Source: a virus
DNA length: 64,000 bases
Virus record (IMG/VR): IMGVR_UViG_3300021471_000007
Coordinates: 11,249 to 75,248 of that record
Direction: 5' to 3' (one strand)
This document shows, in pieces, positions 1 to 64,000 of the stretch. Positions within the stretch are counted from its first letter, which is position 1. The number at the start of each line of letters is the position of its first letter. Both the position numbers and the translations under genes were made by a program. The notes under the pieces are model-generated. The model did not search any database. It had not been told where the DNA came from and worked only from the letters and a program-made list of their open reading frames with translations.

Positions 1-77
1 AGGGAGATTAAAAAACTCTTTTAATTTTATTTTAAGGGATAGTGTTTAGGCATTATTCCGAATAAAATAAAGGAGGT

Positions 78-854
78 ATGAATATGAGTGTAACGAATTT
101 TGGTGCAGGAGACGAAAATAGTGTTGTTATTTCGGTGCCGCATCATAAAGTAATTAAAGTCAGGACAAGGCCGGTACGGATGTATGAAACGGAAGAAACC
201 ATGACAAAGGAAATAGGAAGGGAACTTGCTACTGAAACAAAATCGGCATTAGTATTAAATGAAACAGAAGTGGATGTAAATAATCCATATGACTTTTTTA
301 AAAACGATGCGGAAATAAAAGAGCAATACTATAATGATATAAGGAAACTTAAACCACGCTTGGTTTTGGATATACACGGGGCAGCAGACAAGGGACCATT
401 GTTTCTTGGTTCCAATGTAAACGGAAAAAGGTATATGCGTGAGTATTACGATAAACCTATAATGGAATCTGTTCCAAGACCGGATGTAGACATAGAATTC
501 AGGAGGAAGATAGGCGATGTCACATCAAGAGGCATAGTAATACACAAGTTATCTGAATTTCTGGCAAGACACGGATTGGTAGTTGGCATAGAGATGGTAT
601 ATCCAGGAGGCAGAGTAATAAAAGAAACAGCAGGAATAAACACAGATAGTATTGCTTTGGAAATAACAAAAAGAGTAAGGACAGACGATGAAAGACGGAG
701 TCAGTTAATAGATGCGTTGTCTGAATTTATAAAGTGGTATAGGACAGGAGAAGATGAAGAAAACATAGACCATATAGAAAATGATGAAAGAAGGAGCGAT
801 GAAATAACATCGGAATTGGCACAGCATTCGCAAACAGAACGTTATATTGGCTGA
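78..854 (+). CDS. Zn-dependent amidohydrolase/peptidase (N-formylglutamate amidohydrolase / poly-gamma-glutamate hydrolase-like)
   Basis: VVISVPH, downstream Glu, LVLDIHG, YPGG and SIALEIT..R motifs of this Zn-peptidase fold; SD AAGGAGGT upstream. Confidence 0.55.
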   Translation: MNMSVTNFGAGDENSVVISVPHHKVIKVRTRPVRMYETEETMTKEIGRELATETKSALVLNETEVDVNNPYDFFKNDAEIKEQYYNDIRKLKPRLVLDIHGAADKGPLFLGSNVNGKRYMREYYDKPIMESVPRPDVDIEFRRKIGDVTSRGIVIHKLSEFLARHGLVVGIEMVYPGGRVIKETAGINTDSIALEITKRVRTDDERRSQLIDALSEFIKWYRTGEDEENIDHIENDERRSDEITSELAQHSQTERYIG

Positions 855-889
855 GGCCAATATTTCTTTTTTCTTTATGAGGTGTTGGT

Positions 890-1153
890 ATGAAAAAACG
901 ATTAATAGATTATGTAAAGAACGATGGATGTGGCATTGGTTGGGGAATTGTGAGAGAGGATTTATGTGAAGACCATATGTATGGAGAATATGTTGCAATT
1001 GATTCCATGATACGCTTCGCCGGATGTCTGGTGACTATAATAGAGGAACACTCTGATTACTTTAAAATCGCTGAGGATCCGGAAGAGTGTTGTTGGACCG
1101 AGGAAATGTTTTCTGAACTTCATATAAATAACAGATATGGGGTGGTTAGATGA
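890..1153 (+). CDS. hypothetical phage protein
   Basis: ORF with SD GAGGTG; overlaps next gene (ATGA). Confidence 0.6.
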   Translation: MKKRLIDYVKNDGCGIGWGIVREDLCEDHMYGEYVAIDSMIRFAGCLVTIIEEHSDYFKIAEDPEECCWTEEMFSELHINNRYGVVR

Positions 1154-1476
1154 AAAACAAATTGAATGATTATATAACGGATGATGTAATTTTTAGTATA
1201 ACAATAGCAGGAAATGAACTAAAAACAAAAATAGGAAGGACTGCACTCGAGGAATTCATAGACGGTCCAATGAATACTACAAACTCTATAATGTTTTTTG
1301 TAGGACTATTGGATAACCTAACATCAGATGGAAATAAGGTTTCAGTTGAATATATAAGTGACCATACAGAAGAAATTTTGGCAAAACTCACGGCAGAGGT
1401 GAGTAAATATGCATTTGAACAATATATGAAGGATATCATTAAAAAACTTAATCTTGAAGTATTGGTGGAGGTTTGA
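1150..1476 (+). CDS. hypothetical protein
   Basis: Coupled ORF, SD GGGGTGG. Confidence 0.6.
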   Translation: MKNKLNDYITDDVIFSITIAGNELKTKIGRTALEEFIDGPMNTTNSIMFFVGLLDNLTSDGNKVSVEYISDHTEEILAKLTAEVSKYAFEQYMKDIIKKLNLEVLVEV

Positions 1477-1479
1477 TAT

Positions 1480-1776
1480 ATGAAAATAAAAATAATAAAT
1501 TCGGGACACAGGCGGTTTAGATACAAAAAATACGATGATGACATCAATGATGGAATCACACTGGATTTTTCTTCATTTGCATATCCAGGATATGAAAGGA
1601 TTGGTATGAACGAAAGTGTGGTTTTGCATATAGAAAACAAAATAACAGAGGAAGATATTATTAAATACTTTAAGAATATGTTTTGGCAAGACCAAGAAGA
1701 ATTGTTAAGGCGGTTGAACAAATACAGAGCGGCACCGCTTAATATACAAAGAAATAATAATAGTGTTAATGAGTAG
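1480..1776 (+). CDS. hypothetical protein
   Basis: ORF with SD GGAGGT. Confidence 0.6.
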   Translation: MKIKIINSGHRRFRYKKYDDDINDGITLDFSSFAYPGYERIGMNESVVLHIENKITEEDIIKYFKNMFWQDQEELLRRLNKYRAAPLNIQRNNNSVNE

Positions 1777-1843
1777 CGGCATAGCCATACGGCTGCGGAA
1801 AGTGCTCAGGAGGAGCGTGTACCGTTGTGTCATGCCGCTATTC
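1771..1843 (+). ncRNA. candidate structured RNA/DNA element (multibranch)
   Basis: 12-bp closing stem 1771-1782/1832-1843 enclosing AGCC-ATAC-GGCT and GCGG..TGCTC-AGGAG-GAGCG..CCGT; GC-rich in an AT-rich genome; strand uncertain. Confidence 0.4.
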
Positions 1844-1901
1844 TCCATATATGTCTATCTGGTACCAGATGGGAACGAAGTCGTGTAAAAAAACCGTAAC
1901 C

Positions 1902-1917
1902 TTTATATTCCTATTTA
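1902..1917 (+). promoter_or_regulatory. packaging-gene (late) promoter TTTATATTCCTATTTA
   Basis: 16/16 identical to the motif upstream of the portal; begins 30 nt before ATG 1932. Confidence 0.75.
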
Positions 1918-1931
1918 GCCAATATATATGT

Positions 1932-2465
1932 ATGGTAGGAATAATAGATAGAACCGAAGGTGCGGCGCAGTATATATTTAAACAGCGTGCAAAAGGTTTA
2001 GGATACAGGCAAATTGCAAGAGGATTAAAAGCGAATTTCGGTTTAAGCGTTTCACACATGACCGTTAAAAACTTCATAGAAAACAAATCTGGAGACATGC
2101 AATATTTGATACAAGGAAACAACGAATTAAAAGAAGAAACAGAAGAACTGGTAAAAGAAACGGTTAGGGAGTTGAAGATACTTAAAAAAAGGATGTGGGA
2201 GCTTCTTGATAAAGTTGATTATAAAGGCGATTCACGTGCTATGGTACAAACTGCTTCTGAAATAAGGAAAATATTAGAGACACAAGAACGCATAATGGAT
2301 GTAATTACTAACCCAAGGCAAACTACAAACGTAAATATTTCGGATTTGAATTTAAGGATAGAAAATGTAATTCAAAATAACTTCATTGCAATATTACAGA
2401 AATTAGAAAAGCGTGGATTAATAAAAATCAAAGGAACAGAAAGCGAATTAAAATCCTCATTATAA
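1932..2465 (+). CDS. putative terminase small subunit (HTH + coiled coil)
   Basis: N-terminal HTH (GLGYRQIARGL..VSHMTVKNF), helical middle, beta-strand TNVNI; shares its promoter motif with TerL and portal; start refined to ATG 1932. Confidence 0.55.
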   Translation: MVGIIDRTEGAAQYIFKQRAKGLGYRQIARGLKANFGLSVSHMTVKNFIENKSGDMQYLIQGNNELKEETEELVKETVRELKILKKRMWELLDKVDYKGDSRAMVQTASEIRKILETQERIMDVITNPRQTTNVNISDLNLRIENVIQNNFIAILQKLEKRGLIKIKGTESELKSSL

Positions 2466-2496
2466 ATATTTCTTTTTAGGATAAATATGGAATTGT

Positions 2497-2516
2497 GAAG
2501 CGATAGCTTTATATAC
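2497..2516 (+). promoter_or_regulatory. archaeal BRE+TATA promoter GAAGCGATAGCTTTATATAC
   Basis: Exact 20-nt copy at 8554-8573; spacing to ATG 2537 fits a leaderless mRNA. Confidence 0.75.
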
Positions 2517-2536
2517 GATGGTACCCAAATAGTAAT

Positions 2537-2821
2537 ATGACTGAAAAAAGGCTGCAACTAATATTCGGCAACACAACATTATTTAGGCTATTAGATGAGC
2601 TAATAATGAATAGACAGTATAGAACAATGACACAACTGGCACAGGATGCAAATATAAGCAGAACTACATTGTTGAAACTAACACAAAAATTAAAAGAAAC
2701 GAATATAATTAGTAGAACAAGGCGTGGACGTGAAACGTTGATACGACTCAGCAAAAACAGAATAGCAAAACAATTATGCGGTCTTGCATATGAAGTTGAG
2801 GAAGTATGGAAGAAGCAATGA
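2537..2821 (+). CDS. winged-helix (ArsR/MarR-like) transcription regulator
   Basis: TMTQLAQDANISRTTLLKLTQKL...RTRRGRETLIRL wHTH pattern. Confidence 0.75.
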   Translation: MTEKRLQLIFGNTTLFRLLDELIMNRQYRTMTQLAQDANISRTTLLKLTQKLKETNIISRTRRGRETLIRLSKNRIAKQLCGLAYEVEEVWKKQ

Positions 2822-3825
2822 AAGGCTGGGTAACCATTTTAAAGGGCGAACAATCAGATTTAATGGCTAATGATGAAAAAAATCCCTCATGGAGACCTAT
2901 AGACGAAGTGGATGAACCACAATCGAGACAAGTTGTAGATTCGGAATTAATATTTGACATTGACGGAGATGATTACGAACCAGCGAGGATGTTAGCACAA
3001 AACTTGGAAAATGAGTTATTCAGCCAGAACATTCCATTCTTAAGGTTTACTTCAGGAAGATTGTTTCACTATTCGGTCTTCATTGATCATGCATCAACAT
3101 TTGATCCGGCGCACATGATCGATTATTATAAAAAAAATAAAAGCGAATTTGATAAGAGGCATTATGTTTATAACTTTGCAAAAAAAATGAGGTATGCTGT
3201 ATTTAAATATATATTAGATAAGGTGGCACCGGTTAAAGGCGCTAATATTGACTGTGGCCTCATGAAATCAAAGAGACATTTAATACGTATTTGTGGTGGT
3301 CGGCACTCCTCCGGTTATTATAAGTCGCTCCTATCCAAAATTCCCGACCACCAACCACATATCAAAAAAGATGATGTAGTATATCCAAAGTCAATAAATT
3401 ATTGGTTTGTAAATGATTTTATTACATCATTTGCATATAAATATCATTTAAGGCCAATTGTCCACAGGGGAAAAAGAGATAAAAAACAAAAACATATTAA
3501 ATGGATTGAAAAAATATTTGAAATTGAAATAGACGATGGGAGACACCGCGTAGTAAACTTGATACTTGCACCGTATCTGGTAAATATCGTTGGAATGGAT
3601 GTTGATAAAGCTACAGATAAAATATATGAGTGGGTTGAACATAACAAAGAATTATCATACACACAAATAACAAGAGATTATATAAAGTATCAGGTTGAAT
3701 ATGCATTAAAGCGCGAATTACAACCACTATCAAAGGCAAGTCTAAGGTATTATTTTAGTGAGAAAATACAAAAGAAACTATGTGGATACTATTATGATAA
3801 TACATTAAAGGGGTTTAGTAAATGA
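2818..3825 (+). CDS. archaeo-eukaryotic primase, PriS catalytic domain fused to a PriX-like C-terminal domain
   Basis: ELIFDID.D (motif I), TSGRLFH (motif II), HLIR; C-terminal DGRHRVVNLILAPYLVN..IYEWV; alternative start 2806. Confidence 0.8.
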   Translation: MKGWVTILKGEQSDLMANDEKNPSWRPIDEVDEPQSRQVVDSELIFDIDGDDYEPARMLAQNLENELFSQNIPFLRFTSGRLFHYSVFIDHASTFDPAHMIDYYKKNKSEFDKRHYVYNFAKKMRYAVFKYILDKVAPVKGANIDCGLMKSKRHLIRICGGRHSSGYYKSLLSKIPDHQPHIKKDDVVYPKSINYWFVNDFITSFAYKYHLRPIVHRGKRDKKQKHIKWIEKIFEIEIDDGRHRVVNLILAPYLVNIVGMDVDKATDKIYEWVEHNKELSYTQITRDYIKYQVEYALKRELQPLSKASLRYYFSEKIQKKLCGYYYDNTLKGFSK

Positions 3826-4160
3826 CAGAAAAGGTGTTTGTATATGGTACACTAAAGAATGGTACAGGGAAGCCCGCGTATGTTGTTGGTGAAATGAGGC
3901 ACTGCCTTTATTATCCAACAATAAAACTTGGTGGAAAAACATTAGTAAAAGGAGAAATTCGAAAAGTGGATTTATCAACACTTTTTGAATGGGACCTGTT
4001 AGAGGGATACCATCCAGGCGATAAGAATAGTTTGTATATAAGGAGAGAAACAAAAACTACAGACGGTGAAGAAATTTGGGTATATGAAGGCAACCTTTCG
4101 TGGAGGTTATCTAAAAAAATGGTCCCCAAAAATAATATATATGAATGGAGGTCGATATAA
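3822..4160 (+). CDS. gamma-glutamylcyclotransferase (AIG2-like)
   Basis: VFVYGTLK, YP, VKGEI, DLLEGY, LYIR, WVY motifs. Confidence 0.85.
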   Translation: MTEKVFVYGTLKNGTGKPAYVVGEMRHCLYYPTIKLGGKTLVKGEIRKVDLSTLFEWDLLEGYHPGDKNSLYIRRETKTTDGEEIWVYEGNLSWRLSKKMVPKNNIYEWRSI

Positions 4161-4489
4161 TGGTCTATCATGGACATCCGATGTTTTATAAAATTTTGGA
4201 TGAGTTAAAAGAACTACACGATAAAAAAAACCAACAATATGCTTCGGAGAAGGATCCATTATCTAACTTCAAAAGAGCATCTGCACTCGGTGAAAAACTG
4301 TTTAATCCTAATATAAAAAACAAGCCACTTGCATATTTGTTGGCACTGGTATCAAAACAAATAGATTGTGTTTATGATATTGTTGGTGAAGGAAAAGAAA
4401 ACACAATTGAGGAACTTGAGGACAAGTTAAAAGACATTGCAACATATGCAATACTTGCAATAATATTAGAAAGAGAATTTAAAAAATGA
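4160..4489 (+). CDS. DUF1599 / nucleotide-modification-associated all-alpha protein
   Basis: LHDKKNQQYA...DPLSNF...EDKLKDIATYAIL pattern; SD GGAGGT before ATG 4160. Confidence 0.7.
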   Translation: MVYHGHPMFYKILDELKELHDKKNQQYASEKDPLSNFKRASALGEKLFNPNIKNKPLAYLLALVSKQIDCVYDIVGEGKENTIEELEDKLKDIATYAILAIILEREFKK

Positions 4490-4498
4490 GGTGTTTTT

Positions 4499-4750
4499 AT
4501 GGAACAAAAGAAATATGATAAGTTTATAAAATATATGTGCACAAAACTGGCAGATAGTATTATAAGGAGACGTATTAAAACAATTACGAAAGAAATACCA
4601 AAAAAAGATATAGAAAAAATATTAAACGAGAAGGATACGGACGAAACATATAAACTAAGTTTTGAACTTGAATTCGGTGCTCCTGTGATCCGTTTATTGT
4701 ATTCATATTTTGAGGACGATATATTGTTCTTTGGGGTAGACGAACAATGA
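4499..4750 (+). CDS. hypothetical protein
   Basis: SD GAGGTG; coupled to next gene. Confidence 0.6.
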   Translation: MEQKKYDKFIKYMCTKLADSIIRRRIKTITKEIPKKDIEKILNEKDTDETYKLSFELEFGAPVIRLLYSYFEDDILFFGVDEQ

Positions 4751-5211
4751 AGTTAAATTTGGGCTGTGGTAAAAACAAAAAAACGGGTTTTATAAATGTA
4801 GATAAGCGAAAATGGGTAGAACCTGATGTAGTAATGGATTTGGAAAAAAAATGGAAGTTCAAGGACAATACAGTTGATGAAGTCTTTATCAGCCATGTAA
4901 TAGAGCATATCAAAGATTTACATCATTTTATGCGGGAACTATACAGAGTATGTAAAGATGGTGCGGAGATAACTATTATAGCACCATACTGGAAACACCA
5001 CAGCGCATTTGACGATCCTGACCATTGTAGGTTTATGACAGAATATTCGTTTATGTATTTCAATCAGGATACACACGGTAGCGACAAAAGTACAATGGAA
5101 GAGGCCTTTGGTTATTATGTCGATTTCAAAACAATGGATATACAGTATATTGTTCAAAACACCGAAATAACTACAATAAAATACATATTGAAGGTTGTAA
5201 AAAAACAGTGA
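4747..5211 (+). CDS. class I SAM-dependent methyltransferase (Methyltransf_11-like)
   Basis: KLNLGCG, INVD, SHVIEH, ELYRVCKDG, DPDH motifs. Confidence 0.85.
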   Translation: MKLNLGCGKNKKTGFINVDKRKWVEPDVVMDLEKKWKFKDNTVDEVFISHVIEHIKDLHHFMRELYRVCKDGAEITIIAPYWKHHSAFDDPDHCRFMTEYSFMYFNQDTHGSDKSTMEEAFGYYVDFKTMDIQYIVQNTEITTIKYILKVVKKQ

Positions 5212-5215
5212 GCAT

Positions 5216-5872
5216 ATGGGATATATAATAGGAATAGATGATGTAACGAGATGCCCGGTCATAGGGAGTTTGATATGTGTGGGTGCTCTTATAGATGAAT
5301 CTTTCATTCCATGTATGAAAAAGCTTGGAGTAAAGGATAGCAAAGTAATAACACATAAAAGAATACAAGAGCTTGCAAAAGAATTAAAACGATTGGGAGA
5401 ATACCACTCTGTTAAGATTGATGCAAAAATGATAAGCAAATCTAAAACAGACTTTAATATGAATGATATGGAATGTGCAGCATTTTGTTCAATAGCAGAT
5501 ACATTATTGGATTTACAACCAGATGCAAAGGTTCAAATAAATAATTTTGACAGAACACGCGAAAAATTTATACAAAGAGCAGAAAAACTTGGATTTAATT
5601 TTGATTGGAGCAAATGGATAATAGACCATGAAAACGAAACAAGAGATACTGTTGTTGGAGCAGCGAGCATAGTAGCAAAGGATTTATCATTAAAGGAATA
5701 TGAAAAACTTAGAGAATTGTATGGTGATTTTGGCTCTGGTAACCCAAACGATGAAAGGACGCTGACATTTTTAAGGGAAAAGTTAAGAAGTAATGAACAC
5801 TGTCCTATAATAAGATATAATTGGAAAACAATTAAAAGATTAAAAGGCGAGATAAACGAGGAAACAAATTGA
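5216..5872 (+). CDS. rnhB: ribonuclease HII, archaeal type, divergent
   Basis: IIGIDD..R.PVIG, GVKDSK, VGAASIVAK, YGDFGSG.P.D.RT. Confidence 0.85.
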   Translation: MGYIIGIDDVTRCPVIGSLICVGALIDESFIPCMKKLGVKDSKVITHKRIQELAKELKRLGEYHSVKIDAKMISKSKTDFNMNDMECAAFCSIADTLLDLQPDAKVQINNFDRTREKFIQRAEKLGFNFDWSKWIIDHENETRDTVVGAASIVAKDLSLKEYEKLRELYGDFGSGNPNDERTLTFLREKLRSNEHCPIIRYNWKTIKRLKGEINEETN

Positions 5873-6089
5873 TAAAGTCAAGTTCAAACTTTTAGGAGAA
5901 GATGTTGTTGGTTATGTATCAGAAATCAAAATAGAGAACAGTATGGCACGGTTTACAATAGCGTTTCCGTCTTTTGATAAGAAACATAAACCAACTACAA
6001 CAGATTTGATTATTAGGATACCGCTTACATCAAAACAACTGAAGATGCTTTTTGATTGGATGAATATACAAAATGAGGTGAATGATTAA
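5856..6089 (+). CDS. hypothetical protein, probable ACG start
   Basis: Open frame of 77 codons bounded by TAA directly before ACG; SD AGGCGA 5 nt upstream; stop overlaps next ATG. Confidence 0.45.
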   Translation, partial: TRKQIDKVKFKLLGEDVVGYVSEIKIENSMARFTIAFPSFDKKHKPTTTDLIIRIPLTSKQLKMLFDWMNIQNEVND

Positions 6090-6328
6090 TGTGGCCGTTT
6101 AAGACGAAAAAGGAAAAACACAAGGAGTATATACTAAGACTGTGGACAAATGCACCAACACTATTTTATATTGAGAAATATGATAATAAGGAACTTAGAG
6201 ACAACCTATATTCAAATATAATTACTGACATTTTGGAAAACAAGAAAATATTAGTGTTATTAAATCATATAATAAAAACCGACACTGTAGTTGGTGTGGA
6301 AAGGTTTGATCGTGATGTGTATGAGTGA
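6089..6328 (+). CDS. hypothetical protein
   Basis: SD GAGGTGA. Confidence 0.6.
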   Translation: MWPFKTKKEKHKEYILRLWTNAPTLFYIEKYDNKELRDNLYSNIITDILENKKILVLLNHIIKTDTVVGVERFDRDVYE

Positions 6329-6638
6329 TGGCAACGAATTGTTTGTTTTGGACTTCAAAACGTGGAAGAAATATTATGATAGTTTTGTCGAAGCTCAAAT
6401 AAAACAAATGGATGCAATATTAGAAAATGGCAATATGACGGATAAAATGTCTGAACAGCTAAACAATTTACAAGAAAGTATATTATATAATAAAGAAGTC
6501 ATAGAAAAGGCCAAAGCTGTCAAAGATGAAAGTATATTTTATATAGAAGATGGAATATTAGGTTATAGAACAGTTGGTAGGGAATTAAAAAAATTTTATG
6601 AAAAGAAAGAAACTGAAGCCAATATAGCATATGAATAA
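6321..6638 (+). CDS. hypothetical coiled-coil protein
   Basis: ORF in operon; start refined. Confidence 0.55.
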   Translation: MSDGNELFVLDFKTWKKYYDSFVEAQIKQMDAILENGNMTDKMSEQLNNLQESILYNKEVIEKAKAVKDESIFYIEDGILGYRTVGRELKKFYEKKETEANIAYE

Positions 6639-6650
6639 AGAGGTGATAAA

Positions 6651-6815
6651 ATGAATCTAAACGAATTGGCAAAAACAATAACCTTATCTGAAGGCGGAAA
6701 AATATCAATATCTATAGCACAGGTAAAAGAAGTTATGAAGATATTGTTCAGAGAATTGAACGAGTATTCAGATGAGGATATACTAAAAACAATACGCAGA
6801 TACAGAGGTTATTAA
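6651..6815 (+). CDS. small protein resembling the HU N-terminal helices
   Basis: SD GAGGTGA; MNLNELAKTITLSEGGKISISIAQVKEVMKILF. Confidence 0.5.
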   Translation: MNLNELAKTITLSEGGKISISIAQVKEVMKILFRELNEYSDEDILKTIRRYRGY

Positions 6816-6816
6816 T

Positions 6817-6963
6817 ATGCCATTACCAAAACCGCGAGAAGGAGAAGAAGAACAAAACTTTATAGCGAGGTGTATCAGATTCATAAAAGATGAGGATCCT
6901 GATATAAGCAATCAACAAGCAGTAGCTATGGCATACAGTCAGTGGAAACGTTTTAAGAAGTGA
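6817..6963 (+). CDS. small phage domain MPLPKP..E....FIARC...QQAVAMAYSQW
   Basis: Translated from sequence; SD GAGGT; pattern recalled from phage head-morphogenesis proteins. Confidence 0.6.
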   Translation: MPLPKPREGEEEQNFIARCIRFIKDEDPDISNQQAVAMAYSQWKRFKK

Positions 6964-7080
6964 TGCTATGCAGGAAATAAAATTCAAATGTATGTGCGGC
7001 AGAACAATAAAAATAAAATTCTTAACTCCTGTAGTAATAGAACAAACGTCCGAATATGAATTAAGAGGTGAAGAATCCAA

Positions 7081-8373
7081 ATGAAAAAAGTAATAATAAC
7101 AATGCCAATAAGAAATCGTGATTGGTGTATTAGCAATGTGTTGAATAGTATTAAGGATCAAACATATAATCTTAAGGATATCGGATTGTATTTTTTATTA
7201 AACGATTCTACGGACAACACAGAAAAAATATTAACAAAATTCAAAAATGATAATGAACAGTTGTTTAGGGAGATAATAATAGAAACAAAAAATATGGGAG
7301 AGATGGAGCTCGATGATCATATATGGAATAAAACAAATTATAGTAGAATAAGTAAATTAAGAAACGAATGTCTAAAACAAATAAAGGATTACGATTATTT
7401 ATTAATGTTGGACTCAGATACGTGTTTAAATCCAAATGTAATTAAGCATCTAGTAGAACTTGACAAAGATGTTATAACTGAAAACGGTTGGGCTACATGG
7501 AATACAGTATTTGGTGAAGTTTATCCATATGTTACAACAAAAAAAGATCCACTGAATCCAGATTATTGGTTGCTGGATGATAGTATAGATATATTGAGAA
7601 AACCAGGTACTTATAAATTTACTCCAAACAGGCATATGCGAAGCGGTGGTTGTGTATTGATAAAAAGAAACGTAATAGAATCCGGTGTAGATTACACACC
7701 AGAATTTAAAAACCCAATTACATTATTACAATATCAAGATGAACTGACCGTATTTAGTCATAATTTACAAAAACACGGATATGATCATTGGATAGATACA
7801 CATTATGAATGTTATACATATGAACAATATGAACCAAAAAATCTTGTAACAACCATATCACATGATTTATATACGAATGCGATAGACTTTTTGAAGAAAG
7901 CAGGAGTCAAAACAGTTATAGATGTTGGAACGGGAGTTGGATATGGCATGAACATGCTATCAAAATATTTCAAAGTGCGTGGCATTGAAAAAGACCGAAA
8001 TGTTTATAAACAGGCCATATTAAATTATCCAAAACTGAAAATAGATAATATTGATATGTTTCACTATAATAACGAAAAAGCAGATGCTGTTATATCATGT
8101 GAACTGATAGAGCATATTCCTTTTTTAAGGGATTATTTCAATAAGCTAAGGAGCATGACTAAAGAACATGGTTATGTTTTTATATCAACACCAAATTCAG
8201 AATTGTTTGAAAAACAACCAGCATATCATATACATAGATTTACAAAAAAAGTATTTGAAAACATATGTAGTGAATATATTGTTGGAGATTGTTACTATTT
8301 GTATGAAAAAAACGAATATACAAATAACAAGACATTGAAAACAAATTTAATGTATTTCGGGAAATGGAGGTGA
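7081..8373 (+). CDS. GT-A (family 2) glycosyltransferase fused to a SAM-dependent methyltransferase
   Basis: MPIRNR, NDSTD, LRNECL, MLDSD (DxD), GGCVLI; C-terminal VIDVGTGVG, ELIEH, ISTPN, YHI. Confidence 0.85.
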   Translation: MKKVIITMPIRNRDWCISNVLNSIKDQTYNLKDIGLYFLLNDSTDNTEKILTKFKNDNEQLFREIIIETKNMGEMELDDHIWNKTNYSRISKLRNECLKQIKDYDYLLMLDSDTCLNPNVIKHLVELDKDVITENGWATWNTVFGEVYPYVTTKKDPLNPDYWLLDDSIDILRKPGTYKFTPNRHMRSGGCVLIKRNVIESGVDYTPEFKNPITLLQYQDELTVFSHNLQKHGYDHWIDTHYECYTYEQYEPKNLVTTISHDLYTNAIDFLKKAGVKTVIDVGTGVGYGMNMLSKYFKVRGIEKDRNVYKQAILNYPKLKIDNIDMFHYNNEKADAVISCELIEHIPFLRDYFNKLRSMTKEHGYVFISTPNSELFEKQPAYHIHRFTKKVFENICSEYIVGDCYYLYEKNEYTNNKTLKTNLMYFGKWR

Positions 8374-8553
8374 AATTATGGCAAAATCGCCAGGGTATTT
8401 GTTTAATGAGAAAACGCTATGTAATTTTTGTAACGAGGGACCAATGGCAGACCATAGTATGTGCATTATAGCATACCAAATAAAAGAATTAAGGGAAGCA
8501 GTTCAAAAGCTAACAATAGTTTTGGCAAGTAAACAAAACAATTGAGGAACTAC

Positions 8554-8573
8554 GAAGCGATAGCTTTATATAC
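8554..8573 (+). promoter_or_regulatory. archaeal BRE+TATA promoter (copy of 2497-2516)
   Basis: Exact 20-nt repeat, intergenic. Confidence 0.75.
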
Positions 8574-8605
8574 TAACAAAATAATATGTAATAGAGGTGA
8601 AATAA

Positions 8606-8731
8606 ATGTTTGAATGTGAATGTTTGAAATGTGGATACAGGATGAGTTCTGAACAGCACTGTATGAGTATTAAATGTCCAAAGTGCGGCGGAGAAATGAG
8701 AAGAGTAGATAGACCAGGGATTGGCAGATAA
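8606..8731 (+). CDS. Zn-ribbon microprotein (CECLKCG...HC..IKCPKCGGEMRR..RPG)
   Basis: SD GAGGTGA; two CxxC pairs. Confidence 0.7.
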   Translation: MFECECLKCGYRMSSEQHCMSIKCPKCGGEMRRVDRPGIGR

Positions 8732-8788
8732 AACAATAATTAAGCTGGGCTATTAATACCTTTTTAATTTTATATATGAGGTGATAAG

Positions 8789-8932
8789 ACGTTTTACATT
8801 AAAACTGAAAAAAGGGTTGGATTTTTCACACTTTCAAAAACGTGGAAAGTAGAAACAGATGACAAAACAGAAGCTATTTTGTTAATAAAGGAGAAAGACG
8901 ATGGAAGAATCACAGAGGTAAACAGAGAGTGA
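8789..8932 (+). CDS. hypothetical microprotein, probable ACG start
   Basis: Perfect SD GAGGTGA 4 nt before ACG; 47-codon frame; in-frame TGA just upstream; no early ATG/GTG/TTG. Confidence 0.45.
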   Translation, partial: TFYIKTEKRVGFFTLSKTWKVETDDKTEAILLIKEKDDGRITEVNRE

Positions 8933-8936
8933 TATC

Positions 8937-9371
8937 ATGAAACCAAAACCATTAGATTTAGAAGATTTAGCAAAAATAGAACATGAGCAGTGGATAGAAT
9001 GGAGCAAAGATATAGCAAAAAACGAACCTATATCAAAAGAACGAATTGAAAGGTGGAAGCAGTTTTGGATACCTTATGAAAAACTTCCAGAAAAAGTAAA
9101 AGAAGATGACAGGAAATATGCACGAAGAGTTATGGAACGCATCAAAAAAGTGTGTGAATTTTGGTTGAAATATGCTGATAGTCCAGAAAGACTACTAAAA
9201 GAAAGAGAGGATTTGATAAACAATTCAGAAGCAAGAAAAATAATATCTACTGCAATAAAAAGTAGAATAGGATTAAAAATAGATAAAAGTTTTGTGGTTA
9301 AATCAGTAAGAAATTACAACACTTGGCTATTAAAATTGGCATTTATGAACAATGGAGGTGAAACTTTTTGA
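8937..9371 (+). CDS. RyR-domain-like protein
   Basis: LAKIEHEQW...IPYEKLPEKVKEDDR pattern. Confidence 0.55.
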   Translation: MKPKPLDLEDLAKIEHEQWIEWSKDIAKNEPISKERIERWKQFWIPYEKLPEKVKEDDRKYARRVMERIKKVCEFWLKYADSPERLLKEREDLINNSEARKIISTAIKSRIGLKIDKSFVVKSVRNYNTWLLKLAFMNNGGETF

Positions 9372-9535
9372 CCAATTTTAAAGAAATAATAATAGATTTC
9401 AATGATAAAATAGCTAAGGATTTTGAGGTAAGATATAAAGGAAAGAAAATACTGGCACGTCGAGTATGTGTTTTAGTAGATTTGGATAAAATAGAATTTG
9501 TGAAAGATGAGGATCGGGACCTACAAGAGGCATGA
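9368..9535 (+). CDS. hypothetical protein (TTG start)
   Basis: SD GGAGGTGA; 55 codons. Confidence 0.5.
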   Translation: MTNFKEIIIDFNDKIAKDFEVRYKGKKILARRVCVLVDLDKIEFVKDEDRDLQEA

Positions 9536-9554
9536 ATTAAATACAGGTGATAAT

Positions 9555-9731
9555 ATGAGAAAAATATTTTGTGATATATGTGGAAAAGAAATAGAAAAAC
9601 CAGACATTACAATTAATTTAGATTTGATAAATTGGGAAGAAGATACAGAAGAAATTATTTCACAATTCGATGTGTGCGAAAACTGTACGAGAGAAGCTAT
9701 TGAAAAACTAAAGAAGTTTAACTTGAAGTGA
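9555..9731 (+). CDS. Zn-finger microprotein
   Basis: CDICG...CENC; SD AGGTGA. Confidence 0.65.
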   Translation: MRKIFCDICGKEIEKPDITINLDLINWEEDTEEIISQFDVCENCTREAIEKLKKFNLK

Positions 9732-9759
9732 TTAATGCAATTTGTTTTAAAAAATCATA

Positions 9760-9827
9760 CTCCGCTATGAAGAGGAGCTGCCTGTCCCTCGGTGTAAAGG
9801 GGAACTGGAGCGGAGCCCCAACAGGCA
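9760..9827. ncRNA. candidate pseudoknotted small RNA
   Basis: Crossing 7-bp helices CTCCGCT/AGCGGAG and TGCCTGT/ACAGGCA plus hairpin CCCT/AGGG; intergenic GC island. Confidence 0.4.
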
Positions 9828-9849
9828 CAAATTAAAATGAGTCGATTAA

Positions 9850-10026
9850 ATGAATAAAAAAGAAGTAAAAGAGTTTATAGAAAACAAATTAAAAGTAAAA
9901 GATGAGGTTTGGTTTAGTGAATTGGTGGATAAGTTTTGTAAATCAAAAGTGTTTGAATTTTTTAATGATATGGGAAAACTAAAACAAATTGTAAATCAGC
10001 TTCAAAAAGAAAAGGTGATTATATGA
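9850..10026 (+). CDS. hypothetical small protein, possibly wHTH-like
   Basis: Translated from sequence; coupled to next ORF. Confidence 0.45.
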   Translation: MNKKEVKEFIENKLKVKDEVWFSELVDKFCKSKVFEFFNDMGKLKQIVNQLQKEKVII

Positions 10027-10166
10027 CTATGGAAGCAGACATAAAAGATGATTTGTATTGTTCAAGGTGTATGCACCATATAGGCTACAGGAACTGGAAT
10101 GGATACGAATACACCTGTCCAAATTGCGGTGGTGTTTTAGATGGAGAGGAATATTTACAAGATTAA
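10023..10166 (+). CDS. Zn-ribbon microprotein
   Basis: YCSRC...YTCPNCG; SD AGGTGA. Confidence 0.6.
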   Translation: MTMEADIKDDLYCSRCMHHIGYRNWNGYEYTCPNCGGVLDGEEYLQD

Positions 10167-10332
10167 AATAAAGCGAAATTCTACAAAACATAAGACAGAC
10201 AATGGTGTAGAATTTGAAGTAACAAACTATCATGTTGTAACAATTGATGATGGTTATATTAAAATGTCGAAGCGTATAGATAATAAAAACGAACTAATGA
10301 AGTTTTTAAGAGATAATATATTGTTGATGTGA
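10141..10332 (+). CDS. hypothetical protein
   Basis: ORF track; SD GGTGGTG. Confidence 0.5.
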   Translation: MERNIYKIKIKRNSTKHKTDNGVEFEVTNYHVVTIDDGYIKMSKRIDNKNELMKFLRDNILLM

Positions 10333-10336
10333 TCAA

Positions 10337-10429
10337 ATGACTGTAGAACCAATAGCAATAGTAATCATAGGTTGTATGATAATAGCTCTAACGTTTATAA
10401 TAGCACTAATATATGGAGAGTGCTGCTGA
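10337..10429 (+). CDS. single-TM micropeptide
   Basis: MTVEPIAIVIIGCMIIALTFIIALIYGECC. Confidence 0.45.
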   Translation: MTVEPIAIVIIGCMIIALTFIIALIYGECC

Positions 10430-10438
10430 GGTGGTTGT

Positions 10439-10609
10439 GTGGTAGTAGAATTAAAAGCAGAAAACATATCGAAAATTATAGTTACATTGCCTGTATCTAT
10501 AGTGATTGGAAATGAACGAATAACTGGTTTCCTTAATGGAACACTTGATGCAGATGATGTGACAACTGTTATTACAAACAAAAAAGAAAAAGTAAAAATT
10601 GAGGAATGA
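10439..10609 (+). CDS. hypothetical protein (GTG start)
   Basis: SD GAGGTGG. Confidence 0.5.
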   Translation: MVVELKAENISKIIVTLPVSIVIGNERITGFLNGTLDADDVTTVITNKKEKVKIEE

Positions 10610-10613
10610 TTGA

Positions 10614-10742
10614 ATGCAATGTCCATACTGTCATAATGAAATATCCGATGGACTCACGGTTTGCCCATTTTGCAACAGAGACATCAATGAAAATGCGATT
10701 GCAGCTGTTAATATGATGGGATTTTTAAAAATGTTTGGATGA
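10614..10742 (+). CDS. Zn-ribbon microprotein
   Basis: MQCPYC...VCPFC. Confidence 0.6.
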   Translation: MQCPYCHNEISDGLTVCPFCNRDINENAIAAVNMMGFLKMFG

Positions 10743-10746
10743 TATT

Positions 10747-10962
10747 ATGAAATGGAAAAAAAGACGAAGTAGTCTTATAGTGACAAAAATGACATGCCCT
10801 AAATGTGGACATAAAAAGGCATGGTTAAAAGGAAACAAGCTTATATGCACCGCATGTAAATATGAATATGAGTTGAAAGAAGATGATAACATACAACGAT
10901 CTGAAACTATTACAGAAAATGAAAGGCAAGACAAAAACACGAATACAGATAAAGACAATTGA
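10747..10962 (+). CDS. Zn-ribbon protein
   Basis: CPKCGH...CTACKY. Confidence 0.6.
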   Translation: MKWKKRRSSLIVTKMTCPKCGHKKAWLKGNKLICTACKYEYELKEDDNIQRSETITENERQDKNTNTDKDN

Positions 10963-11212
10963 TGGGAATGTATATCGTGGAAGATGGAACTTTAATAAAG
11001 AAAAGATTTGGGTTTATGATCATTATTCGGGTACAGAAAAAACACCGGGTAAGCTCAAATTTAAAATAGAATTTGAATTGCCAACAAATGACATTGTTGA
11101 AATAGATTATATTAAAAAACGCATAGTATGTCCACGGTGTTATTATATAAATGAATATAAGACAAAAAGACCAAAATATTGTAAGAATTGTGGATATGTA
11201 CTGGTTGTTTAA
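10883..11212 (+). CDS. Sm/SH3-like domain plus C-terminal Zn ribbon
   Basis: IQIKTIDGNVYRG; CPRC...CKNCG. Confidence 0.5.
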   Translation: MITYNDLKLLQKMKGKTKTRIQIKTIDGNVYRGRWNFNKEKIWVYDHYSGTEKTPGKLKFKIEFELPTNDIVEIDYIKKRIVCPRCYYINEYKTKRPKYCKNCGYVLVV

Positions 11213-11236
11213 TAATAAAATAAAAGAGGTGAGAAA

Positions 11237-11545
11237 ATGAAAGGTATTGCAAGAAACTTTAGTCCAAATAACAAAGGCATTAAAATTGAAGTAGATGGAA
11301 AAGAAGAGTGGTTTACAGTAAAAGATACAGTATACGAAAACTTTGTGCAGGGCAAAATAAACAAAGGAGACACCATATTGTTCTCTCTTGTTGATGATAA
11401 AGTCTCTTATATAAAGACTCTTAAAGCAGGTGAAAGTACAGACAGTAAAGAAGAACCAAAAGCTCAAAGTGGCAATGAATTAATGGAAGCGATTGACAAA
11501 TTAGATAAAAAAATAGACACTATAATAAACATGCTGGGGGCATAA
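11237..11545 (+). CDS. putative OB-fold ssDNA-binding protein
   Basis: Beta-rich N-domain (GIKIEVDGKEEWF...INKGDTI), acidic linker, helical tail; in the replication cluster. Confidence 0.45.
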   Translation: MKGIARNFSPNNKGIKIEVDGKEEWFTVKDTVYENFVQGKINKGDTILFSLVDDKVSYIKTLKAGESTDSKEEPKAQSGNELMEAIDKLDKKIDTIINMLGA

Positions 11546-11547
11546 AT

Positions 11548-11856
11548 ATGTCCTCACGCTCTACTTGGAAAAGACATGAAAGAATTACAGCTAAATTATT
11601 CAATACTGAAAGGAATCCACTATCAGGATCCGCTGGTAAACATACATCTAGTGATACACTACATCCTGATTTTTATATAGAATGTAAATATAAAAGTTCA
11701 GGGTTTACTTTAATAAAAAATTACTTTATGGATGTTGTTGAAAAAGCAAAAAAAGAAAATAAAATACCAATATTGTCTTTGAAAGAGGGTAAAAAGAAGG
11801 GGTTTTATTTAGTTATACGAGCACAAGATTTAAAAAAAATATGTAAACATGTGTGA
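11548..11856 (+). CDS. Holliday junction resolvase (Hjc-like PD-(D/E)XK)
   Basis: WKRHER, RNPLSGS, SD, YIECK. Confidence 0.75.
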   Translation: MSSRSTWKRHERITAKLFNTERNPLSGSAGKHTSSDTLHPDFYIECKYKSSGFTLIKNYFMDVVEKAKKENKIPILSLKEGKKKGFYLVIRAQDLKKICKHV

Positions 11857-12011
11857 TGACAATGGAAGAATCATTTAGTAGTTATGAAAAGAAATGTAAA
11901 TATCATAAGCAGTCCGCAAAAACTAAGAAATGTTATTGTTCATATAATGAGAAATCATATACGTGTAACAAATCAAATTGTCCGTTTTATAATGGTAGGC
12001 GAAGGAGATAA
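11856..12011 (+). CDS. Cys-rich microprotein
   Basis: CKYH...CYC...C...NCPF; coupled on both sides. Confidence 0.5.
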   Translation: MTMEESFSSYEKKCKYHKQSAKTKKCYCSYNEKSYTCNKSNCPFYNGRRRR

Positions 12012-12013
12012 TT

Positions 12014-13735
12014 ATGGATGAAAGGGAATTTAAATTATTGGCTGAAATGTCAGACGAAGAAGAAAAGGCAGCATTACAATTGATAAACGATTTAGGTACA
12101 GCTACGAAAGAACAAATTGCAAAGTATGTGTCTCCTGCACACTTCTCTGATTTTTTAATAAAATACAAGGATTTGATAGGAAACATAAGGGGCGATGAAT
12201 GGTTTTTGAATGCGGATGGAAAAAACTTTGTGTCTTATATAAATAATATCGATAACGAGGTATTGAGAGACTATTCTGAATATGATGACGAAGCTGAAAA
12301 ACATTTGGAAGACGATCCGCTTGTGTTCTTTTTACAAGTAATGAACAAAATGTTTAAGGGAAGCGATAAACAAAAGATATTACAATTTGCATCAGCACTG
12401 TCTGCTCCACTTGGGACTAGACCATTAAACGATTGGGGAGTAGGAAGATCTGGTGTAGGAAAATCAGCAATAAAAAGAAGAACATTAACTTGCATACCAA
12501 ATAACATGTGGATAAAGTTTAATTCGATGTCTGACAAAAGAATCTTTTATACTGTATTAAAAAACGGTTCTGATTATTATAAAGGCAAGACGCTGTTCTT
12601 TGATGAGGTTGACATTGGAACAGAACAACTTACATTATTAAGAGCATTGACAGATCCAGACATGAGTGAAAAATATATTGTACACCAAACCCTTGATATG
12701 CAAAGCAAAGAAAAAATATTGGATCTAAAGATAGAAAAACCAATAACAGTGTGGTTTACAAGTGTAGAAGCTGTTAAAGATGATCAATTAAAGAACAGGT
12801 TCTTATTATCAAATCCGCAGGAAGATGAAAGTATAGACAGGATGGTTTTTGAACATCAAATGTATTATGAACAGAGAGGAATTGATCCAGATAAGGTAAA
12901 TGCTCCTGAAGCAGATATTGTTAGGAGAATGGTAATTAAGATTGTTGAAAATACAAAGAATTTATTAACTCTGCATCCTTATGATGTTGAATGGGTAAAA
13001 ATAACAAATCGTAGATTACTCCCATTCTTTATGACGTTGGTTGGTATAATTACTAGGATATATTATAAAAAAAGGAAGATATTAAAAAACAAATACATAG
13101 TATCGACAATTGACGATTTAAAAATAGCGGCTGCAATATGGGAGGAAATTGCAGGAACAACAGTATACCAAGTCAGCGAAGCAGCACTAAAACTACTTCC
13201 ACATATTCCAGATGAGCCTGAAAATGCAATAACAAGATCAGAATTAATGAGCAAATTAAAAGGACTCGGAAGATATGCAATAAGATACAGAACTGACAAC
13301 CTCGCTGATGCTGGTTTGATCAATTCAAAAAAGATAAAAAACACGTGGGTATATTGGAAGACAGATGAAGGAAAAGCTATCAATAGTGACAATTCATTGA
13401 AACATAGTGTTAATGAAGAGAATGTGAAAGCAATAATAGGTAATCTTTCAGATGAGCCAATAGACAAAATGATAGAATACATAAAAAGAAGCAATACTAA
13501 GCTGTTAGATTTGTTATCCAAGCCCTTAGAAGAGAGATACGACCATAATCATAGAATTAACATGAGTGCTATAGATAAAATTGTAAATGATGTACGTATA
13601 AAGACAGTTGATGAATATTCATCTTATTGTGATGGCCATCATGGATATGGGATAATAAAATATGAAGTAACAGATAAAAATGGTAATATAATGAGATATT
13701 GTAGAAAATGTGGTGAGAAATTTGAAAACGCATAA
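12014..13735 (+). CDS. MCM-like AAA+ replicative helicase with wHTH domains and C-terminal Zn finger
   Basis: Walker A GRSGVGKS, Walker B LFFDE, Arg finger LKNRF, NRR sensor, C-terminal wHTH and CRKCG. Confidence 0.7.
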   Translation: MDEREFKLLAEMSDEEEKAALQLINDLGTATKEQIAKYVSPAHFSDFLIKYKDLIGNIRGDEWFLNADGKNFVSYINNIDNEVLRDYSEYDDEAEKHLEDDPLVFFLQVMNKMFKGSDKQKILQFASALSAPLGTRPLNDWGVGRSGVGKSAIKRRTLTCIPNNMWIKFNSMSDKRIFYTVLKNGSDYYKGKTLFFDEVDIGTEQLTLLRALTDPDMSEKYIVHQTLDMQSKEKILDLKIEKPITVWFTSVEAVKDDQLKNRFLLSNPQEDESIDRMVFEHQMYYEQRGIDPDKVNAPEADIVRRMVIKIVENTKNLLTLHPYDVEWVKITNRRLLPFFMTLVGIITRIYYKKRKILKNKYIVSTIDDLKIAAAIWEEIAGTTVYQVSEAALKLLPHIPDEPENAITRSELMSKLKGLGRYAIRYRTDNLADAGLINSKKIKNTWVYWKTDEGKAINSDNSLKHSVNEENVKAIIGNLSDEPIDKMIEYIKRSNTKLLDLLSKPLEERYDHNHRINMSAIDKIVNDVRIKTVDEYSSYCDGHHGYGIIKYEVTDKNGNIMRYCRKCGEKFENA

Positions 13736-14513
13736 AATATATATTGGAGATTCAAGAAAAGTATTAACAAAGTTTGATTCAAACAGTATCAACTTTGTTG
13801 TAACATCACCACCATATTTTGTTGGTAAGCAATATGGTGAATCATATGAAGATGCAGGAGAATATATAGATTATATTAAAATGTTAACTGTCGTGTTCAA
13901 AGAGTGCTATCGCGTATTAACTGAACATTCGTTTATATGTGTTAACATTGGTAGAAATACCGGAGTGAACACGGTTGCACACATATCACATATATTGGAA
14001 AACATAGGCTTTAAATATGTGCATAATATACAATGGAAAAAACCTTATGGAGCAGGTATTGTAACATTCTTCCACAAATATCCATATGCGAGATATTATA
14101 TGCCTGTTCTTGTAACCGAAGACATATTAGTATATTCAAAGGGTGAAATTAATGGATACAGGGGAGAAAGAAAAACAATAGTACCAGACGACATTGTAAA
14201 TAAATATGATACAAACGTTTGGGAAATAAATCCAAAAACCAATTCAAAACATCCAGCACCATTTCCTTTGCAGCTTCCGTTAAATTGTATTTATTTATAT
14301 ACCAATAAGGATGATATTGTACTAGATCCATTTCTGGGAAGTGGTACAACAATTAAAGCCGCATCAATAGCAGGGAGGAACTCGATTGGAATAGAAATAA
14401 ACAAAGATTACATTCCAATGATAAAGAGCTATATTGGATACGGCCAACAAAAAATTGGAGAACAAGTAAAATATGAAATAATAGAGGGTGATATAGATGG
14501 AGAGAGAGCGTGA
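13722..14513 (+). CDS. beta-class DNA methyltransferase (N4-C/N6-A)
   Basis: TSPPY before DPFLGSGTT; HPAPFP; TTG start after SD GGTGAG (track start 13710). Confidence 0.9.
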   Translation: MKTHKIYIGDSRKVLTKFDSNSINFVVTSPPYFVGKQYGESYEDAGEYIDYIKMLTVVFKECYRVLTEHSFICVNIGRNTGVNTVAHISHILENIGFKYVHNIQWKKPYGAGIVTFFHKYPYARYYMPVLVTEDILVYSKGEINGYRGERKTIVPDDIVNKYDTNVWEINPKTNSKHPAPFPLQLPLNCIYLYTNKDDIVLDPFLGSGTTIKAASIAGRNSIGIEINKDYIPMIKSYIGYGQQKIGEQVKYEIIEGDIDGERA

Positions 14514-14727
14514 TGAAGAGATTCTCAATTTCATAAAAAAGAAAGGAAAAACATGTGTGAGAGAAATATCTGATGCACTAAACATACCAACAACGATAGT
14601 ATCTATTAGATTAAGATCATTAAACAAATGGGGCAATGTTGGATTTGAAACCAACCCAGATCCACATAAAGGAGATATAATGTCGCGTGCATACAAATGG
14701 TGGTATATTAAAGAGGTGAATAAATGA
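14497..14727 (+). CDS. winged-helix DNA-binding protein
   Basis: EILNFIKKKGKTCVREISDALNIPTTIVSIRLRSL. Confidence 0.75.
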   Translation: MERERDEEILNFIKKKGKTCVREISDALNIPTTIVSIRLRSLNKWGNVGFETNPDPHKGDIMSRAYKWWYIKEVNK

Positions 14728-15416
14728 AATTTTCAAATATAGTAAACGATTTCGTTAATACGACAAAAGAAGAACGAAAACCGAACACAATATTCTGTTC
14801 AGAGCTAGGTATGTGTATGCGGAGAATATTTTTTAATATAAAAGAACCTGTCGAGTTTCCTCCAGAAACATTGAAAGTATTCTTATTAGGAAACATGATG
14901 CATGATAAGATGAGTGAAATATTGTCCCTTAGTGACAAAATAGAAGAAGTACAAAGCGAGATACCAGCAACAATTTATGTGCCTGGCATAGGCTTAAGAT
15001 TATCTGGAAGATGTGATGATATTATAACAGTCGATGGTAAAAAATATATAGTAGAAAAAAAATCATGTTCGTCTTTATCATATTATAGAGAACAAAACAA
15101 ACCGTCAGAACATCATAAACTTCAGATTATGGCATACATGGCAGCATTTGGAATACACCAGGGGTTTTTGTTATATATGAATAAAAAGAATTTTGATACA
15201 GAAAGTTTTGAAATTGAGTTTGATCAAAAAACATTCGACAAAGAACTTGATAGAGTCAAAGACATAATGGTTTTTGTTAATAATAACATAATACCTAAAG
15301 CAGAGGCGAAATTCAATAAGGAATTAAAGTGGCAATGCCAGTTTTGTCCATATAAAGAGAGATGTGATAAAATTGGTGTGGAAGAAAGGAACTATATGGA
15401 AGAACAAAGCGATTGA
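14724..15416 (+). CDS. Cas4-like PD-(D/E)XK exonuclease with Fe-S cluster ligands
   Basis: C..R, G...H, GRCD, EKK, QIMAY, CQFCPYKERC. Confidence 0.85.
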   Translation: MKFSNIVNDFVNTTKEERKPNTIFCSELGMCMRRIFFNIKEPVEFPPETLKVFLLGNMMHDKMSEILSLSDKIEEVQSEIPATIYVPGIGLRLSGRCDDIITVDGKKYIVEKKSCSSLSYYREQNKPSEHHKLQIMAYMAAFGIHQGFLLYMNKKNFDTESFEIEFDQKTFDKELDRVKDIMVFVNNNIIPKAEAKFNKELKWQCQFCPYKERCDKIGVEERNYMEEQSD

Positions 15417-15455
15417 TTTATATATCAATTACTATAATATATATATGCGAGTTAA

Positions 15456-15725
15456 ATGAAATCTAATAAAAAGCTTGGTGAGATTTGCATGGAAATATAT
15501 AGGGAAATGTATAAACAAGCAGATCCACCAGCGGATTTTGACAAATTAATTAAAAGCGGTGAAACCAAAAATAGACAATGGTTTATGAACTATTATTTAC
15601 CAATGGAAAAACAAGAAGAGATTACAGCAAATATATGCAAAAAACACAAGCTTACTAAACAGGAAATAATGCGTGTATATTATACCGTATTCCTGGGTGC
15701 TTCACCGACTTCAGTTAAGGGGTAA
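15456..15725 (+). CDS. hypothetical phage protein
   Basis: ORF after TATA-like TTTATATA near 15417. Confidence 0.6.
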   Translation: MKSNKKLGEICMEIYREMYKQADPPADFDKLIKSGETKNRQWFMNYYLPMEKQEEITANICKKHKLTKQEIMRVYYTVFLGASPTSVKG

Positions 15726-15729
15726 TTAT

Positions 15730-15993
15730 ATGTTAGATAACCTTATTAATATACTCATCGGTATGTTTGGTATAATATTGATGAATGGATCTGCACTACC
15801 ACAAATCTATAAAACATTTAAAACCAAGAGTGTGGGCGACTTAACTTTAGCAAGAGAGGCCATGTTATTAATTGGAGTACTTTTTTATTGGACTTATGGC
15901 TTTCTACGCAAAGACATAGTAATACTCGTATCAAATACATGGGCTGCTATTATGTTCATTACAATGATAATAATGTATTTGAAATATAAGTGA
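15730..15993 (+). CDS. SemiSWEET / PQ-loop 3-TM membrane protein
   Basis: LPQIYKTFKTKSVGDL, WTYG, SN; three hydrophobic helices. Confidence 0.8.
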   Translation: MLDNLINILIGMFGIILMNGSALPQIYKTFKTKSVGDLTLAREAMLLIGVLFYWTYGFLRKDIVILVSNTWAAIMFITMIIMYLKYK

Positions 15994-15998
15994 TATGC

Positions 15999-16208
15999 AT
16001 GGTTTATGTGTTATCAGAAAAACAAAAAAAGGAGTTAATAAAGCTTATAGGCGAATGTGAAGATTGTGGTTCAAAAGAGAATTTACAATTACATAGAATA
16101 AATAGAGGATATCAAGGAGGTAAATACACATTAAGAAATGTTAAAGTATTATGTGCTCGTTGCCATAGACTTTATCATTATAATGAATCTGGTATAAGAA
16201 ATAAATGA
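15999..16208 (+). CDS. HNH endonuclease
   Basis: CEDCG...LHRI...GG....NVKVLCARCHRLYH. Confidence 0.85.
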   Translation: MVYVLSEKQKKELIKLIGECEDCGSKENLQLHRINRGYQGGKYTLRNVKVLCARCHRLYHYNESGIRNK

Positions 16209-16217
16209 GGTAATAAA

Positions 16218-16451
16218 ATGACAGAACTGTGCTCAAATTGCAAATACAATAAAAAATGTCCATTTACAATGACTAGAATTACAATGACAAAAGAAGGTAT
16301 CGAATTCATAAAAGATACAGTAGGATTAAATGAAAATGATCTAAGTAGGATGGTAGCAGAAGAATTCGATAAAAATAAATTATCATTTATACATAAGCAT
16401 TTTGTTCCGTTGTTTAAAAAAGTCATGTGTAAAGGAGGTAATGCAAAATGA
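16218..16451 (+). CDS. Cys-containing hypothetical protein
   Basis: CSNCKYNKKCP; SD GAGGT. Confidence 0.55.
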   Translation: MTELCSNCKYNKKCPFTMTRITMTKEGIEFIKDTVGLNENDLSRMVAEEFDKNKLSFIHKHFVPLFKKVMCKGGNAK

Positions 16452-17059
16452 AGATAATGTTGGCAATGCCAATTGGTGAAAGCAAATTAGAAGAACAGAC
16501 ATATGATGGATATGGTCTGGATAAGATTGAAAAAAACATATTATCTATTAAGGGATTGGATCCAAAAGACGTTTATATATTTTCCGATAGACCAATTAGA
16601 ACACGATTTAATAATCAAATCATAAATCAGGAATATTTAAAAAAACTCAATACGCCATTTATGGTAAAATGTGACAATCCAATATTAATGAATATTACTC
16701 TCGCAAGAGAAGCGGCACGAGAATTCTTTTTGAAATCTGATTATGATGCAATATTATTTTTGGATTCTGATATTGAAGTACAGCCGGATATCTTAATAAA
16801 ATTGAAAGCTGCTGTTGAAGATGATGCCGGAACTTTAATAGCATCCAATTTATATCCACCAGATTATTCAACCAAGCAATTAGGATGCTCCTTAATACTA
16901 AGAGAAGCTCTAGAATATATTAATTTCGTGGCATATTCAAAAGACACAAATACTGTAGGGGAGGATTGGCATTTTATACGAATGGCAGAATTATTGGGAA
17001 TACCAATTAGATTGGAACGTTTCTCTGATGTAAAACACCACAGCTGGGCATACAAATAG
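16448..17059 (+). CDS. GT-A fold glycosyltransferase
   Basis: AREAAR..FL..DYDAILFLDSDI, LGCSLI, GEDWHF, VKH. Confidence 0.75.
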   Translation: MKIMLAMPIGESKLEEQTYDGYGLDKIEKNILSIKGLDPKDVYIFSDRPIRTRFNNQIINQEYLKKLNTPFMVKCDNPILMNITLAREAAREFFLKSDYDAILFLDSDIEVQPDILIKLKAAVEDDAGTLIASNLYPPDYSTKQLGCSLILREALEYINFVAYSKDTNTVGEDWHFIRMAELLGIPIRLERFSDVKHHSWAYK

Positions 17060-17067
17060 GAGATTTT

Positions 17068-17331
17068 ATGGAAGAATGTGAAATATGCAATCTATACGAT
17101 AATGCAAAAATAATATGGGAAGATGATATCTGTTGGATTGGTTTAATAGAAGAAAGCGAATATCCAATTGTAGCACTTACACATCATTATGAAGATTGCA
17201 CAACAGAAGAATGGAATCACATTTGGTATCTAGTTAATCTGTTTTTTAAAAAAGATAACAGAATAATATCGTATTCTGGACACGGCTATAAACACTGGTT
17301 TATAAATATAATAATAGAAGAAGAATATTAA
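17068..17331 (+). CDS. HIT-like protein, degenerate
   Basis: CEIC..IIWEDD...PIVALTHH...KHW; histidine triad incomplete. Confidence 0.45.
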   Translation: MEECEICNLYDNAKIIWEDDICWIGLIEESEYPIVALTHHYEDCTTEEWNHIWYLVNLFFKKDNRIISYSGHGYKHWFINIIIEEEY

Positions 17332-17648
17332 GGGCAATATCTTGATATGCATAATGCACTTTTTTCTTCAGTATAATAACAAAACTTGCCGTCTTTCATA
17401 TCCACTTCTCTGTTTTCTCCATAAACCGCATCTACAACATCACACATATTAACCGTTGTTGTCGTTGTTGCTGTAGTTGTTATAGAATTCACGCGTGTTT
17501 TTATTTTTTGTTGTAATTTAAGGCGTCTTTCTTCCCCTAAAGTTCTTGTTTCTTCCATGAAAGAATTGTATCTCTCTATAGATAAATATGCTAGAAAGCC
17601 AGCTATTAACAAAAATATTATTAATGTTGCTGCCCATCGTAATTTCAT
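17328..17648 (-). CDS. membrane-anchored protein with Thr-rich linker and Cys-rich C-domain
   Basis: N-terminal TM, TTTATTTTT, four Cys; SD AGGAGG. Confidence 0.65.
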   Translation of the reverse strand: MKLRWAATLIIFLLIAGFLAYLSIERYNSFMEETRTLGEERRLKLQQKIKTRVNSITTTATTTTTVNMCDVVDAVYGENREVDMKDGKFCYYTEEKSALCISRYCP

Positions 17649-17680
17649 TTCATCATCCTCCTATAAATTTATGTTTACAA

Positions 17681-19471
17681 TTATAAACTCACGTGCACAT
17701 CTTTTTTGTCTCCAAAAAACTTGATCTTTGCGACTCCTTTTTTACCTGGTTTATATCCTTTCTTTTCTGCATATGTGCCTTCGTAATTTAAAAAGTGTCC
17801 AGTATTAATATAATATCTTTTGTGTTTTACAACCATTTTGTTTTTATAATCTATCTTTCTTAGTTCATCAGTCTGTAATGATAAATCATGAGTATGCCCC
17901 GAACAATTTCCTGTAATCGATACTTTTCCGTTTCTTCTTATTATTACTGTTCCATTAAATGTAGTTACATCCCACATTTTTTTGTCTTCCATCCTATGTT
18001 CTATTAAATTCTTTGACAATGCAAGTGTAACATCTTGTCTATTGCAAATTCCCAATGTATAATTAACTGTATTAGCAAAACCACTGATTCTTTGAAGTTT
18101 TCTTGTTCTATAACCAAATATGGTGCATGCTGCTTGTAATTTGTCTATTAATTTTTCGTTTGCCGAATAATATTCATAAACTCCATCATAGTGTTTGTGT
18201 CCATCTCCTGCAATCAAAGTTTCAAGGAATATATCAAATTGTCTTTTACTGAGCTTATTTATCCAATCTGGTATATCTTTTTCTGATATTAGCTCCCTTA
18301 TCTTTTCTCCTTGCTTTGCTTTTATATAAAACACCATGTCAAGTTTTTCTTTTCCTCTTATATAAATTGAAAAATCTAATTTTAATCTTTCTAATAGTGA
18401 TGTAATTTCATTGGCTTTTTCTCCTTTTCTTTGGTATATCATTATTGCCTTATGTGCTCCGTGTTCATTTTTAAAATGTCCTTCGCTTATGATCCACGCA
18501 ACTAATCGAATTTCATCATCAGACAAATCATAATCTTTATTATCCATAATTCCTGTTAGTGGAATTTTTATTTGTCCTTTTAATTTCGCTAATTCCTTTG
18601 CAGGCTTGATTAAATATTCACCTTTATATTTGTATATCATTCTTTGATTTGGGCTTAAACACTGACTAATTGAGGACATCTCTATATTATATGATTCTTT
18701 TTCTTCTGTTTCAATTTTGTTCAATACTACATCTTTTTCGATTTTGTTATTAATCAAATTAAGGTTAAGTATTATATCTCCAATGTTAACCTCGTCTTTT
18801 TTCTTCCAACCATCTGTTGTCAATATTTCTGTTTCTTCATCAAAACAATAGACGTCAGCATCGAATGATTCACCTAATCTTCTTATTGCTCTTAATTTTC
18901 CTTCTGGCGTCGATGCACCACTTGCACCATGTGTTACATACATCGAATAATTATTCTTTCCAACTCTTAATTTTATAAACCCAGCATATCCCATATATGG
19001 TACGCCGAGTTTACTTGCAAGCATCCTGGTTAAATCAAATCCTATTTCTTTGTAAGTCCTCTCTTCATGATTTCCTGTTAACAATGCAAGTATTTGTTTT
19101 CTTATTGGAGAAAGATATTCTACCATATTATCGAATTGATCTTCTGGAGACATGTCTTCATAAGTATTACTCACAGAATTCATAGTAGCATTATTTAAAT
19201 AATCACCCATTCCAATAACATAAGAACCAGATTTTTTAATATAATCCAAAGTGCCTTCGAACAATTTGACATCACAAGATCTTGCTCCGTAATGTATATC
19301 TCCCAGAGGTATTACCTTTATTTCTTTTTCCTTTGGAAAATCAAAACATTGTAATTTGCTTCTTTTTCTTAATCTAATTTCATCTAATTCTTCATTTAAC
19401 TGTCCAATAAATTTCATCAATTCACCCTTCTTCATCTTTTTTACATCTTTCATAACTTCATTTATATTCAT
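17681..19471 (-). CDS. calcineurin-like metallophosphoesterase containing an intein
   Basis: GDIHYG, GD, GNHE, THG, GHTH motifs; track start 19480. Confidence 0.9.
   Translation of the reverse strand: MNINEVMKDVKKMKKGELMKFIGQLNEELDEIRLRKRSKLQCFDFPKEKEIKVIPLGDIHYGARSCDVKLFEGTLDYIKKSGSYVIGMGDYLNNATMNSVSNTYEDMSPEDQFDNMVEYLSPIRKQILALLTGNHEERTYKEIGFDLTRMLASKLGVPYMGYAGFIKLRVGKNNYSMYVTHGASGASTPEGKLRAIRRLGESFDADVYCFDEETEILTTDGWKKKDEVNIGDIILNLNLINNKIEKDVVLNKIETEEKESYNIEMSSISQCLSPNQRMIYKYKGEYLIKPAKELAKLKGQIKIPLTGIMDNKDYDLSDDEIRLVAWIISEGHFKNEHGAHKAIMIYQRKGEKANEITSLLERLKLDFSIYIRGKEKLDMVFYIKAKQGEKIRELISEKDIPDWINKLSKRQFDIFLETLIAGDGHKHYDGVYEYYSANEKLIDKLQAACTIFGYRTRKLQRISGFANTVNYTLGICNRQDVTLALSKNLIEHRMEDKKMWDVTTFNGTVIIRRNGKVSITGNCSGHTHDLSLQTDELRKIDYKNKMVVKHKRYYINTGHFLNYEGTYAEKKGYKPGKKGVAKIKFFGDKKDVHVSL
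17906..18847 (-). mobile_element. intein (314 aa) with LAGLIDADG homing endonuclease
   Basis: Starts CFDEETEILTTDGW, ends IRRNGKVSITGN followed by Cys+1; LVAWIISEG and FLETLIAGDG blocks. Confidence 0.92.
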
Positions 19472-19571
19472 AAGTAGCACACCTTAAAATTTTATATATT
19501 CATCAGCTACTTACATCTATCTTCAAATTCAATAATGACGCCTCACATAACAATCATCGGCATTCAGTCAC

Positions 19572-19685
19572 TTATAACAGTGACTGTAGTACTCCGAATC
19601 CGGTTACGGACAAACCAACAATAGCTAGTATTGCAGCTATTGTCAAAGCAACGTTCGTTATTATTGATATGCTTTCTTTCTCCAT
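19572..19685 (-). CDS. 37-aa TM peptide (possible lysis accessory)
   Basis: SD GGAGGTGA; MEKESISIITNVALTIAAILAIVGLSVTGFGVLQSLL. Confidence 0.55.
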   Translation of the reverse strand: MEKESISIITNVALTIAAILAIVGLSVTGFGVLQSLL

Positions 19686-19722
19686 GAATTGTCACCTCCA
19701 TTTAACTTTTGATGACTATGAT

Positions 19723-19911
19723 TTACTTGTCTTCCTTTTTCCATACAATTGGTTCTTTTGTTACTAACCTTAGTATGAAGTTTATTACAACTAGTATTGA
19801 TGCTACCAACTCTGGACTTAATTCTATACCAAAGTATTGACTAGATATCATGCCAGCCAATGTAAGTAGATTTACCCAAAAGGTTTTTGATTTCAAAATA
19901 GTTTTTCCCAT
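19723..19911 (-). CDS. putative holin (2 TM)
   Basis: KSKTFWVN..., INFILRLVTKEP; charged C-terminus; own TATA box. Confidence 0.6.
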   Translation of the reverse strand: MGKTILKSKTFWVNLLTLAGMISSQYFGIELSPELVASILVVINFILRLVTKEPIVWKKEDK

Positions 19912-20090
19912 ACAAACACCTCACATTATTATTGTATTAATTATATATATAAATCTAACTCCGCCTAATCCATACGCTTCCATCAAAGATTTCCATGGGT
20001 ATGTATGTGTTCACACATATCGTGTTTACAATTGGGCTGTTATGCAACATTTATAACACCGTTTTAAGCTCTTAAAATGCTTGTTTTTTG

Positions 20091-21563
20091 TTATGAATAC
20101 AATATTGAGAAACCTTCCACTTGTGGATTCGGGTTAAATGAATCTATATGGAAATTAAATTTTATTCTTAATTTTTTGCCAGCATTGCTTGTAGAGTACT
20201 TTGTACCAGTATATACCGTACCAACAGCCGGTTCCCAATTAAGACCGCCATCTACACTAATCTTTACCTCTGTTTGTGCTAAATCCTGACCAGATATTTT
20301 TAGCTCATAGTATTGTATATTATCTGTTGTGTCTGCATCATAAACTTCACTTATCCAAGTACCGTTAGAACTACCAGATTGTAGTTGTAATTTACCATCT
20401 AATATCAATGTATTTGTATGCGTACCGGAATCCGCATCAAATGTTTCGTTTACACTATAATCTAAGTCATTTTCATTTACAACATCTTCAAGAGAAAGCT
20501 CTTTTTCTGTATGTTTTCTAAATAACGAGGGTATGTGTTTTTTTGTTTGTATTGTTGATTTTGTTTGTAACTCCGGAAATTTGTGTTTAAATTTATAAAT
20601 CTTAAATTGCTGATGTATCGATTGTGTTGGGTTAGATATCCAAATAAAATCACCAGGTCTTAATGATGGTAACAATAATGATTTTGCTGTACCTCTTTTT
20701 TGTGGAGTTTTTAATAATTCTAATTCTGCATTTGCACGTTCTTTTGCTTGCTGTAGTGTTGTTATTGATTTGTCCTTCACTATCTTTTCTTTGACATTGA
20801 GTGATGCAGATGAATCCATTGCTGTATATACTATCTCAAGTCCACTGTTGTCTTCACCATATACAATAACTTTGTTTTTGACGTCTTTTGTATCTGTACC
20901 GATACCCTCTATTTTAATAAGATTATCATTCCACACTATGGCTTCGTCTGGATTTGTTTGTGTAAATTCTTCAAAGAAATGGCAATCCTTGTTATCATCT
21001 ACATAGAAATCATATCCAGCTATCTCACACAAATCTTTTATACAATCCCAAAATGGTTTTTGGCTCCAGTTTATAGTCGCCTTTGTTGTATTAGTTGCAA
21101 CATTTGTTGTCGTAAACGATTCTGACAATTTGGAATTCGCGTCTGCTATTATAGTATTTAATATCGAATCACTTGTACCACTGATCTGCGTGTCTTCAAA
21201 TGTTCGTGTAATTGTTATATCCAATAATTTTTCTGAATAATGACTGCCTTTTACAGTAAGAAAATATGCTCGATCAAATTTCTGTTCAACAACATCTATC
21301 AGTCCGAGATACCTTAATGTTTCAGTTCCATCTCTGGTTATGTATAATTTGACTATTTCGCCGCCAGTATATTTATCATTATAAGAACCATCGGTATTTA
21401 TTAGTTCGAATGAAAATTTGCCAACACCGTCTGTTACTGTTTTTTCAAATTCTGCTTTAACAATATCATCTGTTACATCTACTTCGTCTATTAATATTCT
21501 ATATGATATGTTAAGCTTTCTCGGTATCCAAATAAATACTTCTTGAGATCCACGTGTTGACAT
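20091..21563 (-). CDS. baseplate hub / Tal-like tail protein
   Basis: Position; CIKDLCEIAGYDFYVD, NKVIVYG, AKERANAEL, LRPGD hub pattern. Confidence 0.75.
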   Translation of the reverse strand: MSTRGSQEVFIWIPRKLNISYRILIDEVDVTDDIVKAEFEKTVTDGVGKFSFELINTDGSYNDKYTGGEIVKLYITRDGTETLRYLGLIDVVEQKFDRAYFLTVKGSHYSEKLLDITITRTFEDTQISGTSDSILNTIIADANSKLSESFTTTNVATNTTKATINWSQKPFWDCIKDLCEIAGYDFYVDDNKDCHFFEEFTQTNPDEAIVWNDNLIKIEGIGTDTKDVKNKVIVYGEDNSGLEIVYTAMDSSASLNVKEKIVKDKSITTLQQAKERANAELELLKTPQKRGTAKSLLLPSLRPGDFIWISNPTQSIHQQFKIYKFKHKFPELQTKSTIQTKKHIPSLFRKHTEKELSLEDVVNENDLDYSVNETFDADSGTHTNTLILDGKLQLQSGSSNGTWISEVYDADTTDNIQYYELKISGQDLAQTEVKISVDGGLNWEPAVGTVYTGTKYSTSNAGKKLRIKFNFHIDSFNPNPQVEGFSILYS

Positions 21564-21567
21564 CTAA

Positions 21568-24500
21568 TCAACTCCAACAATTTATGCAATCTGCACAACA
21601 CAAATCATAAGTTACATTAGCCGTAACCAAACTATGCAGTTCTGTTGCATTGCAATTATATAAATCAACCCAAAACCACAAACCATACCAGGTAGTTACC
21701 GGTAGAGTTTCAATATTATTTAATATTGGATATTTTGTTGTATTTAATATAACGGCATCATCTTTTGAGCTTGTTGTGCTTACACTCATATTAATGCAAG
21801 ATGGCAGATTGGAATTTAAATATATGCTCATATTTGCGGTTTTGTCATAGGACATTGTTGTTATATTCCAAAACGGTATTGTATCACTCTGACCATACGG
21901 TGTTATATTAGTGTCATTTAAAAAAGATGGAAAGAACTCCATGTATGGATATAATGTATTGAGATTAACATCTGAATAAACATTCATAATAGAATGTGTG
22001 TCAGAACTTGGCGCATATTCACTATCACCATAAAAATTTGCTGTTACTGTTATATTATCAGAACCTTTATAATATATGGCAAGATCACTCATCTCAACTG
22101 TGCCATTAGAATCTGAAGATATAATAAACGGCACATTAACCGTTTCATCATTTGAATTATTCAGATAATATGATATTGCTGTTGTATTTAATGTAATTGG
22201 ATTATATTGTTGTGTATAATTTATTTCTATATTATCTATTGTAAGCGTTCCACCATCTGACTTTAAATTAATTGGTATTAGACAATAGCCAAATGAATCT
22301 GGTGTGCAAGTACTCAAATAATCGGATAACTCAGAACCGAAATCATCGGTTGTATTTGTTATATTGAAATCACCATTTTCTATCCATTCAACATCACCAT
22401 CACCACTGACATCAATGTATGATGCATGCGGATACATTTTAACATTCAGCCATCCTTCATAATAATTGATTTGATCCATATCACCAAGATCACCATATAT
22501 CTTTATTCTTATCATATCATCTTGATAATAATCTGTCATGTTGGAACCAGCAACTGTTACATTAGAATAATAAGTAGGAATGCTTGGCAATGAATTATCA
22601 AACAGATCCCAAGTATCATCTGTGAAATTATATATATATGCTCCGCGTGTACCGCCCACAAAAACAATAATTCTTCCATACCATTTTATGTATTCTATGT
22701 TTGTTGCATCTGCACCAATGGTGTAATTTTGTATAATATAACCAGCATGATTGCTTCCAAGCATAGCCGATGTTGAATAATCAGAATCACATGCATCGGT
22801 GTAAAACGACCAACCGTTTGTAATAGCAGTACATCCCTCTAGAGCAGACACGGACTGTTTTCCTGTTACATTCACAGTTGCATTATTTACTATTGCTGTT
22901 TTTGGCAATTCAAAATAACCCGTTATTGTTTTTGGTGAATCATATACAAAGTCTTTTGTTTTAGTACCATCATTAAATGTACTTAGTGTTACATTGCCTT
23001 CTTTTAATTCACCAACAATATTTGTATCCAAAACATTATCTATATATAACTTTACATTCTTTGGCAAACCATTAGTATTATAACCTGTAAGCGATATGTT
23101 TCCACTGGTTACATAATCATATTTGTTAAATGTAACATTAACTGTTTTATTAATCGATGAATTTGTATACACTATTTTTATATAAGGCATAAATGATCCA
23201 TATTCTTTTGAATAGAATTGTATTAAGTCAGATCCGCTTTGTGCACCACTAAAAAATAATGATGCATTATGCTCATTGTTTCGTTCGAGTTCGAGCCAAT
23301 CCGTTATATCAAAAGACATCCAATATGGTGTTGCATTATCACCATAGTATGTGCTGTTTTTAGTTATAAATTGACTATAAGACGGTCTTTCATTCCATGT
23401 GATATCGTTTTCAGACCAAGTTTGATCGTTTACCTGGTAGACACTTATGTTTATCTGCTCACCACTTTCATATGTAGTATCATATACATAAACAAACAAT
23501 CTTGCATTTAGTATTTGTTTATCAAAAACATCAGATAAATTAAACTTCATGTAACCATATACTAAATCTGATACATACGTTCCAACACTTATATGATCAT
23601 CTGTTCCATAATTTGAATCCGGATAACTTTGCACAACATACGCATCGTCTAATATCGAATCTGAATTCAGTTGTATATCATAACCATAAAATTCATCAAA
23701 TGTTACATTCTTTGCTGTAGATCCATCACTAAATTCCTGTTTTGCTGCGAATGTAGTAAAATTATATTCGAAGTTTAAAATACCGAATCTAACTTTAGTT
23801 TCATACCAATTTGTTAGATAACTGCCACTTTCATCTACTAACATATCATCTATTTGTAGTATACCATCAGATAAAAAGTCTGTTGCATTATCAGATGTTA
23901 TGTTTACTTGCCTATATATCATTCCTGATGTTCCACCCTCATCTGATGAATTATATACAACTTGCCAATCGTTGGAAGTATAATTATAAAGCCTTAATAC
24001 CGAATGTGCACCAAGATCATCTGCTTGTTCTGCTTTGAAATATATTTGTGCACTCCTTACATTCGATGGTATTGTATAATTCTCATATACATGTGAATTG
24101 CCTATATAGCTACCAGTTGTAGCAGCAGCAGAAACCCAATCTTCATCAACAGCATGCGAACAATCATATGTGCCTGTACTAAATGTGCCTTCACAAGCAT
24201 AACTGTCTTCCGTATCATCCCAATCAAGCCACGTAATGTTAACACTTGATGAGTTTATATAGTCAACACCAAAGCCCGGTGCATATATTGATAAATACAT
24301 TTCTTTGTCTATATCAGAACTGAAATTGGCTTTTAGTGTTACAACTGAACCTTGATCATAATAACGATCTGCATTTAAACCATTAAGATATAAATTTATA
24401 TGTGATGATTTTAAAACATCTAGATATAACGTATCTGAACTCGATGTATAGTTATCATTGCCTTCATAAAAACCGGTTATATTAAATTTTCCAAACTCAC

Positions 24501-26478
24501 TTAACAATGTATAATTATATAATGGTGTTGTGCCGGTTTGTATCGTCCACCCAGTCATATTTGTATCCAAACCAACCGTTTCTCCGCTAGCATTAACATA
24601 TACAGTAAAATTCGCCACTGTACCATTGCCTAAAGTACTATCAGAATGTGTTCCATTTATTAATAATATTGTTTGCGTCTGCGCCGTGCTTATCGTAGTA
24701 ATCCAACTATCTGTAGAACTCCATAAATCTTCAGAGTCATTTGCATAAAACTTCCAAGTATACGTTCCAGCACCCAATATTATATCGTAATAGGATGTAT
24801 TTTCATCTCTTGTAGTTGTATAATTATGCGGTGTTCCTGTATAATTTATTTCTATATAACTAAAATTATAACCATTGGAATCTTTGTCATCACTCCACGT
24901 TACATTAAATTGTGAATGTATTAAAGGAGAATATGATGATGGACTATATGAGTTATTTGCTGACCATTGTGGTGATATTTTTGATACAGTTTCTGAACCA
25001 ATTGAATATGTGGGTTCTGGATCTGCTAATAAATATAATGTAAAATTATCGCCTGAAACATTACACGCAGTCGATGGACTGCTTAATGAAAACAAAAAAC
25101 CAACCGTATCACTATTAGGAAAAGTTGCTGCATGATTCTGATTTTCAACTACACTAAAAACCGGATCATCCCAAGTAAAATTTTCACAGGTATTATTCAT
25201 TTTTATGATTAAATGATGCCAATCTTGATCTTGTGCCCAAGAGTTGTCTCCAGTTTTCCAACCATTCAAATTCCATTTCCATCCGTATGAAGCCCATGAT
25301 TGGTGTTCGATTCTCCAAGCTATAGTAGAATCATTGGAACCAAACATCGCTGAATGTGAGTCACCGGAATGTGTTCCGTCTTGCATATAATCAAGTTCCA
25401 TGACAATATACACTCCACTAGAAAAATTAAAATGTTTTTTTGAAACTAAGTCCGTTCCTTTATTCTCAGGAAAAGTGACAATTCCATCACCCACATCGGG
25501 TAAATCGCCTCCAGTAAAACGTGGAGACCATATTGATGTATTAATTGCATTACCATCAAATGCATCATAGATGTTATATCTAATATCATTCCAACTTGAA
25601 TTAGCAAAATTAGCATTAGTGTTGCCATAATAAACATTATAGTCCGATGTTGATGATGCATTTACATCAATCTTAAAAGTCAATTCCACATGTGTTGAAT
25701 TGCAATTTCTTAAACCAAAATCAATTTCATTGTCTGTGGTATTTATAACTCTTATGTCTGAACAATCGGCCTTTGCGTTTCCACTATGATTAAACCAAAC
25801 AACAATGGGATAATTTATCAAATCATTCCCAGAATTTTCTGTTATTGTTATTGTTTTTCTATAATTCCAATTTGAATTCCACCACGTAGGATCAAACAAT
25901 CTAACATTAAACACTTCATAATCAGATTTAATATCATACTGTGCTTTTACAATTCCTGTTTTATAAACCCATGCCCAACGATAGTCTGGGTTTAAGCTAA
26001 CTTTCATATTCTTGCCAAATTCTAATAGTGTTTCTCCGTGTAACTTATAAGTAGGGCCATCATATGTCAAGTCTCTTACTTCATATCTATAAAATTTACC
26101 AGAAGCATTAAATATTTCAACTTGGTGTGATATTGGAAACAATTCCTTGTTTTTTATATCACCTCTAAAATAATAAGTATCTTTGATTACAGGCCCTCTT
26201 ATATATTTAGTATATCGAGTGATATAGACATCATTACCACTAATATTAGTATCAATATGAATAGACGACAAATCACGATTCATTTGTTTAGAACCGTCAA
26301 ACAGCTTATTGTATTCACGACCAGACACTGTCCAAATCCAACTATATTTTTCACTAGGCACATAAAACGTTGTTTTATCTCTGTCAACTCTTATACGCAC
26401 CTGGTTACTAAAAGTAACATAAACACTAGTAAGTGTTATTAATACTATTAAAAAACCAACAATCTGTTTTTTGTTCAT
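21568..26478 (-). CDS. giant adhesin-like protein (signal/TM, DUF2341-lectin, Ig-like, DNRLRE/CBM96 domains)
   Basis: N-terminal hydrophobic helix; WWNSNWNYRKTITI...DCSDIRV...VYYGN; DAYV....PDSNYG...TWNERP...FYSKE. Confidence 0.75.
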   Translation of the reverse strand: MNKKQIVGFLIVLITLTSVYVTFSNQVRIRVDRDKTTFYVPSEKYSWIWTVSGREYNKLFDGSKQMNRDLSSIHIDTNISGNDVYITRYTKYIRGPVIKDTYYFRGDIKNKELFPISHQVEIFNASGKFYRYEVRDLTYDGPTYKLHGETLLEFGKNMKVSLNPDYRWAWVYKTGIVKAQYDIKSDYEVFNVRLFDPTWWNSNWNYRKTITITENSGNDLINYPIVVWFNHSGNAKADCSDIRVINTTDNEIDFGLRNCNSTHVELTFKIDVNASSTSDYNVYYGNTNANFANSSWNDIRYNIYDAFDGNAINTSIWSPRFTGGDLPDVGDGIVTFPENKGTDLVSKKHFNFSSGVYIVMELDYMQDGTHSGDSHSAMFGSNDSTIAWRIEHQSWASYGWKWNLNGWKTGDNSWAQDQDWHHLIIKMNNTCENFTWDDPVFSVVENQNHAATFPNSDTVGFLFSLSSPSTACNVSGDNFTLYLLADPEPTYSIGSETVSKISPQWSANNSYSPSSYSPLIHSQFNVTWSDDKDSNGYNFSYIEINYTGTPHNYTTTRDENTSYYDIILGAGTYTWKFYANDSEDLWSSTDSWITTISTAQTQTILLINGTHSDSTLGNGTVANFTVYVNASGETVGLDTNMTGWTIQTGTTPLYNYTLLSEFGKFNITGFYEGNDNYTSSSDTLYLDVLKSSHINLYLNGLNADRYYDQGSVVTLKANFSSDIDKEMYLSIYAPGFGVDYINSSSVNITWLDWDDTEDSYACEGTFSTGTYDCSHAVDEDWVSAAATTGSYIGNSHVYENYTIPSNVRSAQIYFKAEQADDLGAHSVLRLYNYTSNDWQVVYNSSDEGGTSGMIYRQVNITSDNATDFLSDGILQIDDMLVDESGSYLTNWYETKVRFGILNFEYNFTTFAAKQEFSDGSTAKNVTFDEFYGYDIQLNSDSILDDAYVVQSYPDSNYGTDDHISVGTYVSDLVYGYMKFNLSDVFDKQILNARLFVYVYDTTYESGEQINISVYQVNDQTWSENDITWNERPSYSQFITKNSTYYGDNATPYWMSFDITDWLELERNNEHNASLFFSGAQSGSDLIQFYSKEYGSFMPYIKIVYTNSSINKTVNVTFNKYDYVTSGNISLTGYNTNGLPKNVKLYIDNVLDTNIVGELKEGNVTLSTFNDGTKTKDFVYDSPKTITGYFELPKTAIVNNATVNVTGKQSVSALEGCTAITNGWSFYTDACDSDYSTSAMLGSNHAGYIIQNYTIGADATNIEYIKWYGRIIVFVGGTRGAYIYNFTDDTWDLFDNSLPSIPTYYSNVTVAGSNMTDYYQDDMIRIKIYGDLGDMDQINYYEGWLNVKMYPHASYIDVSGDGDVEWIENGDFNITNTTDDFGSELSDYLSTCTPDSFGYCLIPINLKSDGGTLTIDNIEINYTQQYNPITLNTTAISYYLNNSNDETVNVPFIISSDSNGTVEMSDLAIYYKGSDNITVTANFYGDSEYAPSSDTHSIMNVYSDVNLNTLYPYMEFFPSFLNDTNITPYGQSDTIPFWNITTMSYDKTANMSIYLNSNLPSCINMSVSTTSSKDDAVILNTTKYPILNNIETLPVTTWYGLWFWVDLYNCNATELHSLVTANVTYDLCCADCINCWS

Positions 26479-26954
26479 TACTTATCCACCCCTATAACAA
26501 ACACACCAGTAAATCCAATCTTCCTATAAGGTGTAACTGACTCATCTTCTTTTATCGCACCGACTTTTTCTGAGAATTTCATTTTATTTATATTAACTGT
26601 ATATTTTTGCTGTTGGTTATCAGCAGATTTACCCCATACAACAGTGCACGTTCCACCAGAGTTTGCAATATTAAGTAAGTTGTTTTTCTTTTCTAATGCC
26701 GATATACTAGCTTCATCTGTAAGAACACCATTAACAGTTATTGCCTGTTTAACCTGAAGCAAATCGATTAACAATCTTTGAGGATCAGTTGATCCACGTT
26801 GATCCTGTGGAACAGGTAAAGGTATATCTATTAAATCTTTAGCATAATCAAAATCAACACTAAACGTACTTATCTTAACAGTAGTACCGCCTGTTATTGT
26901 ATCGCCAGATACCGTTCCAGTTGTTACAAAAAAATCTTCAGTAACATCAACCAT
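26478..26954 (-). CDS. distal tail (Dit-like) protein
   Basis: Directly after TMP; size and beta pattern. Confidence 0.55.
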   Translation of the reverse strand: MVDVTEDFFVTTGTVSGDTITGGTTVKISTFSVDFDYAKDLIDIPLPVPQDQRGSTDPQRLLIDLLQVKQAITVNGVLTDEASISALEKKNNLLNIANSGGTCTVVWGKSADNQQQKYTVNINKMKFSEKVGAIKEDESVTPYRKIGFTGVFVIGVDK

Positions 26955-26958
26955 ATAA

Positions 26959-29145
26959 TCACCTTCTTATCATTTCCTCAATATCCTCAATCCATTCTTT
27001 GCTTAATTTGTCTTTTACGACATCAATATCAAGTTCACTTGCTGCGTTAATAGTAATATCAACATTAGGATTAAAATTTATTATTTGTTGTGAACCGAGT
27101 GAAGTTTTCTTTAATGGAATCACAGCTTCTGGACCTGCTTCTCCAATTCGCGTAACAAGTGGCTTTGTTACAATTCCACCCATTTGCATTTCAGGTATTA
27201 TACCAGAAAATCCTTGTCCATTTATTGTATACTCACCATATGTTTTGCCACCCTCTGTGCCCATAACTTTTGTGACTTTAACACCAGAATATCTAGCATG
27301 TCCGGTAGAATGTTTTTCTATGATTTCGTGTATAGTAGATTTATATGGTGGAATTGCATCTATTTTGTCTATTAATTCCGATGCTTTTATCGAACTTTTA
27401 TCAAAATTGGTTGCAGTCATATCTAATCCAACATTTGTCTCTTTGAGTGATGTGTTTGTAAATGAATCCATTGTTTTTGTTAAATTAGATGTCATGTTTT
27501 TTGATTTATCTATTGCCCCAGTAAAATTGTCAGTGACTCCAGTAAGTTCGTCTGTTGCGTTTGTAGTATCGTTAAGACTTGGCATAAAGTTTCCGGTTAA
27601 GTTGCCAGTTAAATCCGATATGGTTCCACCAACAGATTTGAGAGCAGGATCTAAAAACCCAGTACCTTTTATTAAGCCCTTGTCAATCTTATCCCCGGTT
27701 TCTATTGTATCATTGCCCAATTGTTTCAAAGTTGGTGCAACGTTGTCCATGGTCTTCCTCCAAGCTGCCACCGATTTTCCAGTAGACACAAGCTGATCAT
27801 GTAAACTCTCCGATAATGCTGTTTTGCTTTTGTTTAATTCTCTTTCTAATTCCTTTGTACTTGATTTATATTTAGATAAATCTAGTTTTGGAAATGGTGG
27901 TAGTTTTTTGCCAAGGAATCCTGCAACAGTTCTTACTGAATTCCAAAGAGCCCTTAATGGTCCGGTAAGTATATTGTTAACAAAAAATTCTATACCAGAC
28001 AAAATAGCATTACCTGCTTTTGTAGATGCTATAACCATTGATAACCATGAAACTTTCCATATAAGACCAGCTTTCGTTATAGCAAATGCTATCATATCTT
28101 TTAGTGCTATGATACCAGCACCAATTACAGTTAAAACCGGTTTTATGTATTTATCAAATACATCTGCAAACCACAATACAAAATGTCCAGTGTGTTGTCT
28201 TATATGCCCCCAATTGTTTTTCCATGCAGCATTTAATATTGCTATAGCAGCTATAATTGCAACAATAGCTAATATTATTGGCATCATACTAACAGAACCT
28301 GCAGCACCAGCAGATGACATAGATGCTTTGAAACCGTTTAAAGTTTTTCCAATTTTAGAAAATCCTTTTTTGAATGCTCCAACTAATCCACCCATTTTTT
28401 TCAACTTTGCAAATGCTGCAAATGTGATAGATAATCCATCTATAGCTAGGCCAAGCTGTCCTACTGCAAACAATGCCATACCCATAACAAGTCCTAGAAG
28501 TACGAATATACCTATGGCCATCTTTGTACCATGGCTTAATTTATTAACTATTCCCAATAACCAAAGCATCGCTCTTAATATTAAGAGTGCAACTGGAAGA
28601 AACATAATTGTTAAAATTGTACTCCATATCTTAAATACACCGGTGACTTTCATTGCCGGTTGCAATAGCCCACCAAATGTTTTCTGCATTTGCATACCAA
28701 GAAACATCACAGACAAAAGCTCCATCCTAAATGGTTTCATTCCACGTGCCATTTTTCTCTGCGCTTGTGCATTAGACAATGTTCTACCAGTACTAATGTC
28801 TATAAGTTTATTGTTTTTTCCCATTGCTATGCCTACATTACGCATCATTCGTGGTAAATATCCTAACCCTTCTGTAAATCTACCATTTTTATCTGTTCCA
28901 AAATCAATAGACTTAGCAAAATTCTTTAAAGTACCGATTTGTTTGTTTGTCCCTTTATATAATGGTCCTAAGTATTTCTGCATATCCTCGGTCGACATAC
29001 CAAACGTTTTCATCGATTTGCTGATTTTTTCAGTTCTTGTGTTTAGTGTCGATGCTGCTTTCTCTATACCTTTCATATCGTATTCTATCTTTTTGGCATC
29101 GTTTTGTTCTTCTCTTATATTAAAGTTAATATTAACATCTGGCAT
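26959..29145 (-). CDS. tape measure protein
   Basis: Helical, hydrophobic segments; AWKNNWGHIRQ; GGIVTKP..IGEAGPEAVIPL. Confidence 0.9.
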   Translation of the reverse strand: MPDVNINFNIREEQNDAKKIEYDMKGIEKAASTLNTRTEKISKSMKTFGMSTEDMQKYLGPLYKGTNKQIGTLKNFAKSIDFGTDKNGRFTEGLGYLPRMMRNVGIAMGKNNKLIDISTGRTLSNAQAQRKMARGMKPFRMELLSVMFLGMQMQKTFGGLLQPAMKVTGVFKIWSTILTIMFLPVALLILRAMLWLLGIVNKLSHGTKMAIGIFVLLGLVMGMALFAVGQLGLAIDGLSITFAAFAKLKKMGGLVGAFKKGFSKIGKTLNGFKASMSSAGAAGSVSMMPIILAIVAIIAAIAILNAAWKNNWGHIRQHTGHFVLWFADVFDKYIKPVLTVIGAGIIALKDMIAFAITKAGLIWKVSWLSMVIASTKAGNAILSGIEFFVNNILTGPLRALWNSVRTVAGFLGKKLPPFPKLDLSKYKSSTKELERELNKSKTALSESLHDQLVSTGKSVAAWRKTMDNVAPTLKQLGNDTIETGDKIDKGLIKGTGFLDPALKSVGGTISDLTGNLTGNFMPSLNDTTNATDELTGVTDNFTGAIDKSKNMTSNLTKTMDSFTNTSLKETNVGLDMTATNFDKSSIKASELIDKIDAIPPYKSTIHEIIEKHSTGHARYSGVKVTKVMGTEGGKTYGEYTINGQGFSGIIPEMQMGGIVTKPLVTRIGEAGPEAVIPLKKTSLGSQQIINFNPNVDITINAASELDIDVVKDKLSKEWIEDIEEMIRR

Positions 29146-29148
29146 CTA

Positions 29149-29708
29149 TTATCCCCTAAACGTACTTTTGCGCATACTTCTATTTTGTTGTTTATTTACT
29201 TCCTTATAATATTTATCAATTTGTTTTATCTGCTCAATAAATCTAACTGCTGGATAATGCGGATGTATCTTGCATCCAAGCTCTTTCTCTATCAAAAAAC
29301 AGTATTCTGCATATGTTTCATCAATGCTCTTTGGCAAAACACTGTTTACGAGACCGGATTTAATTAATGCTGCACTTAACCCCTTTTTTTCATTTCGTTT
29401 ACTTTCTTAGTATTGTTTATAGTATTCACAGTTTTATCCTGCAATCCAAGAGCATCCGAAAACTTTATCATAAATTCCACCAAATTATGCACTAAAAACG
29501 CTTCTATTGCCTTTGGATCCTCATCTGGATATGATCTCTTTAATATATCTTTGAACACACTAATTATTGTCTCCAGAGACTTTTTCTTATCCTGTTCGTC
29601 TTGAGCAGCTGTTAATGTAACAAGATCTTGAAGTTCTATTATTAAACTTAGATCTTCACCATTAACATTCATTTTACACTCTGATATATACTTTGCAAAT
29701 TTTCCCAT
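29149..29708 (-). CDS. tail assembly chaperone pair (gpG 29376-29708; gpGT by -1 frameshift into 29149-29337)
   Basis: ATG AAA AAA AGG GGT TAA; the -1 frame is open into the downstream ORF; directly precedes TMP. Confidence 0.7.
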
Positions 29709-29720
29709 CTTACATCACCT

Positions 29721-30023
29721 CTATTCAACTTTACCAGCAAATGTGGTAACTTTCTTTTTATTTTTATTGTTTTCGAGTTTCGATATTCTGTCTTCTAACT
29801 CGTCTACTTTGTTCATTAAATAAATTTTTAGTAGTTTTTCGGATTCAATCAAATGATCCATTCCAGCTTCCATTACCTTCCAAACCTGATTATCGAAATG
29901 TAATTTTGCATAACTAATGTATTTGTTTATAAGTTCTCTTTTATCAGTCGGAACGTATACACGGAAGACCAAATGATCCGGTATCTCCTTTCTTTCCTCA
30001 CCTACTACAACTTTCTTTTCCAT
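29721..30023 (-). CDS. hypothetical protein (coiled-coil C-terminus)
   Basis: SD AGGTGA. Confidence 0.6.
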   Translation of the reverse strand: MEKKVVVGEERKEIPDHLVFRVYVPTDKRELINKYISYAKLHFDNQVWKVMEAGMDHLIESEKLLKIYLMNKVDELEDRISKLENNKNKKKVTTFAGKVE

Positions 30024-30035
30024 TCAATCACCTAT

Positions 30036-30563
30036 TTATATGTTATCTTCTGCATAGAAATCTTTTACAAGACAACCAGCACTTATAGTAAGTTCTGCTG
30101 TTCCATCAGCAGCTAAACTTATTTCACCAGTTGTTGTAAAGTATGCATGATTCATTAATATGTTTATCTGTTTTGTACCGTCGGTCAGTTTTATTAATAT
30201 TGCTTTATCTTTTCTGTCACCGGTTGAATCAACAAAGGACCACCTATAATATGATCCGCTTGGATTTGATTCGGTTTGTGTCGACAATCCAAAGTATTCC
30301 AAATCCGAAATGTCCTGGAACACCAATGTGAGATCGCATGTTCTCAATTCGGGTCTCTTTTCTTCTTTATATTGTGTATTGAATACATTTAGAACATCTG
30401 CACCAGCCGCTCCTCCGCCAAAGGTGACCTCTTTTAATTTTGCACTTACACTCGAACCAGACGCATTATTTGCAAAATCTGTAGCTAGGTCTTGTGTTGT
30501 TGATACACCTGTCCATGCATCACCAATGCTAACCGTGGCTTGTGTTGCATACCATAAAGTCAT
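30036..30563 (-). CDS. tail tube protein, paralog 2
   Basis: Position; beta-rich; clear paralog of 30578-31096. Confidence 0.7.
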   Translation of the reverse strand: MTLWYATQATVSIGDAWTGVSTTQDLATDFANNASGSSVSAKLKEVTFGGGAAGADVLNVFNTQYKEEKRPELRTCDLTLVFQDISDLEYFGLSTQTESNPSGSYYRWSFVDSTGDRKDKAILIKLTDGTKQINILMNHAYFTTTGEISLAADGTAELTISAGCLVKDFYAEDNI

Positions 30564-30577
30564 TATTAGTCACCTCC

Positions 30578-31096
30578 TTATATGTCGTCTTCTGCATAGA
30601 AGTCCTTTACTAAACAAACAGCACTCATTGTTAATTCAGCTGTACCGTCTGCGGCAAGTGATATTTCACCCGTGGTAGTAAAGTAAGCATTGTTCATTAA
30701 AACATTAACCGTATTTGTACCGTTTGTTAATGTAAATAATATGCTTTTATTTTCCCTGTTTCCTGTCTTATCAGAACCGTTTACTCTGTAGTAAGATCCT
30801 GTAACATATGTAGCAGTTCCAAAAATCCATTCTAAGGCATCTATATCAGAAGCTACCAATGTAAAATCAACTGTTCTGAGCTCTGGTCTTTTTTCTTCCT
30901 TTAGCTGTGTACTAAAAACATTCAAAACATCAACACCTGCAGCTCCACCACCGAATGTAACTTCCTTCAAGTCTGCACTAAAGTCTGCACCATTAGCATT
31001 TGCATCAAAGTCTGATTTTAAATCTGTGGTTGTTGAAACAGAACTCATTGCATCCCCTATGCTAACAGTTCCCTGAGTTGCGTACCATAAAGTCAT
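30578..31096 (-). CDS. tail tube protein, paralog 1
   Basis: Position between neck genes and chaperone. Confidence 0.7.
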   Translation of the reverse strand: MTLWYATQGTVSIGDAMSSVSTTTDLKSDFDANANGADFSADLKEVTFGGGAAGVDVLNVFSTQLKEEKRPELRTVDFTLVASDIDALEWIFGTATYVTGSYYRVNGSDKTGNRENKSILFTLTNGTNTVNVLMNNAYFTTTGEISLAADGTAELTMSAVCLVKDFYAEDDI

Positions 31097-31100
31097 TTAC

Positions 31101-31307
31101 TTACACCTCTTTTGTATTTTTTTTAAAATCTTTTTTATTTTCAAATATGATTGGTTTATCTATCTTCTTCTCTTCCTCTACTATTTCAAACTTGCTATGT
31201 AAAACAGCACCCTTCTTTATTTCTACTTCTTGCGTCTCGTGTGGTTGTATAACAACACCGTTTATCGTTCTTGTTCTATGATCATTGTTTTTTATTTTTA
31301 CTTTCAT
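31101..31307 (-). CDS. small virion-operon protein
   Basis: SD GAGGTGA. Confidence 0.6.
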   Translation of the reverse strand: MKVKIKNNDHRTRTINGVVIQPHETQEVEIKKGAVLHSKFEIVEEEKKIDKPIIFENKKDFKKNTKEV

Positions 31308-31311
31308 TGAA

Positions 31312-31761
31312 TCACCTCAATTTCAATCTTGATAAGAGCCTCCTTATTGCTTTTTTATGAATACGTTGTAATCGTAAATACATCGGACTCACACCCAATA
31401 CTTGGTCTACTGCGGGTTTTATATATGGTGTGTGTTTTGAAACATAAACAAAACCTCTTGCTCCATTTTCAATATAACTTCTCGGAACAACATGCGGCCT
31501 GAATCCTACCTCCTGATACAGTGCATATGGTGCATTTGGACCACCGGCTTTAATAATAGCACCAGTATCTGTTTTCTTTGCTGATATTGTATCCGCCAAC
31601 TTTCCTGTGTGTTTAGGAGCTAAAATTCTTGCACGCTCAGCAACACGTTTTGCTTCTTCATAAGTAGCAGACCGAATTGTACCTAGTCCTCGCTTAGACA
31701 GCATATTTATTCTATTTATGTTTTCCTTTAAACCGTCAAACTGAACCTCAATATAAACCAT
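31312..31761 (-). CDS. HK97 gp10-like tail completion protein
   Basis: APKHTGKLADTI, PYALYQEVG, PYIKPA. Confidence 0.85.
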   Translation of the reverse strand: MVYIEVQFDGLKENINRINMLSKRGLGTIRSATYEEAKRVAERARILAPKHTGKLADTISAKKTDTGAIIKAGGPNAPYALYQEVGFRPHVVPRSYIENGARGFVYVSKHTPYIKPAVDQVLGVSPMYLRLQRIHKKAIRRLLSRLKLR

Positions 31762-32228
31762 TATACGCCACCATATGATAGTTCAATATCTATAGATTTT
31801 ATCATAATTATTTTAGAACCTGCTCCGGTGGTTGTATCTGCATCATCTGCGGAAGCATGCATAAAAAACAAAGAATTGTCTGCCATTGTAGTAGAATCTG
31901 AATCAGCTGATGTTGCATCTCCCAGAACACTTATTATTTTGTCTGATATTATTTCCTTGTCATGATTTTTGTCTGACCAGACTTCAATATGAACAACAAC
32001 ATCTGCACCGACATAATTATTGCCGAACACGTTCTTGTGTACATCTACATTCGAACTTATTATAACAAGCGGATAATCAACTACTCTACGTTTTGGCATG
32101 CCTTTGAGTATCCAATCGCTTGCAGAACGAGCAGGGTTTTGTGTATCTGTTAAATTATTCCTAAGAACATCTCTAACAAATTCACCTACCGAATCCTCAA
32201 TAGTATCCAATGTAACTGTGACCGACAT
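31761..32228 (-). CDS. tail terminator protein
   Basis: YPLVII...HIEVWS; position. Confidence 0.6.
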   Translation of the reverse strand: MSVTVTLDTIEDSVGEFVRDVLRNNLTDTQNPARSASDWILKGMPKRRVVDYPLVIISSNVDVHKNVFGNNYVGADVVVHIEVWSDKNHDKEIISDKIISVLGDATSADSDSTTMADNSLFFMHASADDADTTTGAGSKIIMIKSIDIELSYGGV

Positions 32229-32235
32229 CACCAAT

Positions 32236-32269
32236 TAACTCCGTTGAGTTATAAAAGTCCGTTGACTTT
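32236..32269 (-). promoter_or_regulatory. tandem 6-bp hairpins with identical cAACGg loops in a 5' leader
   Basis: TAACTC-CGTT-GAGTTA and AAAGTC-CGTT-GACTTT on + strand. Confidence 0.55.
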
Positions 32270-32300
32270 AATATTATTGTCATTAAAAGGATATATATTA

Positions 32301-32672
32301 TTATTGTATCCTTTCGCACCAACATTCATTCATTATAATTGTTCCATCAGATGCATAATCTGGTAAGATTTTTTTAACTCTATACCAATCAGAATCTGTA
32401 TTGATTTGAATTTCATCGTCAATATTAATTGTAGTTTCTGGTTTAAAATAAACAACAATGTCTCCAACTTTTAGTTCTCCACCAGTATCTTGTATATTTT
32501 CTTCATCCATAAACTCTAATACACCGTATGCTGTTGTAGATGATATTGTTGGATTATAATCATCGTGCGAATCCCATGCCTTTGTTATGTTTCGAATATT
32601 AAACTTGGTTTTAAACAAATCATATAACTTATCAAATGCATTTTTCATTGTTTCGTTTATGTTCTTTGACAT
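32301..32672 (-). CDS. head closure protein (SPP1 gp16-like)
   Basis: GGELKVGDIVVYF...DDEI...WYRVKKI; position. Confidence 0.65.
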   Translation of the reverse strand: MSKNINETMKNAFDKLYDLFKTKFNIRNITKAWDSHDDYNPTISSTTAYGVLEFMDEENIQDTGGELKVGDIVVYFKPETTINIDDEIQINTDSDWYRVKKILPDYASDGTIIMNECWCERIQ

Positions 32673-32983
32673 TATGCCACCTTCACTACTCTAGCAAGAT
32701 GATCTATAGCATTGCCGTTTGTAAGTATATTTGTAAGCAAAAATAATCCCAATGTAAACAATATACCTATTAGCCACTTATGATACCTTATCGCAATCGA
32801 ATTCCTTGAAACGCGTTCATTTATTTTATAAGTATATAATATTTGTTTATCCAATTTTTCTCCAAGTTTTTCGATATTGTGATTTGCAGCAATTATAAGA
32901 TCTTTATTTGTAAAGTTATTATTACCGTTTGTTTGTTTGAACTCGTCTACAATTCTTTTTATATCTTTCGCATCCAAAGACAT
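32672..32983 (-). CDS. coiled-coil + C-terminal TM protein
   Basis: KWLIGILFTLGLFLL helix. Confidence 0.6.
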   Translation of the reverse strand: MSLDAKDIKRIVDEFKQTNGNNNFTNKDLIIAANHNIEKLGEKLDKQILYTYKINERVSRNSIAIRYHKWLIGILFTLGLFLLTNILTNGNAIDHLARVVKVA

Positions 32984-32985
32984 AA

Positions 32986-33636
32986 TTACCTCCTCATATT
33001 ACTTCTGCCACCAATACGTGGCATTTTATCGGAAATAAGTTGTAAATACCGTTTATATTCGTTATAATGTATACTAAATGGTTTTGGTTGCATTGTTACT
33101 TCTAATGTTCTTAAACTTATTTTCTTAAAGTCGTCCGAATCCAATTTAGTATATGCCATCGACGCTGCCAAATGTGCACATGCCCATTTTACAAGATTAT
33201 CTGGAGTAGACACATCAACAGGAACATATGCATAACTTGCCAATAATGATGTAGATCCAGTTTCTGGTGCAACCTCTAAAACAACCTTTCCGGTATTATA
33301 ATCTATTGTTGTTATATTATGTGCATAGATTGTTTCATCACTTTTCCATTCTTCTATCTTTACATCATCAGTAGTAATATCACCAGAGTTTGTACTATCG
33401 CCAACATACCATCCTTCTTGTGGTTTTCTTAAATAGAATGTTTTATTTGAACCATCAATCGTGTTTTGATGGTGTTCATCTATATATGTCATGTTTTCCC
33501 TATAAATATATGAGTTTATTGCTCTATTCAATATGGTCTGTGCTGCATTTATTATTTGTAACAATACAGAATCTGTCATATCGTCTGTTGATATGTTTGC
33601 CAAGTCTCTTACATCTTTTGGTGTACAGTACGTCAT
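32986..33636 (-). CDS. head-tail adaptor protein
   Basis: MTYCTPKDVR..., VKWACAHLAA; position. Confidence 0.75.
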   Translation of the reverse strand: MTYCTPKDVRDLANISTDDMTDSVLLQIINAAQTILNRAINSYIYRENMTYIDEHHQNTIDGSNKTFYLRKPQEGWYVGDSTNSGDITTDDVKIEEWKSDETIYAHNITTIDYNTGKVVLEVAPETGSTSLLASYAYVPVDVSTPDNLVKWACAHLAASMAYTKLDSDDFKKISLRTLEVTMQPKPFSIHYNEYKRYLQLISDKMPRIGGRSNMRR

Positions 33637-34076
33637 ATAAATTCTATCCCCCTTTCTTTAACATCTTCCATTGTACCAAATATATATATTTTTCCATTAA
33701 GACCAAGTTTATATTTATCATTACCTGTCAATCTTGGTTTATATTTACTTATATCTACCTTCTTTACTGGTAGAAATCTTGTTATCAAAGACAACATTCT
33801 ATGCGCTCCGATCATTTTAGCTTTGACTAATGGATGCAAGCGATCTTTATTGTTTTCCCTAATAAATGGCTCAAATGATACCAAATCCTCTATAACTTGA
33901 TCCATTACTTCTTCTGAATTACAATATTCGAAAAAACGGATTTCTCTTAATGTACCAGCACCATAATGTTCTTTTCCATCTTTGTCAACATATCTGTATT
34001 TCTTATTCGCAAGCCAATCTACAAAACGCTGCATACTTCCACGTGCATCATCCTGCTTCATAAATAATAAATGCAC
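33633..34076 (-). CDS. hypothetical protein
   Basis: SD AGGTGA + GTG. Confidence 0.6.
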   Translation of the reverse strand: MHLLFMKQDDARGSMQRFVDWLANKKYRYVDKDGKEHYGAGTLREIRFFEYCNSEEVMDQVIEDLVSFEPFIRENNKDRLHPLVKAKMIGAHRMLSLITRFLPVKKVDISKYKPRLTGNDKYKLGLNGKIYIFGTMEDVKERGIEFI

Positions 34077-34084
34077 AATATCAC

Positions 34085-34255
34085 CTAGTACGCAATGCGT
34101 TTTCTGTAGATAGCAACATAGTTTGTACCATCATGAAATACATTTATAACATCAGACGGATTGCTTGTATTGGCCGCTATTACTGCTAAAATATCAGCAA
34201 GCGTGGCACTGGTAGCTGTTTCATACATCCCGTTTTGACTAGTTGTAGCAGCCAT
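34085..34255 (-). CDS. small hypothetical virion protein (56 aa)
   Basis: SD GAGGT; MAATTSQNG...HDGTNYVAIY. Confidence 0.55.
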   Translation of the reverse strand: MAATTSQNGMYETATSATLADILAVIAANTSNPSDVINVFHDGTNYVAIYRKRIAY

Positions 34256-34515
34256 TATCTAGACCTCTTTTTTCTTTTATAAGATCTTATTCTTTTTTTC
34301 TTAACCCCTTCTGTTGGATCAACATCTCTTATATGAGATCTAACAGTCTCTAATTCTGTACTTTCTATTTTTATTCCCTTTGGTAGTTTTGTAGATTTGA
34401 ATCCAGTTGCCTTAAATGGTAACTTTATTTCAACACCTGCTTCTTTGAACTTTTTAAAAAGTTCTGTGTTATCTCCATTCTTACGAATATGTATTGGTCC
34501 TTTAATCGTTGGCAT
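34255..34515 (-). CDS. basic hypothetical protein
   Basis: SD GGTGA; VRSHIR..IRSYKRKK basic tail. Confidence 0.55.
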   Translation of the reverse strand: MPTIKGPIHIRKNGDNTELFKKFKEAGVEIKLPFKATGFKSTKLPKGIKIESTELETVRSHIRDVDPTEGVKKKRIRSYKRKKRSR

Positions 34516-34520
34516 TTTTA

Positions 34521-35090
34521 TCACCACGTAAACCAATTTGTTCCATCAGAATAGAGTCTTGTTGTAGCATAATTTGTTGATACTGTCTTAGACGCAGCAC
34601 CATCTATGGTTTCTGAACCTTCTGTTGCTATTGTTATATTGTTTGATCCCGCATCGCCACCTTCGTCTTTTATTATATATACAGCACCTGCGGATACTAA
34701 TGCACTAGCTAAAGTTATTGTAACTGCACCACCAGTTGTATCTACTCCGATTATATAATCGTTTACAGTAGCAGTATAGTTTTCACTCTTAGATACATGT
34801 TTCACTGTCATTCCTGCATCAAATACAACTGAACCTGAAATAGTTATGTCGTCAGCACCGGATCCATCTGCAGCTAATTTAAATTTTCCATCTGCAGGAG
34901 AGTTCATATATATACCGGTGTCTCTAAATTGTAATTTGTTTGTTGATGAAACTGTAGCAACTGCATTAAATGTTGAAGCACCTGTTACTGTTAATTTGTC
35001 TGTAGATGCATCACCGAATGTCATGCTTCCAGTAATATCAAGCTCTTCGCAAGTAAGTTTACCTGAATGCCATCCAAATTTTTTGCTCAT
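34521..35090 (-). CDS. capsid decoration / head fibre protein
   Basis: Directly after MCP; VDTTGGAVTITL...IKDEGG...ETIDG...LYSDGTNW fibre-tip domain. Confidence 0.65.
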   Translation of the reverse strand: MSKKFGWHSGKLTCEELDITGSMTFGDASTDKLTVTGASTFNAVATVSSTNKLQFRDTGIYMNSPADGKFKLAADGSGADDITISGSVVFDAGMTVKHVSKSENYTATVNDYIIGVDTTGGAVTITLASALVSAGAVYIIKDEGGDAGSNNITIATEGSETIDGAASKTVSTNYATTRLYSDGTNWFTW

Positions 35091-35227
35091 TAATTACACC
35101 TCTTTATATTGTTAACCACCATGATCATCGATATTAATCTCCATGGATTGTGCCACTCATTTGTCCTACCCTAAACATTATGGCACCCACGCTCCCTAAT
35201 AAATAATGGGAGGGGATAATTCTAAAT

Positions 35228-36190
35228 TTAATCTGCAGCTTTTAGTATAGCCAAAGCACCGACTTGCAATAAAGCTATAGCGAATTTCATGCTGAGATAA
35301 ATTCTCTTTTCGTTATAATCTATTCTATCTTCAACTGAAATGTCACCGTGTTTTGCCCATGCTATTGCTACTGGTCTTTTTGCTTTCATTAAATAAGCTG
35401 AATGACCATCAACTGCCCATACTTTGCCGTCTGTAGTATCGGTTGTACCTGATGTATAACCTTTGCATTGTGAAGTTGATATAACTTTAACACCAAGGTA
35501 TTTTCCTATTTCACCATTTAATACAACTTCGTTACTACCATATTCAGCAGCATTTACAAATTGACTGTCTTTCATTAAAGCTTCTTCCTGTTCAGGAGCT
35601 ATGAACAACACATATGGTTCGTCTTTTGTGTTGTAATAATTGTTGCTTCTTAAACCCCTTATTGCTTTTACTATCATATCAGTGTTGAATGTATCTGTTG
35701 CGCTCAATCCGCTAACATCACTAACTGAGCCAGGGTATATAACACCACCTGTTGCCAAACTGCCCTTAGTAGCACCTTCCAAAGCATCTCTTATAAGAGT
35801 ATCTACTCTTGTAGCTGCCCATTCTGCTAACTGCATTCTAGCAAATTTTAAAACATCAACTGCGTTCTCTTCGATTGCTTCGTATGAAATTCTAACAGCA
35901 TTCCTTCTGTATGTAGGAGTCAAAGTTGCACTTGATATTGAACCAGTCAAATCAGTGAAAGTTGCAACTGTGTTTTCTGCTGTAACTTCCTCACCAGAAA
36001 AGTCAACTGCACTAGAAATTGGAAGTTTGTAAGAATAAACTCCTTGTGGCATCTTAACCGGGAATGCAATTTGCTCGAACTTTCTAAGTGCTCTAGCTTC
36101 TTTTATAAGCTCTGCGCTCCACTGAGTTACTTTAGTATTAATGTCTGTAGATGAGGTTGGTCCTTCAGCAAGCATCTCTATTTTTCTCAT
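35228..36190 (-). CDS. major capsid protein (HK97 fold)
   Basis: WSAELIKEA, LFIAPEQEEAL, NGEIGKYLGVKVI; position after scaffold. Confidence 0.9.
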   Translation of the reverse strand: MRKIEMLAEGPTSSTDINTKVTQWSAELIKEARALRKFEQIAFPVKMPQGVYSYKLPISSAVDFSGEEVTAENTVATFTDLTGSISSATLTPTYRRNAVRISYEAIEENAVDVLKFARMQLAEWAATRVDTLIRDALEGATKGSLATGGVIYPGSVSDVSGLSATDTFNTDMIVKAIRGLRSNNYYNTKDEPYVLFIAPEQEEALMKDSQFVNAAEYGSNEVVLNGEIGKYLGVKVISTSQCKGYTSGTTDTTDGKVWAVDGHSAYLMKAKRPVAIAWAKHGDISVEDRIDYNEKRIYLSMKFAIALLQVGALAILKAAD

Positions 36191-37293
36191 TGATTAACAC
36201 CTCCTTTTAGTATCGACATAAAACTAGCATCTACATCAGAAGTACCTGCATATCTAACAGATTTTCTGGATGGTCTGCTAAGTTCCTCTATTTTCTTTGA
36301 TAATTCTTCTATTTTCTTATCTTTCTCTGCAACAATGGCAGAAAGTTCTGCTGTTTTTTCTTCTGATTGTTTCTTTATTATTGGTTCCTTCTCGTCATCC
36401 GGATATGGATATTTTTTCTTTTTGTTTTTCACATCTGGATATTTTTTGTCTTCTGGATAAGGATATTTCTTTTTCTTTAGTTCCTCAGCAACTATTTCAG
36501 AAACAAGCTCTCTTATTCTCTCTTCGCTTAATGGCTCTGTTTCAGGTTCTTCTTCGGTTGACTCAGGTTCTTCTTCCTCGAGTTCCTTTGTTTCCTCTTT
36601 TGGCTCATCCGTTTCTGGTTCTGTTTGTTCTTTTGTAGTCTCTTCTGCTGGTTGTTCCTCTTCTTCCTTGTCATCTTCCTGAAGATCTGCTAAGATCTCT
36701 TGTAATTGCTGTATGTCCTCACTGGTGAAGTCTTCTTTTTGTACAGCTTCTAGCTCAGTGAGCACGTCTTTCAGTGTTTTTTTATTTTCTTGCATTTCTA
36801 CACCTCCATATATTATTTTTTCAGTTTTACCTGTTGAACTGTTGTTTATATAAGCTGTTTTCACAGCTGGATCATAAACAACTGAAAAGTTCTCAAATCT
36901 AAAATCATTTATAACACCACGATCTTCATCAATTCGCAATCTTGGCGATATACCAAATTTTGCACCATACTTCAAATTTATCGCAGTCTGTAAATCAGTA
37001 ATATATAAATCACCAACTACATCATCACCTTCTAAATGTATGTTTTTGACGTCTCCAATCCATTTTGATGCTTCTGTATCCTTATGATCTAAGAACAATG
37101 AGCATACTTCATCATTAAAATCAGTATTCTTTAATGCATCTAATACCGTATCTCTAGAATAATATTTATTATTCCAAATACCCGGACTCATCAATATTTT
37201 ATTACGCAACACGAGTAAAGGTTTACCTTTACCAACAGCATCTAATAAATCAAATTTTGTTGCACTATTTAAAATACTACTATTTATTTTCAT
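36187..37293 (-). CDS. prohead protease fused to acidic scaffold
   Basis: PGIWN, LFLDH, GISP, FSVVYDPA; Glu-rich region with KKKKYPYP repeats. Confidence 0.75.
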   Translation of the reverse strand: MKINSSILNSATKFDLLDAVGKGKPLLVLRNKILMSPGIWNNKYYSRDTVLDALKNTDFNDEVCSLFLDHKDTEASKWIGDVKNIHLEGDDVVGDLYITDLQTAINLKYGAKFGISPRLRIDEDRGVINDFRFENFSVVYDPAVKTAYINNSSTGKTEKIIYGGVEMQENKKTLKDVLTELEAVQKEDFTSEDIQQLQEILADLQEDDKEEEEQPAEETTKEQTEPETDEPKEETKELEEEEPESTEEEPETEPLSEERIRELVSEIVAEELKKKKYPYPEDKKYPDVKNKKKKYPYPDDEKEPIIKKQSEEKTAELSAIVAEKDKKIEELSKKIEELSRPSRKSVRYAGTSDVDASFMSILKGGVNQ

Positions 37294-37330
37294 ATAATTA
37301 CCTTTAATTAAATGGATATATATTATTATC

Positions 37331-37504
37331 CTATTTTACATACTTTTTTTGATATCTCCACACAGTAGACATCCCACATCCAACTTCCATTGCTATTTCT
37401 CGTCTTGAATAAACGGGATCTGTGGAATTTGTCATTAATATTATCTTTTTAATTTGTTCTAACGATATGTTTGGTGTACCAGACGGTCTTGAAATACGAA
37501 TCAC
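37331..37504 (-). CDS. small HTH protein (GTG 37504 or ATT 37495 start)
   Basis: YSRREIAMEVGCGMSTVWRYQK; not in ORF track. Confidence 0.6.
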   Translation of the reverse strand: MIRISRPSGTPNISLEQIKKIILMTNSTDPVYSRREIAMEVGCGMSTVWRYQKKYVK

Positions 37505-37813
37505 CTACAACGAAACTTCAACGAGATCAATGTAATCTCTGTTTACAACTTGTTTCGAATTCACCATTGCAATAACCTCTATTGAATATTGTCCTATTGT
37601 ATCATCCACAGCTGTCTCCCAATCATAATAAAATACCCCCTGTGACTCTCTAGTCATAGTCACCGAATCAACCTTTGTCGTACCAGTAGTTACATCGCGA
37701 ATTGTTATGGTAATTTTGTAATCCGTGTCCTGATCTGGATCAACAAGATTGTCGTTTATATCCCGCAAATAAACTTTTATTCTTGCGGTTTGTCCTCTTT
37801 CATATTCAGTCAT
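37505..37813 (-). CDS. Ig-like (BppU N-terminal-like) adaptor protein
   Basis: GQTARI...LVDPD...GVFYYDW...GQY pattern. Confidence 0.6.
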   Translation of the reverse strand: MTEYERGQTARIKVYLRDINDNLVDPDQDTDYKITITIRDVTTGTTKVDSVTMTRESQGVFYYDWETAVDDTIGQYSIEVIAMVNSKQVVNRDYIDLVEVSL

Positions 37814-37817
37814 ATAA

Positions 37818-38669
37818 TCACCCGTATATATAATTTATAATTATTTTTCCATAATCAAAATATTCGATATATGCATGTATTGGTGGGAATCCCGACCAAT
37901 TATAATCTATCAATTTTAAGACATCTGTCACACTTCTAATATAAGACACAGTTCTATTATATATATCTGCAATATCCAGAACATCTGCAATACTTCTTCC
38001 AAGTGTTGCTGTTCTGTTATATATATCAGATAATGTTAAAACAGATGAAATAATTTTAAGTGTTTCTCTATATATTGCATCTGATAATGATATCACTGCA
38101 ATTATAATTTCACTATAACCAATGTTAAGTATATCAGATAAAACTGCAGCATCAGTATATAATCTATAATAAGTTCCGGCTCTTTGAAAAACATCATTTA
38201 ATAGCATCTGCGCAACCAATGTTCTTGCAAAAAATAAAACCTTACTGTATGAATCAACTATAGAAGCATTATCCGATAAAATCTTCATTATAAGAGCTTC
38301 TTTTGAGTCAACCAAACTCAGAGATTCTTTCTTTTCATATAAACTTATTAATTTATTAAACGTATCATTTTCAATTAGTATATCACTGTAAGATCTAAAT
38401 CCTGTATAGGATCTACTATATGTATCAGACCCAACCAACATCGCTGTTAATAGCTTTTGTACTCCAAGTATATACGTATCATCAATTGTTATAGTAGACA
38501 TGTTTTGTTTATAAATACATTTTATAAGACTGTCGCTAAATATAACAGTCTCACTCAATATTTTTGTAAGTGCAGCACCGATAGCTGAAATATTAAGCAA
38601 TCCCAACTCTGTCCTATTCGCACCAGTACTTATTAAACCAAGCGTAGTTCTTATATCAGTATCGGTCAT
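37818..38669 (-). CDS. repetitive fibre protein (~19-aa SD...L.D units)
   Basis: Periodic units as in 45127-47625. Confidence 0.6.
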   Translation of the reverse strand: MTDTDIRTTLGLISTGANRTELGLLNISAIGAALTKILSETVIFSDSLIKCIYKQNMSTITIDDTYILGVQKLLTAMLVGSDTYSRSYTGFRSYSDILIENDTFNKLISLYEKKESLSLVDSKEALIMKILSDNASIVDSYSKVLFFARTLVAQMLLNDVFQRAGTYYRLYTDAAVLSDILNIGYSEIIIAVISLSDAIYRETLKIISSVLTLSDIYNRTATLGRSIADVLDIADIYNRTVSYIRSVTDVLKLIDYNWSGFPPIHAYIEYFDYGKIIINYIYG

Positions 38670-40030
38670 TGCTTAATCACCTTGAACAATGTTAGGTTAT
38701 TATTTGCATCATAAGATGCTGTCATTTTATATTTTGCAATCAAACCGGTGGTTTTATCATGTGTTGTTGCATTTGCAGCACTATCATAACAATATAAATA
38801 TGATTCTGTTTTGTTGCCGTTGGCATCTCTAGATATATCATCCTCTACATGATTCTCTAATACCATACCGAGTATTTTCCACAACGATTCTCCAAATGTC
38901 CCAGATGTACTATGATCAGAAACGTTTTCATCCCAAACCTGATCGGATATAGTCAACGGATTCAATAAATAACTTATATCTACATTGGCCGAAGAGTTGT
39001 TTATAATTTTTCCAACACCTCTAATTGTTATATCACCGTTTGTAACTGTGCTATCAAGAACTACCTTGCCACTGTTTAGGTCTATGCGTATGCTGTCTGT
39101 TCCTGTTTTGTTTATTATTTTTATTCCTCCATTGTAATTTCGGAGTGATAGGCCTTGGCCGCTTCCACCCATGTCTATTACCGGTGGATCTGTCCCAATG
39201 ATACCGTTCCAACAATCCAAAAAATGAGCGTCGCTTCCTCCTCCTAACGTTATAGTTCCTTCCAACATGCATGATTCTATCACCCCGTAAATATAATTTA
39301 AATCTCCAATTCTACATTGATATAGTTTACAATTACCATCTAAAGTTCCTGTTACATATGCATTTTCAAATTCACAATTAGTAACATCGGCTGCCGAACT
39401 AATGGTGATATTAGTTTTAGTCATAGATTCTCCCATAAACAGCATACCAGAATAATCACCACCGGTATCTATTGTCAAATCACCAATTACATAAATAGTA
39501 TCAAAACCTCTTTCGTCTGCTATTAACATAGCATCTGTTAAATTATTGACTGGCTCTTGCAAAGTCCCAACTGGAAAATCTGTTCCACTATAAGGACTTG
39601 TTACATCAATTGTAACCCCACCATTAAATGAACTATATTGAATAGATGATAATTCCTGCAATGTTGCAGAAGACGAACTCGTAAGCGTAACAGTAACATA
39701 TGCAGATGGTTCAATTGGCGATTCATAGCTAGAAGTCGCGGTATTGTACATAACCAAATTACCACCACTAACATTACAAATAATATAACTTGGACCAGAT
39801 CGGTCTTCAAATTTTAATTTCCAATCTATAAGTTTGAGTGTTAAACCAACATAAACTCCTCCACCAAGTTCTTCTTTTCCTGTGCAATCTGCTACTTTGT
39901 AAACTTCCATGTTTTCTGGTTCGTCTTCCCAGTCTCTAATATTGTTATAAAGATCTTGTATGGTAACCTCAGTGTCTGGAGCTTTGACTATAATAAGCTT
40001 ATTAATTTTATCAAATTCATATACTACCAC
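38666..40030 (-). CDS. virion fibre/spike protein with beta-helix-like core
   Basis: N-domain similar to that of 40082-42718; PVGTLQEPVNNLTDA. Confidence 0.55.
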   Translation of the reverse strand: MVVYEFDKINKLIIVKAPDTEVTIQDLYNNIRDWEDEPENMEVYKVADCTGKEELGGGVYVGLTLKLIDWKLKFEDRSGPSYIICNVSGGNLVMYNTATSSYESPIEPSAYVTVTLTSSSSATLQELSSIQYSSFNGGVTIDVTSPYSGTDFPVGTLQEPVNNLTDAMLIADERGFDTIYVIGDLTIDTGGDYSGMLFMGESMTKTNITISSAADVTNCEFENAYVTGTLDGNCKLYQCRIGDLNYIYGVIESCMLEGTITLGGGSDAHFLDCWNGIIGTDPPVIDMGGSGQGLSLRNYNGGIKIINKTGTDSIRIDLNSGKVVLDSTVTNGDITIRGVGKIINNSSANVDISYLLNPLTISDQVWDENVSDHSTSGTFGESLWKILGMVLENHVEDDISRDANGNKTESYLYCYDSAANATTHDKTTGLIAKYKMTASYDANNNLTLFKVIKQ

Positions 40031-40049
40031 TAGACCACCCTAAAAAATC

Positions 40050-40078
40050 AAAGGGAAGGGGGGCTAACCCCTCTTTTA
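40050..40078 (-). terminator. GC hairpin followed by U-rich tract
   Basis: Minus strand AGAGGGG-TTAG-CCCCCCTT...TTTGATTTTTT after the 878-aa gene. Confidence 0.45.
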
Positions 40079-40081
40079 ATT

Positions 40082-42718
40082 TTATGCTACTATTGAATCT
40101 GTCGTTCTAATAGCAGACACACTAAGTCCGCTGCTTCCAACGGTACCACTTGTCTCAAATGGTAGTATTCCCTTCTTTCTTACTCTGATCAATACTGTCC
40201 TGTCTGAGTTATATAGTATAGTTACTTGTGCTGTTGTTGAAGTTGCCGTTGTATCTATAAATGGAACATAACACGTGTCTATTCCACCATAATCTCTGTC
40301 TAATTTATTTGTATCATAGTTATCTGATACTGACCAACCGCTAGATAATCCGGCTGTAGTTAGCTGTGTTGAACTATCAATTGACACAACATATCCACTT
40401 TCGGCTGTTGTTGTATTTCTTATTACATCTCCAACTTGTACATCATCTGTCCCACCAAAGTCTGCTGCAGAATCTACTAATGTTTGACCAGTTGAACCAG
40501 ATGTCGCAGAACCAGCCGCTCCTGTTTTTAGCGTAAATGTTGAACCACTCCAACTTGAATATCTATATCTTTGTTCTTCGCTAGTAGAAGTATCTACCAC
40601 TCTCAAAGTACCACTTGATGGAACGTCTGTATCAATAGATTCTTGTATTACAAACGATGTATTTCCATCGGTATTGCTTGTTGCATGACTCGTATATATT
40701 GATTTGTCTATTGATCCACCGGTTGTCCTGAATACAGCAACTCTGTCTCCAGAAACAACGTTTGTTACTGATATTGTTATGCTTGTATATGGTGTTCTCA
40801 CATTACCATTGCTGTCTATGAACTGGTACGATTGATCTGATGCCATACCTTCAATCCATACACCCTGTGCACCAAAGAACTTACCACCCGCGAATGTCCC
40901 GAATGGTGATTGTTTAGTTGGTGTATATCCTGTATATGCTTGTATGTATTCTTCACCGTCTAATGGTGTAATTACACTAGAAACAACTGTATACATCTGG
41001 TATGTTGAATTAGATTGTGTAACAAATTTGAGATATTCATATACGTCAGCTAATGTTCTACCAGTATTATATATGTCTCCTGCATTTATTATAACATCAT
41101 ATGGATATGCACTCTGCTGTTGGAAGGCTTTATTCATTGTATGTGCAGATTGCAAATCTTGACTTGCTGTACACGATGCTCCTGACAAATCACCAGTTAT
41201 TGCCTTTCCGTTTAATGATGTACTAGTACAGTTTCCCAAAGTTAATTCAGATCCAGAATCATATAATACAATTCCTTCTCCGCCACTCCATGTTACTCTC
41301 TCGCCTGCTGTAAATGTTCCTGTTGTTCCACCATGACTAACTGTTCCGTTAACGAATGCTATTGTAATATCAGAATAACCAGATACCACAGTTGTTGAAT
41401 CACCATTCGCTGTAGCTGAACCAGGTGTTCCATTATCATCAGTTATTGTTTCATCGTCCTGGAAATCCTTATAATATGCTGCTCTACTAGATCCTGTAAC
41501 AGTTGTGTCCACTTGTAGTAAGAGCTTTCCAGTAGTACCGTCATCTTGTAGACCAACTATCTTTCTCTTTGCTCCACTTGTTCCACCGGTTAACACTGCT
41601 CCTACGGTAAAGGTTGATGTTTCAGCATCGTATTCTAAATATGTATCACCAACTGTTCCATTTATATCAGCAGTTGCACCAGATGTTCCTCCAGTAAATG
41701 AATCGTTGTCGCTTATTGTTCCTTTAACGCCACGTATTTCAAGCATTCCCTCGGTGCCCCAATCAGTTACGGATACAACTTCTGCATCCCAACCACCACC
41801 AGAGCTTGATATTATTTCTTTTGCTTGGAATGGTCCACTAGATTCATTATCATAGAATATATAATAATCTCCAGTTGCATTGTTCAGATCCTCTGAAGTA
41901 GACAAAGGAACCGCACTACGACCTCCTGATGTTAGATCTATTTCAAAGTTATCAAACAGATCTCCCTCTTGTCTTGCAAATACTGTTATGTTAGCACCAT
42001 CTATTTCTGATCCGGCTTCTTTAACTTGAATTAATACATCTATATGTCCTCTGTCCCAATTGCTCAAAGAACTCCATTCAGCTATTCTTTCTCCCTGCTG
42101 GAATATATATATCTGCGGATACGGATTTGTTTCAATAGTACCCAAAGTATATACATTTGCATATAGCTCTTCGCCTGTAACGGAACCACCACTATCTATC
42201 AAATTACCTGCTCCTGTTCCAGACCCATCATCTATATCCAATGCTGTACTTGTATCAGAAAATGTATCTCCTGTATCATCTACTCTAACCCACCAATATC
42301 TTCGTGTATTATCGTATCCCAATAATGTTCCTGTATCTGCGGGTGAACCGCCTGAATAACCAACCTGCTTTCCTATATCACTAGCAACACAGTTTGTATA
42401 CCCCGAAGATTCAAGTTTTAACAATCTTATACCATCATTGTTCGAACTAGCATCATAACCAGAAGTAGCTATAGCACCACCCTTTAGGTATTTGTGACTT
42501 TCGTATGTTGCACTTATATCTAGCCACCACCCATTGATCATGGTATAAGCAGTAGGCGTCTGTGCTGACATTGGAACCTTATCATCCATTTGTGTTGGCT
42601 CATCAAATGTATCTTGTAAATACGAGTATAACTCATTTACTGTATATACTGTAGTACCGCTTGAATGATAAATCCTTTTGTTGGTGTAATCAATGGTCCA
42701 ATCGTCTCCTATTGCCAT
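40082..42718 (-). CDS. large Gly/Ser/Thr-rich structural protein with three internal repeats
   Basis: F..GE.ITGGTSGA-type repeats; SPFGTFAGGKFFGAQGVW. Confidence 0.6.
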   Translation of the reverse strand: MAIGDDWTIDYTNKRIYHSSGTTVYTVNELYSYLQDTFDEPTQMDDKVPMSAQTPTAYTMINGWWLDISATYESHKYLKGGAIATSGYDASSNNDGIRLLKLESSGYTNCVASDIGKQVGYSGGSPADTGTLLGYDNTRRYWWVRVDDTGDTFSDTSTALDIDDGSGTGAGNLIDSGGSVTGEELYANVYTLGTIETNPYPQIYIFQQGERIAEWSSLSNWDRGHIDVLIQVKEAGSEIDGANITVFARQEGDLFDNFEIDLTSGGRSAVPLSTSEDLNNATGDYYIFYDNESSGPFQAKEIISSSGGGWDAEVVSVTDWGTEGMLEIRGVKGTISDNDSFTGGTSGATADINGTVGDTYLEYDAETSTFTVGAVLTGGTSGAKRKIVGLQDDGTTGKLLLQVDTTVTGSSRAAYYKDFQDDETITDDNGTPGSATANGDSTTVVSGYSDITIAFVNGTVSHGGTTGTFTAGERVTWSGGEGIVLYDSGSELTLGNCTSTSLNGKAITGDLSGASCTASQDLQSAHTMNKAFQQQSAYPYDVIINAGDIYNTGRTLADVYEYLKFVTQSNSTYQMYTVVSSVITPLDGEEYIQAYTGYTPTKQSPFGTFAGGKFFGAQGVWIEGMASDQSYQFIDSNGNVRTPYTSITISVTNVVSGDRVAVFRTTGGSIDKSIYTSHATSNTDGNTSFVIQESIDTDVPSSGTLRVVDTSTSEEQRYRYSSWSGSTFTLKTGAAGSATSGSTGQTLVDSAADFGGTDDVQVGDVIRNTTTAESGYVVSIDSSTQLTTAGLSSGWSVSDNYDTNKLDRDYGGIDTCYVPFIDTTATSTTAQVTILYNSDRTVLIRVRKKGILPFETSGTVGSSGLSVSAIRTTDSIVA

Positions 42719-42722
42719 CTAA

Positions 42723-42932
42723 TCACCTCTTTTTCCTCTTTCTTTTAATTTTTTTGCTTTTAGTTTTTTTAACCTTAACTTCATTTTTTATTTCATCTAT
42801 CAATCCATTTCTTAATGCTACATGATATAACATCAATTCTGGATGATCCTTTGCTTCATTCTTATCAACTCTAACAACGTTTCCCTTCTTAAAATCTTCT
42901 GTATCAAATATTACATAATATGTCTTTTCCAT
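42723..42932 (-). CDS. small protein with highly basic tail
   Basis: SD GGAGGT; KKTKSKKIKRKRKKR. Confidence 0.55.
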   Translation of the reverse strand: MEKTYYVIFDTEDFKKGNVVRVDKNEAKDHPELMLYHVALRNGLIDEIKNEVKVKKTKSKKIKRKRKKR

Positions 42933-42945
42933 TGTTTCAACCTCC

Positions 42946-44538
42946 TTAAGCTATATCATCCTGATATAACACTGATGTAAGCGAGTATCCACTACTCGTT
43001 ATTGTTCCTGTCGTGGAAACTGGCAAATACCTTGTGTCTCCTGACGAAGATTTTCTAATTCTTATATTAATTGGTGTATCAGAAAGATAATTGTATGTAG
43101 TAGACACATTACCGTTTACATCAGTACTTGAATTTAAAATTTGAGACTGATCTGATGCTTTTTCTATATATACCTGCGCACCATATACATTATTACCATC
43201 AACATCTTCAACATGAACAGATATCGAAACTGAATTATTTATTGTTGTTGAACCACCACCAGTATTCTCATAGTATGATGGATCAGATCCATTTATAGCA
43301 TTTATAACAACAGATCCAGATGTTGTGTTTTCAATATCATAGTTAGTAGAACCGTCTGTCCCAGTAAATGTCAAATTATCAAACGTATATGTTCCAGCTG
43401 TTGTTATTTCAACCGAATGATTTGTTGGACTAATAAAACTACAATCTGTTACATTAAAAGATGTACTTGAAACCGTTATCGCATCATCTGTTGCAGATAT
43501 AAAAGTACAATGTTGAACATCACAGGTATCTACAGTAACTTTTCCAGCAATGTTCCATGTACAGCTTATAACTTCTTTGTTTGTTGCATTAGAAGGTAAT
43601 GTTGTTGCACCAACATCAATAAATGATGTTCCATATAATTTTACTTCATCAAAGTTAGAATCGCTAAAGTCTAATGCAACTTTCGCTGAACCGGCCGACT
43701 TTATTACACAACCATTAATGCCTACAGATCCTGATTTTTCACCCAATACAAAACTGTTAGTTCCTGTAGAATTCCCAACCAAAGTAATCTTATAATATGA
43801 ACTCGGAACCGTCCTATCTTCAAATATTACAAGTGCGTTTGTATCTTTAAAATAACTGCTCCCTGTACCAGAATCACCAAATTCTAATGCACCCTGAACA
43901 CCATAAACTCCAGATTGTAATTTTCTAATAATGCCATAAGCATTAGAAGTAGATTCGTCTTGTGCAACAATTTCTGAAAAAGTACCCTCTGTTGTGGATC
44001 CACCACCACCTATAGTAAGTGCTGCAGAACTATTGGATATATATCTACATATATCAATAAATACATTATCACCTGATCCTACTGCTTTTATTGGAACATT
44101 AAATTCAACACCAACTTGCGTTATTGCAGTTAATGTTGGTGCAGAACTACCATTAATTTGATGATAAGAAGTTGGTAAATTTGATGTATCCAAAATAAAA
44201 CATGACCATGCGCCCAACTGGAAACCATAATCATCACTACCGCCAACATAATATGCACGTGTATTTGTTCCATCTCCAATTATTATTCTGAAACCGCCGT
44301 TTGCTTTTGTATCAACCGATCCAGCATTCATCCAAGAATAAATTATACAATTTGAAAGATTAGTAGAACTTATTGTCTTATAAGCATATACTGTACCCTG
44401 TGAACCTTGCATACCAAGACAATATGTTCCCTCCCTCTGAAAACCGGTATATGTTGTAACAGTATCGTCTGTAGTCCAATTACTAGTGCTTTCTGCATCA
44501 TACAGCGTTGTCATATTATTTGTTATCGTGACTGACAT
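42946..44538 (-). CDS. structural protein: jelly-roll-like + beta-helix + C-terminal beta-sandwich
   Basis: Composition; VEDVDGNNVYGAQVYI; C-terminus similar to 40082-42718. Confidence 0.55.
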   Translation of the reverse strand: MSVTITNNMTTLYDAESTSNWTTDDTVTTYTGFQREGTYCLGMQGSQGTVYAYKTISSTNLSNCIIYSWMNAGSVDTKANGGFRIIIGDGTNTRAYYVGGSDDYGFQLGAWSCFILDTSNLPTSYHQINGSSAPTLTAITQVGVEFNVPIKAVGSGDNVFIDICRYISNSSAALTIGGGGSTTEGTFSEIVAQDESTSNAYGIIRKLQSGVYGVQGALEFGDSGTGSSYFKDTNALVIFEDRTVPSSYYKITLVGNSTGTNSFVLGEKSGSVGINGCVIKSAGSAKVALDFSDSNFDEVKLYGTSFIDVGATTLPSNATNKEVISCTWNIAGKVTVDTCDVQHCTFISATDDAITVSSTSFNVTDCSFISPTNHSVEITTAGTYTFDNLTFTGTDGSTNYDIENTTSGSVVINAINGSDPSYYENTGGGSTTINNSVSISVHVEDVDGNNVYGAQVYIEKASDQSQILNSSTDVNGNVSTTYNYLSDTPINIRIRKSSSGDTRYLPVSTTGTITSSGYSLTSVLYQDDIA

Positions 44539-44884
44539 TCTTCCTCCTCCTGTCTTCCAATACTATTCCACAGGCAACCGCTCCAAATAAAGCAATCGAA
44601 CTGTCTGTATTTATTCTAACGGATTGTTTGTCTGGAAAATCGTGTTTTAAGTCCAACCCAGTTCTTCCAAATAAATAAATTGCATCATCCGGATGCTTGA
44701 AGTTTTCAAGTGAAATATCTCCGTTCTCATCAAATATTACAATATTCTTTGCATCAATCTCATTAATGTTATCAATCATTTTCAAATCAACACCATATGC
44801 TCTGCATGTCTGATCATATAAGCGATATTCTGTTCTTTTATTATCATACCAACCCTTTTCTCTAACAGCAACAACAGTAATCAT
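44516..44884 (-). CDS. minimal SPOUT-like methyltransferase
   Basis: SLENFKHP..AIYLFG..G...VRI....ALFGAVACGIVLEDR, resembling TrmL/SpoU knot motifs. Confidence 0.5.
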   Translation of the reverse strand: MITVVAVREKGWYDNKRTEYRLYDQTCRAYGVDLKMIDNINEIDAKNIVIFDENGDISLENFKHPDDAIYLFGRTGLDLKHDFPDKQSVRINTDSSIALFGAVACGIVLEDRRRKNVSHDNK

Positions 44885-44889
44885 TTATA

Positions 44890-45117
44890 TCACAATTTTA
44901 TCATAGGATTTAATTCTTTAAACTCATCTAGCGGATACCATTCCTTCCATTCTGATCTACCAACAGATTTCGGAATTATTTTAACTTCAACAAATTTAAC
45001 AGTAATTGTCTCACCTTCCTTTGCATTTGGTCCGATTGCAGGCACCTTATGTTTTATTACTTTCAAAGAAGTTGGATCAATTTCTCTTTCTTTGTGGTTT
45101 ATATCAATTATTATCAT
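44890..45117 (-). CDS. hypothetical protein
   Basis: SD GAGGTG. Confidence 0.6.
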   Translation of the reverse strand: MIIIDINHKEREIDPTSLKVIKHKVPAIGPNAKEGETITVKFVEVKIIPKSVGRSEWKEWYPLDEFKELNPMIKL

Positions 45118-45126
45118 TTAAACACC

Positions 45127-47625
45127 TCATAAATAAGTAATTTGTATAGTCGCATATTTCTCACTCGAAATTGTAATAGAGCCATAATTAAGGTTTGCAT
45201 ACGCAAATACAAGCCTTCCGAAATCTATATAATCATTAATTATATTAAATGGATTTAAATAATTAATTATTATTCTAAACGGTGCAACGCCCAAGGTAGG
45301 TCCAAGTGAACGTAGAGACAACGATTCCAACAAATCAACCATAAACACGTTTTGCGTACCATCTATAAGTTCTATAGACTCTAACAACATTCTCCCTGGC
45401 AGTTTTATAAATACATCATTTACTATCATGGACTCCAGTAATAAAAGCACATATGCTTTAGAAAAGATATCTGATAATACAATAATATCTGACATTGATA
45501 TATATCTTCCTCTGTATATATTATCAACCAAAACAAGTGTATCGCTTATGGTTCTAATTCTGTCGGTGTATTTTATAAACGAATCAGCAAGCACAACCGA
45601 TGCTGAATAATAAACACTAATTGCAGTATTTTTTACATCTTCTAGTGTTACTACATCAGATATAGTTCTAATTGAAGCCTGCGTTCTATTATAAATATCA
45701 TTTGTTTGTATAACAGATGATAATAGCTTATTCGCAATTCTGTTTGCTCCATCATATAGTATTGTTGTATCTGATAAAATGCGAACAGAATCATATGTGC
45801 GCATATATAAATCATTCAAAGTCACAACATCGCTTAAATGTATTAGAGCAGATTTTATTATATTATCGAGCAGTATCATTTCATCCGATATTGATTTGCT
45901 GATTGATCTATATAATGTATCATTAAGAGATGACTGTTCTTGCAACAGCTTCAATGATGTCTTTATAATGTTATCTGTAATAGTCACAACATCACTAAGA
46001 ATAGTAAACATTTTATATAATTCTACATCCTGCAACATAACAACATCGTCAATGGTTCTAATACCATCGTATATTCTATTATAAATGTCAGACGTCTGTA
46101 TAGCAGTTATCAATATCTTATTTGCAATACGGTTTGACCCATCATAAAGAACTGTAGTGTCAGATAAAAATCTAACCGAATCATATATACGCAAGTACAA
46201 ATCATTAAGAACTATAACATCACTTAAATGTATCAGAGTAGATCTTGTTATTATATCAACAGATGTCACAACATCCAATAATATTCTGCTCGTTGCCTTG
46301 TGCAAAACGTCATCAAAATATGTTTGATCCTTTAATATTTTTGATGTTAATTTAAGAACATTATCATTAATAGTTAATATATTATTAAGTACAAAAAGTG
46401 TTTTTAATGATCGCACGTCTTGTAATATAATTGAATCATCGGCACTTCTAATTCCAGAATATGTTCTATTATAAACATCTGCTAGCTGCAATATAGATGA
46501 AAACAATTTTGAAACATACCTACCAGCACCATCACTAAGCAAAATTGTTTCTGTAAATGTCCTTATAAGAACAAATATGCTCGATATGGTATCATTAAGA
46601 ACACATGCTTCTGATAGTGTGTGCGATAAACTCTTTGTTTTATAATCAGATAACAATATGTTAGTAAGCTCAGTTCTATAATATGTTGAAATCCTACTAA
46701 ATCCATCTACATAGACAACATAATCTGACAACACTTTATGTGAAGCTATGTTGCTACCGTCATATAACAACATGTTTTCTGTTTTAATTAATTGTGAATA
46801 TTTGTTTACAGCATCACTCAAAACAACGTTTGATAATAATACTTTTTGTTGTATTTTTGATGTTACATCAAATAATGTTATTGTATCGCCTAATAAACGT
46901 GTTGCATCTAATATATCAGATTCTGTATCAGATAAAATAATATTGTCAGAAAATTCACGCATAATCAATGCAAGTGTGTCTATAACATCTGATAGTATAA
47001 CAGCATCTGTCAAGTTCCTATACAAAGAAGAAGATTTTAATAGTGTATCAGATAAAACAACAGCATCACTGTATTCACGAACAGCACCATAAATGCTGCT
47101 TGTTGTATCATCAATAATAATTTCAGAAGATAATAATTTTGATGTAAATATATTTACATTGTCTGTCCCTGTTATAATGTCTGATAATGTTATCAATGCA
47201 TTATAAGCACTACCGTCTTGTAATAAAATGCTATCTGATTGCTGACGCACCGCTGATAAAAGTCTGGTAGTTATGTCAGATATAATAAGTTCATCAGCAT
47301 ATTTGCGTACAACCATTAATGACTTAATTATAACATCAGACATAGTAATGTTTTCTGTTTGTTGTCGTGCAGCTGTTAAAGCTCTATTTAATGTGTCTGA
47401 AACAACAATTACATCCGTATTAAGTTTATGTGATCCTTTTATAATACTTGCAATCAGAGTAGACTGTTCAGTCGAAATTCTATAAAAATTACCAACTTTA
47501 GAATAATTGTCTGCGGTTACAATAATGTCTGATTTAAATATCGATTGTTTTTTGTTTTTTGTATCAGATAATAACAAGGTTTCTGTTAAATTCTTTTTTA
47601 TCTCCGCATAAAGAGGAATGGGCAT
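45127..47625 (-). CDS. long repetitive fibre protein
   Basis: Tandem ~18-21 aa units plus a ~130-aa higher-order duplication. Confidence 0.65.
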   Translation of the reverse strand: MPIPLYAEIKKNLTETLLLSDTKNKKQSIFKSDIIVTADNYSKVGNFYRISTEQSTLIASIIKGSHKLNTDVIVVSDTLNRALTAARQQTENITMSDVIIKSLMVVRKYADELIISDITTRLLSAVRQQSDSILLQDGSAYNALITLSDIITGTDNVNIFTSKLLSSEIIIDDTTSSIYGAVREYSDAVVLSDTLLKSSSLYRNLTDAVILSDVIDTLALIMREFSDNIILSDTESDILDATRLLGDTITLFDVTSKIQQKVLLSNVVLSDAVNKYSQLIKTENMLLYDGSNIASHKVLSDYVVYVDGFSRISTYYRTELTNILLSDYKTKSLSHTLSEACVLNDTISSIFVLIRTFTETILLSDGAGRYVSKLFSSILQLADVYNRTYSGIRSADDSIILQDVRSLKTLFVLNNILTINDNVLKLTSKILKDQTYFDDVLHKATSRILLDVVTSVDIITRSTLIHLSDVIVLNDLYLRIYDSVRFLSDTTVLYDGSNRIANKILITAIQTSDIYNRIYDGIRTIDDVVMLQDVELYKMFTILSDVVTITDNIIKTSLKLLQEQSSLNDTLYRSISKSISDEMILLDNIIKSALIHLSDVVTLNDLYMRTYDSVRILSDTTILYDGANRIANKLLSSVIQTNDIYNRTQASIRTISDVVTLEDVKNTAISVYYSASVVLADSFIKYTDRIRTISDTLVLVDNIYRGRYISMSDIIVLSDIFSKAYVLLLLESMIVNDVFIKLPGRMLLESIELIDGTQNVFMVDLLESLSLRSLGPTLGVAPFRIIINYLNPFNIINDYIDFGRLVFAYANLNYGSITISSEKYATIQITYL

Positions 47626-50600
47626 TTAGCTCACCGCCTGCATATCGATATCTACATTCGGATTACCAGAAACATAACTACAATTTGCATACAACCAAAC
47701 GTTCTTTTCCTCACTAGCAGCAACATCATTCCAAAGTGTCTGCCAAGAATTGGATAGTAAAATACAGTTGGACGATGTTTTTGGATCTGTGCTAGATGCA
47801 TTACAAGACCAAAGTTTCCAACCATCGGCTAATGTGCCGATATACTCTATCTGGAAATCTCCTGTTGCAGTACCATTGTTCGTTGCATTTATTATTCCAT
47901 GAGTATCTGTTTGGTATTGTGGTTCACTTGGATAATATTCCCAATCTGGAGAACAGTTTACAAACATAATTCTTGTTGCACCAGTATTCGAATTTATCGA
48001 ATATTCTATGTCTGGTGCTCCAGGGTTTTGACTAATCTCCTCTGCTATTGGATGATAATCGGTATTGTCTATATCTAATATATATGCATCATCACAGAAA
48101 CCATCAGAATTTGTATCCTTACAATTATCAGATTCGCTATATCCGCTTCCATCTGGTTTAAACCAAGCATTGCCCCAAATGTATCCTAAACTATCATTCC
48201 AAATGTTTGTTCCTGTTTGATAAGAAGTATTCCAATCATTTGCATATACTGTTCCAACAAAACCAAAACTATCTGTGTTATTAAGTATGTTATTATAAAT
48301 TGTATTTGAACCAGCACCTTTATATAAATAAATACCACAATATGAATTATCTTGTAGTTTTGAATCTTTTATAATATTAAAATCAGAACTATATAGATAT
48401 AACCCATATGTATTTGAATTGGATGTGATATCAGTTAAATTATTAGAATCAGAGCTATAAAAATACAATCCATAGCTATTATAATCGGTTGTAATATTAG
48501 TTAAGTTGTTATAATCTGAGGAACCATATAAATATAAACCAGCAGCACTGTTTGAATTTGATGTAATATTAAACAAGCTGTTAGAATCAGAATGTAATAT
48601 ATGTAAACCATTGTGGTTGGAATTTGCTGTGATGTTAGTTATTATATTAGAATTAGCATTATCGAGACAAATTCCACCAGCATTCCAATCTGTAACAACA
48701 CAATTTTTTATAGTTATATTTGTATTAGTTGATGAATCTCTATAAACATAAATTCCATACTCGGTCGTGTCATTTCCATCAATCGTATGATGTTTGCAAT
48801 CAAAAATAATATTATTAGCACTTATGTTTATGCAAGGTGTAGTTGATGAATCCGTTATATTATTATCCAAATAATAAATGCCACCGTCTACATTTAAATT
48901 AGAACAATCTGTTAAATGTGGATTGTATGTCGTTTCAAAACTATAAACATCTGAGGCATTCCAATTGTCGTTACTATCATTTGCATATACTTTCCAAGCA
49001 ATTGTTGCTCCTACTGTCGAATTTACAACTTTCGTAACGTTTGACCAATTCATTGTTCCTGACATTGATACCCAAGAGTCATTCATCCAATTATCTTTTA
49101 CTATTTTCCAATATATTTTTTCTTCATATATTTTAGCACCATCCTCATCACCTTCTCCAATAGGAACTGTGGATACCCAACTCGAACCATTCCAACATTG
49201 TGCATCAAAAGTTGTTCCAAATGCACTTATATATATTCTTAACTGCAAAATATTTTGATTCCAGCAATCGCCTAAAGTATAATTTAAAGGATATGCACCA
49301 CCCTCATCTGATATTACTTCCCATCGAGTTTCATTTATGGCTCCGTTGGGAACAGTATAATTTACATAAGCATAGGTATCAGAGAACGCATCCGATTGTG
49401 TTGAATATGTTATATCATTACCATCATACCAATTATTGTTATCGAGATTTGTAGAAGAATAACTTCCTGTTCCTAATCCACCACAATCTGTGGACTCGTT
49501 TGCAAATTCTTGATAGCAAATTATATTCTGAAATCCGCAACTTGTCCCATTCCAAGTCCCATTACAAAAGCTGAAGATGTATCCAGATAACCCAACATTA
49601 TCATTCCATTTTAGCCTGTGTTCAACTGGTGTTCCCGCTAATGTTGAATTCGTAGAATTGTCTGAATATGTTGGAGGCATTTTTTCAGTTATTCCAATTT
49701 CTTTAGCTATTGGATGATAATCTATGTTATCGCTTGATAATTCATAAGAATTGTCGCAGAAACCATCGTTGTTATTATCATTACAAGTATATTCACTAAA
49801 TCCCGTTCCATCTGGCTTAAACCATGCGTTTCCCCATATATATCCTAAACTACTATTCCAGATGTTCGTTCCAGATTGATATGATGTGCTATAATTATTA
49901 TAGTAATTCGGTGCTCCATTATAATTGGCTGTGTTATTAAATAAGTTGTTATATATTTTGTTTGGGTCATTATATCCTGCTGTGTCTTTGACTCTTATAC
50001 CGTATTGATTAGAATTCTTAATTACACAATCCTTAATAATATTATTTGAAACATAGCTTTGGAGTTTTATTCCGTTTCCGTTGTTATCGAGAGTTATATC
50101 TGATATTTCATTATATTTTGAATTTGAACCCTCTAAAATTACCCCAGCATGACTATTCCAAGTATCTCCCGAAGAAGTTCCTTTAATTGTTGAATTCTTT
50201 AATATACCATATCCAGCGTAATAAATAAGAATTCCATAATCCCCTCCATCGGATATAACATCAGATATGTTAAAATAATCACACCATGCTACCTGAATTC
50301 CAGATGTATCCGAAATATTGACATCATAAATTGTAACATTATCAGCGTAATATACATCTATAGCTCTTCTATACCAATCACTTATGCTACAATTTTTTAT
50401 TGTTACATTAGCTGTTTCTTTTGAGCTTCTGGAAATTTTAATCCCATAATCACCAGCCCATCCCTTTCCATCTATCGTAAATCCTTTGCAATCAAAGGTT
50501 ACATTATTAGCTGTTATATCCATACAATAACTTGTAGACGAATCTGTTATATTGTTAGCCAAATAATAAATACCGTTTGGAATATCTAACACAGAACAAT

Positions 50601-52332
50601 CCGTAATGGTTATATTAGATATATTTATATATGTCACATTTAAATATGGCCTATCTGCGGTTGTTGAATATTCTTTTGAATAAAGATCGATATACCAATA
50701 ACTTCCATAATTAAAATCCGGTGTAGCATTCATTACAAAGCTTACATTATCTTTTCCAGAATCATATTCGGAGTCAACCCAACTAGTCACATTAAAACCA
50801 TGGAACGTTCCTAACTTATCATATGTTGCATTAAGAGTAGTTTTTGATATAAGACTGCCAATATCAGAACTCATGTTGGATTGATTCCACCATATATCAT
50901 CTTCGTTCCATGTCTGGTTATCTAATTCATATATAGTAATGTTTTCAACACCAGCTTCAAGTCCATTGTCTTTGAGATATAACATAGCATTTGTCACCGG
51001 GCCACCTATAGAGCTAATATTAAATTTTATATATATCATTCTGTAAGCATCTGTTCCATCATGCGCTAAACCAAGTATACTGTTGCTTCCATATTGTATA
51101 TCTTGTTGTTTAATTGTCCCAACATCTTCCAAATTTTCAGTATTGGCTTCTTGTAACTTAACCGTAGGATCTAAATACAAATTTCCGTTTTCGATATTAT
51201 TTGTGATGTTTCCTATTAATATTCTTCTGTTTGTTAAATCTAAATCGACTGTATACTTGTTAAGCAGGTCATCAAAGTATAATCCCATTTTTTTAACAAC
51301 AAATCTCTTTTTTGCACCCTTTAAATCATTTAATGAAAAACCATAGTGCTCTTTATATGTCAATGTAATAAAATCAATGTTTGGTTGTATATCAGCAGAT
51401 ATGTTTGAAATGTTTACCGCATATTTCCAATATGTCTGATGTTTTTCTGTTGGAAACGATATTGACATTTCTGGATGTGATTGCATAACATTGTTAAATG
51501 AATGATAATTACCATTATAAATAACTCCGGCTTCAAATGTTATGTTATAATATTCATCCTTGCCATTATAATGAAATGTTATATCGTCTCCATTTTTTGT
51601 TATGTAAAAAACATCTGAAGCATTTATCCATTTACCATTATTGTCTTGAGCATACATAACACCAGAGTATATAGTTCTAGAACATTCTTGAACCGTTATG
51701 TTATTCCATCTACAAACCTCACCGTATCCACCACTACAATAAATAGTTCCGTTTTCATAGGAATCCCAATCTAAACATTGATTATTACATATATATTTTG
51801 ATTTTAGAACGGGGTGACAAACCTCATCCCAATCTTTTCCGTATTTTTTTATAGCATTACTAATTCCATACCAATATGGATCTATGTCTCCAAAACTCCA
51901 TTTGATATCTTGATGAGGATTAAATTTATAACCAACAAATCTTATCTGATAATTTTTTCCTTTGCTAAATTTAACTGCATATTTAACTTTAGAATTCCAT
52001 GTTTTATTTAAATAAATAGTTCTCCAAGAGTCACCCCAACTACGCTGCAATATAACTTCTTTGATTGGTGGTGTTGTACTAAACGTCCAATTCTGATTAG
52101 GATAAATATAAATGTCAGTATTTGCTGTGAAATTGATATAAGCATAACAAGGATCCTCTTCTGTTCCTGCACAAGTCATATTCCCCGAGTAACCTGTTAC
52201 AGTAATGTCACCACGTTGCATGAGTAACATAAATAAAATGAAAATAGGTATGCCTACTGCACCAATCTTCTTCATATATCTTTTGATTGTGTCATAGTAG
52301 ACACGCCTATACTTTACCATGTCTTTTACCAA
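47626..52332 (-). CDS. giant surface glycoprotein (TM, DNRLRE/CBM96, two NosD/CASH beta-helices, Ig-like)
   Basis: N-terminal TM; YIKFNIS..TWNED..YSKE..RPYLNVTY; duplicated ITDCS..NNITD..WGNAWFKPDG..DGFCD modules. Confidence 0.75.
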   Translation of the reverse strand: MVKDMVKYRRVYYDTIKRYMKKIGAVGIPIFILFMLLMQRGDITVTGYSGNMTCAGTEEDPCYAYINFTANTDIYIYPNQNWTFSTTPPIKEVILQRSWGDSWRTIYLNKTWNSKVKYAVKFSKGKNYQIRFVGYKFNPHQDIKWSFGDIDPYWYGISNAIKKYGKDWDEVCHPVLKSKYICNNQCLDWDSYENGTIYCSGGYGEVCRWNNITVQECSRTIYSGVMYAQDNNGKWINASDVFYITKNGDDITFHYNGKDEYYNITFEAGVIYNGNYHSFNNVMQSHPEMSISFPTEKHQTYWKYAVNISNISADIQPNIDFITLTYKEHYGFSLNDLKGAKKRFVVKKMGLYFDDLLNKYTVDLDLTNRRILIGNITNNIENGNLYLDPTVKLQEANTENLEDVGTIKQQDIQYGSNSILGLAHDGTDAYRMIYIKFNISSIGGPVTNAMLYLKDNGLEAGVENITIYELDNQTWNEDDIWWNQSNMSSDIGSLISKTTLNATYDKLGTFHGFNVTSWVDSEYDSGKDNVSFVMNATPDFNYGSYWYIDLYSKEYSTTADRPYLNVTYINISNITITDCSVLDIPNGIYYLANNITDSSTSYCMDITANNVTFDCKGFTIDGKGWAGDYGIKISRSSKETANVTIKNCSISDWYRRAIDVYYADNVTIYDVNISDTSGIQVAWCDYFNISDVISDGGDYGILIYYAGYGILKNSTIKGTSSGDTWNSHAGVILEGSNSKYNEISDITLDNNGNGIKLQSYVSNNIIKDCVIKNSNQYGIRVKDTAGYNDPNKIYNNLFNNTANYNGAPNYYNNYSTSYQSGTNIWNSSLGYIWGNAWFKPDGTGFSEYTCNDNNNDGFCDNSYELSSDNIDYHPIAKEIGITEKMPPTYSDNSTNSTLAGTPVEHRLKWNDNVGLSGYIFSFCNGTWNGTSCGFQNIICYQEFANESTDCGGLGTGSYSSTNLDNNNWYDGNDITYSTQSDAFSDTYAYVNYTVPNGAINETRWEVISDEGGAYPLNYTLGDCWNQNILQLRIYISAFGTTFDAQCWNGSSWVSTVPIGEGDEDGAKIYEEKIYWKIVKDNWMNDSWVSMSGTMNWSNVTKVVNSTVGATIAWKVYANDSNDNWNASDVYSFETTYNPHLTDCSNLNVDGGIYYLDNNITDSSTTPCINISANNIIFDCKHHTIDGNDTTEYGIYVYRDSSTNTNITIKNCVVTDWNAGGICLDNANSNIITNITANSNHNGLHILHSDSNSLFNITSNSNSAAGLYLYGSSDYNNLTNITTDYNSYGLYFYSSDSNNLTDITSNSNTYGLYLYSSDFNIIKDSKLQDNSYCGIYLYKGAGSNTIYNNILNNTDSFGFVGTVYANDWNTSYQTGTNIWNDSLGYIWGNAWFKPDGSGYSESDNCKDTNSDGFCDDAYILDIDNTDYHPIAEEISQNPGAPDIEYSINSNTGATRIMFVNCSPDWEYYPSEPQYQTDTHGIINATNNGTATGDFQIEYIGTLADGWKLWSCNASSTDPKTSSNCILLSNSWQTLWNDVAASEEKNVWLYANCSYVSGNPNVDIDMQAVS

Positions 52333-53047
52333 ATGTCATTTTTTTGCCTGTGAGTTTGTTCCATGTGTCACGGGTCTGCATTTGCAACGTTGCCGCTTGA
52401 TATAACAAATGATTTATGTGCCACAAACCAACTGTCTTATAGTGTTCACAAATGTGTTTCACGGAAACATAGATCTTAAACTTGTTCTTTTTTACCTTTT
52501 GCGAAAACGAATAATCCTCGCTATATGCTATGTCTCCCCAATCGTTATATTGGAACCTAAACCAGTTTGATTTTATTTTTTCTAAAACATCGCGTCTTAT
52601 AACAATACACCCGCATCCAACACCATCAACTTCAATCAGACCGTCTTTATCTACTTCATTGTTTATTTCAGACAGGTTTACCATTGTATACATTTTTTTG
52701 CTATTCATTTTCATTACAAGCGGATGTGGTATGCCATTTTGCATTCCCATAACGGTTGCACTCACAACAGGCTTATTAAGCTTTATTATATCCAAAATAT
52801 TATCTGGCGGCACATTATCTGAATCAATCATAACCAGCCATTTGTTTTGTTTATCTTCCAAAAAGTTTTTAACTATTCTGTTCCTGTTTGCATCCACCGG
52901 GTTCTTGAAACTAAAGCTAATCTTCAGATCATATCCACGCGGAGCTTTCAGATTAGTCAAAAACCTGGCCAATTTCAATGAAATCTCGCTGTTGTGCGGA
53001 CCTATGGTCGGTATAGCTACCACTATTACATCTTTCTTCTTCTTCAT
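52307..53047 (-). CDS. GT-A fold glycosyltransferase
   Basis: VAIPT, NRNRIV, MIDSD, GCGCIVIRR, SEDYSF, EH. Confidence 0.85.
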   Translation of the reverse strand: MKKKKDVIVVAIPTIGPHNSEISLKLARFLTNLKAPRGYDLKISFSFKNPVDANRNRIVKNFLEDKQNKWLVMIDSDNVPPDNILDIIKLNKPVVSATVMGMQNGIPHPLVMKMNSKKMYTMVNLSEINNEVDKDGLIEVDGVGCGCIVIRRDVLEKIKSNWFRFQYNDWGDIAYSEDYSFSQKVKKNKFKIYVSVKHICEHYKTVGLWHINHLLYQAATLQMQTRDTWNKLTGKKMTFGKRHGKV

Positions 53048-53065
53048 CTACATTACACCTCATTC

Positions 53066-53536
53066 TTAGTCAACATCCAATTTCCAAGTTATCTCAAGCG
53101 AATCTCCAGATTCAACATTTATGTCGCTTATATACTGTGCACAAAGCATGTCTCCACCGCTACTTGAATTAAACACACCACTTTCGTTTATAGTTTTGGT
53201 TGCACTAAAAGTAAATGTGTGCACAAACTTAGAAGTATCACCAGTAGTATCAGTGGTATCAGTGCTTGTTGTTGCAGTATCTCTTGAATCTTCTGTATTT
53301 AATTCTGTGTCTGAAGCAGCGAATGCTTGTGTAGCACCTGTTCCTATGGCTATGTTGCTAAATGCGGTCCCAGATCCTATTATAAGTTCAGCCACTTCTG
53401 CTTTTCCTGCATTAACTACTATGTTACCAACGTTCAATCTCTCCATTTTCAATTTTCCGGTGCTGTCTCTTAATCTGTAGTCCACTTTACCAGACAATCC
53501 AACTTTTGTTTTCTTGTTGTATTTGTCAAATTTCAT
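53066..53536 (-). CDS. fibre base/structural protein (tail-collar DUF3751-like)
   Basis: VVNAGK, IAIGTG, SDTEL..E..R, INESGVFN..SGG.ML. Confidence 0.6.
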   Translation of the reverse strand: MKFDKYNKKTKVGLSGKVDYRLRDSTGKLKMERLNVGNIVVNAGKAEVAELIIGSGTAFSNIAIGTGATQAFAASDTELNTEDSRDTATTSTDTTDTTGDTSKFVHTFTFSATKTINESGVFNSSSGGDMLCAQYISDINVESGDSLEITWKLDVD

Positions 53537-53719
53537 TTATTTTTTCACCTCATTTTTCTTTTCAATATTAGTTTTTACTCCAACGCCCTTTATACGAGTT
53601 CGAGTAAACGATTCTTTTATGTTACCATTCTTATCCTTCAAAACTAACATCAATCCACCCCTTCCGTTCTTATCAAATTCGGGTTTTTTTAATACATCTT
53701 TATATATAACCATATTCAC
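53537..53719 (-). CDS. small hypothetical protein
   Basis: Coupled; LVLKDKNGNIK resembles the N-terminus of the next gene. Confidence 0.5.
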   Translation of the reverse strand: MNMVIYKDVLKKPEFDKNGRGGLMLVLKDKNGNIKESFTRTRIKGVGVKTNIEKKNEVKK

Positions 53720-56700
53720 ACCTTCTTTTTATCTATCCAATAAGGAAGATTACTCTGATCTTTTAATTTATAAAATAACCATACATGTCTATCTCCAATA
53801 TGTGCAATGCTAACCTCAAAACGACCTTCAATCGGAAGACTTCTTTTCGGGAAATCAGGAGATTCTCTCGGTCTTCGTGCTTCTTTCGGAGGATTAATTT
53901 TAAAATCATTAGAATGCATTAAAAATATCATACGATGATCCTCAATAACTTCTGGTAAATAAATACCATTATCTACAATTGTAAATATACCAGGAAAATG
54001 TTTTGTTGAACCTGGTGCACCGATTGGTGCTACGCCTTGTACTTTTAACCATGCTTTTGGTTGTATAAGCTTATCTACTGTATTGTATTTTTTATATGCT
54101 AATTTTTTCTTTGTAAATGGATTTGGTTGAGTTATATTTGCTGGTTCTGTTATTGTAAATCCCTGTAAATGATCACCAACATCCATTCTTAAATCAGTAT
54201 GGTTTGTTGCACCGCGTTCATGCCATTGCATAACAAATTTTCGTGGCACTCCACGTTCCATTACACGTTTAAAATCGTCCTGTTTTTGTTTTGGAAAAAC
54301 AGCAGGGGTTTGGTCTAATAAAAACTCTGGTCTCTTATCCCAGAATGGAGCAGATACAAATGCTTCAAGAACTTGATCTATCATTCCCATGTGTTTTGCA
54401 TCTTTTATGTCTTGTTCTAATGTATCACCGTATTCTACAATTGCAACTCCCAAAGCATCTACAGCTCTTTCCAATTCACGCCTGTTTGATGTACTGTGTA
54501 AATCCGGCCTCTTTGTATCAACACGTGGTTTGTGTATCGAATATCGTATACCGTTTTTATATTCGTGTCTCCAGACTTCCTGTACACTAATGTCTATTAT
54601 ATCACCTGGTGATGCATTGAGTTTAGTGTTAAATGTTTTTCCCAGTTTTAATATTGTTTTTCCATTAAGATGTACAATATACTTCTGAAGATATATATCA
54701 GGATTCTTAACATCAATGCCAACAGTATAATTATTAGCAGAACCGGCTTTATGTTTTTCTAATACTCTAACGTGTAGAGTCGTGAGCTTTCTGTATTTAA
54801 GCCATGTTGTACTGTCACCAGAAACGTATTTTGCGTCTGTTTCTTTTACAACAGCACCCTCACTCTCTTTTATCTTGCTAACTTGTTTTATATATTTAAG
54901 TGCATCTTTTGGGTTGTCTGCTTTGTATGATTTTATTTTCATAACAGTATCATTAAAATGTAACTTATCTAAATATTTTTTACGTTCTTCCAATGGCAAA
55001 TCCTTCAGGTTTTTGCCGTTATATCTTATTATATCCCATACAACTAATCTAATATTAGAATCATCTGGAGTTTCACCGCCCTTCTGTACAAACGGTAATA
55101 AGTTTATACGACTGCCCCATTTTCCATTGTCATACCATAACATTTCACCATCGATTCTGAAATCAGTGCCAAGCTTGCTCAAAGCAGATTTAAAATGATT
55201 AAGACTTTTTGATATATTGCTGCCATCTTCTGTTATAACTTGTACATCGCCATTAGCTTTGTCTACACTAATATGAAAACCATCCCATTTCCTTTCAACG
55301 TACCACGATTTTGCTTTTTTGAACATTGCATCAACAAGATCCTTCATATCATAATATGCGTTTGGGTTTGGTTTCTGTGGTCTCATTGCAGACATTTGTA
55401 CTACACGCGGCTCTCTCTTTTTAAGCACCAGATCATACAAAGGAACAAACGTATCGTGTGGACCCGGTTCATCACCCCATATGAAATGCAATTTTCCTGC
55501 TAATTCAGGATATTCCTCGTTTAGCATCTTTATCATTCTGGTTTCAACAGCACGTCTTATAAAACTTGTTGGTTCAGCCATTCTTATTAATACATCAATG
55601 TCGTTACCCAATCTATTATTTTCTATTGTACTACCAACTAATGATACAAATGAATCGTTAATAACTATATCTGTAAAACTATCTATAAAAGATATGTCCT
55701 GAGACATCTCTTCAGATTGTAAATGTGGAGGATTGGGCGTTAAAGGTGTGTTGTGTTGAAAGCCCCTTTTTTTCATTTCAGCAACCACAAACTTATGTGC
55801 ATTCCAAATGTCTTCCGCATTCCAACCGTTCTTCAATGAATAATCCTTTTTCTTCTTCAACGTAGAATACCATGCATGCAAAATCCTATGATCATCTATA
55901 AGAACCTTATCTGGTAAATCAGGTATTGATTTAATATAATCCTTGTATGGTTTATTTAACAGTTCTTCAATGAATCTGAATTCATTTAATATTATAAATT
56001 TTTCTTCTGGTAAAATTGCCTGTTTTGGTTCATCGTATGGAACAAAATCAAAATCAAACATATAACTTTCGCCAATTGTCTCGGGTTCATATAAAAATAT
56101 TGTTCCGTATGCATATTCATCATCAAACAAATACATTTCCTTGCCAACAAAGTCATCGAGTGTAGAAGGTAATATGAGTTCTTTTTGCTCACCGCTATAT
56201 ATTTTATTTGCATCTGCATTGTACAAACCATATGATAATTTCTTAGGCGTATCTAACAATTCATTTATGCTGACAGACAAACCATCAAATGCTATGTTAA
56301 ACTTTGAATCTATAGATTTAAGCTCTCTAACAGCATCTTTCCATCTTGGTACGTTTATACCTATATTAGTAAAAAATATAAGTTTGTTATTTAATTTTAA
56401 TAACTTTTTTTTGCTTTTTAAAATTGAGTTGTGTGTTTTGCTTTTGCCATCCCACAATGAACCATCCCATATAATGACATCTGCCTTTTCAATTAATTCT
56501 CTTGATTTCTGAGACATTGTTGATGAAGAAGGAGCCGATGTAAAAGGACAATAAAACACTGATCCTACATCATTTTTTAATATGAAACCAACATTTGGTA
56601 TTTTGTCTGGAGTATCAGAATAAGGCATTGTGACAGGAATTACTTTAAGATTTCCAATTTCATATTCTTTATATGGCTCGATAAATTTAAAATCAAAACT

Positions 56701-57057
56701 ATTTAATGCGTCCTTATCAAACATTTCTGATATTCTATTGTAAGTTTCCTTTTCTAAATAAACGTTTGTCTTTGCATCATCTTCTGCTAATTGATTTAAC
56801 CTTGCCAGACCACCAACTGTTTCATCTGATGCATGTGTAATTAGTATATTATTAATATTATCAATATTGTGAACCGCTATTTGCTTTTCAACATCTCTTG
56901 TAACATCTATTAATAAACATTCATCACTTATAAATAAAGAAGATTGTAATCTTTTGTCCCTCGAATACGCCCTTTCAGCGCTTTTAGATGCAGGTGTATT
57001 AGCACCTTCTCTCGGTATTCTACCAGCTGGACCAGTACCAATAAAAACTAAATTCAT
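53716..57057 (-). CDS. multidomain ATP-dependent DNA ligase (MBL-fold, ASCH-like, DenV-like, NTase, ligase+OB, LigD-type 3'-phosphoesterase)
   Basis: ERKWDG, IDGEM, VWDI, EGAVVK, WLKYRK; GS...DIDVLI; FVMQWH.....HTDLR. Confidence 0.85.
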   Translation of the reverse strand: MNLVFIGTGPAGRIPREGANTPASKSAERAYSRDKRLQSSLFISDECLLIDVTRDVEKQIAVHNIDNINNILITHASDETVGGLARLNQLAEDDAKTNVYLEKETYNRISEMFDKDALNSFDFKFIEPYKEYEIGNLKVIPVTMPYSDTPDKIPNVGFILKNDVGSVFYCPFTSAPSSSTMSQKSRELIEKADVIIWDGSLWDGKSKTHNSILKSKKKLLKLNNKLIFFTNIGINVPRWKDAVRELKSIDSKFNIAFDGLSVSINELLDTPKKLSYGLYNADANKIYSGEQKELILPSTLDDFVGKEMYLFDDEYAYGTIFLYEPETIGESYMFDFDFVPYDEPKQAILPEEKFIILNEFRFIEELLNKPYKDYIKSIPDLPDKVLIDDHRILHAWYSTLKKKKDYSLKNGWNAEDIWNAHKFVVAEMKKRGFQHNTPLTPNPPHLQSEEMSQDISFIDSFTDIVINDSFVSLVGSTIENNRLGNDIDVLIRMAEPTSFIRRAVETRMIKMLNEEYPELAGKLHFIWGDEPGPHDTFVPLYDLVLKKREPRVVQMSAMRPQKPNPNAYYDMKDLVDAMFKKAKSWYVERKWDGFHISVDKANGDVQVITEDGSNISKSLNHFKSALSKLGTDFRIDGEMLWYDNGKWGSRINLLPFVQKGGETPDDSNIRLVVWDIIRYNGKNLKDLPLEERKKYLDKLHFNDTVMKIKSYKADNPKDALKYIKQVSKIKESEGAVVKETDAKYVSGDSTTWLKYRKLTTLHVRVLEKHKAGSANNYTVGIDVKNPDIYLQKYIVHLNGKTILKLGKTFNTKLNASPGDIIDISVQEVWRHEYKNGIRYSIHKPRVDTKRPDLHSTSNRRELERAVDALGVAIVEYGDTLEQDIKDAKHMGMIDQVLEAFVSAPFWDKRPEFLLDQTPAVFPKQKQDDFKRVMERGVPRKFVMQWHERGATNHTDLRMDVGDHLQGFTITEPANITQPNPFTKKKLAYKKYNTVDKLIQPKAWLKVQGVAPIGAPGSTKHFPGIFTIVDNGIYLPEVIEDHRMIFLMHSNDFKINPPKEARRPRESPDFPKRSLPIEGRFEVSIAHIGDRHVWLFYKLKDQSNLPYWIDKKKV

Positions 57058-58274
57058 TTTTTCTCCACCGGAACTTGTGTGTTTTCTTTTGGAGGCAGAT
57101 TCTCTGATTTTCGTATCATGTTCTCGAGCGTATCATCCATTGTTATAAGGTGTGAATTAACATATGATTTTATTCTGTCCATCTTTTGAGGATCTTGCCA
57201 AACCATTTTTGGAACCTTAGAGAATTTTCTCTCAAGTGCTATCGGTTTGAAAATATGATCTTCTATTTCATTTGAGATTCTCTTTTGTAACATCAATATG
57301 TTTCTTCTAAACAAATCATCCTGCTTCTCAAGGGTTGCTTTATTTGTATCCTCGCTTATGCCAGTAACATATGCTTTTGGTACACCCATTCCTGCTATTA
57401 TTAGATCCATGAAATATTCCAATGATATCTGCATTTTTTCTGGATTTTTTGATTCTAAATATTGTAAATCTACCCATTCCGGTATGGAAATAGAATCACT
57501 TGCTTCCATATTCTTAAGTTGCAAATCCATCCAATCTATGTCAGCTTGCGTTGCTGGTCTCTGTGGTGTCCCGCATTTTGCTATTATAATCGGATAACCT
57601 CTTCTAAACACAGCTTCACCAAGACCATTTTCAATGTTCATTTTGACTTCTATTGTATTATATAATGGTTCTATCAGCCCAATTCCATCAAGTGAATCAC
57701 CAACTGTGAAAAACCTGAAATGTACTATTTCATCAGTTTCAAAACGTATTGCTGGTTTTCCCATTTGTGTTACCAGTCTGCTTTGATCAATTGCAGATGT
57801 ATCAAAACCAAATGGAAGATATTGTACATAACCTTCTGGGCTACCGTCTTGTTTGTATTTTATTCGACCAACACTGTCTCTTACAAAATCCATTGATTTT
57901 GGATCAATCAAATCTAACGATATTATTTCAGTGCCAGCCTTATTACGTATGAGTTCAACATAAGAATTACCATAAATAGCCAGTTCCTGAACTATTTTTT
58001 GTAGAATTAGTCTAAAATCACAATCTTGCATAAACTGCTTCATTTCTGCTTCTTCCTTTTCATTACCACATTCCAATCCAAAATCATATGTAAGAAATTC
58101 TTGAACAATTTTATTAATAGCATTAAAAACCAAACCATCTCTAACATAAATCAATTCTAACTTTCTTCTGTCTATGCGCACAAGTTCTTGAGGGAGTCTT
58201 TTTGAAATTGGTTTCGATGCCTTTGCTTTAACATCCTTCAGAAAAACCGATGCAATCCTAGAAGTTAAACTCAT
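57054..58274 (-). CDS. portal protein
   Basis: After TerL; IYGNSYVE, EIVHFRF...DGIGLIEP, GMGVP. Confidence 0.9.
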   Translation of the reverse strand: MSLTSRIASVFLKDVKAKASKPISKRLPQELVRIDRRKLELIYVRDGLVFNAINKIVQEFLTYDFGLECGNEKEEAEMKQFMQDCDFRLILQKIVQELAIYGNSYVELIRNKAGTEIISLDLIDPKSMDFVRDSVGRIKYKQDGSPEGYVQYLPFGFDTSAIDQSRLVTQMGKPAIRFETDEIVHFRFFTVGDSLDGIGLIEPLYNTIEVKMNIENGLGEAVFRRGYPIIIAKCGTPQRPATQADIDWMDLQLKNMEASDSISIPEWVDLQYLESKNPEKMQISLEYFMDLIIAGMGVPKAYVTGISEDTNKATLEKQDDLFRRNILMLQKRISNEIEDHIFKPIALERKFSKVPKMVWQDPQKMDRIKSYVNSHLITMDDTLENMIRKSENLPPKENTQVPVEKK

Positions 58275-58289
58275 ACATTATATATGTAT

Positions 58290-58305
58290 TAAATAGGAAT
58301 ATAAA
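58290..58305 (-). promoter_or_regulatory. packaging-gene promoter TTTATATTCCTATTTA
   Basis: Identical to 1902-1917; 31 nt before portal ATG. Confidence 0.75.
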
Positions 58306-58313
58306 TGTATCGT

Positions 58314-59762
58314 TCAATTATACTTGGAAGCAGGTAATTTCATCCTTTTGTGTGACGCAATATAACGTACACCAGAACTATATGTTGTACCAGCATGCAA
58401 TGCCAAAGCTAATGAATCAACACAATCGTCGTGTTTAGCAACAGAAACATAGTTGTTAAACGATGATTTCTTATCTATTATTATATGAGAAAGTTCTTTT
58501 ATAAGTTGATCTGTTATAGAAACGGTGTTTGCATCTTCCTGATTTCTTGGTATTGTAACAGCACCGCTGTTTATCAAATTGATCATGTTTGAGTATATTT
58601 CCTTTTTATTTTTTGGTGCAAACACAAAGCCAGTTACAGGCATTCCTTTTGCTTGCATCTCTGATACAAACGTTACACCAAAATTAGATGCATCTGCAAG
58701 TATTTTGATCGGTTGGAATTTTTGATTTAAATCATACAATTTTCCTATTTGTTCTTTCCAATATACTCCACGCATACGCTCTATTTTTAATACTTCAAAT
58801 GTATCTTGTTTCTTTTCGACAACAGTAAATACTGTCCAGTCACCAACAGGAGATATAGCAAAATCTGCACCTATAAATATTTTTCTTTCTTTATTTTGAT
58901 TGTCAATATGATCAACAAATGATTTTTCAGGATCAAAGCATTTTACTATGTTTGTCAGCGGTATTGGACTCGTTTCATCAGCAACTATCTTTAATAGATA
59001 TTCTCTGTTAAAATCAGCAACACCCATTTCTTCTTTTGCTTCTTCCAACATTGATAACGGAAGTCCTTCTGGAAACAATGGTTCACCGTTTTTTCCGATT
59101 GCAGGGTATTCTTTATAAACAAACTTCGGATTCTCTTTGAATTTCTGCAACAAATCAACTAACGTTAATGGAGTTCCTATGCCAATTAAATGACCACCAA
59201 GACGCTTTATCGTAGGAGAAACCGCAGAATTGTATAAATGTACATCTTGATATAATGAAACTTCATCTAAAATGGCCCAATTAACATGCAAGGTTCTCAC
59301 CGAATTGCTAAACGGTTTGCAACGCATAGAACATCCTGTAGATGTATTTAATAATGTTTTTGTCCAAGACAAATTCTGAGTAGTTGGTTTTAAAACTCCC
59401 AAAATTTCATTGCCCTCTATATAATTTCTAACCTGACTTAAAAGATATTTCGAGTTTTGTAAATTATTTGATATAACAAGAAACTTTTCATACTTATGAA
59501 ACAACATTCTCCATAATGGAAAGTAAACACTAAGAACAGAAGTTTTCCCAGAGCCACGGCATGCTGCTATACAAGAAAGTTTGTTATTGATAAACATGTT
59601 AACCCATTCTTCATGAAAGGGTTTTATTATTATTTGTTTACCATCATTATTATATTTCAGAATATTTTCGCAGAAATATTTAAAATCCATCCTTGCTTTT
59701 AACATGAGTTCTTCATATGTTTCAGAATCAGATTCTTCCAATATTTGTCTTCGTGATAACAT
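58314..59762 (-). CDS. terL: terminase large subunit
   Basis: RGSGKT Walker A, AILDE Walker B, IGTP, IGADFA, HDDCVDSLAL; start refined to ATG 59762 (track 59780). Confidence 0.95.
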   Translation of the reverse strand: MLSRRQILEESDSETYEELMLKARMDFKYFCENILKYNNDGKQIIIKPFHEEWVNMFINNKLSCIAACRGSGKTSVLSVYFPLWRMLFHKYEKFLVISNNLQNSKYLLSQVRNYIEGNEILGVLKPTTQNLSWTKTLLNTSTGCSMRCKPFSNSVRTLHVNWAILDEVSLYQDVHLYNSAVSPTIKRLGGHLIGIGTPLTLVDLLQKFKENPKFVYKEYPAIGKNGEPLFPEGLPLSMLEEAKEEMGVADFNREYLLKIVADETSPIPLTNIVKCFDPEKSFVDHIDNQNKERKIFIGADFAISPVGDWTVFTVVEKKQDTFEVLKIERMRGVYWKEQIGKLYDLNQKFQPIKILADASNFGVTFVSEMQAKGMPVTGFVFAPKNKKEIYSNMINLINSGAVTIPRNQEDANTVSITDQLIKELSHIIIDKKSSFNNYVSVAKHDDCVDSLALALHAGTTYSSGVRYIASHKRMKLPASKYN

Positions 59763-59781
59763 ATATATATTATATGTCAAT

Positions 59782-59830
59782 TAGGAATATAAAGATTACA
59801 GGAGCGATGAGGCATTAACTTTATATATAC
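59782..59830. promoter_or_regulatory. divergent promoter pair
   Basis: Minus TTTATATTCCTA 59782-59793 (TerL); plus TTTATATATA from ~59820 (ORF 59851). Confidence 0.7.
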
Positions 59831-59850
59831 AATTTAACAATATATAGTAT

Positions 59851-60120
59851 ATGAAAAAGAAAAAAACACTAGACAAATACAAAGAAAGACTCATAAAGGA
59901 AGCAAAATCGAATGCAAAACTATCGTATGAATATACACAAGAATTGTCTAATCTAACACAAAAATATGCATTACAAAAGCTGGATGCATGCTACATAATA
60001 ATGGCATTAGAAATAATGAAAATGCATGTGTATCAAAAAACACAACAAACACCAATTAGCGAAGAAGAATTAAAAAAGATGATTGACAACATTGTGCCAG
60101 ATACGAGCTATATAGGATGA
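59851..60120 (+). CDS. hypothetical protein
   Basis: First gene of the + operon, leaderless spacing. Confidence 0.6.
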   Translation: MKKKKTLDKYKERLIKEAKSNAKLSYEYTQELSNLTQKYALQKLDACYIIMALEIMKMHVYQKTQQTPISEEELKKMIDNIVPDTSYIG

Positions 60121-60441
60121 TATTATGGGATACATATATGTGATAACAACAAACAAAGAATTGGATGAGAATGCAATATTGAAAATATTGGAAACATTCC
60201 CACAAATAAAAATATTCGGAAAAATATCATCACTGTTTCAAGAGATGAGATAATGAAATCTTATGTATGTAAAATATGCAAAATGAAATTGTTAGATATT
60301 AATGTAGATCACATAAATGGAAAAGCACTTTGCCCAATATGTGGTCAAGAAATGGTAGAGTCTGATGAATAATAATGACGAGATTTTAGAAGAATTGAGA
60401 GAAATAAAAGAATTACTTAGAAAAATGTATGAGGTGTTGAA

Positions 60442-60834
60442 ATGCATTTAATTGATAGTATACAAAACAGACATGTACCAGAACATGTATATTTAACCAT
60501 GCTAATACCAGCAGGTTCAAAAAAAGATGACATACTAAAGATACTTGCAATGGAATTGGAATCAGCAAACAGGATACAAGATAAAGTAAAAAGGGATAGT
60601 ACGGTTCTTGCATTCTTGACATTGATAGAAAACTTAAAAGATATGGAAATACCACGTAATGGTGTAGCATTTTTTGTTGAAGCGTTTCAACACACAATAG
60701 TTCGCAATCAACATTTATGGAGATTTATACCGCCAAAACCAATAAAGAAACAATTATTATGGATAGCAGATGCAAAAGAGGGTTTTGCAACACATGAAAT
60801 AGATGAGTACTATGACAAAAATAGAAGAAATTGA
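60442..60834 (+). CDS. stand-alone aRF1/eRF1 domain 1 homolog
   Basis: LTMLIPAG....I...L..EL.SA.RIQDK..R......L...LK...IPRNGVAFF...IPPKPIK; SD GAGGTG. Confidence 0.75.
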   Translation: MHLIDSIQNRHVPEHVYLTMLIPAGSKKDDILKILAMELESANRIQDKVKRDSTVLAFLTLIENLKDMEIPRNGVAFFVEAFQHTIVRNQHLWRFIPPKPIKKQLLWIADAKEGFATHEIDEYYDKNRRN

Positions 60835-60998
60835 AAAAAGGCTTCGTAGAATCGAAGAGCGAATAGCTGTGCTAGAAGAACGTTGGATGGCATTTGGTTA
60901 TAGCATTTACATAGAAAGTGAAAGAAAACCACAATAACATGTTCAACTTATTGAACGTAATGTTTTTGAAGTGTAAAATTTTGTACTATGATGATAAT

Positions 60999-61238
60999 AT
61001 GGATGAAAATAAACTCAAACCTGAAATAATAGTATGGAAAGACGTTCTGAAGCAGACTAATAGTGATTTCAATGAAGAAAGAAATCCGGATTACTATTTG
61101 GAGGTAATGACAACAATCGGATGGATATACAAGGAAACAAAAAACACTTTACTTATGGTACAAGAATACGACAGTAGCGGAGCAAGAGATTGGATAGCAA
61201 TACCAAAGTGTTTGATAATAAAGAGAACGCGATTATGA
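60999..61238 (+). CDS. conserved phage hypothetical protein
   Basis: IVWKD...TTIGWI..E......IPKCLI; start refined. Confidence 0.55.
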   Translation: MDENKLKPEIIVWKDVLKQTNSDFNEERNPDYYLEVMTTIGWIYKETKNTLLMVQEYDSSGARDWIAIPKCLIIKRTRL

Positions 61239-61513
61239 AATATAATCATTTCTTATTGCAAAAAGACATTGCAGACATGCTGCGCATGGACAATTATTAT
61301 GTTCTCGAAAATATGGCATATCCCTCTTACAAAAATACCATTGGAGAAATAGATGTAATTGGTTTCAAGAATGGTATAGAATTGTGGGAAATAAAAACCC
61401 GCAAGAAATATATATCAAAAGCAATTAATCAGCTGCTTCGCGAAGAACGATATTTTGGAACACATTGCGAAAAATATATTTATGCTGAAGACACAATATA
61501 TTATTTATGGTGA
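61235..61513 (+). CDS. small PD-(D/E)XK nuclease-like protein
   Basis: GEIDVI...WEIKT....KAINQL. Confidence 0.65.
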   Translation: MKYNHFLLQKDIADMLRMDNYYVLENMAYPSYKNTIGEIDVIGFKNGIELWEIKTRKKYISKAINQLLREERYFGTHCEKYIYAEDTIYYLW

Positions 61514-61517
61514 TTAC

Positions 61518-62315
61518 ATGTGGATAAACAATTGGATAAAAGGAATAATAAAATTAGCCGAGTTTAAAAGAGATAATTCTGAGCTGTTTGACGAAGTTGT
61601 AAATTCGCCTATACCGCTAAAAGAATTTATTGAGATGGACGAAAAGAAGACAATAGAAAGCTTAAAAACACAAAATAACGCTCTCAAAATTGAGCTACAG
61701 AAATATTTACCGAATCCGAGTGAAGAATACTGGAATAATAAGTATCCAAAAACCAACATAAACTATTTAAGACACGAAATTGATGGAAACTATGAAGTCG
61801 ACGTCAGAGATTTCTTCCAGATTTATGATAATAGAATACCAACAGTCGCTGGCAACAAAGACGACACTAAAGCATTTAATGCTCTAATGTGGGTAAGAAA
61901 AAACATAGAATATGTGCCCGACAAAACAAATTATGGTTATCCCGAATATTGGGCATATCCATATCAGACACTTAAAAGAGGATCCGGGGATTGCGAAGAT
62001 GGTAGCATTCTGCTGGCTAACATTATGGTAAAATCTGGAATACCATATTGGAAAGTGCGACTTTGCGCCGCTGATGTTTATAATAGAAAAGGCGAATATC
62101 TCGGCGGGCACTGCTACGTTACTTATTATTATGAAGACGGCAACAGATGGGTGTCACTCGACTGGTGCTTTTACCCAAACTCTCTCACAATAGACAAAAG
62201 ACCCGATTATAAAGATGAGATGATATACGGAAACGGCAGAGTTTGGTTCAGCTGGAATATGAAATATGCATTCGCCAAGTCAACCGCCATAGACTTCAAA
62301 AACATAAAGAGGTGA
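61518..62315 (+). CDS. transglutaminase-like cysteine protease
   Basis: WVRKNIEY, TLKRGSGDCED (Cys), GHCY (His), LDW (Asp). Confidence 0.85.
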   Translation: MWINNWIKGIIKLAEFKRDNSELFDEVVNSPIPLKEFIEMDEKKTIESLKTQNNALKIELQKYLPNPSEEYWNNKYPKTNINYLRHEIDGNYEVDVRDFFQIYDNRIPTVAGNKDDTKAFNALMWVRKNIEYVPDKTNYGYPEYWAYPYQTLKRGSGDCEDGSILLANIMVKSGIPYWKVRLCAADVYNRKGEYLGGHCYVTYYYEDGNRWVSLDWCFYPNSLTIDKRPDYKDEMIYGNGRVWFSWNMKYAFAKSTAIDFKNIKR

Positions 62316-62319
62316 ATTT

Positions 62320-62535
62320 ATGAGCAGCATACGCAAGCTAAAAAAAGAATTAAGAGAGCTCGACGGCCGATTAGACGCAATCGAGCAAATAATACCCGAA
62401 GAAGACATTAATATTGCAGGCAGCGCATATATTGCGAGAAAGCTTGAGATCTACGGAAATTATTTCGGATTGAAGAAAAATCACGCTAAACAGTTTTACA
62501 ACGGTAGACAGAGTTCTATAGACGATTACGAGTGA
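62320..62535 (+). CDS. hypothetical protein
   Basis: SD GAGGTGA. Confidence 0.55.
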   Translation: MSSIRKLKKELRELDGRLDAIEQIIPEEDINIAGSAYIARKLEIYGNYFGLKKNHAKQFYNGRQSSIDDYE

Positions 62536-62583
62536 GATTTTTGGAACCTGTAAAATTATAACGGGATGTGACTTACGTATTAT

Positions 62584-62686
62584 CAAAATCCGTTTAGGAA
62601 ATTCACCACCCGTTAGAGACAAAAATCGTTTACTACTAATTGGGAACACTCACCACCAGTTAGGAACAAATCCGATTTATATACTA
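62584..62686. repeat. degenerate ~47-bp tandem repeat next to an AT-rich tract (putative origin/terminus)
   Basis: TCACCACC.GTTAG at 62603 and 62650; CAAA..CG.TTTA three times. Confidence 0.55.
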
Positions 62687-63025
62687 TAACATATAAATCA
62701 AAAACGCTATATTCTATTATATATTTCATTATATTTATTTCTTAATATATCAATTCAAATATGTCTATTCAGCATTATAAATTAATATAAAAAGTTCGTC
62801 AATTGACGGTTCCGTTAACTTTATATATTCTTAATACAAATTAATTAATAGTGATGTGCTATATAACTGAGAGATGTTATATAGTAAAGATATATGATAT
62901 AACAATATTTATTAAGATGTTACTATGATATGAGTAGAATTAATAAATAAATGTTATAAATGATTATAGTCACCGTGAAGTGACACCATAGGCCAGTTTA
63001 AATAAAAATTGTGAGTGTGATATAA

Positions 63026-63520
63026 ATGACTATGAATATATATAAAGATGTAAATTTAAAACAAAAATCAAATAGCAAGACATTTGATACAAGATTTAAA
63101 AAGCAACATATACAAGAGATTTTAAAAGAATTAAAAAACAATTCAGAAATAAAAACCAATTTAAACACGCTATTAAATACTCTAAAACTACAATATAGAA
63201 ATACAACAACAACAAATAGAATAATATTTGAATTAAAAAACTATATACACATAAACAACGCTTTTATAGAGTATAAAGAGAAACACAATAAGAGAGAATT
63301 AAAAGCACTATTAGAGAAATATAATCTAAAAGAGAGCGACTTCTTCAATAAAGAATTGAATATTAATGTAGAACAAAAAAAAGTAACAATAGATAACAAA
63401 ACAATAAACATTATACATATATATAGAGATAATAACTTTAAGTATAATCATAGAAGCAATAAATCATTTAACAAATGTCTATGCTCAGTATTCAGTGATA
63501 AATATGCAAATCAAGAATAA
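63026..63520 (+). CDS. hypothetical protein
   Basis: ORF track; very A-rich. Confidence 0.6.
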   Translation: MTMNIYKDVNLKQKSNSKTFDTRFKKQHIQEILKELKNNSEIKTNLNTLLNTLKLQYRNTTTTNRIIFELKNYIHINNAFIEYKEKHNKRELKALLEKYNLKESDFFNKELNINVEQKKVTIDNKTINIIHIYRDNNFKYNHRSNKSFNKCLCSVFSDKYANQE

Positions 63521-63704
63521 AAGCAGAATATTAAGAGAAATACAATTAAATCAAACCGCAATCCAGCATATAATAGATGTCTCAGATAGAGAAATAAACA
63601 AACTTAAAAAAATGCGGGATAAAGAAATAAAGCGACTAATAAAAGAGAATAAACAATTAGAGAGAGAATTAAAAAATCTCTCTCACACCCCTTTTTATTA
63701 TTAA
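63495..63704 (+). CDS. hypothetical coiled-coil protein
   Basis: ORF track. Confidence 0.55.
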   Translation: MINMQIKNKSRILREIQLNQTAIQHIIDVSDREINKLKKMRDKEIKRLIKENKQLERELKNLSHTPFYY

Positions 63705-63734
63705 GTAGTAAATAAAATAATTGGAGGCGATTTA

Positions 63735-63821
63735 ATGCAGAAATATATAAAAGTGGAGGATGAAGACGGCAAAACTCACTACTTAGAAATAGTGGAGAGA
63801 AAGCCCTGGCGCTGGTTTTAG
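63735..63821 (+). CDS. 28-aa microprotein
   Basis: SD GGAGGCGA; MQKYIKVEDEDGKTHYLEIVERKPWRWF. Confidence 0.5.
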   Translation: MQKYIKVEDEDGKTHYLEIVERKPWRWF

Positions 63822-63838
63822 GCGCTGGGGCTTTTTTT
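63800..63838 (+). terminator. GC-rich hairpin + poly-U terminator
   Basis: AAAGCCCTGGCGC...GCGCTGGGGCTTTTTTT. Confidence 0.6.
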
Positions 63839-64000
63839 AGGTCGCTCTATTTGGTACCAAGCGGTAACAATTATTTTTTTTTTTGCGGCGCCAGACGGAA
63901 CGTTAGTTTAAGCGGCACCGCTGCGGAACGTAATTTAAAGGCCAAGCCGGCCATCCGGATAGGCGCTGCATGGAACAACGTGGCGCTGAATATGGAAAAC

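Follow-up and report, generated by a model that had tools for sequence, protein, structure and literature searches.

The locus under study raises the question of what a giant protein with the sequence signature of an exported glycoprotein is doing among the tail-tip genes of a virus. We have analysed this protein within the window, that is the whole 64,000-nucleotide stretch of viral DNA, together with its relatives in other viral contigs.

The tail-tip gene block and its conservation

The target reading frame is intact (table 11) and belongs to the following block:

26959 to 29145, minus strand: tape measure protein (TMP), 728 aa, upstream of the target in the same operon
26478 to 26954, minus strand: 158-aa protein with a tail-tube or Dit-like fold, whose stop overlaps the target start
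21568 to 26478, minus strand: the whole target ORF (P0001), 1636 aa, the predicted exported, sequon-saturated giant of the block
20091 to 21563, minus strand: tail hub, 490 aa (YqbQ-like / phrog_1887), final gene of the tail operon
19836 to 19861: terminator-like hairpin past the hub gene

The TMP was identified from weak PHROG tape-measure matches, internal hydrophobic segments and homology to the TMPs of related loci, the 158-aa protein from its structural similarity to a Dit_like cluster (ESM Atlas, TM 0.68), and the hub from its match to tail protein phrog_1887 (E 2e-12), the YqbQ likeness being weak. The sequence-only reading, which had placed the protein between Dit and a baseplate hub, is thus borne out. 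The target is translationally coupled within this series: its ATG overlaps the stop of the preceding gene (TAATG) and is preceded by a GGTGG ribosome-binding motif, and the hub gene starts 4 nt past its stop. Other fibre-like genes are found in the same genome at 37818-47625, so that the virion may not need the target protein.

The host of the virus is archaeal. Archaeal genes of the virus include a PriX domain and an archaeal-type RNase HII, the nearest named homologues of the latter being from Altiarchaeota (40% identity). The earlier framing of the host as a DPANN symbiont is unproven.

A profile of the N-terminal module of the target retrieves 702 sequence clusters, in every case with the module at the N-terminus; the family occurs in viral contigs, whereas a pattern scan of 185,579 species genomes did not find it. 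The gene order of tape measure, Dit-like protein, predicted exported and sequon-rich giant, and hub recurs in 13 out of 13 hub-anchored loci, each with a homologue of target residues about 1350-1634 just before the hub. The N-terminal anchors of these giants are of at least three unrelated types; in the pre-hub giants the C-terminal domain is constant and the N-terminal anchor interchangeable. A sequon-rich giant with the same C-terminal domain at a fixed slot in all loci is unlike a sporadic accessory gene, and the presence of an apparently exported protein there in all relatives examined is hard to reconcile with intracellular tail building.

Export and N-glycosylation signature

The target starts with MNKK followed by an uncharged hydrophobic run of about 20 residues, whose mean Kyte-Doolittle value (2.21 over 19 residues) is the highest N-terminal value among the ORFs of the window. 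Export, sequon and cysteine statistics were obtained on a sample of 151 family members: the hydrophobic segment is present in 146, the remaining 5 being N-terminally truncated, and its uncharged part has a median length of 20 aa. G8, L10 and Y20 are conserved. The basic and hydrophobic, export-type N-terminus proposed from the sequence alone corresponds to a conserved predicted signal or anchor. Locus L015 has a split gene, whose distal part (2293 aa) has its own canonical signal peptide.

The number of N-x-S/T sequons in the target (70) exceeds largely that in composition-preserving shuffles (30.0 ± 4.8, z 8.4), also when shuffling is confined to 50-aa blocks (29.9 ± 4.7, the highest of 1000 shuffles reaching 46). 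The excess is specific in direction and spacing, as inferred from control motifs which remain at baseline (26 for the reverse [ST]-x-N, 26 for N[ST] and 31 for N-x-x-[ST]). Further, NxT prevails over NxS (45:25) although serine is at least as common as threonine, and NP[ST] is absent. The comparison proposed by the sequence-only reading, with MCP, TMP and hub, finds the target enriched and those three proteins not (0 sequons in the MCP, 9 against 5.5 expected in the TMP, 5 against 4.8 in the hub). Elsewhere in the window, a second giant (66 against 31, z 7.6) and a 283-aa protein (8 against 2.3) stand out, the rest having z values near 0. Calling the protein sequon-saturated was thus justified: a conserved signal goes along with a density 2.3-fold above that predicted from Asn, Ser and Thr content, the reverse of what that reading had named as counting against its proposal.

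The same pattern is evidenced by the family, whose members sum 5432 sequons, where shuffled sequences give 2264 and the reverse motif occurs 2249 times, with an NxT:NxS ratio of 3243:2189 (T and S being about equally common) and 59 NP[ST] against 152 expected. A D/E excess at position -2 is absent, and the type is thus not the bacterial PglB one. Sequon columns are conserved at N124 in the N-domain (79%), N1524 (84%), N1538 (94%) and N1563 (71%), and the conserved Asn nearly always has S/T at +2 (94%/94% at N1538). As an internal calibration, 143 ORFs from 13 related viral contigs were split according to the presence of an N-terminal hydrophobic segment: the 23 ORFs that have it contain 724 sequons against 309 expected, and the 120 that do not, 354 against 323. 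Sequon excess is thus associated with N-terminal export signals (Fisher p 1e-6), the capsid, tube, tape-measure and hub proteins of these contigs being at baseline.

The cysteine pairs noted earlier were also confirmed: the target has 16 cysteines, with close pairs at 239/259, 431/472, 762/773, 1216/1230, 1391/1399 and 1561/1609 and a terminal CCxxCxxC. The cysteine count is even in 111 of the 151 members (p 6e-9), a bias which points to an oxidising compartment.

These results bear on the possibility that the protein is an ordinary cytoplasmic tail fibre, its hydrophobic N-terminus being buried in the tip or used for membrane penetration on entry, and its sequons having come along with domains acquired from host surface proteins, or serving as sites of a cytoplasmic N-glycosyltransferase. 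The location in the tail module, the RBP-like modular architecture and the middle modules, clearly common to cellular surface proteins, would fit. However, about 20 conserved hydrophobic residues behind basic ones would be caught by SRP/Sec, and the virus-specific C-terminal domain of the target, with its conserved sequon columns, is itself enriched (15 against 6.9, z 3.6). The tracking of sequons with export signals, the signal peptide of the split variant and the even-cysteine bias also argue against it, and no GT41/HMW1C-like enzyme was detected among the 36 window proteins scanned with Pfam. We thus regard a cytoplasmic fibre as improbable, and both export and N-glycosylation of the target as very likely on these sequence grounds.

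Domain architecture and possible role

The target comprises the following segments, listed from the N-terminus:

26416 to 26478, minus strand: residues 1-21, basic n-region and hydrophobic segment, a putative Sec-type signal peptide or type II signal anchor
25879 to 26415, minus strand: residues 22-200, conserved N-domain, a β-supersandwich (galactose-mutarotase-like), always N-terminal in the family
25525 to 25767, minus strand: residues 238-318, DUF2341 (Pfam PF10102, E 3e-6, 28 bits against a cut-off of 23.4)
24244 to 24996, minus strand: residues about 495-745, repeat modules common to cellular surface proteins and family members
23173 to 23649, minus strand: residues 944-1102, CBM96/DNRLRE carbohydrate-binding module (Pfam E 9e-27, NCBIfam E 1e-27, PDB 8wab/7vbo)
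21571 to 22431, minus strand: residues 1350-1636, conserved C-terminal domain with a Cys-rich tail at its end, the constant element of the pre-hub slot

The N-domain model (AF2 pLDDT 81) resembles accessory domains of GH38 and polysaccharide lyases as well as the periplasmic P1 domain of YidC (VIA Z 11-13); its fold is not Dit-like. The repeat modules recur at 39-72% identity in other family members and in cellular surface proteins that carry signal peptides, the latter being also sequon-enriched (z 5-12). From the modules proposed by the sequence-only reading, DNRLRE and DUF2341 hold, a lectin or LamG module was not found by Pfam, and the Ig proposal is supported only through the Ig-like fold of the last C-terminal subdomain and the shared repeats. 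No catalytic domain was detected in the target, and no fold or sequence link of its N- or C-domain to known tail-attachment domains was found.

A second giant and glycosyltransferase-type genes occur elsewhere in the window:

47626 to 52332, minus strand: second giant, 1568 aa, predicted exported, with a different N-terminal anchor type, CBM96 and a NosD β-helix
52307 to 53047, minus strand: candidate GT-A-like glycosyltransferase overlapping the start of the second giant (weak, sub-threshold matches)
7081 to 8373, plus strand: GT2 and methyltransferase fusion

The anchor type of the second giant fills the pre-hub slot in other viruses. In locus L003 the family gene is immediately preceded by the same GT2 and methyltransferase fusion; there is a linkage between these giants and virus-encoded GT2 genes.

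A series of steps, namely Sec export, AglB glycosylation, disulfide formation and possible GT2 tailoring, is as a whole well supported and probable. The basic and hydrophobic N-terminus would take the nascent chain to Sec, with the N-terminus remaining inside and the bulk outside; the host oligosaccharyltransferase AglB would N-glycosylate the roughly 1600-aa body (β-supersandwich, DUF2341, repeat modules, CBM96 and Ig-like end) at many N-x-S/T sites; disulfides would stabilise it, and the glycan may be modified by GT2-type enzymes that the virus encodes.

The sequence-only reading had offered two alternatives, a virus-encoded cell-surface adhesin or a tail spike maturing extracellularly. Their shared basis, export and N-glycosylation, holds at the family level, and the choice between them is not decided by sequence; the pre-hub placement in all 13 loci leans towards the second. 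Our preferred reading, which we hold tentatively, is that the gene may encode a carbohydrate-binding tail adhesin which is exported first and attached later: it would mature beyond the membrane and join the tail tip during egress. The C-terminal domain, being invariably present in the slot beside the hub gene across the related viruses, might dock the matured glycoprotein to the Dit-like/hub tip once virions are on the outer side of the membrane, a step as tentative as the reading itself. The N-terminal anchor module might serve export and tethering only, which would explain its interchangeability between viruses. Against docking, head-tail virions are assembled in the cytoplasm, and we know of no tailed virus that adds a tail protein outside the membrane; archaeal tailed viruses are stated to leave the cell by lysis (PMC10384203). 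The target domains are of the beads-on-a-string kind, as in monomeric cell-surface adhesins and unlike trimeric fibres, which also speaks against a tail adhesin. Docking could take place upon lysis, or within a compartment bounded by an S-layer or an outer membrane.

A distinct scenario, somewhat unlikely in our estimate, is that the exported protein stays on or near its producer and never joins the virion, masking or binding surface glycans so that progeny is shielded from re-adsorption to debris, excluding superinfection, or altering the adhesion of the cell, for example to a partner cell or biofilm. Its export and glycosylation signature would be identical, its topology separate from cytoplasmic tail assembly, and its domain set is like that of cellular surface adhesins with signal peptides; in the relatives L003, L008, L010 and L012 an N-domain protein is encoded away from the tail-tip block. 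Exported proteins encoded in tail regions have bacterial precedents in lambda Lom/Bor, T5 Llp and HK97 gp15. An adhesion role has already been proposed for ConA/LamG proteins and glycosyltransferases of CPR/DPANN viruses (PMC11310336). However, the gene is obligatory, fixed in position and coupled to the Dit-like and hub genes, unlike sporadic morons; the constant C-terminal domain beside the hub would be left unexplained, and such a protein (825-4645 aa) would be a very costly late product for a cell near lysis.

The separation of anchor module and adhesin body into two polypeptides in L014 and L015 would also suit a two-part envelope device, in which the anchor (TM and N-domain) and the body would work together outside the cell, not in host recognition but in egress or in breaching the envelope; at lysis they might, for example, take hold of the S-layer or outer sheath from the outside. 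The likeness of the N-domain to accessory domains of glycoside hydrolases and polysaccharide lyases goes in this direction, as does the NosD/pectate-lyase-like β-helix of the second giant; however, the target itself lacks a detectable catalytic domain and the proposal is purely inferential and without precedent, and we consider it very improbable.

Comparison with known systems

The giants of this slot have all the sequence hallmarks of export and N-glycosylation outside the cell, the target within the tail-tip block of an uncultured archaeal head-tail virus. The gene position in a TMP, Dit and hub block, the carbohydrate-binding modules strung on the protein and the cassettes varying widely between related viruses are as in the CBM-decorated tail-tip proteins ('evolved' Dit, Tal and RBPs) of Lactobacillus and Lactococcus phages. 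However, these Gram-positive siphovirus proteins lack both an export signal and N-glycosylation, and their assembly is cytoplasmic; also, the conserved attachment candidate of the target is C-terminal instead of N-terminal, and its N-domain is not Dit-like.

Ff phage pIII is a Sec-exported, disulfide-bonded receptor-binding protein which remains in the membrane until it is incorporated, outside the cytoplasm, into a non-enveloped virion; it differs in being bacterial, not glycosylated, unrelated in sequence and part of an extruded virion that is not head-tail. PblA/PblB of Streptococcus mitis phage SM1, lambda Lom/Bor, T5 Llp and HK97 gp15 have their genes within a tail region or adjacent to it, and their site of action is the surface or membrane of the host cell, where they contribute to adhesion or to superinfection exclusion. 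PblA/B have no signal peptides and reach the surface through lysis, whereas the target has a predicted N-terminal export signal; Lom/Bor, Llp and HK97 gp15 are small, sporadic and usually under their own promoters, whereas the target is giant, obligatory and translationally coupled.

The spikes HRPV-1 VP4 and HFPV-1 ORF4 of archaeal pleolipoviruses are adsorption proteins with a signal peptide, and the host machinery provides their N-glycosylation (PMC10384203). Pleolipoviruses have an envelope and gain the spike by budding, via a C-terminal membrane anchor, whereas here the virus is head-tail and without envelope, and the anchor is N-terminal. Metagenomic work on CPR/DPANN viruses (PMC11310336) likewise describes lectin-type proteins and glycosyltransferases encoded by viruses of uncultured archaea, proposed as an aid to cell adhesion, at annotation level and without a link to export signals, sequon statistics or a tail-tip gene block. 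Finally, archaeal surface glycoproteins with DUF2341, CBM96 and Ig-like repeats (such as P0008-P0010, presumed cellular from their long contigs of 101 kb and 487 kb) have repeat modules in common with the target (39-46% identity) and, like it, N-terminal signal peptides, sequon excess (z 10-12) and Cys-rich bodies; unlike it, they are devoid of the N-domain and C-domain of the virus family, and some have C-terminal membrane anchors.

The tail operon and its virus

The window covers 64 kb of a linear IMG/VR record of 75,248 bp, whose completeness is estimated by CheckV at 73%, and codes for a large terminase, a portal, an HK97-type major capsid protein (MCP) and two tail-tube proteins, as well as for a tape measure protein (TMP) and a YqbQ-like/phrog_1887 tail hub. 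The giant protein under study, P0001, is encoded within the following block of the tail operon.

Genes of the tail-tip block, in order of the operon
26959-29145, minus strand: TMP, first gene of the block TMP / 158-aa protein / P0001 / hub
26478-26954, minus strand: 158-aa Dit-like protein, between TMP and P0001
21568-26478, minus strand: P0001, intact ORF of 1636 aa, next-to-last gene of the tail operon
20091-21563, minus strand: tail hub, directly after P0001

The successive spacers of this block amount to 4 nt, a 1-nt overlap (TAATG, with GGTGG ahead) and 4 nt, and a terminator-like hairpin is found 3' of the hub gene. A promoter scan with bacterial models, which do not cover archaeal promoters, yielded only shuffle-level matches. 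In the ESM Atlas the fold of the 158-aa protein proves to be of the tail-tube/Dit-like kind, with TM 0.68 against a Dit_like cluster and 0.63 against P2 GpU, so that the placement of P0001 between Dit and the baseplate hub, as put forward in the sequence-only reading, is a fair description, with the YqbQ-like/phrog_1887 hub gene following it. The C-terminal part of the hub (20091-21563) carries an S-x-D-G-G-x-x-W (Asp-box/BNR-like) motif conserved in three aligned hubs, and to judge from this motif the hub may itself bind carbohydrate. The DNA-repair exonuclease adjoining the hub (17681-19480, minus strand, 599 aa) carries a LAGLIDADG-like insert; a homologue in the related locus L024 (11422-12258, 278 aa) matches its flanks 54-213 and 528-599 but has nothing in between, the pattern that insertion of an intein or homing endonuclease would produce.

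The host is archaeal, and a DPANN host is no more than a possibility. The virus carries a PriX primase domain, a Cas4-like nuclease and an archaeal-type RNase HII (TIGR00729 above cut-off), whose nearest named homologues are from Altiarchaeota (40%) and then from other archaea. A search for tRNA genes found none, and the TerL matches among 50,697 phage records gave no pointer to the host. The virus DNA is present in hydrothermal-vent and marine metagenomes, no RNA run being listed among the sequencing runs in which it occurs. Contig pieces identical to window positions 20000-29200 (TMP, P0001 and hub) occur in two further studies, one marine and one of a hydrothermal vent, which indicates a geographically or temporally recurrent virus.

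Sequons, cysteines and export signals

P0001 contains 70 N-x-S/T sequons, as compared with 30.0 ± 4.8 in composition-preserving shuffles (z 8.4), and shuffling within 50-aa blocks agrees with this result (maximum of 46 sequons in 1000 shuffles). The control motifs remain at low counts, namely 26 for the reverse motif [ST]-x-N, 26 for N[ST] and 31 for N-x-x-[ST]. Thus, shuffles, reverse-motif and spacing controls rule out a compositional artefact, and β-strand patterning cannot explain the excess, since the reverse motif shares the same i/i+2 periodicity and yet is not enriched. The NxT:NxS ratio is 45:25 in a protein with no fewer Ser than Thr, and NP[ST] does not occur. Elsewhere in the window z is near 0 (MCP 0 sequons, hub 5 versus 4.8 expected, TMP 9 versus 5.5), the only exceptions besides P0001 being a second giant, with 66 sequons versus 31 expected, and a 283-aa protein. 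The 16 cysteines of P0001 are arranged as close pairs plus a terminal CCxxCxxC.

P0001 begins with a basic n-region, MNKK, ahead of a hydrophobic stretch without charged residues (Kyte-Doolittle 2.21), and such a segment, with a median of 20 aa, is present in 146 of the 151 sampled members of the family sharing its N-terminal module, the remaining members being truncated. The sequon saturation, the cysteine pairs and the basic and hydrophobic export-type N-terminus, all noted from the sequence alone, are therefore borne out. By eye, cleavage after a conserved S-G/T-S and an uncleaved anchor are both possible. Within the segment, G8, L10 and Y20 are conserved in at least 90% of 13 aligned homologues, a conservation not usual in signal peptides that are cleaved, and one suggesting a retained segment with a specific partner. 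Two other sorting routes were rejected: lipoprotein sorting, as in Llp/Ltp-type superinfection exclusion, since P0001 has no Cys in residues 1-238 and hence no lipobox; and archaeosortase processing (PGF-CTERM and similar), as the sole segment with Kyte-Doolittle above 1.6 is the N-terminal one. The C-terminal end is a soluble Cys-rich tail.

To calibrate the relation between sequon excess and export signals, we turned to the window together with 12 related viral contigs, from which we took 143 non-overlapping ORFs of 150 aa or more. An N-terminal hydrophobic segment is present in 23 of them, which contain 724 sequons versus 309 expected (reverse motif 319), and the other 120 contain 354 versus 323 expected (reverse motif 340), a sequon z above 3 being associated with a signal with an odds ratio of 22 (Fisher p 1.1e-6). 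The cytoplasmically made capsid and tail proteins of this virus group are without sequon excess, and cellular surface proteins with P0001-like middle repeats have canonical signal peptides and sequon z values of 5-12. The calibration indicates that sequon excess marks exported proteins in this virus group. Archaeal N-glycosylation takes place only outside the membrane, and from these sequence features we consider that P0001 is very probably exported via Sec, with its N-terminus inside and most of the chain outside, receives N-glycans at many positions from the oligosaccharyltransferase of the host and forms disulfides.

The other window genes bearing on export and glycosylation are the following.

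Second giant, glycosyltransferase genes and 283-aa protein of the window
47626-52332, minus strand: second giant, 1568 aa, TM at ~22-38, CBM96, NosD beta-helix, 34 Cys
52307-53047, minus strand: weak GT-A-like gene, overlapping the second-giant start by 26 nt
7081-8373, plus strand: GT2/Anp1-like glycosyltransferase fused to a class I methyltransferase, recurring in the virus group
37818-38669, minus strand: 283-aa protein, 8 sequons versus 2.3 expected, z 4-4.8

The second giant does not have the conserved C-domain (residues 1350-1636 of P0001), and hhalign of the N-domain profile (residues 22-200) against its N-terminus found no relation beyond the signal. In the related locus L003, the counterpart of the GT2-methyltransferase fusion (8532-9980) lies directly upstream of the family gene, and the virus-coded GT2-type genes may edit the glycan on the exported giants. 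The hydrophobic N-terminal segment of the 283-aa protein is weak (Kyte-Doolittle 1.3-1.65); this protein may be a further exported or glycosylated part of the fibre cassette.

Domains, family and gene order

The sequence-only reading had assigned lectin, DUF2341 and DNRLRE modules to P0001, an assignment that holds for the latter two. CBM96/DNRLRE is found at residues 944-1102 (PF24517 94 bits, cut-off 26; NF033679 97 bits, cut-off 34), with PDB matches to 8wab and 7vbo, and DUF2341 at 238-318 (PF10102, 28 bits, cut-off 23.4), a match obtained with the 200-aa piece as sole query and unlisted in the whole-protein scan. A LamG/ConA-like lectin had no Pfam match in residues 301-500 and 495-1000 at E up to 1, and PF13385 is present in some homologues. 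The N-domain was modelled (pLDDT 81) as a galactose-mutarotase-like β-supersandwich, matching at Z 11-13 the accessory domains of GH38 mannosidases and polysaccharide lyases, and also the periplasmic P1 domain of YidC, which likewise stands behind an N-terminal membrane helix. An identity of the N-domain with Dit appears unlikely, as the best matches are galactose-mutarotase-like, one BFVD Dit entry reaches only TM 0.33 and it is the 158-aa neighbour that is Dit-like. In the C-domain model (pLDDT 81, pTM 0.53) the terminal part is an Ig-like sandwich; the best match of the model, at Z 7.3, is generic. Fold searches of BFVD with both models returned nothing at E <= 1e-3, and that of the ESM Atlas with the N-domain no usable match.

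Close homologues of P0001 share the N-terminal 200 residues, hydrophobic segment included, and a C-terminal domain of ~290 aa, and differ in the middle. A profile of the N-terminal module retrieved 702 clusters at 50% identity, 564 of them at E <= 1e-30, from 1.84 billion representatives, the module being invariably at the extreme N-terminus of proteins of 228-4645 aa. The sequon signature is common to the family: the 151 sampled members total 5432 sequons versus 2264 in shuffles and 2249 for the reverse motif, and z exceeds 3 in 93 of the 101 sampled proteins of at least 600 aa. The NxT:NxS ratio is 3243:2189, T and S being about equally frequent, NP[ST] amounts to 59 versus 152 expected, and the Cys count is even in 111 of the 151 (p 6e-9). 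A bacterial PglB-type sequon was rejected, as D/E at -2 occurs in 619 sequons versus 647 expected. At conserved columns Asn is nearly always paired with S/T at +2 (sequon/Asn: N124 79%/97%, N1524 84%/87%, N1538 94%/94%, N1563 71%/71%). The virus-specific C-domain is itself enriched, with 15 sequons versus 6.9 expected, indicating that the signature is more than an import with host-derived middle modules. A tblastn search of the 50,697 phage records with the whole of P0001 gave no match, PHROGs holds no family for it, and genome contigs scanned with the N-domain alignment and the middle repeats yielded no relative, a pattern-limited scan and thus weak evidence of cellular absence.

Gene order was analyzed in two sets of related viruses. 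Of the twelve IMG/VR loci found via the N-domain, L004 and L007 have the order TMP / small protein / family member / hub; L002 and L011 show its first three members, TMP / small protein / family member; in L003, L008, L010 and L012 the N-domain protein is elsewhere. Mild sequon excess (z 3.3-3.8), with no N-terminal signal, is observed in the TMPs of L004 (7271-9331), L007 (6014-7570) and L017 (5105-6532). The second set was obtained with the hub, against the ascertainment bias of the N-domain search; a single-sequence hub query found no loci, and an alignment query retrieved 13 that extend upstream of the hub (12 distinct viruses and, in addition, two contigs already met). In all 13, TMP is succeeded by a small Dit-like protein (130-217 aa), then by one or more large ORFs (825-2293 aa) and finally by the hub, and a homologue of P0001 residues ~1350-1634 always stands right before the hub. 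An N-terminal hydrophobic segment is present in these large ORFs, whose sequon z values are 4.7-14.6. The N-terminal anchor module is interchangeable, being of the P0001 type in six viruses, of the second-giant type in four (L014, L015, L018 and L019) and of other types in three. In L012 (7971-9848 and 15177-18326), where the N-domain protein is far from the hub, a different-anchor protein with the C-domain fills the slot. The exported giant is thus a fixed member of this lineage's tail-tip block and no sporadic moron.

In L015 (2170-9985) the gene is split into a 322-aa anchor protein and a body of 2293 aa that has a classical signal peptide of its own, a natural experiment which argues that the body must be exported. 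L014 (5229-9968) also has anchor module and adhesin body as separate ORFs, the body there being without a signal peptide, for which an assembly error or a frameshift could account. The accepted view is that tailed viruses assemble the entire tail within the cytoplasm. P0001 has the layout of a receptor-binding protein, with its place in the tail-tip block, constant C-domain and variable middle. That it is a fibre made in the cytoplasm appears quite improbable, as this would leave the signal, the signal-linked sequon excess and the split variant unexplained. A giant that is exported and acts at the cell surface only, in receptor masking or adhesion, would account for the topology more simply, and PMC11310336 has put forward a surface role of this kind, from annotation, for the lectin genes found in CPR/DPANN viruses. 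We regard this reading, the main rival of the one preferred below, as somewhat less probable than the latter, since the fixed slot, the coupling and the constant C-domain find no explanation in it.

Export, tail assembly and known systems

The reading that we prefer, with due reserve, is that an archaeal head-tail virus lineage sends its tail-tip adhesin through host Sec and N-glycosylation, to be attached only outside the membrane to virions already built in the cytoplasm. The interchangeable N-module would only export and tether the adhesin, and the constant C-domain would dock the matured protein to the Dit-like/hub tip when virions reach the outer face of the membrane. This docking at the tail tip is the inferred step, which we propose tentatively. 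If true, the virion would wear host-type glycans. To our knowledge, no tailed virus uses such a two-compartment assembly.

Given an obligatory tail-tip giant whose family as a whole shows the signature of export and glycosylation, only two conclusions are left: some portion of the tail is completed outside the cell, or a huge surface glycoprotein is tied to the tail genes for another reason in all these viruses. This bears on how archaeal tailed viruses recognise glycosylated envelopes and on virus-driven remodelling of archaeal cell surfaces, as well as on the annotation of ~700 uncharacterised protein clusters, and the sequon-versus-signal statistic provides a cheap flag for exported viral proteins in archaeal viromes. 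The literature searched holds no description of an obligatory, Sec-signal-bearing and sequon-saturated giant in the TMP/Dit/hub block of head-tail viruses, extending over ~700 clusters; already known are lectin-decorated tail tips, glycosylated spikes in those archaeal viruses that have an envelope, and exported proteins whose genes lie near tail genes.

What the first reader, a model, noticed from the sequence alone, without database searches (positions are those of the whole stretch)
53716..57057. Multidomain DNA end-healing/sealing enzyme encoded directly after the portal
Seen, in order along one 1113-aa ORF coupled to the portal: (i) a PhnP-like metallo-beta-lactamase fold with a degenerate metal motif (THASDET for HxHxDH); (ii) an ASCH/PUA-like segment (~aa 270-360); (iii) a segment matching T4 endonuclease V/pyrimidine-dimer glycosylase (LPDKVLIDDHRILH...HKFVVAEMKKRGFQHNTP), with the catalytic Glu position read as Ile; (iv) a Pol-beta-type nucleotidyltransferase (LVGS...GNDIDVLI); (v) an intact ATP-dependent ligase (KWDG and motifs III-V) with OB domain; (vi) a LigD-type 3'-phosphoesterase (QWH.....HTDLR). 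Known: ligase + PE + polymerase is the LigD NHEJ architecture, and the slot after the portal usually holds a packaged or ejected minor head protein (MuF/SPP1 gp7). Inference: a virion-packaged, Ku-independent repair machine that circularises or repairs the incoming genome or counters host nucleases, with dead domains retained as nucleic-acid sensors.
Basis: partly seen in the sequence, partly recalled or inferred. Interest (0 to 1): 0.88.

Follow-up and report, generated by a model that had tools for sequence, protein, structure and literature searches.

The report
Head-module viral DNA end-repair polyprotein
Right after its portal gene, a probably archaeal tailed virus from hydrothermal sediments encodes one 1113-residue protein that joins a DNA ligase, a LigD-type DNA-end-cleaning enzyme and a small nucleotide-adding enzyme to three probably non-catalytic modules; it looks like a DNA first-aid kit built into the head-assembly genes, but loading into the virus particle is untested.

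Summary
The ORF is real. It lies at window 53716-57057 on the MINUS strand, is 1113 aa long, and its ATG overlaps the portal stop codon (ATGA).

Five of the six claimed domains hold up:
- MBL: a PhnP-like metallo-beta-lactamase fold with a degenerate metal motif.
- ASCH: supported by fold (Z 8.4-9.0).
- NTase: a minimal Pol-beta-type nucleotidyltransferase with invariant G475, S476, D486 and D488.
- Ligase: an intact ATP-dependent ligase of LigD type (K590).
- PE: a divergent LigD 3'-phosphoesterase. A family profile hits PDB 3P43 at E=2e-9. Foldseek's top seven hits are all PE structures.

The sixth claim, an endonuclease V/Pyr_excise match, is only a sub-threshold Pfam hit on a short helical module. 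It lacks the catalytic features.

The gene order TerL-portal-this protein-(g368)-capsid protein recurs in 17 of 18 related IMG/VR contigs. Portal followed by ligase also occurs in the archaeal virus ANMV-1. At least 10 of 151 family representatives end in an XkdF-type prohead protease domain.

Best reading: a LigD-like, Ku-less DNA-end repair enzyme of the "polyvalent protein" kind, probably loaded into the capsid. Loading is inferred, not shown.

I found no published description. Earlier notes of this scan describe the same family in at least 16 other genomes.

The parts
53716..57057 (-). Whole 1113-aa ORF (P0001). Its start overlaps the portal stop codon (ATGA).
   Evidence: In three other metagenome runs, 8 of 9 SNPs are synonymous and there are no indels.
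56263..57057 (-). Residues 1-265: PhnP-like metallo-beta-lactamase fold with a degenerate metal site (H-A-S-D-E-T). Probably a pseudo-enzyme.
   Evidence: Pfam Lactamase_B_2 6e-8; NCBIfam PRK02113 4e-14 and PhnP 7e-9; PDB 6B9V 1.9e-4. Motif comparison in A3.
55975..56244 (-). Residues ~272-361: ASCH / PUA-like beta-barrel.
   Evidence: AF2 pLDDT >90. VIA Z 9.0 (6KIR, rmsd 2.3 over 86 residues), 8.6 (5Y7D), 8.5 (8YFI), 8.4 (1WK2). Pfam ASCH hits 3 relatives at ~1e-3.
55738..55959 (-). Residues ~367-440: three-helix module with a sub-threshold Pyr_excise match. It is conserved (L386, R391, E415 invariant) and duplicated in some relatives.
   Evidence: Pfam 20.5 bits against a cut-off of 23 when scanned alone. 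No support. Second copies occur in P0003, P0005 and L008.
55414..55695 (-). Residues ~455-548: minimal Pol-beta-type nucleotidyltransferase (G475, S476, D486, D488, D542).
   Evidence: Invariant columns. 1NO5 Z 5.3. 7AE9_H Foldseek probability 0.87. The Atlas's nearest named clusters carry NTP_transf_2/Polbeta (a lead only).
54787..55392 (-). Residues ~556-757: adenylation domain of an ATP-dependent DNA ligase. Motif I is K590 (KWDG); motif IV is EGAVVK; motif V is WLKYRK.
   Evidence: Pfam DNA_ligase_A_M 2.7e-20. The best NCBIfam model is the NHEJ ligase domain TIGR02779 at 2.5e-25. PDB Lig3 and Mtb LigD.
54448..54786 (-). Residues ~758-870: conserved beta-rich region in the OB-domain position of the ligase.
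   Evidence: Conserved block in A3. NCBIfam PRK09125 aligns through residue 817. Not folded here.
53758..54297 (-). Residues ~921-1100: divergent LigD-type 3'-phosphoesterase barrel. H946, H953, D955 and R957 are intact. Gln999 and Trp1003 replace His84 and Tyr88 of the Pseudomonas enzyme.
   Evidence: Profile A1 hits 3P43 at 2.3e-9 and 3P4H at 2.5e-8. The AF2 model has pLDDT 86. Foldseek's top 7 hits are all PE structures, best E=7.5e-7 with TM 0.84.
57054..58274 (-). Portal protein, translationally coupled upstream gene.
   Evidence: Pfam Phage_portal 6.8e-16; phrog_9232 5e-31.
58314..59780 (-). Terminase large subunit.
   Evidence: Terminase_6C 3.8e-13; phrog_38 1.8e-46.
36187..37293 (-). 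g368: head-module protein that directly follows the repair protein in most relatives (probable protease/scaffold). Here it lies beyond a 16-kb fibre cassette.
   Evidence: Homologues stand directly downstream in 13-14 loci. Its N-domain is fused to the C-terminus of P0111 (E=4e-5). It has no Pfam hit.
35228..36190 (-). Major capsid protein.
   Evidence: Pfam Phage_capsid_4 2.2e-8.

Best explanation
The ORF encodes a modular DNA-end repair enzyme of a tailed, probably archaeal, virus. It works like bacterial ligase D without Ku.

Proposed roles of the modules:
- The C-terminal phosphoesterase cleans blocked 3' ends (3'-phosphate or 3'-ribonucleotides).
- The small Pol-beta-type nucleotidyltransferase adds nucleotides to 3' ends.
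- The ATP-dependent ligase seals the break.
- The ASCH barrel and the helical module most likely hold nucleic acid.
- The N-terminal MBL has lost its metal ligands in this virus and is probably structural. It is intact in many relatives, where it may act as a phosphodiesterase.

The gene is a conserved member of the head-assembly operon, between the portal and the protease/scaffold and capsid genes. Relatives are repeatedly fused to the prohead protease. So the protein is probably made late, incorporated into the procapsid like other polyvalent or internal head proteins, and available to repair or protect the genome at entry or at packaging.

What is shown: the domain identities, the conserved catalytic residues, the synteny and the fusions. 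What is inferred: the enzyme activities, the DNA substrate, capsid loading and delivery into the host.
For: Domains.

Catalytic residues invariant across 42 relatives: G475, D486, D488 in the NTase; K590, E638, E733, G734, K754 in the ligase; H946, H953, D955, R957 in the PE.

Family size and architecture. The PE query finds 205 representatives at E<=1e-3. Of the 151 that also match P0001, 70 carry the ligase, 49 the NTase and 14 the MBL.

Synteny. A portal homologue stands directly upstream in 17 of 18 IMG/VR loci, with TerL before it and g368-like plus MCP genes after. In ANMV-1 a distant portal (24% identity, mis-annotated) is directly followed by NTase-Lig-OB-PE.

Fusions. An XkdF protease domain forms the C-terminus of P0099 (Pfam 1.4e-17) and of 9 further representatives. 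The g368 N-domain is fused to P0111 (4e-5). Dam-type methylase inserts occur in 6 of 42 relatives, and a UDG domain in one, as in anti-restriction polyvalent proteins (PMC5512222).

Genome content. This is the only ligase in the genome. No Ku and no family-B polymerase were detected.

Selection. 8 of 9 natural SNPs are synonymous.
Against: There is no direct evidence of virion incorporation. The protein has no MuF or known capsid-targeting domain.

In this virus the prohead-protease-like gene is 16 kb away and is not fused.

Most syntenic loci belong to one viral lineage (TerL E 1e-47 to 1e-88), so the synteny could be inherited rather than selected.

The PE has Gln and Trp where cellular PEs have His84 and Tyr88. 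From memory, both are important for activity in the Pseudomonas enzyme, so its chemistry may differ.

The closest relative, L017, lacks Lig-OB-PE altogether, and P0002 lacks NTase-Lig-OB. The full set is therefore dispensable.

There is no 5'-kinase, so 5'-OH ends could not be sealed.
Confidence: 0.55

Rival explanations
1. A late-expressed but non-packaged repair enzyme. It heals and seals nicks and broken ends in replicated or concatemeric viral DNA just before or during packaging at the portal, as T4 needs its ligase for encapsidation (recalled from memory). It never enters the capsid.
For: Translational coupling to the portal and a position next to the terminase. It is the only ligase in the genome. 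Nothing shown here distinguishes packaging-time action from delivery.
Against: Recurrent C-terminal fusion to the prohead protease puts relatives inside the procapsid rather than outside at the packaging motor. Methylase and UDG inserts fit protection of incoming DNA better.
Confidence: 0.27
2. An RNA (for example tRNA) end-healing and sealing enzyme that counters host ribonuclease toxins. It would be analogous to T4 Pnkp plus Rnl1, with the NTase rebuilding 3' ends.
For: Pfam RNA_ligase also hits, at its cut-off (27 bits). PhnP-like MBLs and PE domains act on cyclic or 3'-phosphate ends (established knowledge). P0006 carries a 2H/LigT phosphoesterase instead. ASCH domains often bind RNA.
Against: The DNA-ligase model scores far higher (73 against 27 bits), and the best NCBIfam model is the NHEJ ligase domain. 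There is no 5'-kinase anywhere in the protein. The MBL is dead here. The fusions are to DNA methylase and UDG.
Confidence: 0.08
3. An ordinary replicative (Okazaki-fragment) ligase that happens to be fused to accessory domains and to sit in the head operon.
For: It is the only ligase in the genome.
Against: No viral DNA polymerase was detected. It is LigD-like rather than replicative-ligase-like and lacks an N-terminal DNA-binding domain. Its position between portal and capsid genes is conserved. The ligase module is absent from the closest relative, L017.
Confidence: 0.05

Closest known systems
Bacterial DNA ligase D (LigD; LIG + PE + POL, partner of Ku in NHEJ) and the stand-alone archaeal PE proteins (PDB 3N9B, 3P43, 3P4H, 5DMP)
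   Same: An ATP-dependent ligase domain whose best-scoring family is the NHEJ ligase, fused to a PE barrel with the His-His-Asp-Arg site, plus a nucleotide-adding module in the same polypeptide.
   Different: - The polymerase is a ~100-aa minimal Pol-beta-type NTase, not the archaeo-eukaryotic primase-polymerase.
- The PE is at the C-terminus and has Gln/Trp in place of His84/Tyr88.
- No Ku is present.
- There are extra MBL, ASCH and helical modules.
- It is viral and encoded in the head module.
Polyvalent proteins of phages and conjugative elements (Iyer, Burroughs, Anand, de Souza, Aravind 2017, PMC5512222); P1 Dar and T4 internal proteins as packaged anti-restriction cargo (from memory)
   Same: Many effector domains in one polypeptide. 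The domains are shuffled between relatives. The genes are encoded beside portal/virion genes of terminase-portal phages. Relatives carry DNA methylases and a head-protease domain.
   Different: That paper describes no ATP-dependent DNA ligase or LigD-PE modules (text search), and it notes a paucity of polyvalent proteins in archaea. There is no MuF domain here. Packaging is untested.
ANMV-1 (ANME-1 archaeal virus, KP703175.1) 'ATP-dependent DNA ligase' AJP62006.1
   Same: NTase-Lig-OB-PE (24% identity over residues 439-1029), directly downstream of the portal gene.
   Different: It is 866 aa and lacks the MBL and ASCH modules. It was deposited simply as a ligase, and its portal was annotated 'MutT-like hydrolase'.
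Mycobacteriophages Corndog and Omega, which encode Ku and use host LigD to circularise their genomes (from memory; not read here)
   Same: A phage exploiting NHEJ-type end joining for its own genome.
   Different: Those phages bring Ku and borrow the host ligase. This virus brings the ligase, PE and NTase, and no Ku.

Membership tests
LigD 3'-phosphoesterase (PE) superfamily | PE beta-barrel fold as in 3N9B/3P43 | tested here: met
   The AF2 model has pLDDT 86. The seven best Foldseek hits are all PE structures (3P43 E=7.5e-7, TM 0.84; 3N9B 2.9e-6). The next hit is at E=0.1.
LigD 3'-phosphoesterase (PE) superfamily | Metal site His-x(n)-His-x-Asp-x-Arg (His42, His48, Asp50, Arg52 in the Pseudomonas enzyme) | tested here: met
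   H946, H953, D955 and R957 are invariant in 42 relatives and align to the PDB motif.
LigD 3'-phosphoesterase (PE) superfamily | Phosphate-contacting His84 and Tyr88 (EDHP..Y) | tested here: not met
   They align to Gln999 and Trp1003 (motif K..QP..WL), conserved across the viral clade. H1041 and H1086 are conserved instead. I could not inspect their positions in the model.
LigD 3'-phosphoesterase (PE) superfamily | Pfam LigD_N gathering score (31.1 bits) | tested here: not met
   No hit on this protein at E<=1 or in the genome at E<=10. Nine of 20 relatives hit below the cut-off, best 1.6e-6.
ATP-dependent DNA ligase (covalent nucleotidyltransferase) | Motifs I (KxDG), III, IIIa, IV and V | tested here: met
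   Pfam 73.4 bits against a cut-off of 26.2. K590, G593, E638, D675, E733, G734 and K754 are invariant.
ATP-dependent DNA ligase (covalent nucleotidyltransferase) | C-terminal OB domain | tested here: inconclusive
   There is no Pfam DNA_ligase_A_C hit. NCBIfam PRK09125 aligns through residue 817. A conserved beta-rich block spans 760-850. Not folded here.
Bacterial LigD (full enzyme) | Archaeo-eukaryotic primase-polymerase (LigD_Prim-Pol) domain, and a Ku partner | tested here: not met
   No Prim-Pol hit. Pfam Ku is absent from the 75-kb genome.
Pol-beta-type nucleotidyltransferase superfamily (minimal NTase/MNT) | hG[GS]x9-13Dh[DE]h motif plus a third carboxylate | tested here: met
   LVGS476-x9-D486-I-D488-V. 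G475, S476, D486, D488 and D542 are invariant.
Pol-beta-type nucleotidyltransferase superfamily (minimal NTase/MNT) | NTase alpha/beta fold or a Pfam model | tested here: inconclusive
   1NO5 Z 5.3, rmsd 3.2 over 72 residues. 7AE9_H probability 0.87, E=0.18. NTP_transf_2 hits only one relative, at 2e-5, and DUF6932 hits 3. The domain was not folded alone.
ASCH (PUA-like) domain | ASCH beta-barrel fold | tested here: met
   Z 9.0, 8.6, 8.5, 8.4 and 7.8 to five ASCH structures, each covering the whole domain. Pfam ASCH hits only 3 relatives, at ~1e-3.
Pyr_excise / T4 endonuclease V | Pfam gathering score (23 bits) | tested here: not met
   12.7 bits in the whole protein and 20.5 bits when scanned alone. 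The relative P0005 reaches 23.8.
Pyr_excise / T4 endonuclease V | Free N-terminal amine nucleophile and Glu23 | tested here: not met
   The module is internal. The Glu23 position is Ile392, and Ile/Leu in relatives.
Pyr_excise / T4 endonuclease V | endoV fold, or profile similarity to T4 denV | tested here: inconclusive
   hhalign probability 0.5%. No PDB profile hit. Fold lists show only generic helical hairpins.
Metallo-beta-lactamase superfamily (PhnP-like) | Pfam model over its cut-off | tested here: met
   Lactamase_B_2 scores 32.9 against 27.
Metallo-beta-lactamase superfamily (PhnP-like) | HxHxDH and downstream His/Asp metal ligands | tested here: not met
   The motif reads H-A-S-D-E-T. 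The VxHS His reads Tyr, and the ED Asp is lost. Relatives keep HxHxD.
Polyvalent proteins (Iyer et al. 2017) | Several unrelated effector domains in one phage protein encoded beside portal/virion genes | tested here: met
Polyvalent proteins (Iyer et al. 2017) | Packaged in the capsid and delivered with the DNA | not testable with these tools
   The only evidence is circumstantial: synteny and protease fusions.

The most novel reading that the evidence does not exclude
Tailed viruses of archaea (and related phages) load a self-sufficient, Ku-independent end-joining and end-healing machine into the capsid, next to the portal, and inject it with the genome. The machine comprises a ligase, a variant PE and a minimal NTase standing in for the LigD polymerase. 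It would reseal or circularise the incoming DNA and blunt host nucleases. This would be the first DNA-repair cargo among virion-delivered polyvalent proteins.
Probability: 0.35. Interest if true: 0.85.

Novelty: new variant of a known kind. Interest (0 to 1): 0.7.

Why it matters
If the protein is packaged, viruses would be shown to carry DNA-repair enzymes, and not only anti-restriction binders or methylases, into the cell. That would be a new layer in virus-host conflict.

It would also extend polyvalent proteins to archaeal viruses, where they were reported to be scarce.

Biochemically, the protein offers a natural LigD analogue in which a 100-residue Pol-beta NTase replaces the primase-polymerase. 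It also offers a PE clade with a rewired phosphate pocket. Both are directly testable with recombinant protein.

The compact ligase/PE/NTase core could be of practical interest as an end-repair reagent.

Tried and rejected
Genomic contexts of the metagenomic homologues (P-ids) could not be fetched, so synteny rests on IMG/VR loci and ANMV-1.
- The search for related loci with the single protein found nothing in viral contigs. Alignment A2 was too divergent to make search patterns.
- Genome contigs gave only one 6.4-kb MAG contig, binned as Aminicenantes. It is no use for host assignment.
- A PDB profile search with the helical module found nothing above chance. hhalign against T4 denV was negative.
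- g368 against the HRTV-27 prohead protease showed no similarity. Calling g368 a protease remains a guess.
- [LI]xE motifs as possible maturation-cleavage sites: 3 lie in linkers against 1.9 expected. Not significant.
- No RNA holder was listed among the public runs, so nothing can be said about expression.
- Literature searches for a prior description of portal-adjacent ligase/PE proteins found none. Subscription journals are not covered.
- I did not run complex prediction, because I do not claim a specific binding partner.


Full report
THE OBJECT

The reported coordinates hold one open frame of 1113 codons, but on the minus strand. Its ATG overlaps the stop codon of the upstream gene (…GGTGGAGAAAAAATGA…). 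That upstream gene is a portal protein (Pfam Phage_portal 6.8e-16, phrog_9232 5e-31) and is preceded by the large terminase.

The window is the right-hand 64 kb of a 75,248-bp viral contig. The contig carries a ~188-bp terminal direct repeat.

Near-identical DNA occurs in four hydrothermal-vent, marine or sediment metagenome runs. One of them may be the source sample. In the other three there are no indels in the ORF, and 8 of 9 SNPs are synonymous.

DOMAINS

(i) MBL, residues 1-265. This is a PhnP-like MBL: Lactamase_B_2 at 32.9 bits, PRK02113 at 4e-14, PhnP at 7e-9, and PDB 6B9V. Alignment with 16 architecture-sharing relatives shows that many keep HxHxD (THAHSDA). This protein reads THASDET and has also lost the later His and Asp ligands. 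It is a dead enzyme here.

(ii) ASCH, residues 272-361. I folded residues 265-560 with a 30-row alignment (mean pLDDT 86). This segment forms a barrel that matches ASCH structures over its whole length: 6KIR at Z 9.0, 5Y7D at 8.6, TRIP4 ASCH bound to DNA at 8.5, and 1WK2 at 8.4.

(iii) Helical module, residues 367-440. These are three helices.
- Pfam Pyr_excise is the top hit, but it stays below threshold: 12.7 bits in context and 20.5 bits alone, against a cut-off of 23.
- One relative reaches 23.8 bits.
- A PDB profile search, hhalign against T4 denV, and two structure searches give no support.
- The catalytic Glu position is Ile, and the module is internal, so it has no free N-terminal amine.
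I therefore treat it as a conserved helical module, possibly nucleic-acid binding, and not as a glycosylase.

(iv) NTase, residues 455-548. The segment carries the Pol-beta NTase signature (GS476-x9-D486-I-D488), and D542 is a candidate third carboxylate. All of these residues are invariant in 42 relatives. Fold support is modest: 1NO5 at Z 5.3 and the MNT antitoxin at probability 0.87. One relative hits NTP_transf_2 at 2e-5.

(v) Ligase, residues 556-757. This is an ATP-dependent ligase (73 bits) with motifs I-V. The best NCBIfam model is the NHEJ (LigD) ligase domain. The OB region that follows is conserved but was not tested by fold.

(vi) PE, residues 921-1100.
- Pfam LigD_N does not hit this protein.
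- phmmer of the segment against 1.84 billion representatives finds 205 relatives.
- A profile of 20 short relatives hits the archaeal PE structures 3P43 (2.3e-9) and 3P4H (2.5e-8).
- The AF2 model (pLDDT 86) retrieves all seven PE entries as its top Foldseek hits, and nothing else below E=0.1.
- The His-His-Asp-Arg site is invariant.
- The His84 and Tyr88 equivalents are Gln999 and Trp1003 throughout the clade.

THE FAMILY

Of 151 representatives that carry this PE type and also match P0001, 70 also carry the ligase, 49 the NTase, 36 the helical module, 14 the MBL and 13 the ASCH barrel. Eight have all seven modules in the same order.

Modules come and go between relatives:
- P0002 (51-68% identical) is MBL-ASCH-helical-PE.
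- The closest virus, L017, has only MBL-ASCH-helical-NTase.
- L010 and L015 split the protein into two ORFs, L015 between the NTase and the ligase.
- Six of 42 relatives insert a Dam-type methylase.
- One relative carries UDG and one an AAA ATPase.

CONTEXT

In 17 of 18 related IMG/VR contigs a portal homologue stands directly upstream, and TerL stands before that. In 13-14 of them, homologues of window genes g368 and g320 follow directly. g320 is the major capsid protein (Phage_capsid_4 2.2e-8).

In this window a 16-kb fibre/glycosyltransferase cassette is inserted between the ORF and g368.

In the deposited archaeal virus ANMV-1, the gene annotated 'MutT-like hydrolase' is a portal (Phage_portal_3 3.2e-22). 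It is directly followed by an 866-aa NTase-Lig-OB-PE protein. That portal is only 24% identical to the one here.

In cultured haloarchaeal relatives the order is TerL, portal, a small hypothetical gene, then prohead protease, further head genes and the MCP. The repair protein therefore occupies the slot between the portal and the protease.

At least ten representatives end in an XkdF-type prohead protease domain (Pfam 1.4e-17 on P0099). One ends in the g368 N-domain (4e-5).

The genome has no second ligase, no Ku and no detectable family-B polymerase.

An archaeal host is plausible but not proven:
- 40 of 45 deposited relatives of the portal are haloarchaeal viruses.
- The best capsid-protein hit is an Altiarchaeum virus.
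- A PriX domain is present in the window.

READING

The three conserved catalytic modules reproduce the activities of LigD: end cleaning, nucleotide addition and sealing. They do so with a different nucleotide-adding fold and without Ku.

The conserved place in the head operon, the protease fusions and the methylase inserts match the logic of polyvalent proteins (PMC5512222). That paper, however, does not describe ligase or PE modules, and it notes few polyvalent proteins in archaea.

Capsid loading is the most economical explanation of the fusions, but it is inferred. The main rival is a late, unpackaged enzyme that mends DNA at packaging. RNA repair and replicative roles fit less well: there is no kinase, the ligase is LigD-like, it is fused to DNA-modifying domains, and it is dispensable in the closest relative.

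PRIOR NOTES

Earlier notes of this scan describe the same family in at least 16 other genomes and read it the same way. My tests were run independently on this window and agree with them. I found no publication describing the family.

Noticed in passing
L001 (KP703175.1) 1913-3193: The ANMV-1 CDS annotated 'MutT-like phage hydrolase' is a portal protein (Pfam Phage_portal_3, E=3.2e-22). The adjacent 'ATP-dependent DNA ligase' is an NTase-Lig-OB-PE fusion.
   Followed up: yes
window 37505-53536 (-): A ~16-kb cassette separates the repair gene from g368 and the MCP, which are adjacent to it in most relatives. The cassette holds a glycosyltransferase, a 1568-aa NosD/beta-helix protein and large fibre-like proteins. 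Only L017 shares it (g530 at 1e-256, g878 at E=0).
   Followed up: partly
G000:C1 1-189 and 75061-75248 (outside and at the end of the window): The contig ends repeat each other over ~188 bp, with a one-base slip in a T run. IMG/VR classes the record as linear and CheckV gives 73% completeness. The genome may in fact be complete.
   Followed up: partly
window 36187-37293 (-): g368 has an N-terminal ~140-aa domain and an acidic coiled-coil tail, which looks scaffold-like. The N-domain recurs at the C-terminus of family member P0111 (E=4e-5) and weakly in P0003 (E=0.017). It has no Pfam or PHROG hit.
   Followed up: partly
L017 4454-6337; P0002: The closest related virus has a 627-aa post-portal protein that stops after the NTase (no ligase, OB or PE). 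Another close relative (690 aa) joins the MBL-ASCH-helical part directly to the PE. Whole blocks of modules are gained and lost between near relatives.
   Followed up: partly
window 2806-3825 (+): A 339-aa protein with a PriX (archaeal primase X) domain (E=3.9e-9). This is one of the hints that the host is an archaeon.
   Followed up: no
window 53537-53719 (-): A 60-codon ORF starts inside the stop region of the repair gene (GTGTGA overlap, or an ATG 8 nt later). The 156-aa gene follows immediately, so the operon is tightly packed. The small ORF was not examined.
   Followed up: no
window 17681-19480 (-): A 599-aa protein with a LAGLIDADG_3 domain (E=1.9e-7). It may be an intein or a homing endonuclease within a larger gene.
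   Followed up: no

What the first reader, a model, noticed from the sequence alone, without database searches (positions are those of the whole stretch)
60442..60834. Viral stand-alone release-factor (aRF1) N-domain with all three stop-codon-reading motifs rewritten
Seen: the 130-aa ORF follows aRF1/eRF1 domain 1 end to end (LT.LIP, helix hairpin, P.NG..FF, PPKPI). The GTS loop reads PEH, NIKS reads RIQD and YxCxxxF reads WIADAKEGF. There is no GGQ middle domain or C domain. Known: domain 1 decodes stop codons in the A site and GGQ hydrolyses peptidyl-tRNA. Inference: a captured host factor turned into a ribosome A-site decoy (termination inhibitor, readthrough promoter, host shut-off or anti-defence factor). 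It lies near the start of the + strand operon.
Basis: partly seen in the sequence, partly recalled or inferred. Interest (0 to 1): 0.85.

Follow-up and report, generated by a model that had tools for sequence, protein, structure and literature searches.

The report
Archaeal virus stand-alone release-factor decoding domain
A tailed virus of archaea from hydrothermal-vent samples carries a small, conserved gene for only the stop-codon-reading domain of the host-type translation termination factor, without the catalytic part, so it may interfere with termination on host ribosomes, though this is untested.

Summary
ORF 60442-60834 (+, 130 aa) is a real, stand-alone homolog of domain 1 (N domain) of aRF1/eRF1.

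Evidence for identity:
- The protein alone misses Pfam and hits PDB only weakly. A profile of the three tailed-virus members hits the eRF1 N domain at E=1e-9, or 8e-20 with a fourth member.
- An MSA-based AlphaFold model (pLDDT 87) matches aRF1/eRF1 N domains at Z=17 over about 120 residues.
- The protein ends exactly at the domain 1/2 boundary. No M or C domain is found on the 75-kb contig.

Context: the virus has archaeal-type RNase HII, PriX and a TATA-type promoter. The gene is fifth in the non-structural operon divergent from the terminase. It is syntenic in a second virus, where it is only 36% identical while its neighbours are 51-77% identical. It stays open, with codon positions 1+2 better conserved than position 3.

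Motifs: in this copy all three decoding motifs have diverged (PEHV, RIQD, LWIADAKEGF). Sister copies keep YxCxxxF.

Function: an A-site decoy is plausible, because the isolated human N domain occupies the A site in vitro, but it is untested. The donor and host lineages are unresolved. A giant-virus stand-alone N domain arose independently. I rate this a new variant of a known kind.

The parts
60442..60834 (+). 130-aa ORF encoding a stand-alone aRF1/eRF1 domain-1 (N-domain) homolog; stop codon TGA
60431..60436 (+). Shine-Dalgarno-like GAGGTG, 5 nt before the ATG; the syntenic gene in L011 has GAGGTT
60478..60489 (+). Loop at the GTS position: P13-E14-H15-V16. P-[ED]-H is shared by all three tailed-virus members
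60553..60555 (+). E38, aligned with human eRF1 E55; invariant in the viral family
60571..60582 (+). Tip of the helical hairpin at the NIKS position: R44-I45-Q46-D47. Not conserved within the family (GMKP, GMKT in the sisters)
60757..60786 (+). Degenerate YxCxxxF position: LWIADAKEGF with a 3-residue insertion. Sisters read YWCDDKF and YWVDDKF
   Evidence: sequence confirmed by run X2
59820..59827 (+). TTTATATA box 24-31 nt upstream of the first ATG of the + strand block (59851); a putative archaeal TATA box for a leaderless operon transcript (inference)
59851..60372 (+). Three small upstream ORFs of the same operon (89 aa, 42 aa, and a 39-aa CxxC...CxxC zinc ribbon), conserved in the same order in L011/L001 at 51-71% identity
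60803..60937 (+). 44-aa coiled-coil ORF overlapping the 3' end of the N-domain gene; 62% identical and adjacent in L011/L001
58314..59780 (-). Terminase large subunit, first gene of the divergent structural block; the synteny anchor (70% identical in L011)

Best explanation
Shown: this is a selectively maintained viral gene. Its product is only the decoding (N) domain of the archaeal/eukaryotic class-I release factor. It is encoded in the non-structural operon of an archaeal tailed virus, and it has no GGQ catalytic domain and no C domain for binding the delivery GTPase. Inferred: the protein enters the decoding centre of the host ribosome's A site as the N domain of aRF1 does. Because it cannot hydrolyse peptidyl-tRNA, it competes with host aRF1. 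That would delay termination or favour readthrough, or more generally block the A site. Its NIKS and YxCxxxF equivalents have diverged, so its codon preference is probably altered or relaxed. Its unusually fast divergence fits a protein that acts on the host.
For: Homology: family profiles hit solved eRF1/aRF1 N domains at E=8e-20 and, using tailed-virus members only, at 1.2e-9. Fold: model pLDDT 86.6; Foldseek's top 24 hits are all eRF1/aRF1 N domains at TM 0.74-0.82; VIA-align gives Z=17.1, rmsd 2.0 A, 119 residues to A. pernix aRF1, with Balon next at Z 8-11 and everything else at Z<=4. Clean excision at the domain boundary, and no M or C domain on the contig. Selection: the ORF is open in three diverged members; 0 of 100,000 shuffles stay open; codon positions 1+2 are 59% identical against 38% for position 3 between the two viral lineages. 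Synteny is conserved, yet the gene is 36% identical against 51-77% for its neighbours. E38 (human E55), I45 (I62) and R51 (R68) are retained. Archaeal host: RNase HII and PriX best hits are archaeal. Published precedent: the isolated human N domain (residues 1-145) induces the stop-codon-specific toe-print shift and protects A-site mRNA from RelE (PMC3632111). The N domain stays static on the stop codon throughout termination (PMC5119991).
Against: Nothing here shows ribosome binding. The residues that read the stop codon in eRF1 (N61, K63, Y125, C127, T32) are replaced in this copy, and the hairpin tip is not conserved even within the family. Stop-codon-specific binding is therefore doubtful. 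In the published assay the isolated N domain gave a lower yield than full-length eRF1 (PMC3632111). Without a C domain it cannot be delivered by aEF1-alpha. The virus uses all three stop codons as terminators and shows no recoding or suppressor tRNA, so no viral need for readthrough is evident. The family is very small, with three distinct sequences.
Confidence: 0.4

Rival explanations
1. Neofunctionalised scaffold. The N-domain fold was kept, but the protein now binds a non-ribosomal target such as a host defence or regulatory protein, or an RNA. It would act as a typical fast-evolving early host-takeover or anti-defence protein unrelated to termination.
For: All canonical decoding motifs have diverged in the window copy and the NIKS tip varies within the family. 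Family-specific conserved positions lie elsewhere: P13, H15, Y17, FVEAFxH, R88-N89, W93, W107, D110. It is the fastest-diverging gene of the syntenic block. The window copy has the longest branch in the tree.
Against: E38 (E55) and basic residues after the hairpin tip are retained. P0002 keeps an intact YxCxxxF. The whole domain, rather than a sub-fragment, is conserved with a confident eRF1-like model. No alternative partner is suggested by any data.
Confidence: 0.3
2. A-site shield. The domain sits on A-site codons to protect viral or host mRNA from ribosome-dependent mRNA interferases (RelE-type toxins) triggered by infection. It would be an anti-abortive-infection factor and not a termination modulator.
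For: In vitro, the isolated human N domain bound at a stop codon makes mRNA a poor RelE substrate (PMC3632111). The early-operon position and rapid divergence are typical of counter-defence genes.
Against: Purely inferential. No toxin-antitoxin or defence context was examined or found. The host is unknown. It shares every weakness of the A-site binding hypothesis.
Confidence: 0.08
3. Non-functional remnant. It is a fragment of a captured aRF1 gene drifting under relaxed constraint.
For: Very long branch and loss of all three motifs in the window copy. Very few relatives.
Against: Intact ORFs with SD sites exist in diverged syntenic viruses. 0 of 100,000 shuffles stay open. Positions 1+2 are more conserved than position 3. 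The core fold residues are invariant and the model is confident. Truncation is precise at the domain boundary in all members.
Confidence: 0.07
4. Split release factor. The viral N domain pairs in trans with an M-C module, either host aRF1 or an undiscovered viral protein on the missing ~27% of the genome, and forms a release factor with altered stop-codon specificity.
For: The contig is estimated at only 73% complete. Giant viruses do encode their own eRF1, so viral control of termination has precedent (PMC3521657, PMC6582330).
Against: No eRF1_2 or eRF1_3 match on 75 kb or in the 20-kb syntenic locus L011. In the published assay, adding M or MC domains in trans did not change the effect of the isolated N domain. 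No recoding is seen in the virus.
Confidence: 0.05

Closest known systems
N domain (domain 1, Pfam eRF1_1 PF03463) of archaeal aRF1 / eukaryotic eRF1; e.g. Aeropyrum pernix aRF1 (PDB 3AGK, 3VMF) and human eRF1 (1DT9, 2LLX)
   Same: Same fold over the whole domain (Z=17, rmsd 2.0-3.1 A, 119-124 residues). Significant profile homology. Shared core motifs IP, PxNG, PPxPI and the terminal F. E55 equivalent retained.
   Different: It stands alone, with no M (GGQ) or C domain. The NIKS, YxCxxxF and GTS equivalents have diverged in this copy. It is encoded by a virus. The single sequence does not reach Pfam's threshold.
Isolated recombinant human eRF1 N domain (residues 1-145) studied by Kryuchkova et al. 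2013 (PMC3632111)
   Same: Same domain boundaries (the viral protein corresponds to about residues 18-146). This shows that such a fragment can occupy the A site without M and C.
   Different: The recombinant fragment has intact decoding motifs and is stop-codon specific. The viral protein has diverged motifs and is a natural gene. Binding of the viral protein is untested.
Giant-virus eRF1 genes (Mimivirus R726 / Megavirus mg280; Marseilleviridae eRF1) and short giant-virus eRF1_1-only proteins such as P0003 in L012
   Same: Virus-encoded members of the aeRF1 family. P0003 is also a stand-alone N domain of 128 aa. Substitutions in GTS/TASNIKS are also reported for mimivirus eRF1s (PMC6582330).
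   Different: The giant-virus proteins are eukaryote-type and mostly full length with GGQ. P0003 sits beside, and is 54-57% identical to, a full-length recoded eRF1, so it is a tandem partial duplicate. It does not group with the tailed-virus clade in the tree. The window gene is in a Caudoviricetes-type archaeal virus with no full-length partner.
Balon / baeRF-1 family (bacterial aeRF1-like ribosome hibernation factors; PDB 8V9J, 8RD8) and the stand-alone RF-PH domains of Burroughs and Aravind 2019 (PMC6514570)
   Same: aeRF1-superfamily proteins with degenerate decoding motifs that occupy the A site without terminating. The Balon N domain is the next-best structural match (Z 8-11).
   Different: Balon keeps all three domains and is cellular and bacterial. 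The stand-alone forms described in 2019 are the catalytic middle domain, not the N domain.

Membership tests
aRF1/eRF1 domain 1 (eRF1_1, PF03463) homologous superfamily | Significant sequence-profile match to eRF1 domain 1 over most of the domain | tested here: met
   The single sequence gives no Pfam hit and phmmer vs PDB gives E=0.016. The family profile A3 gives 1.2e-9 and A1 gives 8e-20, covering human residues 20-140. A3 finds the aRF1 of 278 of 301 Asgard genomes. A precomputed PF03463 tag is shown.
aRF1/eRF1 domain 1 (eRF1_1, PF03463) homologous superfamily | Beta-sheet core plus long alpha2-alpha3 helical hairpin fold | tested here: met
   The model has pLDDT 86.6 and pTM 0.81 from a 4-sequence MSA. 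Foldseek TM is 0.74-0.82. VIA-align Z is 17.1. Caveat: this is a predicted model from a shallow alignment.
Stop-codon-decoding N domain (functional sense) | NIKS-type loop at the hairpin tip (N61, K63) | tested here: not met
   It reads R44-I45-Q46-D47. The sisters read GMKP and GMKT with a 1-residue insertion.
Stop-codon-decoding N domain (functional sense) | YxCxxxF motif (Y125, C127) | tested here: not met
   The window copy reads LWIADAKEGF with a 3-residue insertion. The motif is met in sister P0002 (YWCDDKF) and partly in P0004 (YWVDDKF).
Stop-codon-decoding N domain (functional sense) | GTS/GTx loop | tested here: not met
   It reads E14-H15-V16 after P13. The tripeptide is also absent from the archaeal aRF1s aligned here (Thor HSS, Bathy GLE), so this feature is weakly diagnostic for archaea.
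Stop-codon-decoding N domain (functional sense) | Glutamate equivalent to human E55 | tested here: met
   E38 is invariant in all four viral sequences.
Class-I release factor aRF1/eRF1 (the enzyme) | Middle domain with the catalytic GGQ loop | tested here: not met
   The ORF ends at the domain 1/2 boundary. PF03464 finds nothing on the contig at E<=10.
Class-I release factor aRF1/eRF1 (the enzyme) | C domain that binds aEF1-alpha/eRF3 | tested here: not met
   PF03465 finds nothing on the contig at E<=10.
Class-I release factor aRF1/eRF1 (the enzyme) | Binding to the ribosomal A site at stop codons | not testable with these tools
   This needs ribosome binding or toe-print assays. The only precedent is the human isolated N domain (PMC3632111).
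Balon / baeRF-1 hibernation factors | Three-domain aeRF1-like architecture in a cellular (bacterial) genome | tested here: not met
   It is a single domain encoded by a virus. The Balon N domain matches only at Z 8-11 and 8-12% identity.

The most novel reading that the evidence does not exclude
An archaeal virus deploys a catalytically dead mimic of its host release factor's decoding domain as a ribosomal A-site decoy. It would reprogram or block translation termination, or shield A-site mRNA from host toxins, during infection. This would be the first protein-level viral antagonist of termination in Archaea. The strategy would have arisen independently of the stand-alone N domains of giant viruses.
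Probability: 0.35. Interest if true: 0.8.

Novelty: new variant of a known kind. Interest (0 to 1): 0.6.

Why it matters
Viruses are known to carry whole translation factors, such as giant-virus eRF1 and phage RF1/RF2 in recoded phages. A natural gene consisting only of the release factor's codon-reading domain has not been described in the papers I could search, and none for an archaeal tailed virus. In-vitro work already shows that such a fragment can sit in the A site without releasing the peptide. The gene is therefore a ready-made, testable candidate for a viral termination inhibitor or readthrough promoter in Archaea, where virus-host conflict at the ribosome is almost unexplored. The sister copies run from an intact YxCxxxF to a fully degenerate one, giving a natural series for asking which N-domain elements are needed for A-site binding as opposed to stop-codon reading.

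Tried and rejected
1. Pfam and PHROGs on the single protein gave no usable hit. P0002 and P0004 also miss Pfam individually.
2. Single-sequence AlphaFold gave a poor all-helical model (pLDDT 61) and was discarded.
3. The search for homologous proteins with lengths 'longer' returned nothing because the candidate list was crowded by chance words. This is not evidence about fused forms.
The context of P0004 and of the other 24 contigs of P0003 could not be seen.
5. Host identification failed. Terminase-profile searches of 301 Asgard and 301 Thermoproteota genomes gave only weak matches, 1 and 7 genomes at 57-104 bits. The cultured-phage search gave at most 26% identity. Other archaeal phyla, including DPANN, could not be reached with the available handles.
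6. Donor lineage: the A3 profile scores Asgard, Bathyarchaeota-like and giant-virus N domains similarly, and the tree leaves the viral clade on a long unplaced stem.
7. Microdiversity for dN/dS: the contigs laid from four runs were short and identical where they covered the ORF.
8. No RNA holder was listed among the sequencing runs. Contigs from the probable source run covered almost none of the stretch.
9. Recoding hypothesis rejected: all three stops are used (TAA 50, TGA 48, TAG 13), there are no tRNAs, and ORFs are long under the standard code.
10. More distant terminase relatives (L025-L027) have too little flanking DNA and show no N-domain gene. Further viral scans returned only L001.
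11. The count of AAAATTGA in L012 is not above chance. The giant-virus attribution rests on other features.
12. Complex prediction was not used. No specific protein partner is claimed, and neighbourhood alone was not sufficient reason.

Full report
OBSERVATION

A GAGGTG Shine-Dalgarno lies 5 nt upstream. The window is bases 11249-75248 of a 75,248-bp IMG/VR virus record estimated at 73% complete.

On its own the protein is a weak query. Pfam finds nothing. PHROGs gives only chance-level hits. phmmer against PDB gives E=0.016. Even so, the top 20 PDB hits are all aRF1/eRF1 and all align in register with domain 1.

HOMOLOGY

An exhaustive phmmer of 1.8 billion representatives found only two relatives, P0002 (122 aa, 39% identity, E=8e-16) and P0003 (128 aa, 33%, E=1e-5). 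A profile search added P0004 (124 aa). All four are domain-sized.

- The profile of P0001, P0002 and P0003 hits solved eRF1 N domains at E=8e-20 over human residues 20-139.
- The profile of the three tailed-virus members alone (A3) gives E=1.2e-9 to human eRF1 and 3.6e-8 to A. pernix aRF1.
- A3 also finds the full-length aRF1 of 278 of 301 sampled Asgard genomes.
- With a four-sequence MSA, AlphaFold2 gives pLDDT 86.6 and pTM 0.81, with a beta sheet plus a long helical hairpin.
- Foldseek's top 24 PDB matches are all eRF1/aRF1 N domains, TM 0.74-0.82.
- VIA-align gives Z=17.1, rmsd 2.0 A, 119 residues to A. pernix aRF1 and Z about 17 to human eRF1. The Balon N domain follows at Z 8-11, and nothing else exceeds Z 4.

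Homology and fold are therefore secure. The caveat is that the model rests on a shallow alignment.

ARCHITECTURE AND MOTIFS

Aligned with cellular aRF1s, the viral proteins stop precisely where domain 2 begins. PF03464 (eRF1_2) and PF03465 (eRF1_3) find nothing anywhere on the contig at E<=10. The contig holds a single N-domain copy.

In the window copy:
- The GTS position reads E14-H15-V16, with P13 before it.
- NIKS reads R44-I45-Q46-D47.
- YxCxxxF reads LWIADAKEGF, with a 3-residue insertion.
- E38 (human E55), I45 (I62) and R51 (R68) are kept.

P0002 has YWCDDKF and P0004 has YWVDDKF. The hairpin tip is not conserved within the family (GMKP, GMKT). The loop P-[ED]-H-x-Y and the strand FVEAFxH..RN...W are family-specific and conserved. 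The GTS tripeptide is also absent from the archaeal aRF1s aligned here.

Contigs of another run reproduce 60240-60614 and 60717-61124 without a difference, so the odd motifs are not assembly errors.

THE VIRUS AND THE GENE'S CONTEXT

The contig encodes a terminase, a portal and an HK97-type capsid protein, so it is a tailed virus. Several features point to an archaeal host:
- Its RNase HII matches archaeal enzymes best (E about 1e-28), followed by eukaryotic H2A.
- A primase-like protein matches Sulfolobus PriX.
- The divergent region between the terminase and the + strand block has a TTTATATA box 24-31 nt before the first ATG, consistent with an archaeal leaderless promoter. This is an inference.

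Runs holding the sequence are labelled hydrothermal-vent, marine and sediment metagenomes.

The gene is the fifth ORF of the + strand block that begins at 59851. Because the contig ends at window base 64000, that block probably continues into the replication genes at the contig's other end.

A second virus (L011 and L001, 24.9 and 9.5 kb) has the same order: terminase, three small ORFs including a CxxC zinc ribbon, the N-domain gene, and a 44-46-aa coiled-coil ORF overlapping its end.

SELECTION

Between the two viruses the neighbours are 51-77% identical (terminase 70%, portal 67%, small flanking ORFs 51-71%). The N-domain protein is only 36% identical, the lowest in the block.

It is nevertheless under constraint:
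- Intact ORFs with SD sites are present in both viruses.
- 0 of 100,000 shuffles of either ORF stay open.
- Codon positions 1+2 are 59% identical, against 38% for position 3.

In a maximum-likelihood tree the three tailed-virus proteins form one clade (support 97/98) on a long stem. The window copy has the longest terminal branch, 1.35 against about 0.2 for its sisters.

ORIGIN

No stand-alone copy was found in the 301 Asgard genomes searched, and no cellular aRF1 stands out as donor (best 62 bits). Terminase relatives in Asgard and Thermoproteota genomes are weak. Donor and host lineage are unresolved. DPANN and euryarchaeal phyla could not be sampled.

P0003 is a separate case. Its contig L012 is very AT-rich and its genes lack SD sites. 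The solo N domain lies about 100 nt upstream of a full-length eRF1 with an eRF1_2 domain and GGQ. That gene is split at a T-run followed by TGA, which resembles the recoding described for Mimivirus and Megavirus eRF1 (PMC3521657). P0003 is 54-57% identical to that neighbour and does not join the tailed-virus clade. BFVD and the ESM Atlas also list short eRF1_1-only proteins in Nucleocytoviricota. Solo N domains therefore seem to have arisen at least twice in viruses.

MECHANISM

What is shown is identity, architecture, context and constraint. The rest is inference. The most economical reading is that the protein goes where the N domain goes, the decoding centre of the A site. Without GGQ and a C domain it could only compete with aRF1.

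Published work makes this physically plausible. The isolated human N domain (residues 1-145) induces the stop-codon-specific toe-print shift and shields A-site mRNA from RelE, at a lower yield than full-length eRF1 (PMC3632111). The N domain stays fixed on the stop codon throughout termination (PMC5119991). Balon shows that aeRF1-like proteins with degenerate motifs can occupy the A site without terminating.

Against a stop-codon-specific decoy:
- The stop-reading residues are replaced here, and the hairpin tip varies within the family.
- The virus uses all three stops (TAA 50, TGA 48, TAG 13), has no tRNAs and shows no recoding. No viral need for readthrough is visible.

I put about 0.4 on an A-site competitor, 0.3 on a non-ribosomal neofunctionalised binder, and small weights on an anti-RelE shield, a decaying remnant and a split factor.

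COMPARISON AND NOVELTY

It is a member of the eRF1 domain-1 superfamily by sequence profile and fold. It is not a release factor, since it has no M or C domain, and it fails the NIKS, YxCxxxF and GTS features.

The closest described things are:
- the recombinant N domain used in vitro;
- giant-virus eRF1 genes and their N fragments;
- Balon and the baeRF proteins.

The 2019 survey of the superfamily describes stand-alone catalytic domains, not N domains, and no viral ones. A survey of archaeal tailed viruses lists Trm112 and L21e but no release-factor homolog. Further searches of the paper library found no report of such a gene. Databases already tag these proteins with PF03463, and one is named 'peptide chain release factor subunit 1' by JGI. 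The domain assignment is therefore not new. The stand-alone form in an archaeal tailed virus and its divergence pattern are new. My verdict is a new variant of a known kind, of moderate to high interest, with function open.

Noticed in passing
L012:294-1818: An AT-rich contig, probably from a giant virus, carries a stand-alone eRF1 N domain (P0003, 294-680). About 100 nt downstream is a full-length eRF1 with eRF1_2/GGQ whose frame breaks at a T-run followed by TGA near 1036-1046. This resembles the frameshift autoregulation reported for Mimivirus R726. The two N domains are 54-57% identical, so this looks like a tandem partial duplication. AAAATTGA lies 50-90 nt upstream of both ATGs, but its count is not above chance.
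   Followed up: partly
window 53716-57057 (-): A 1113-aa protein directly after the portal gene combines a metallo-beta-lactamase-fold domain with an ATP-dependent DNA/RNA ligase domain (Pfam). Its counterpart in L011 is shorter (690 aa) and only 47% identical.
   Followed up: no
window 59781-59850: The 70-bp divergent region between the terminase and the + strand block holds TTTATATA 24-31 nt before the + strand ATG. A TATA-like TTTATATT lies on the other strand about 25-30 nt before the likely terminase ATG (59762). This suggests back-to-back archaeal promoters with leaderless transcripts.
   Followed up: partly
window 61455-62315 (+): A transglutaminase-core cysteine-protease-like protein (286 aa) lies in the same non-structural operon, about 600 nt downstream of the N-domain gene. 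It has no PHROG match. It could be a cell-wall or protein-modifying enzyme.
   Followed up: no
G002 (genome of L009); also L013, L014, L017: One Bathyarchaeota genome holds three full-length aRF1-like genes of 424-436 aa. The group represented by L009, L013 and L014 lacks NIKS (reading e.g. SAVTKS) and has YEVDDHF in place of YxCxxxF. Divergent decoding motifs therefore also occur in cellular paralogs.
   Followed up: no
window 60253-60372 and 60803-60937 (+): A 39-aa CxxC...CxxC zinc-ribbon ORF and a 44-aa coiled-coil ORF (...RIAVLEERWMAFGY...) flank the N-domain gene. Both are conserved in the same positions in L011/L001 at 66% and 62% identity. The coiled-coil ORF overlaps the 3' end of the N-domain gene in both viruses.
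   Followed up: partly
whole contig (L020 + window): TGA is used as often as TAA (48 against 50 of 111 heuristic gene calls) despite 33% GC. It accounts for 31 of 57 + strand stops.
   Followed up: no
window 17681-19480 (-): A 599-aa ORF with a LAGLIDADG homing-endonuclease-like domain lies at the junction between the + strand replication block and the - strand structural block.
   Followed up: no
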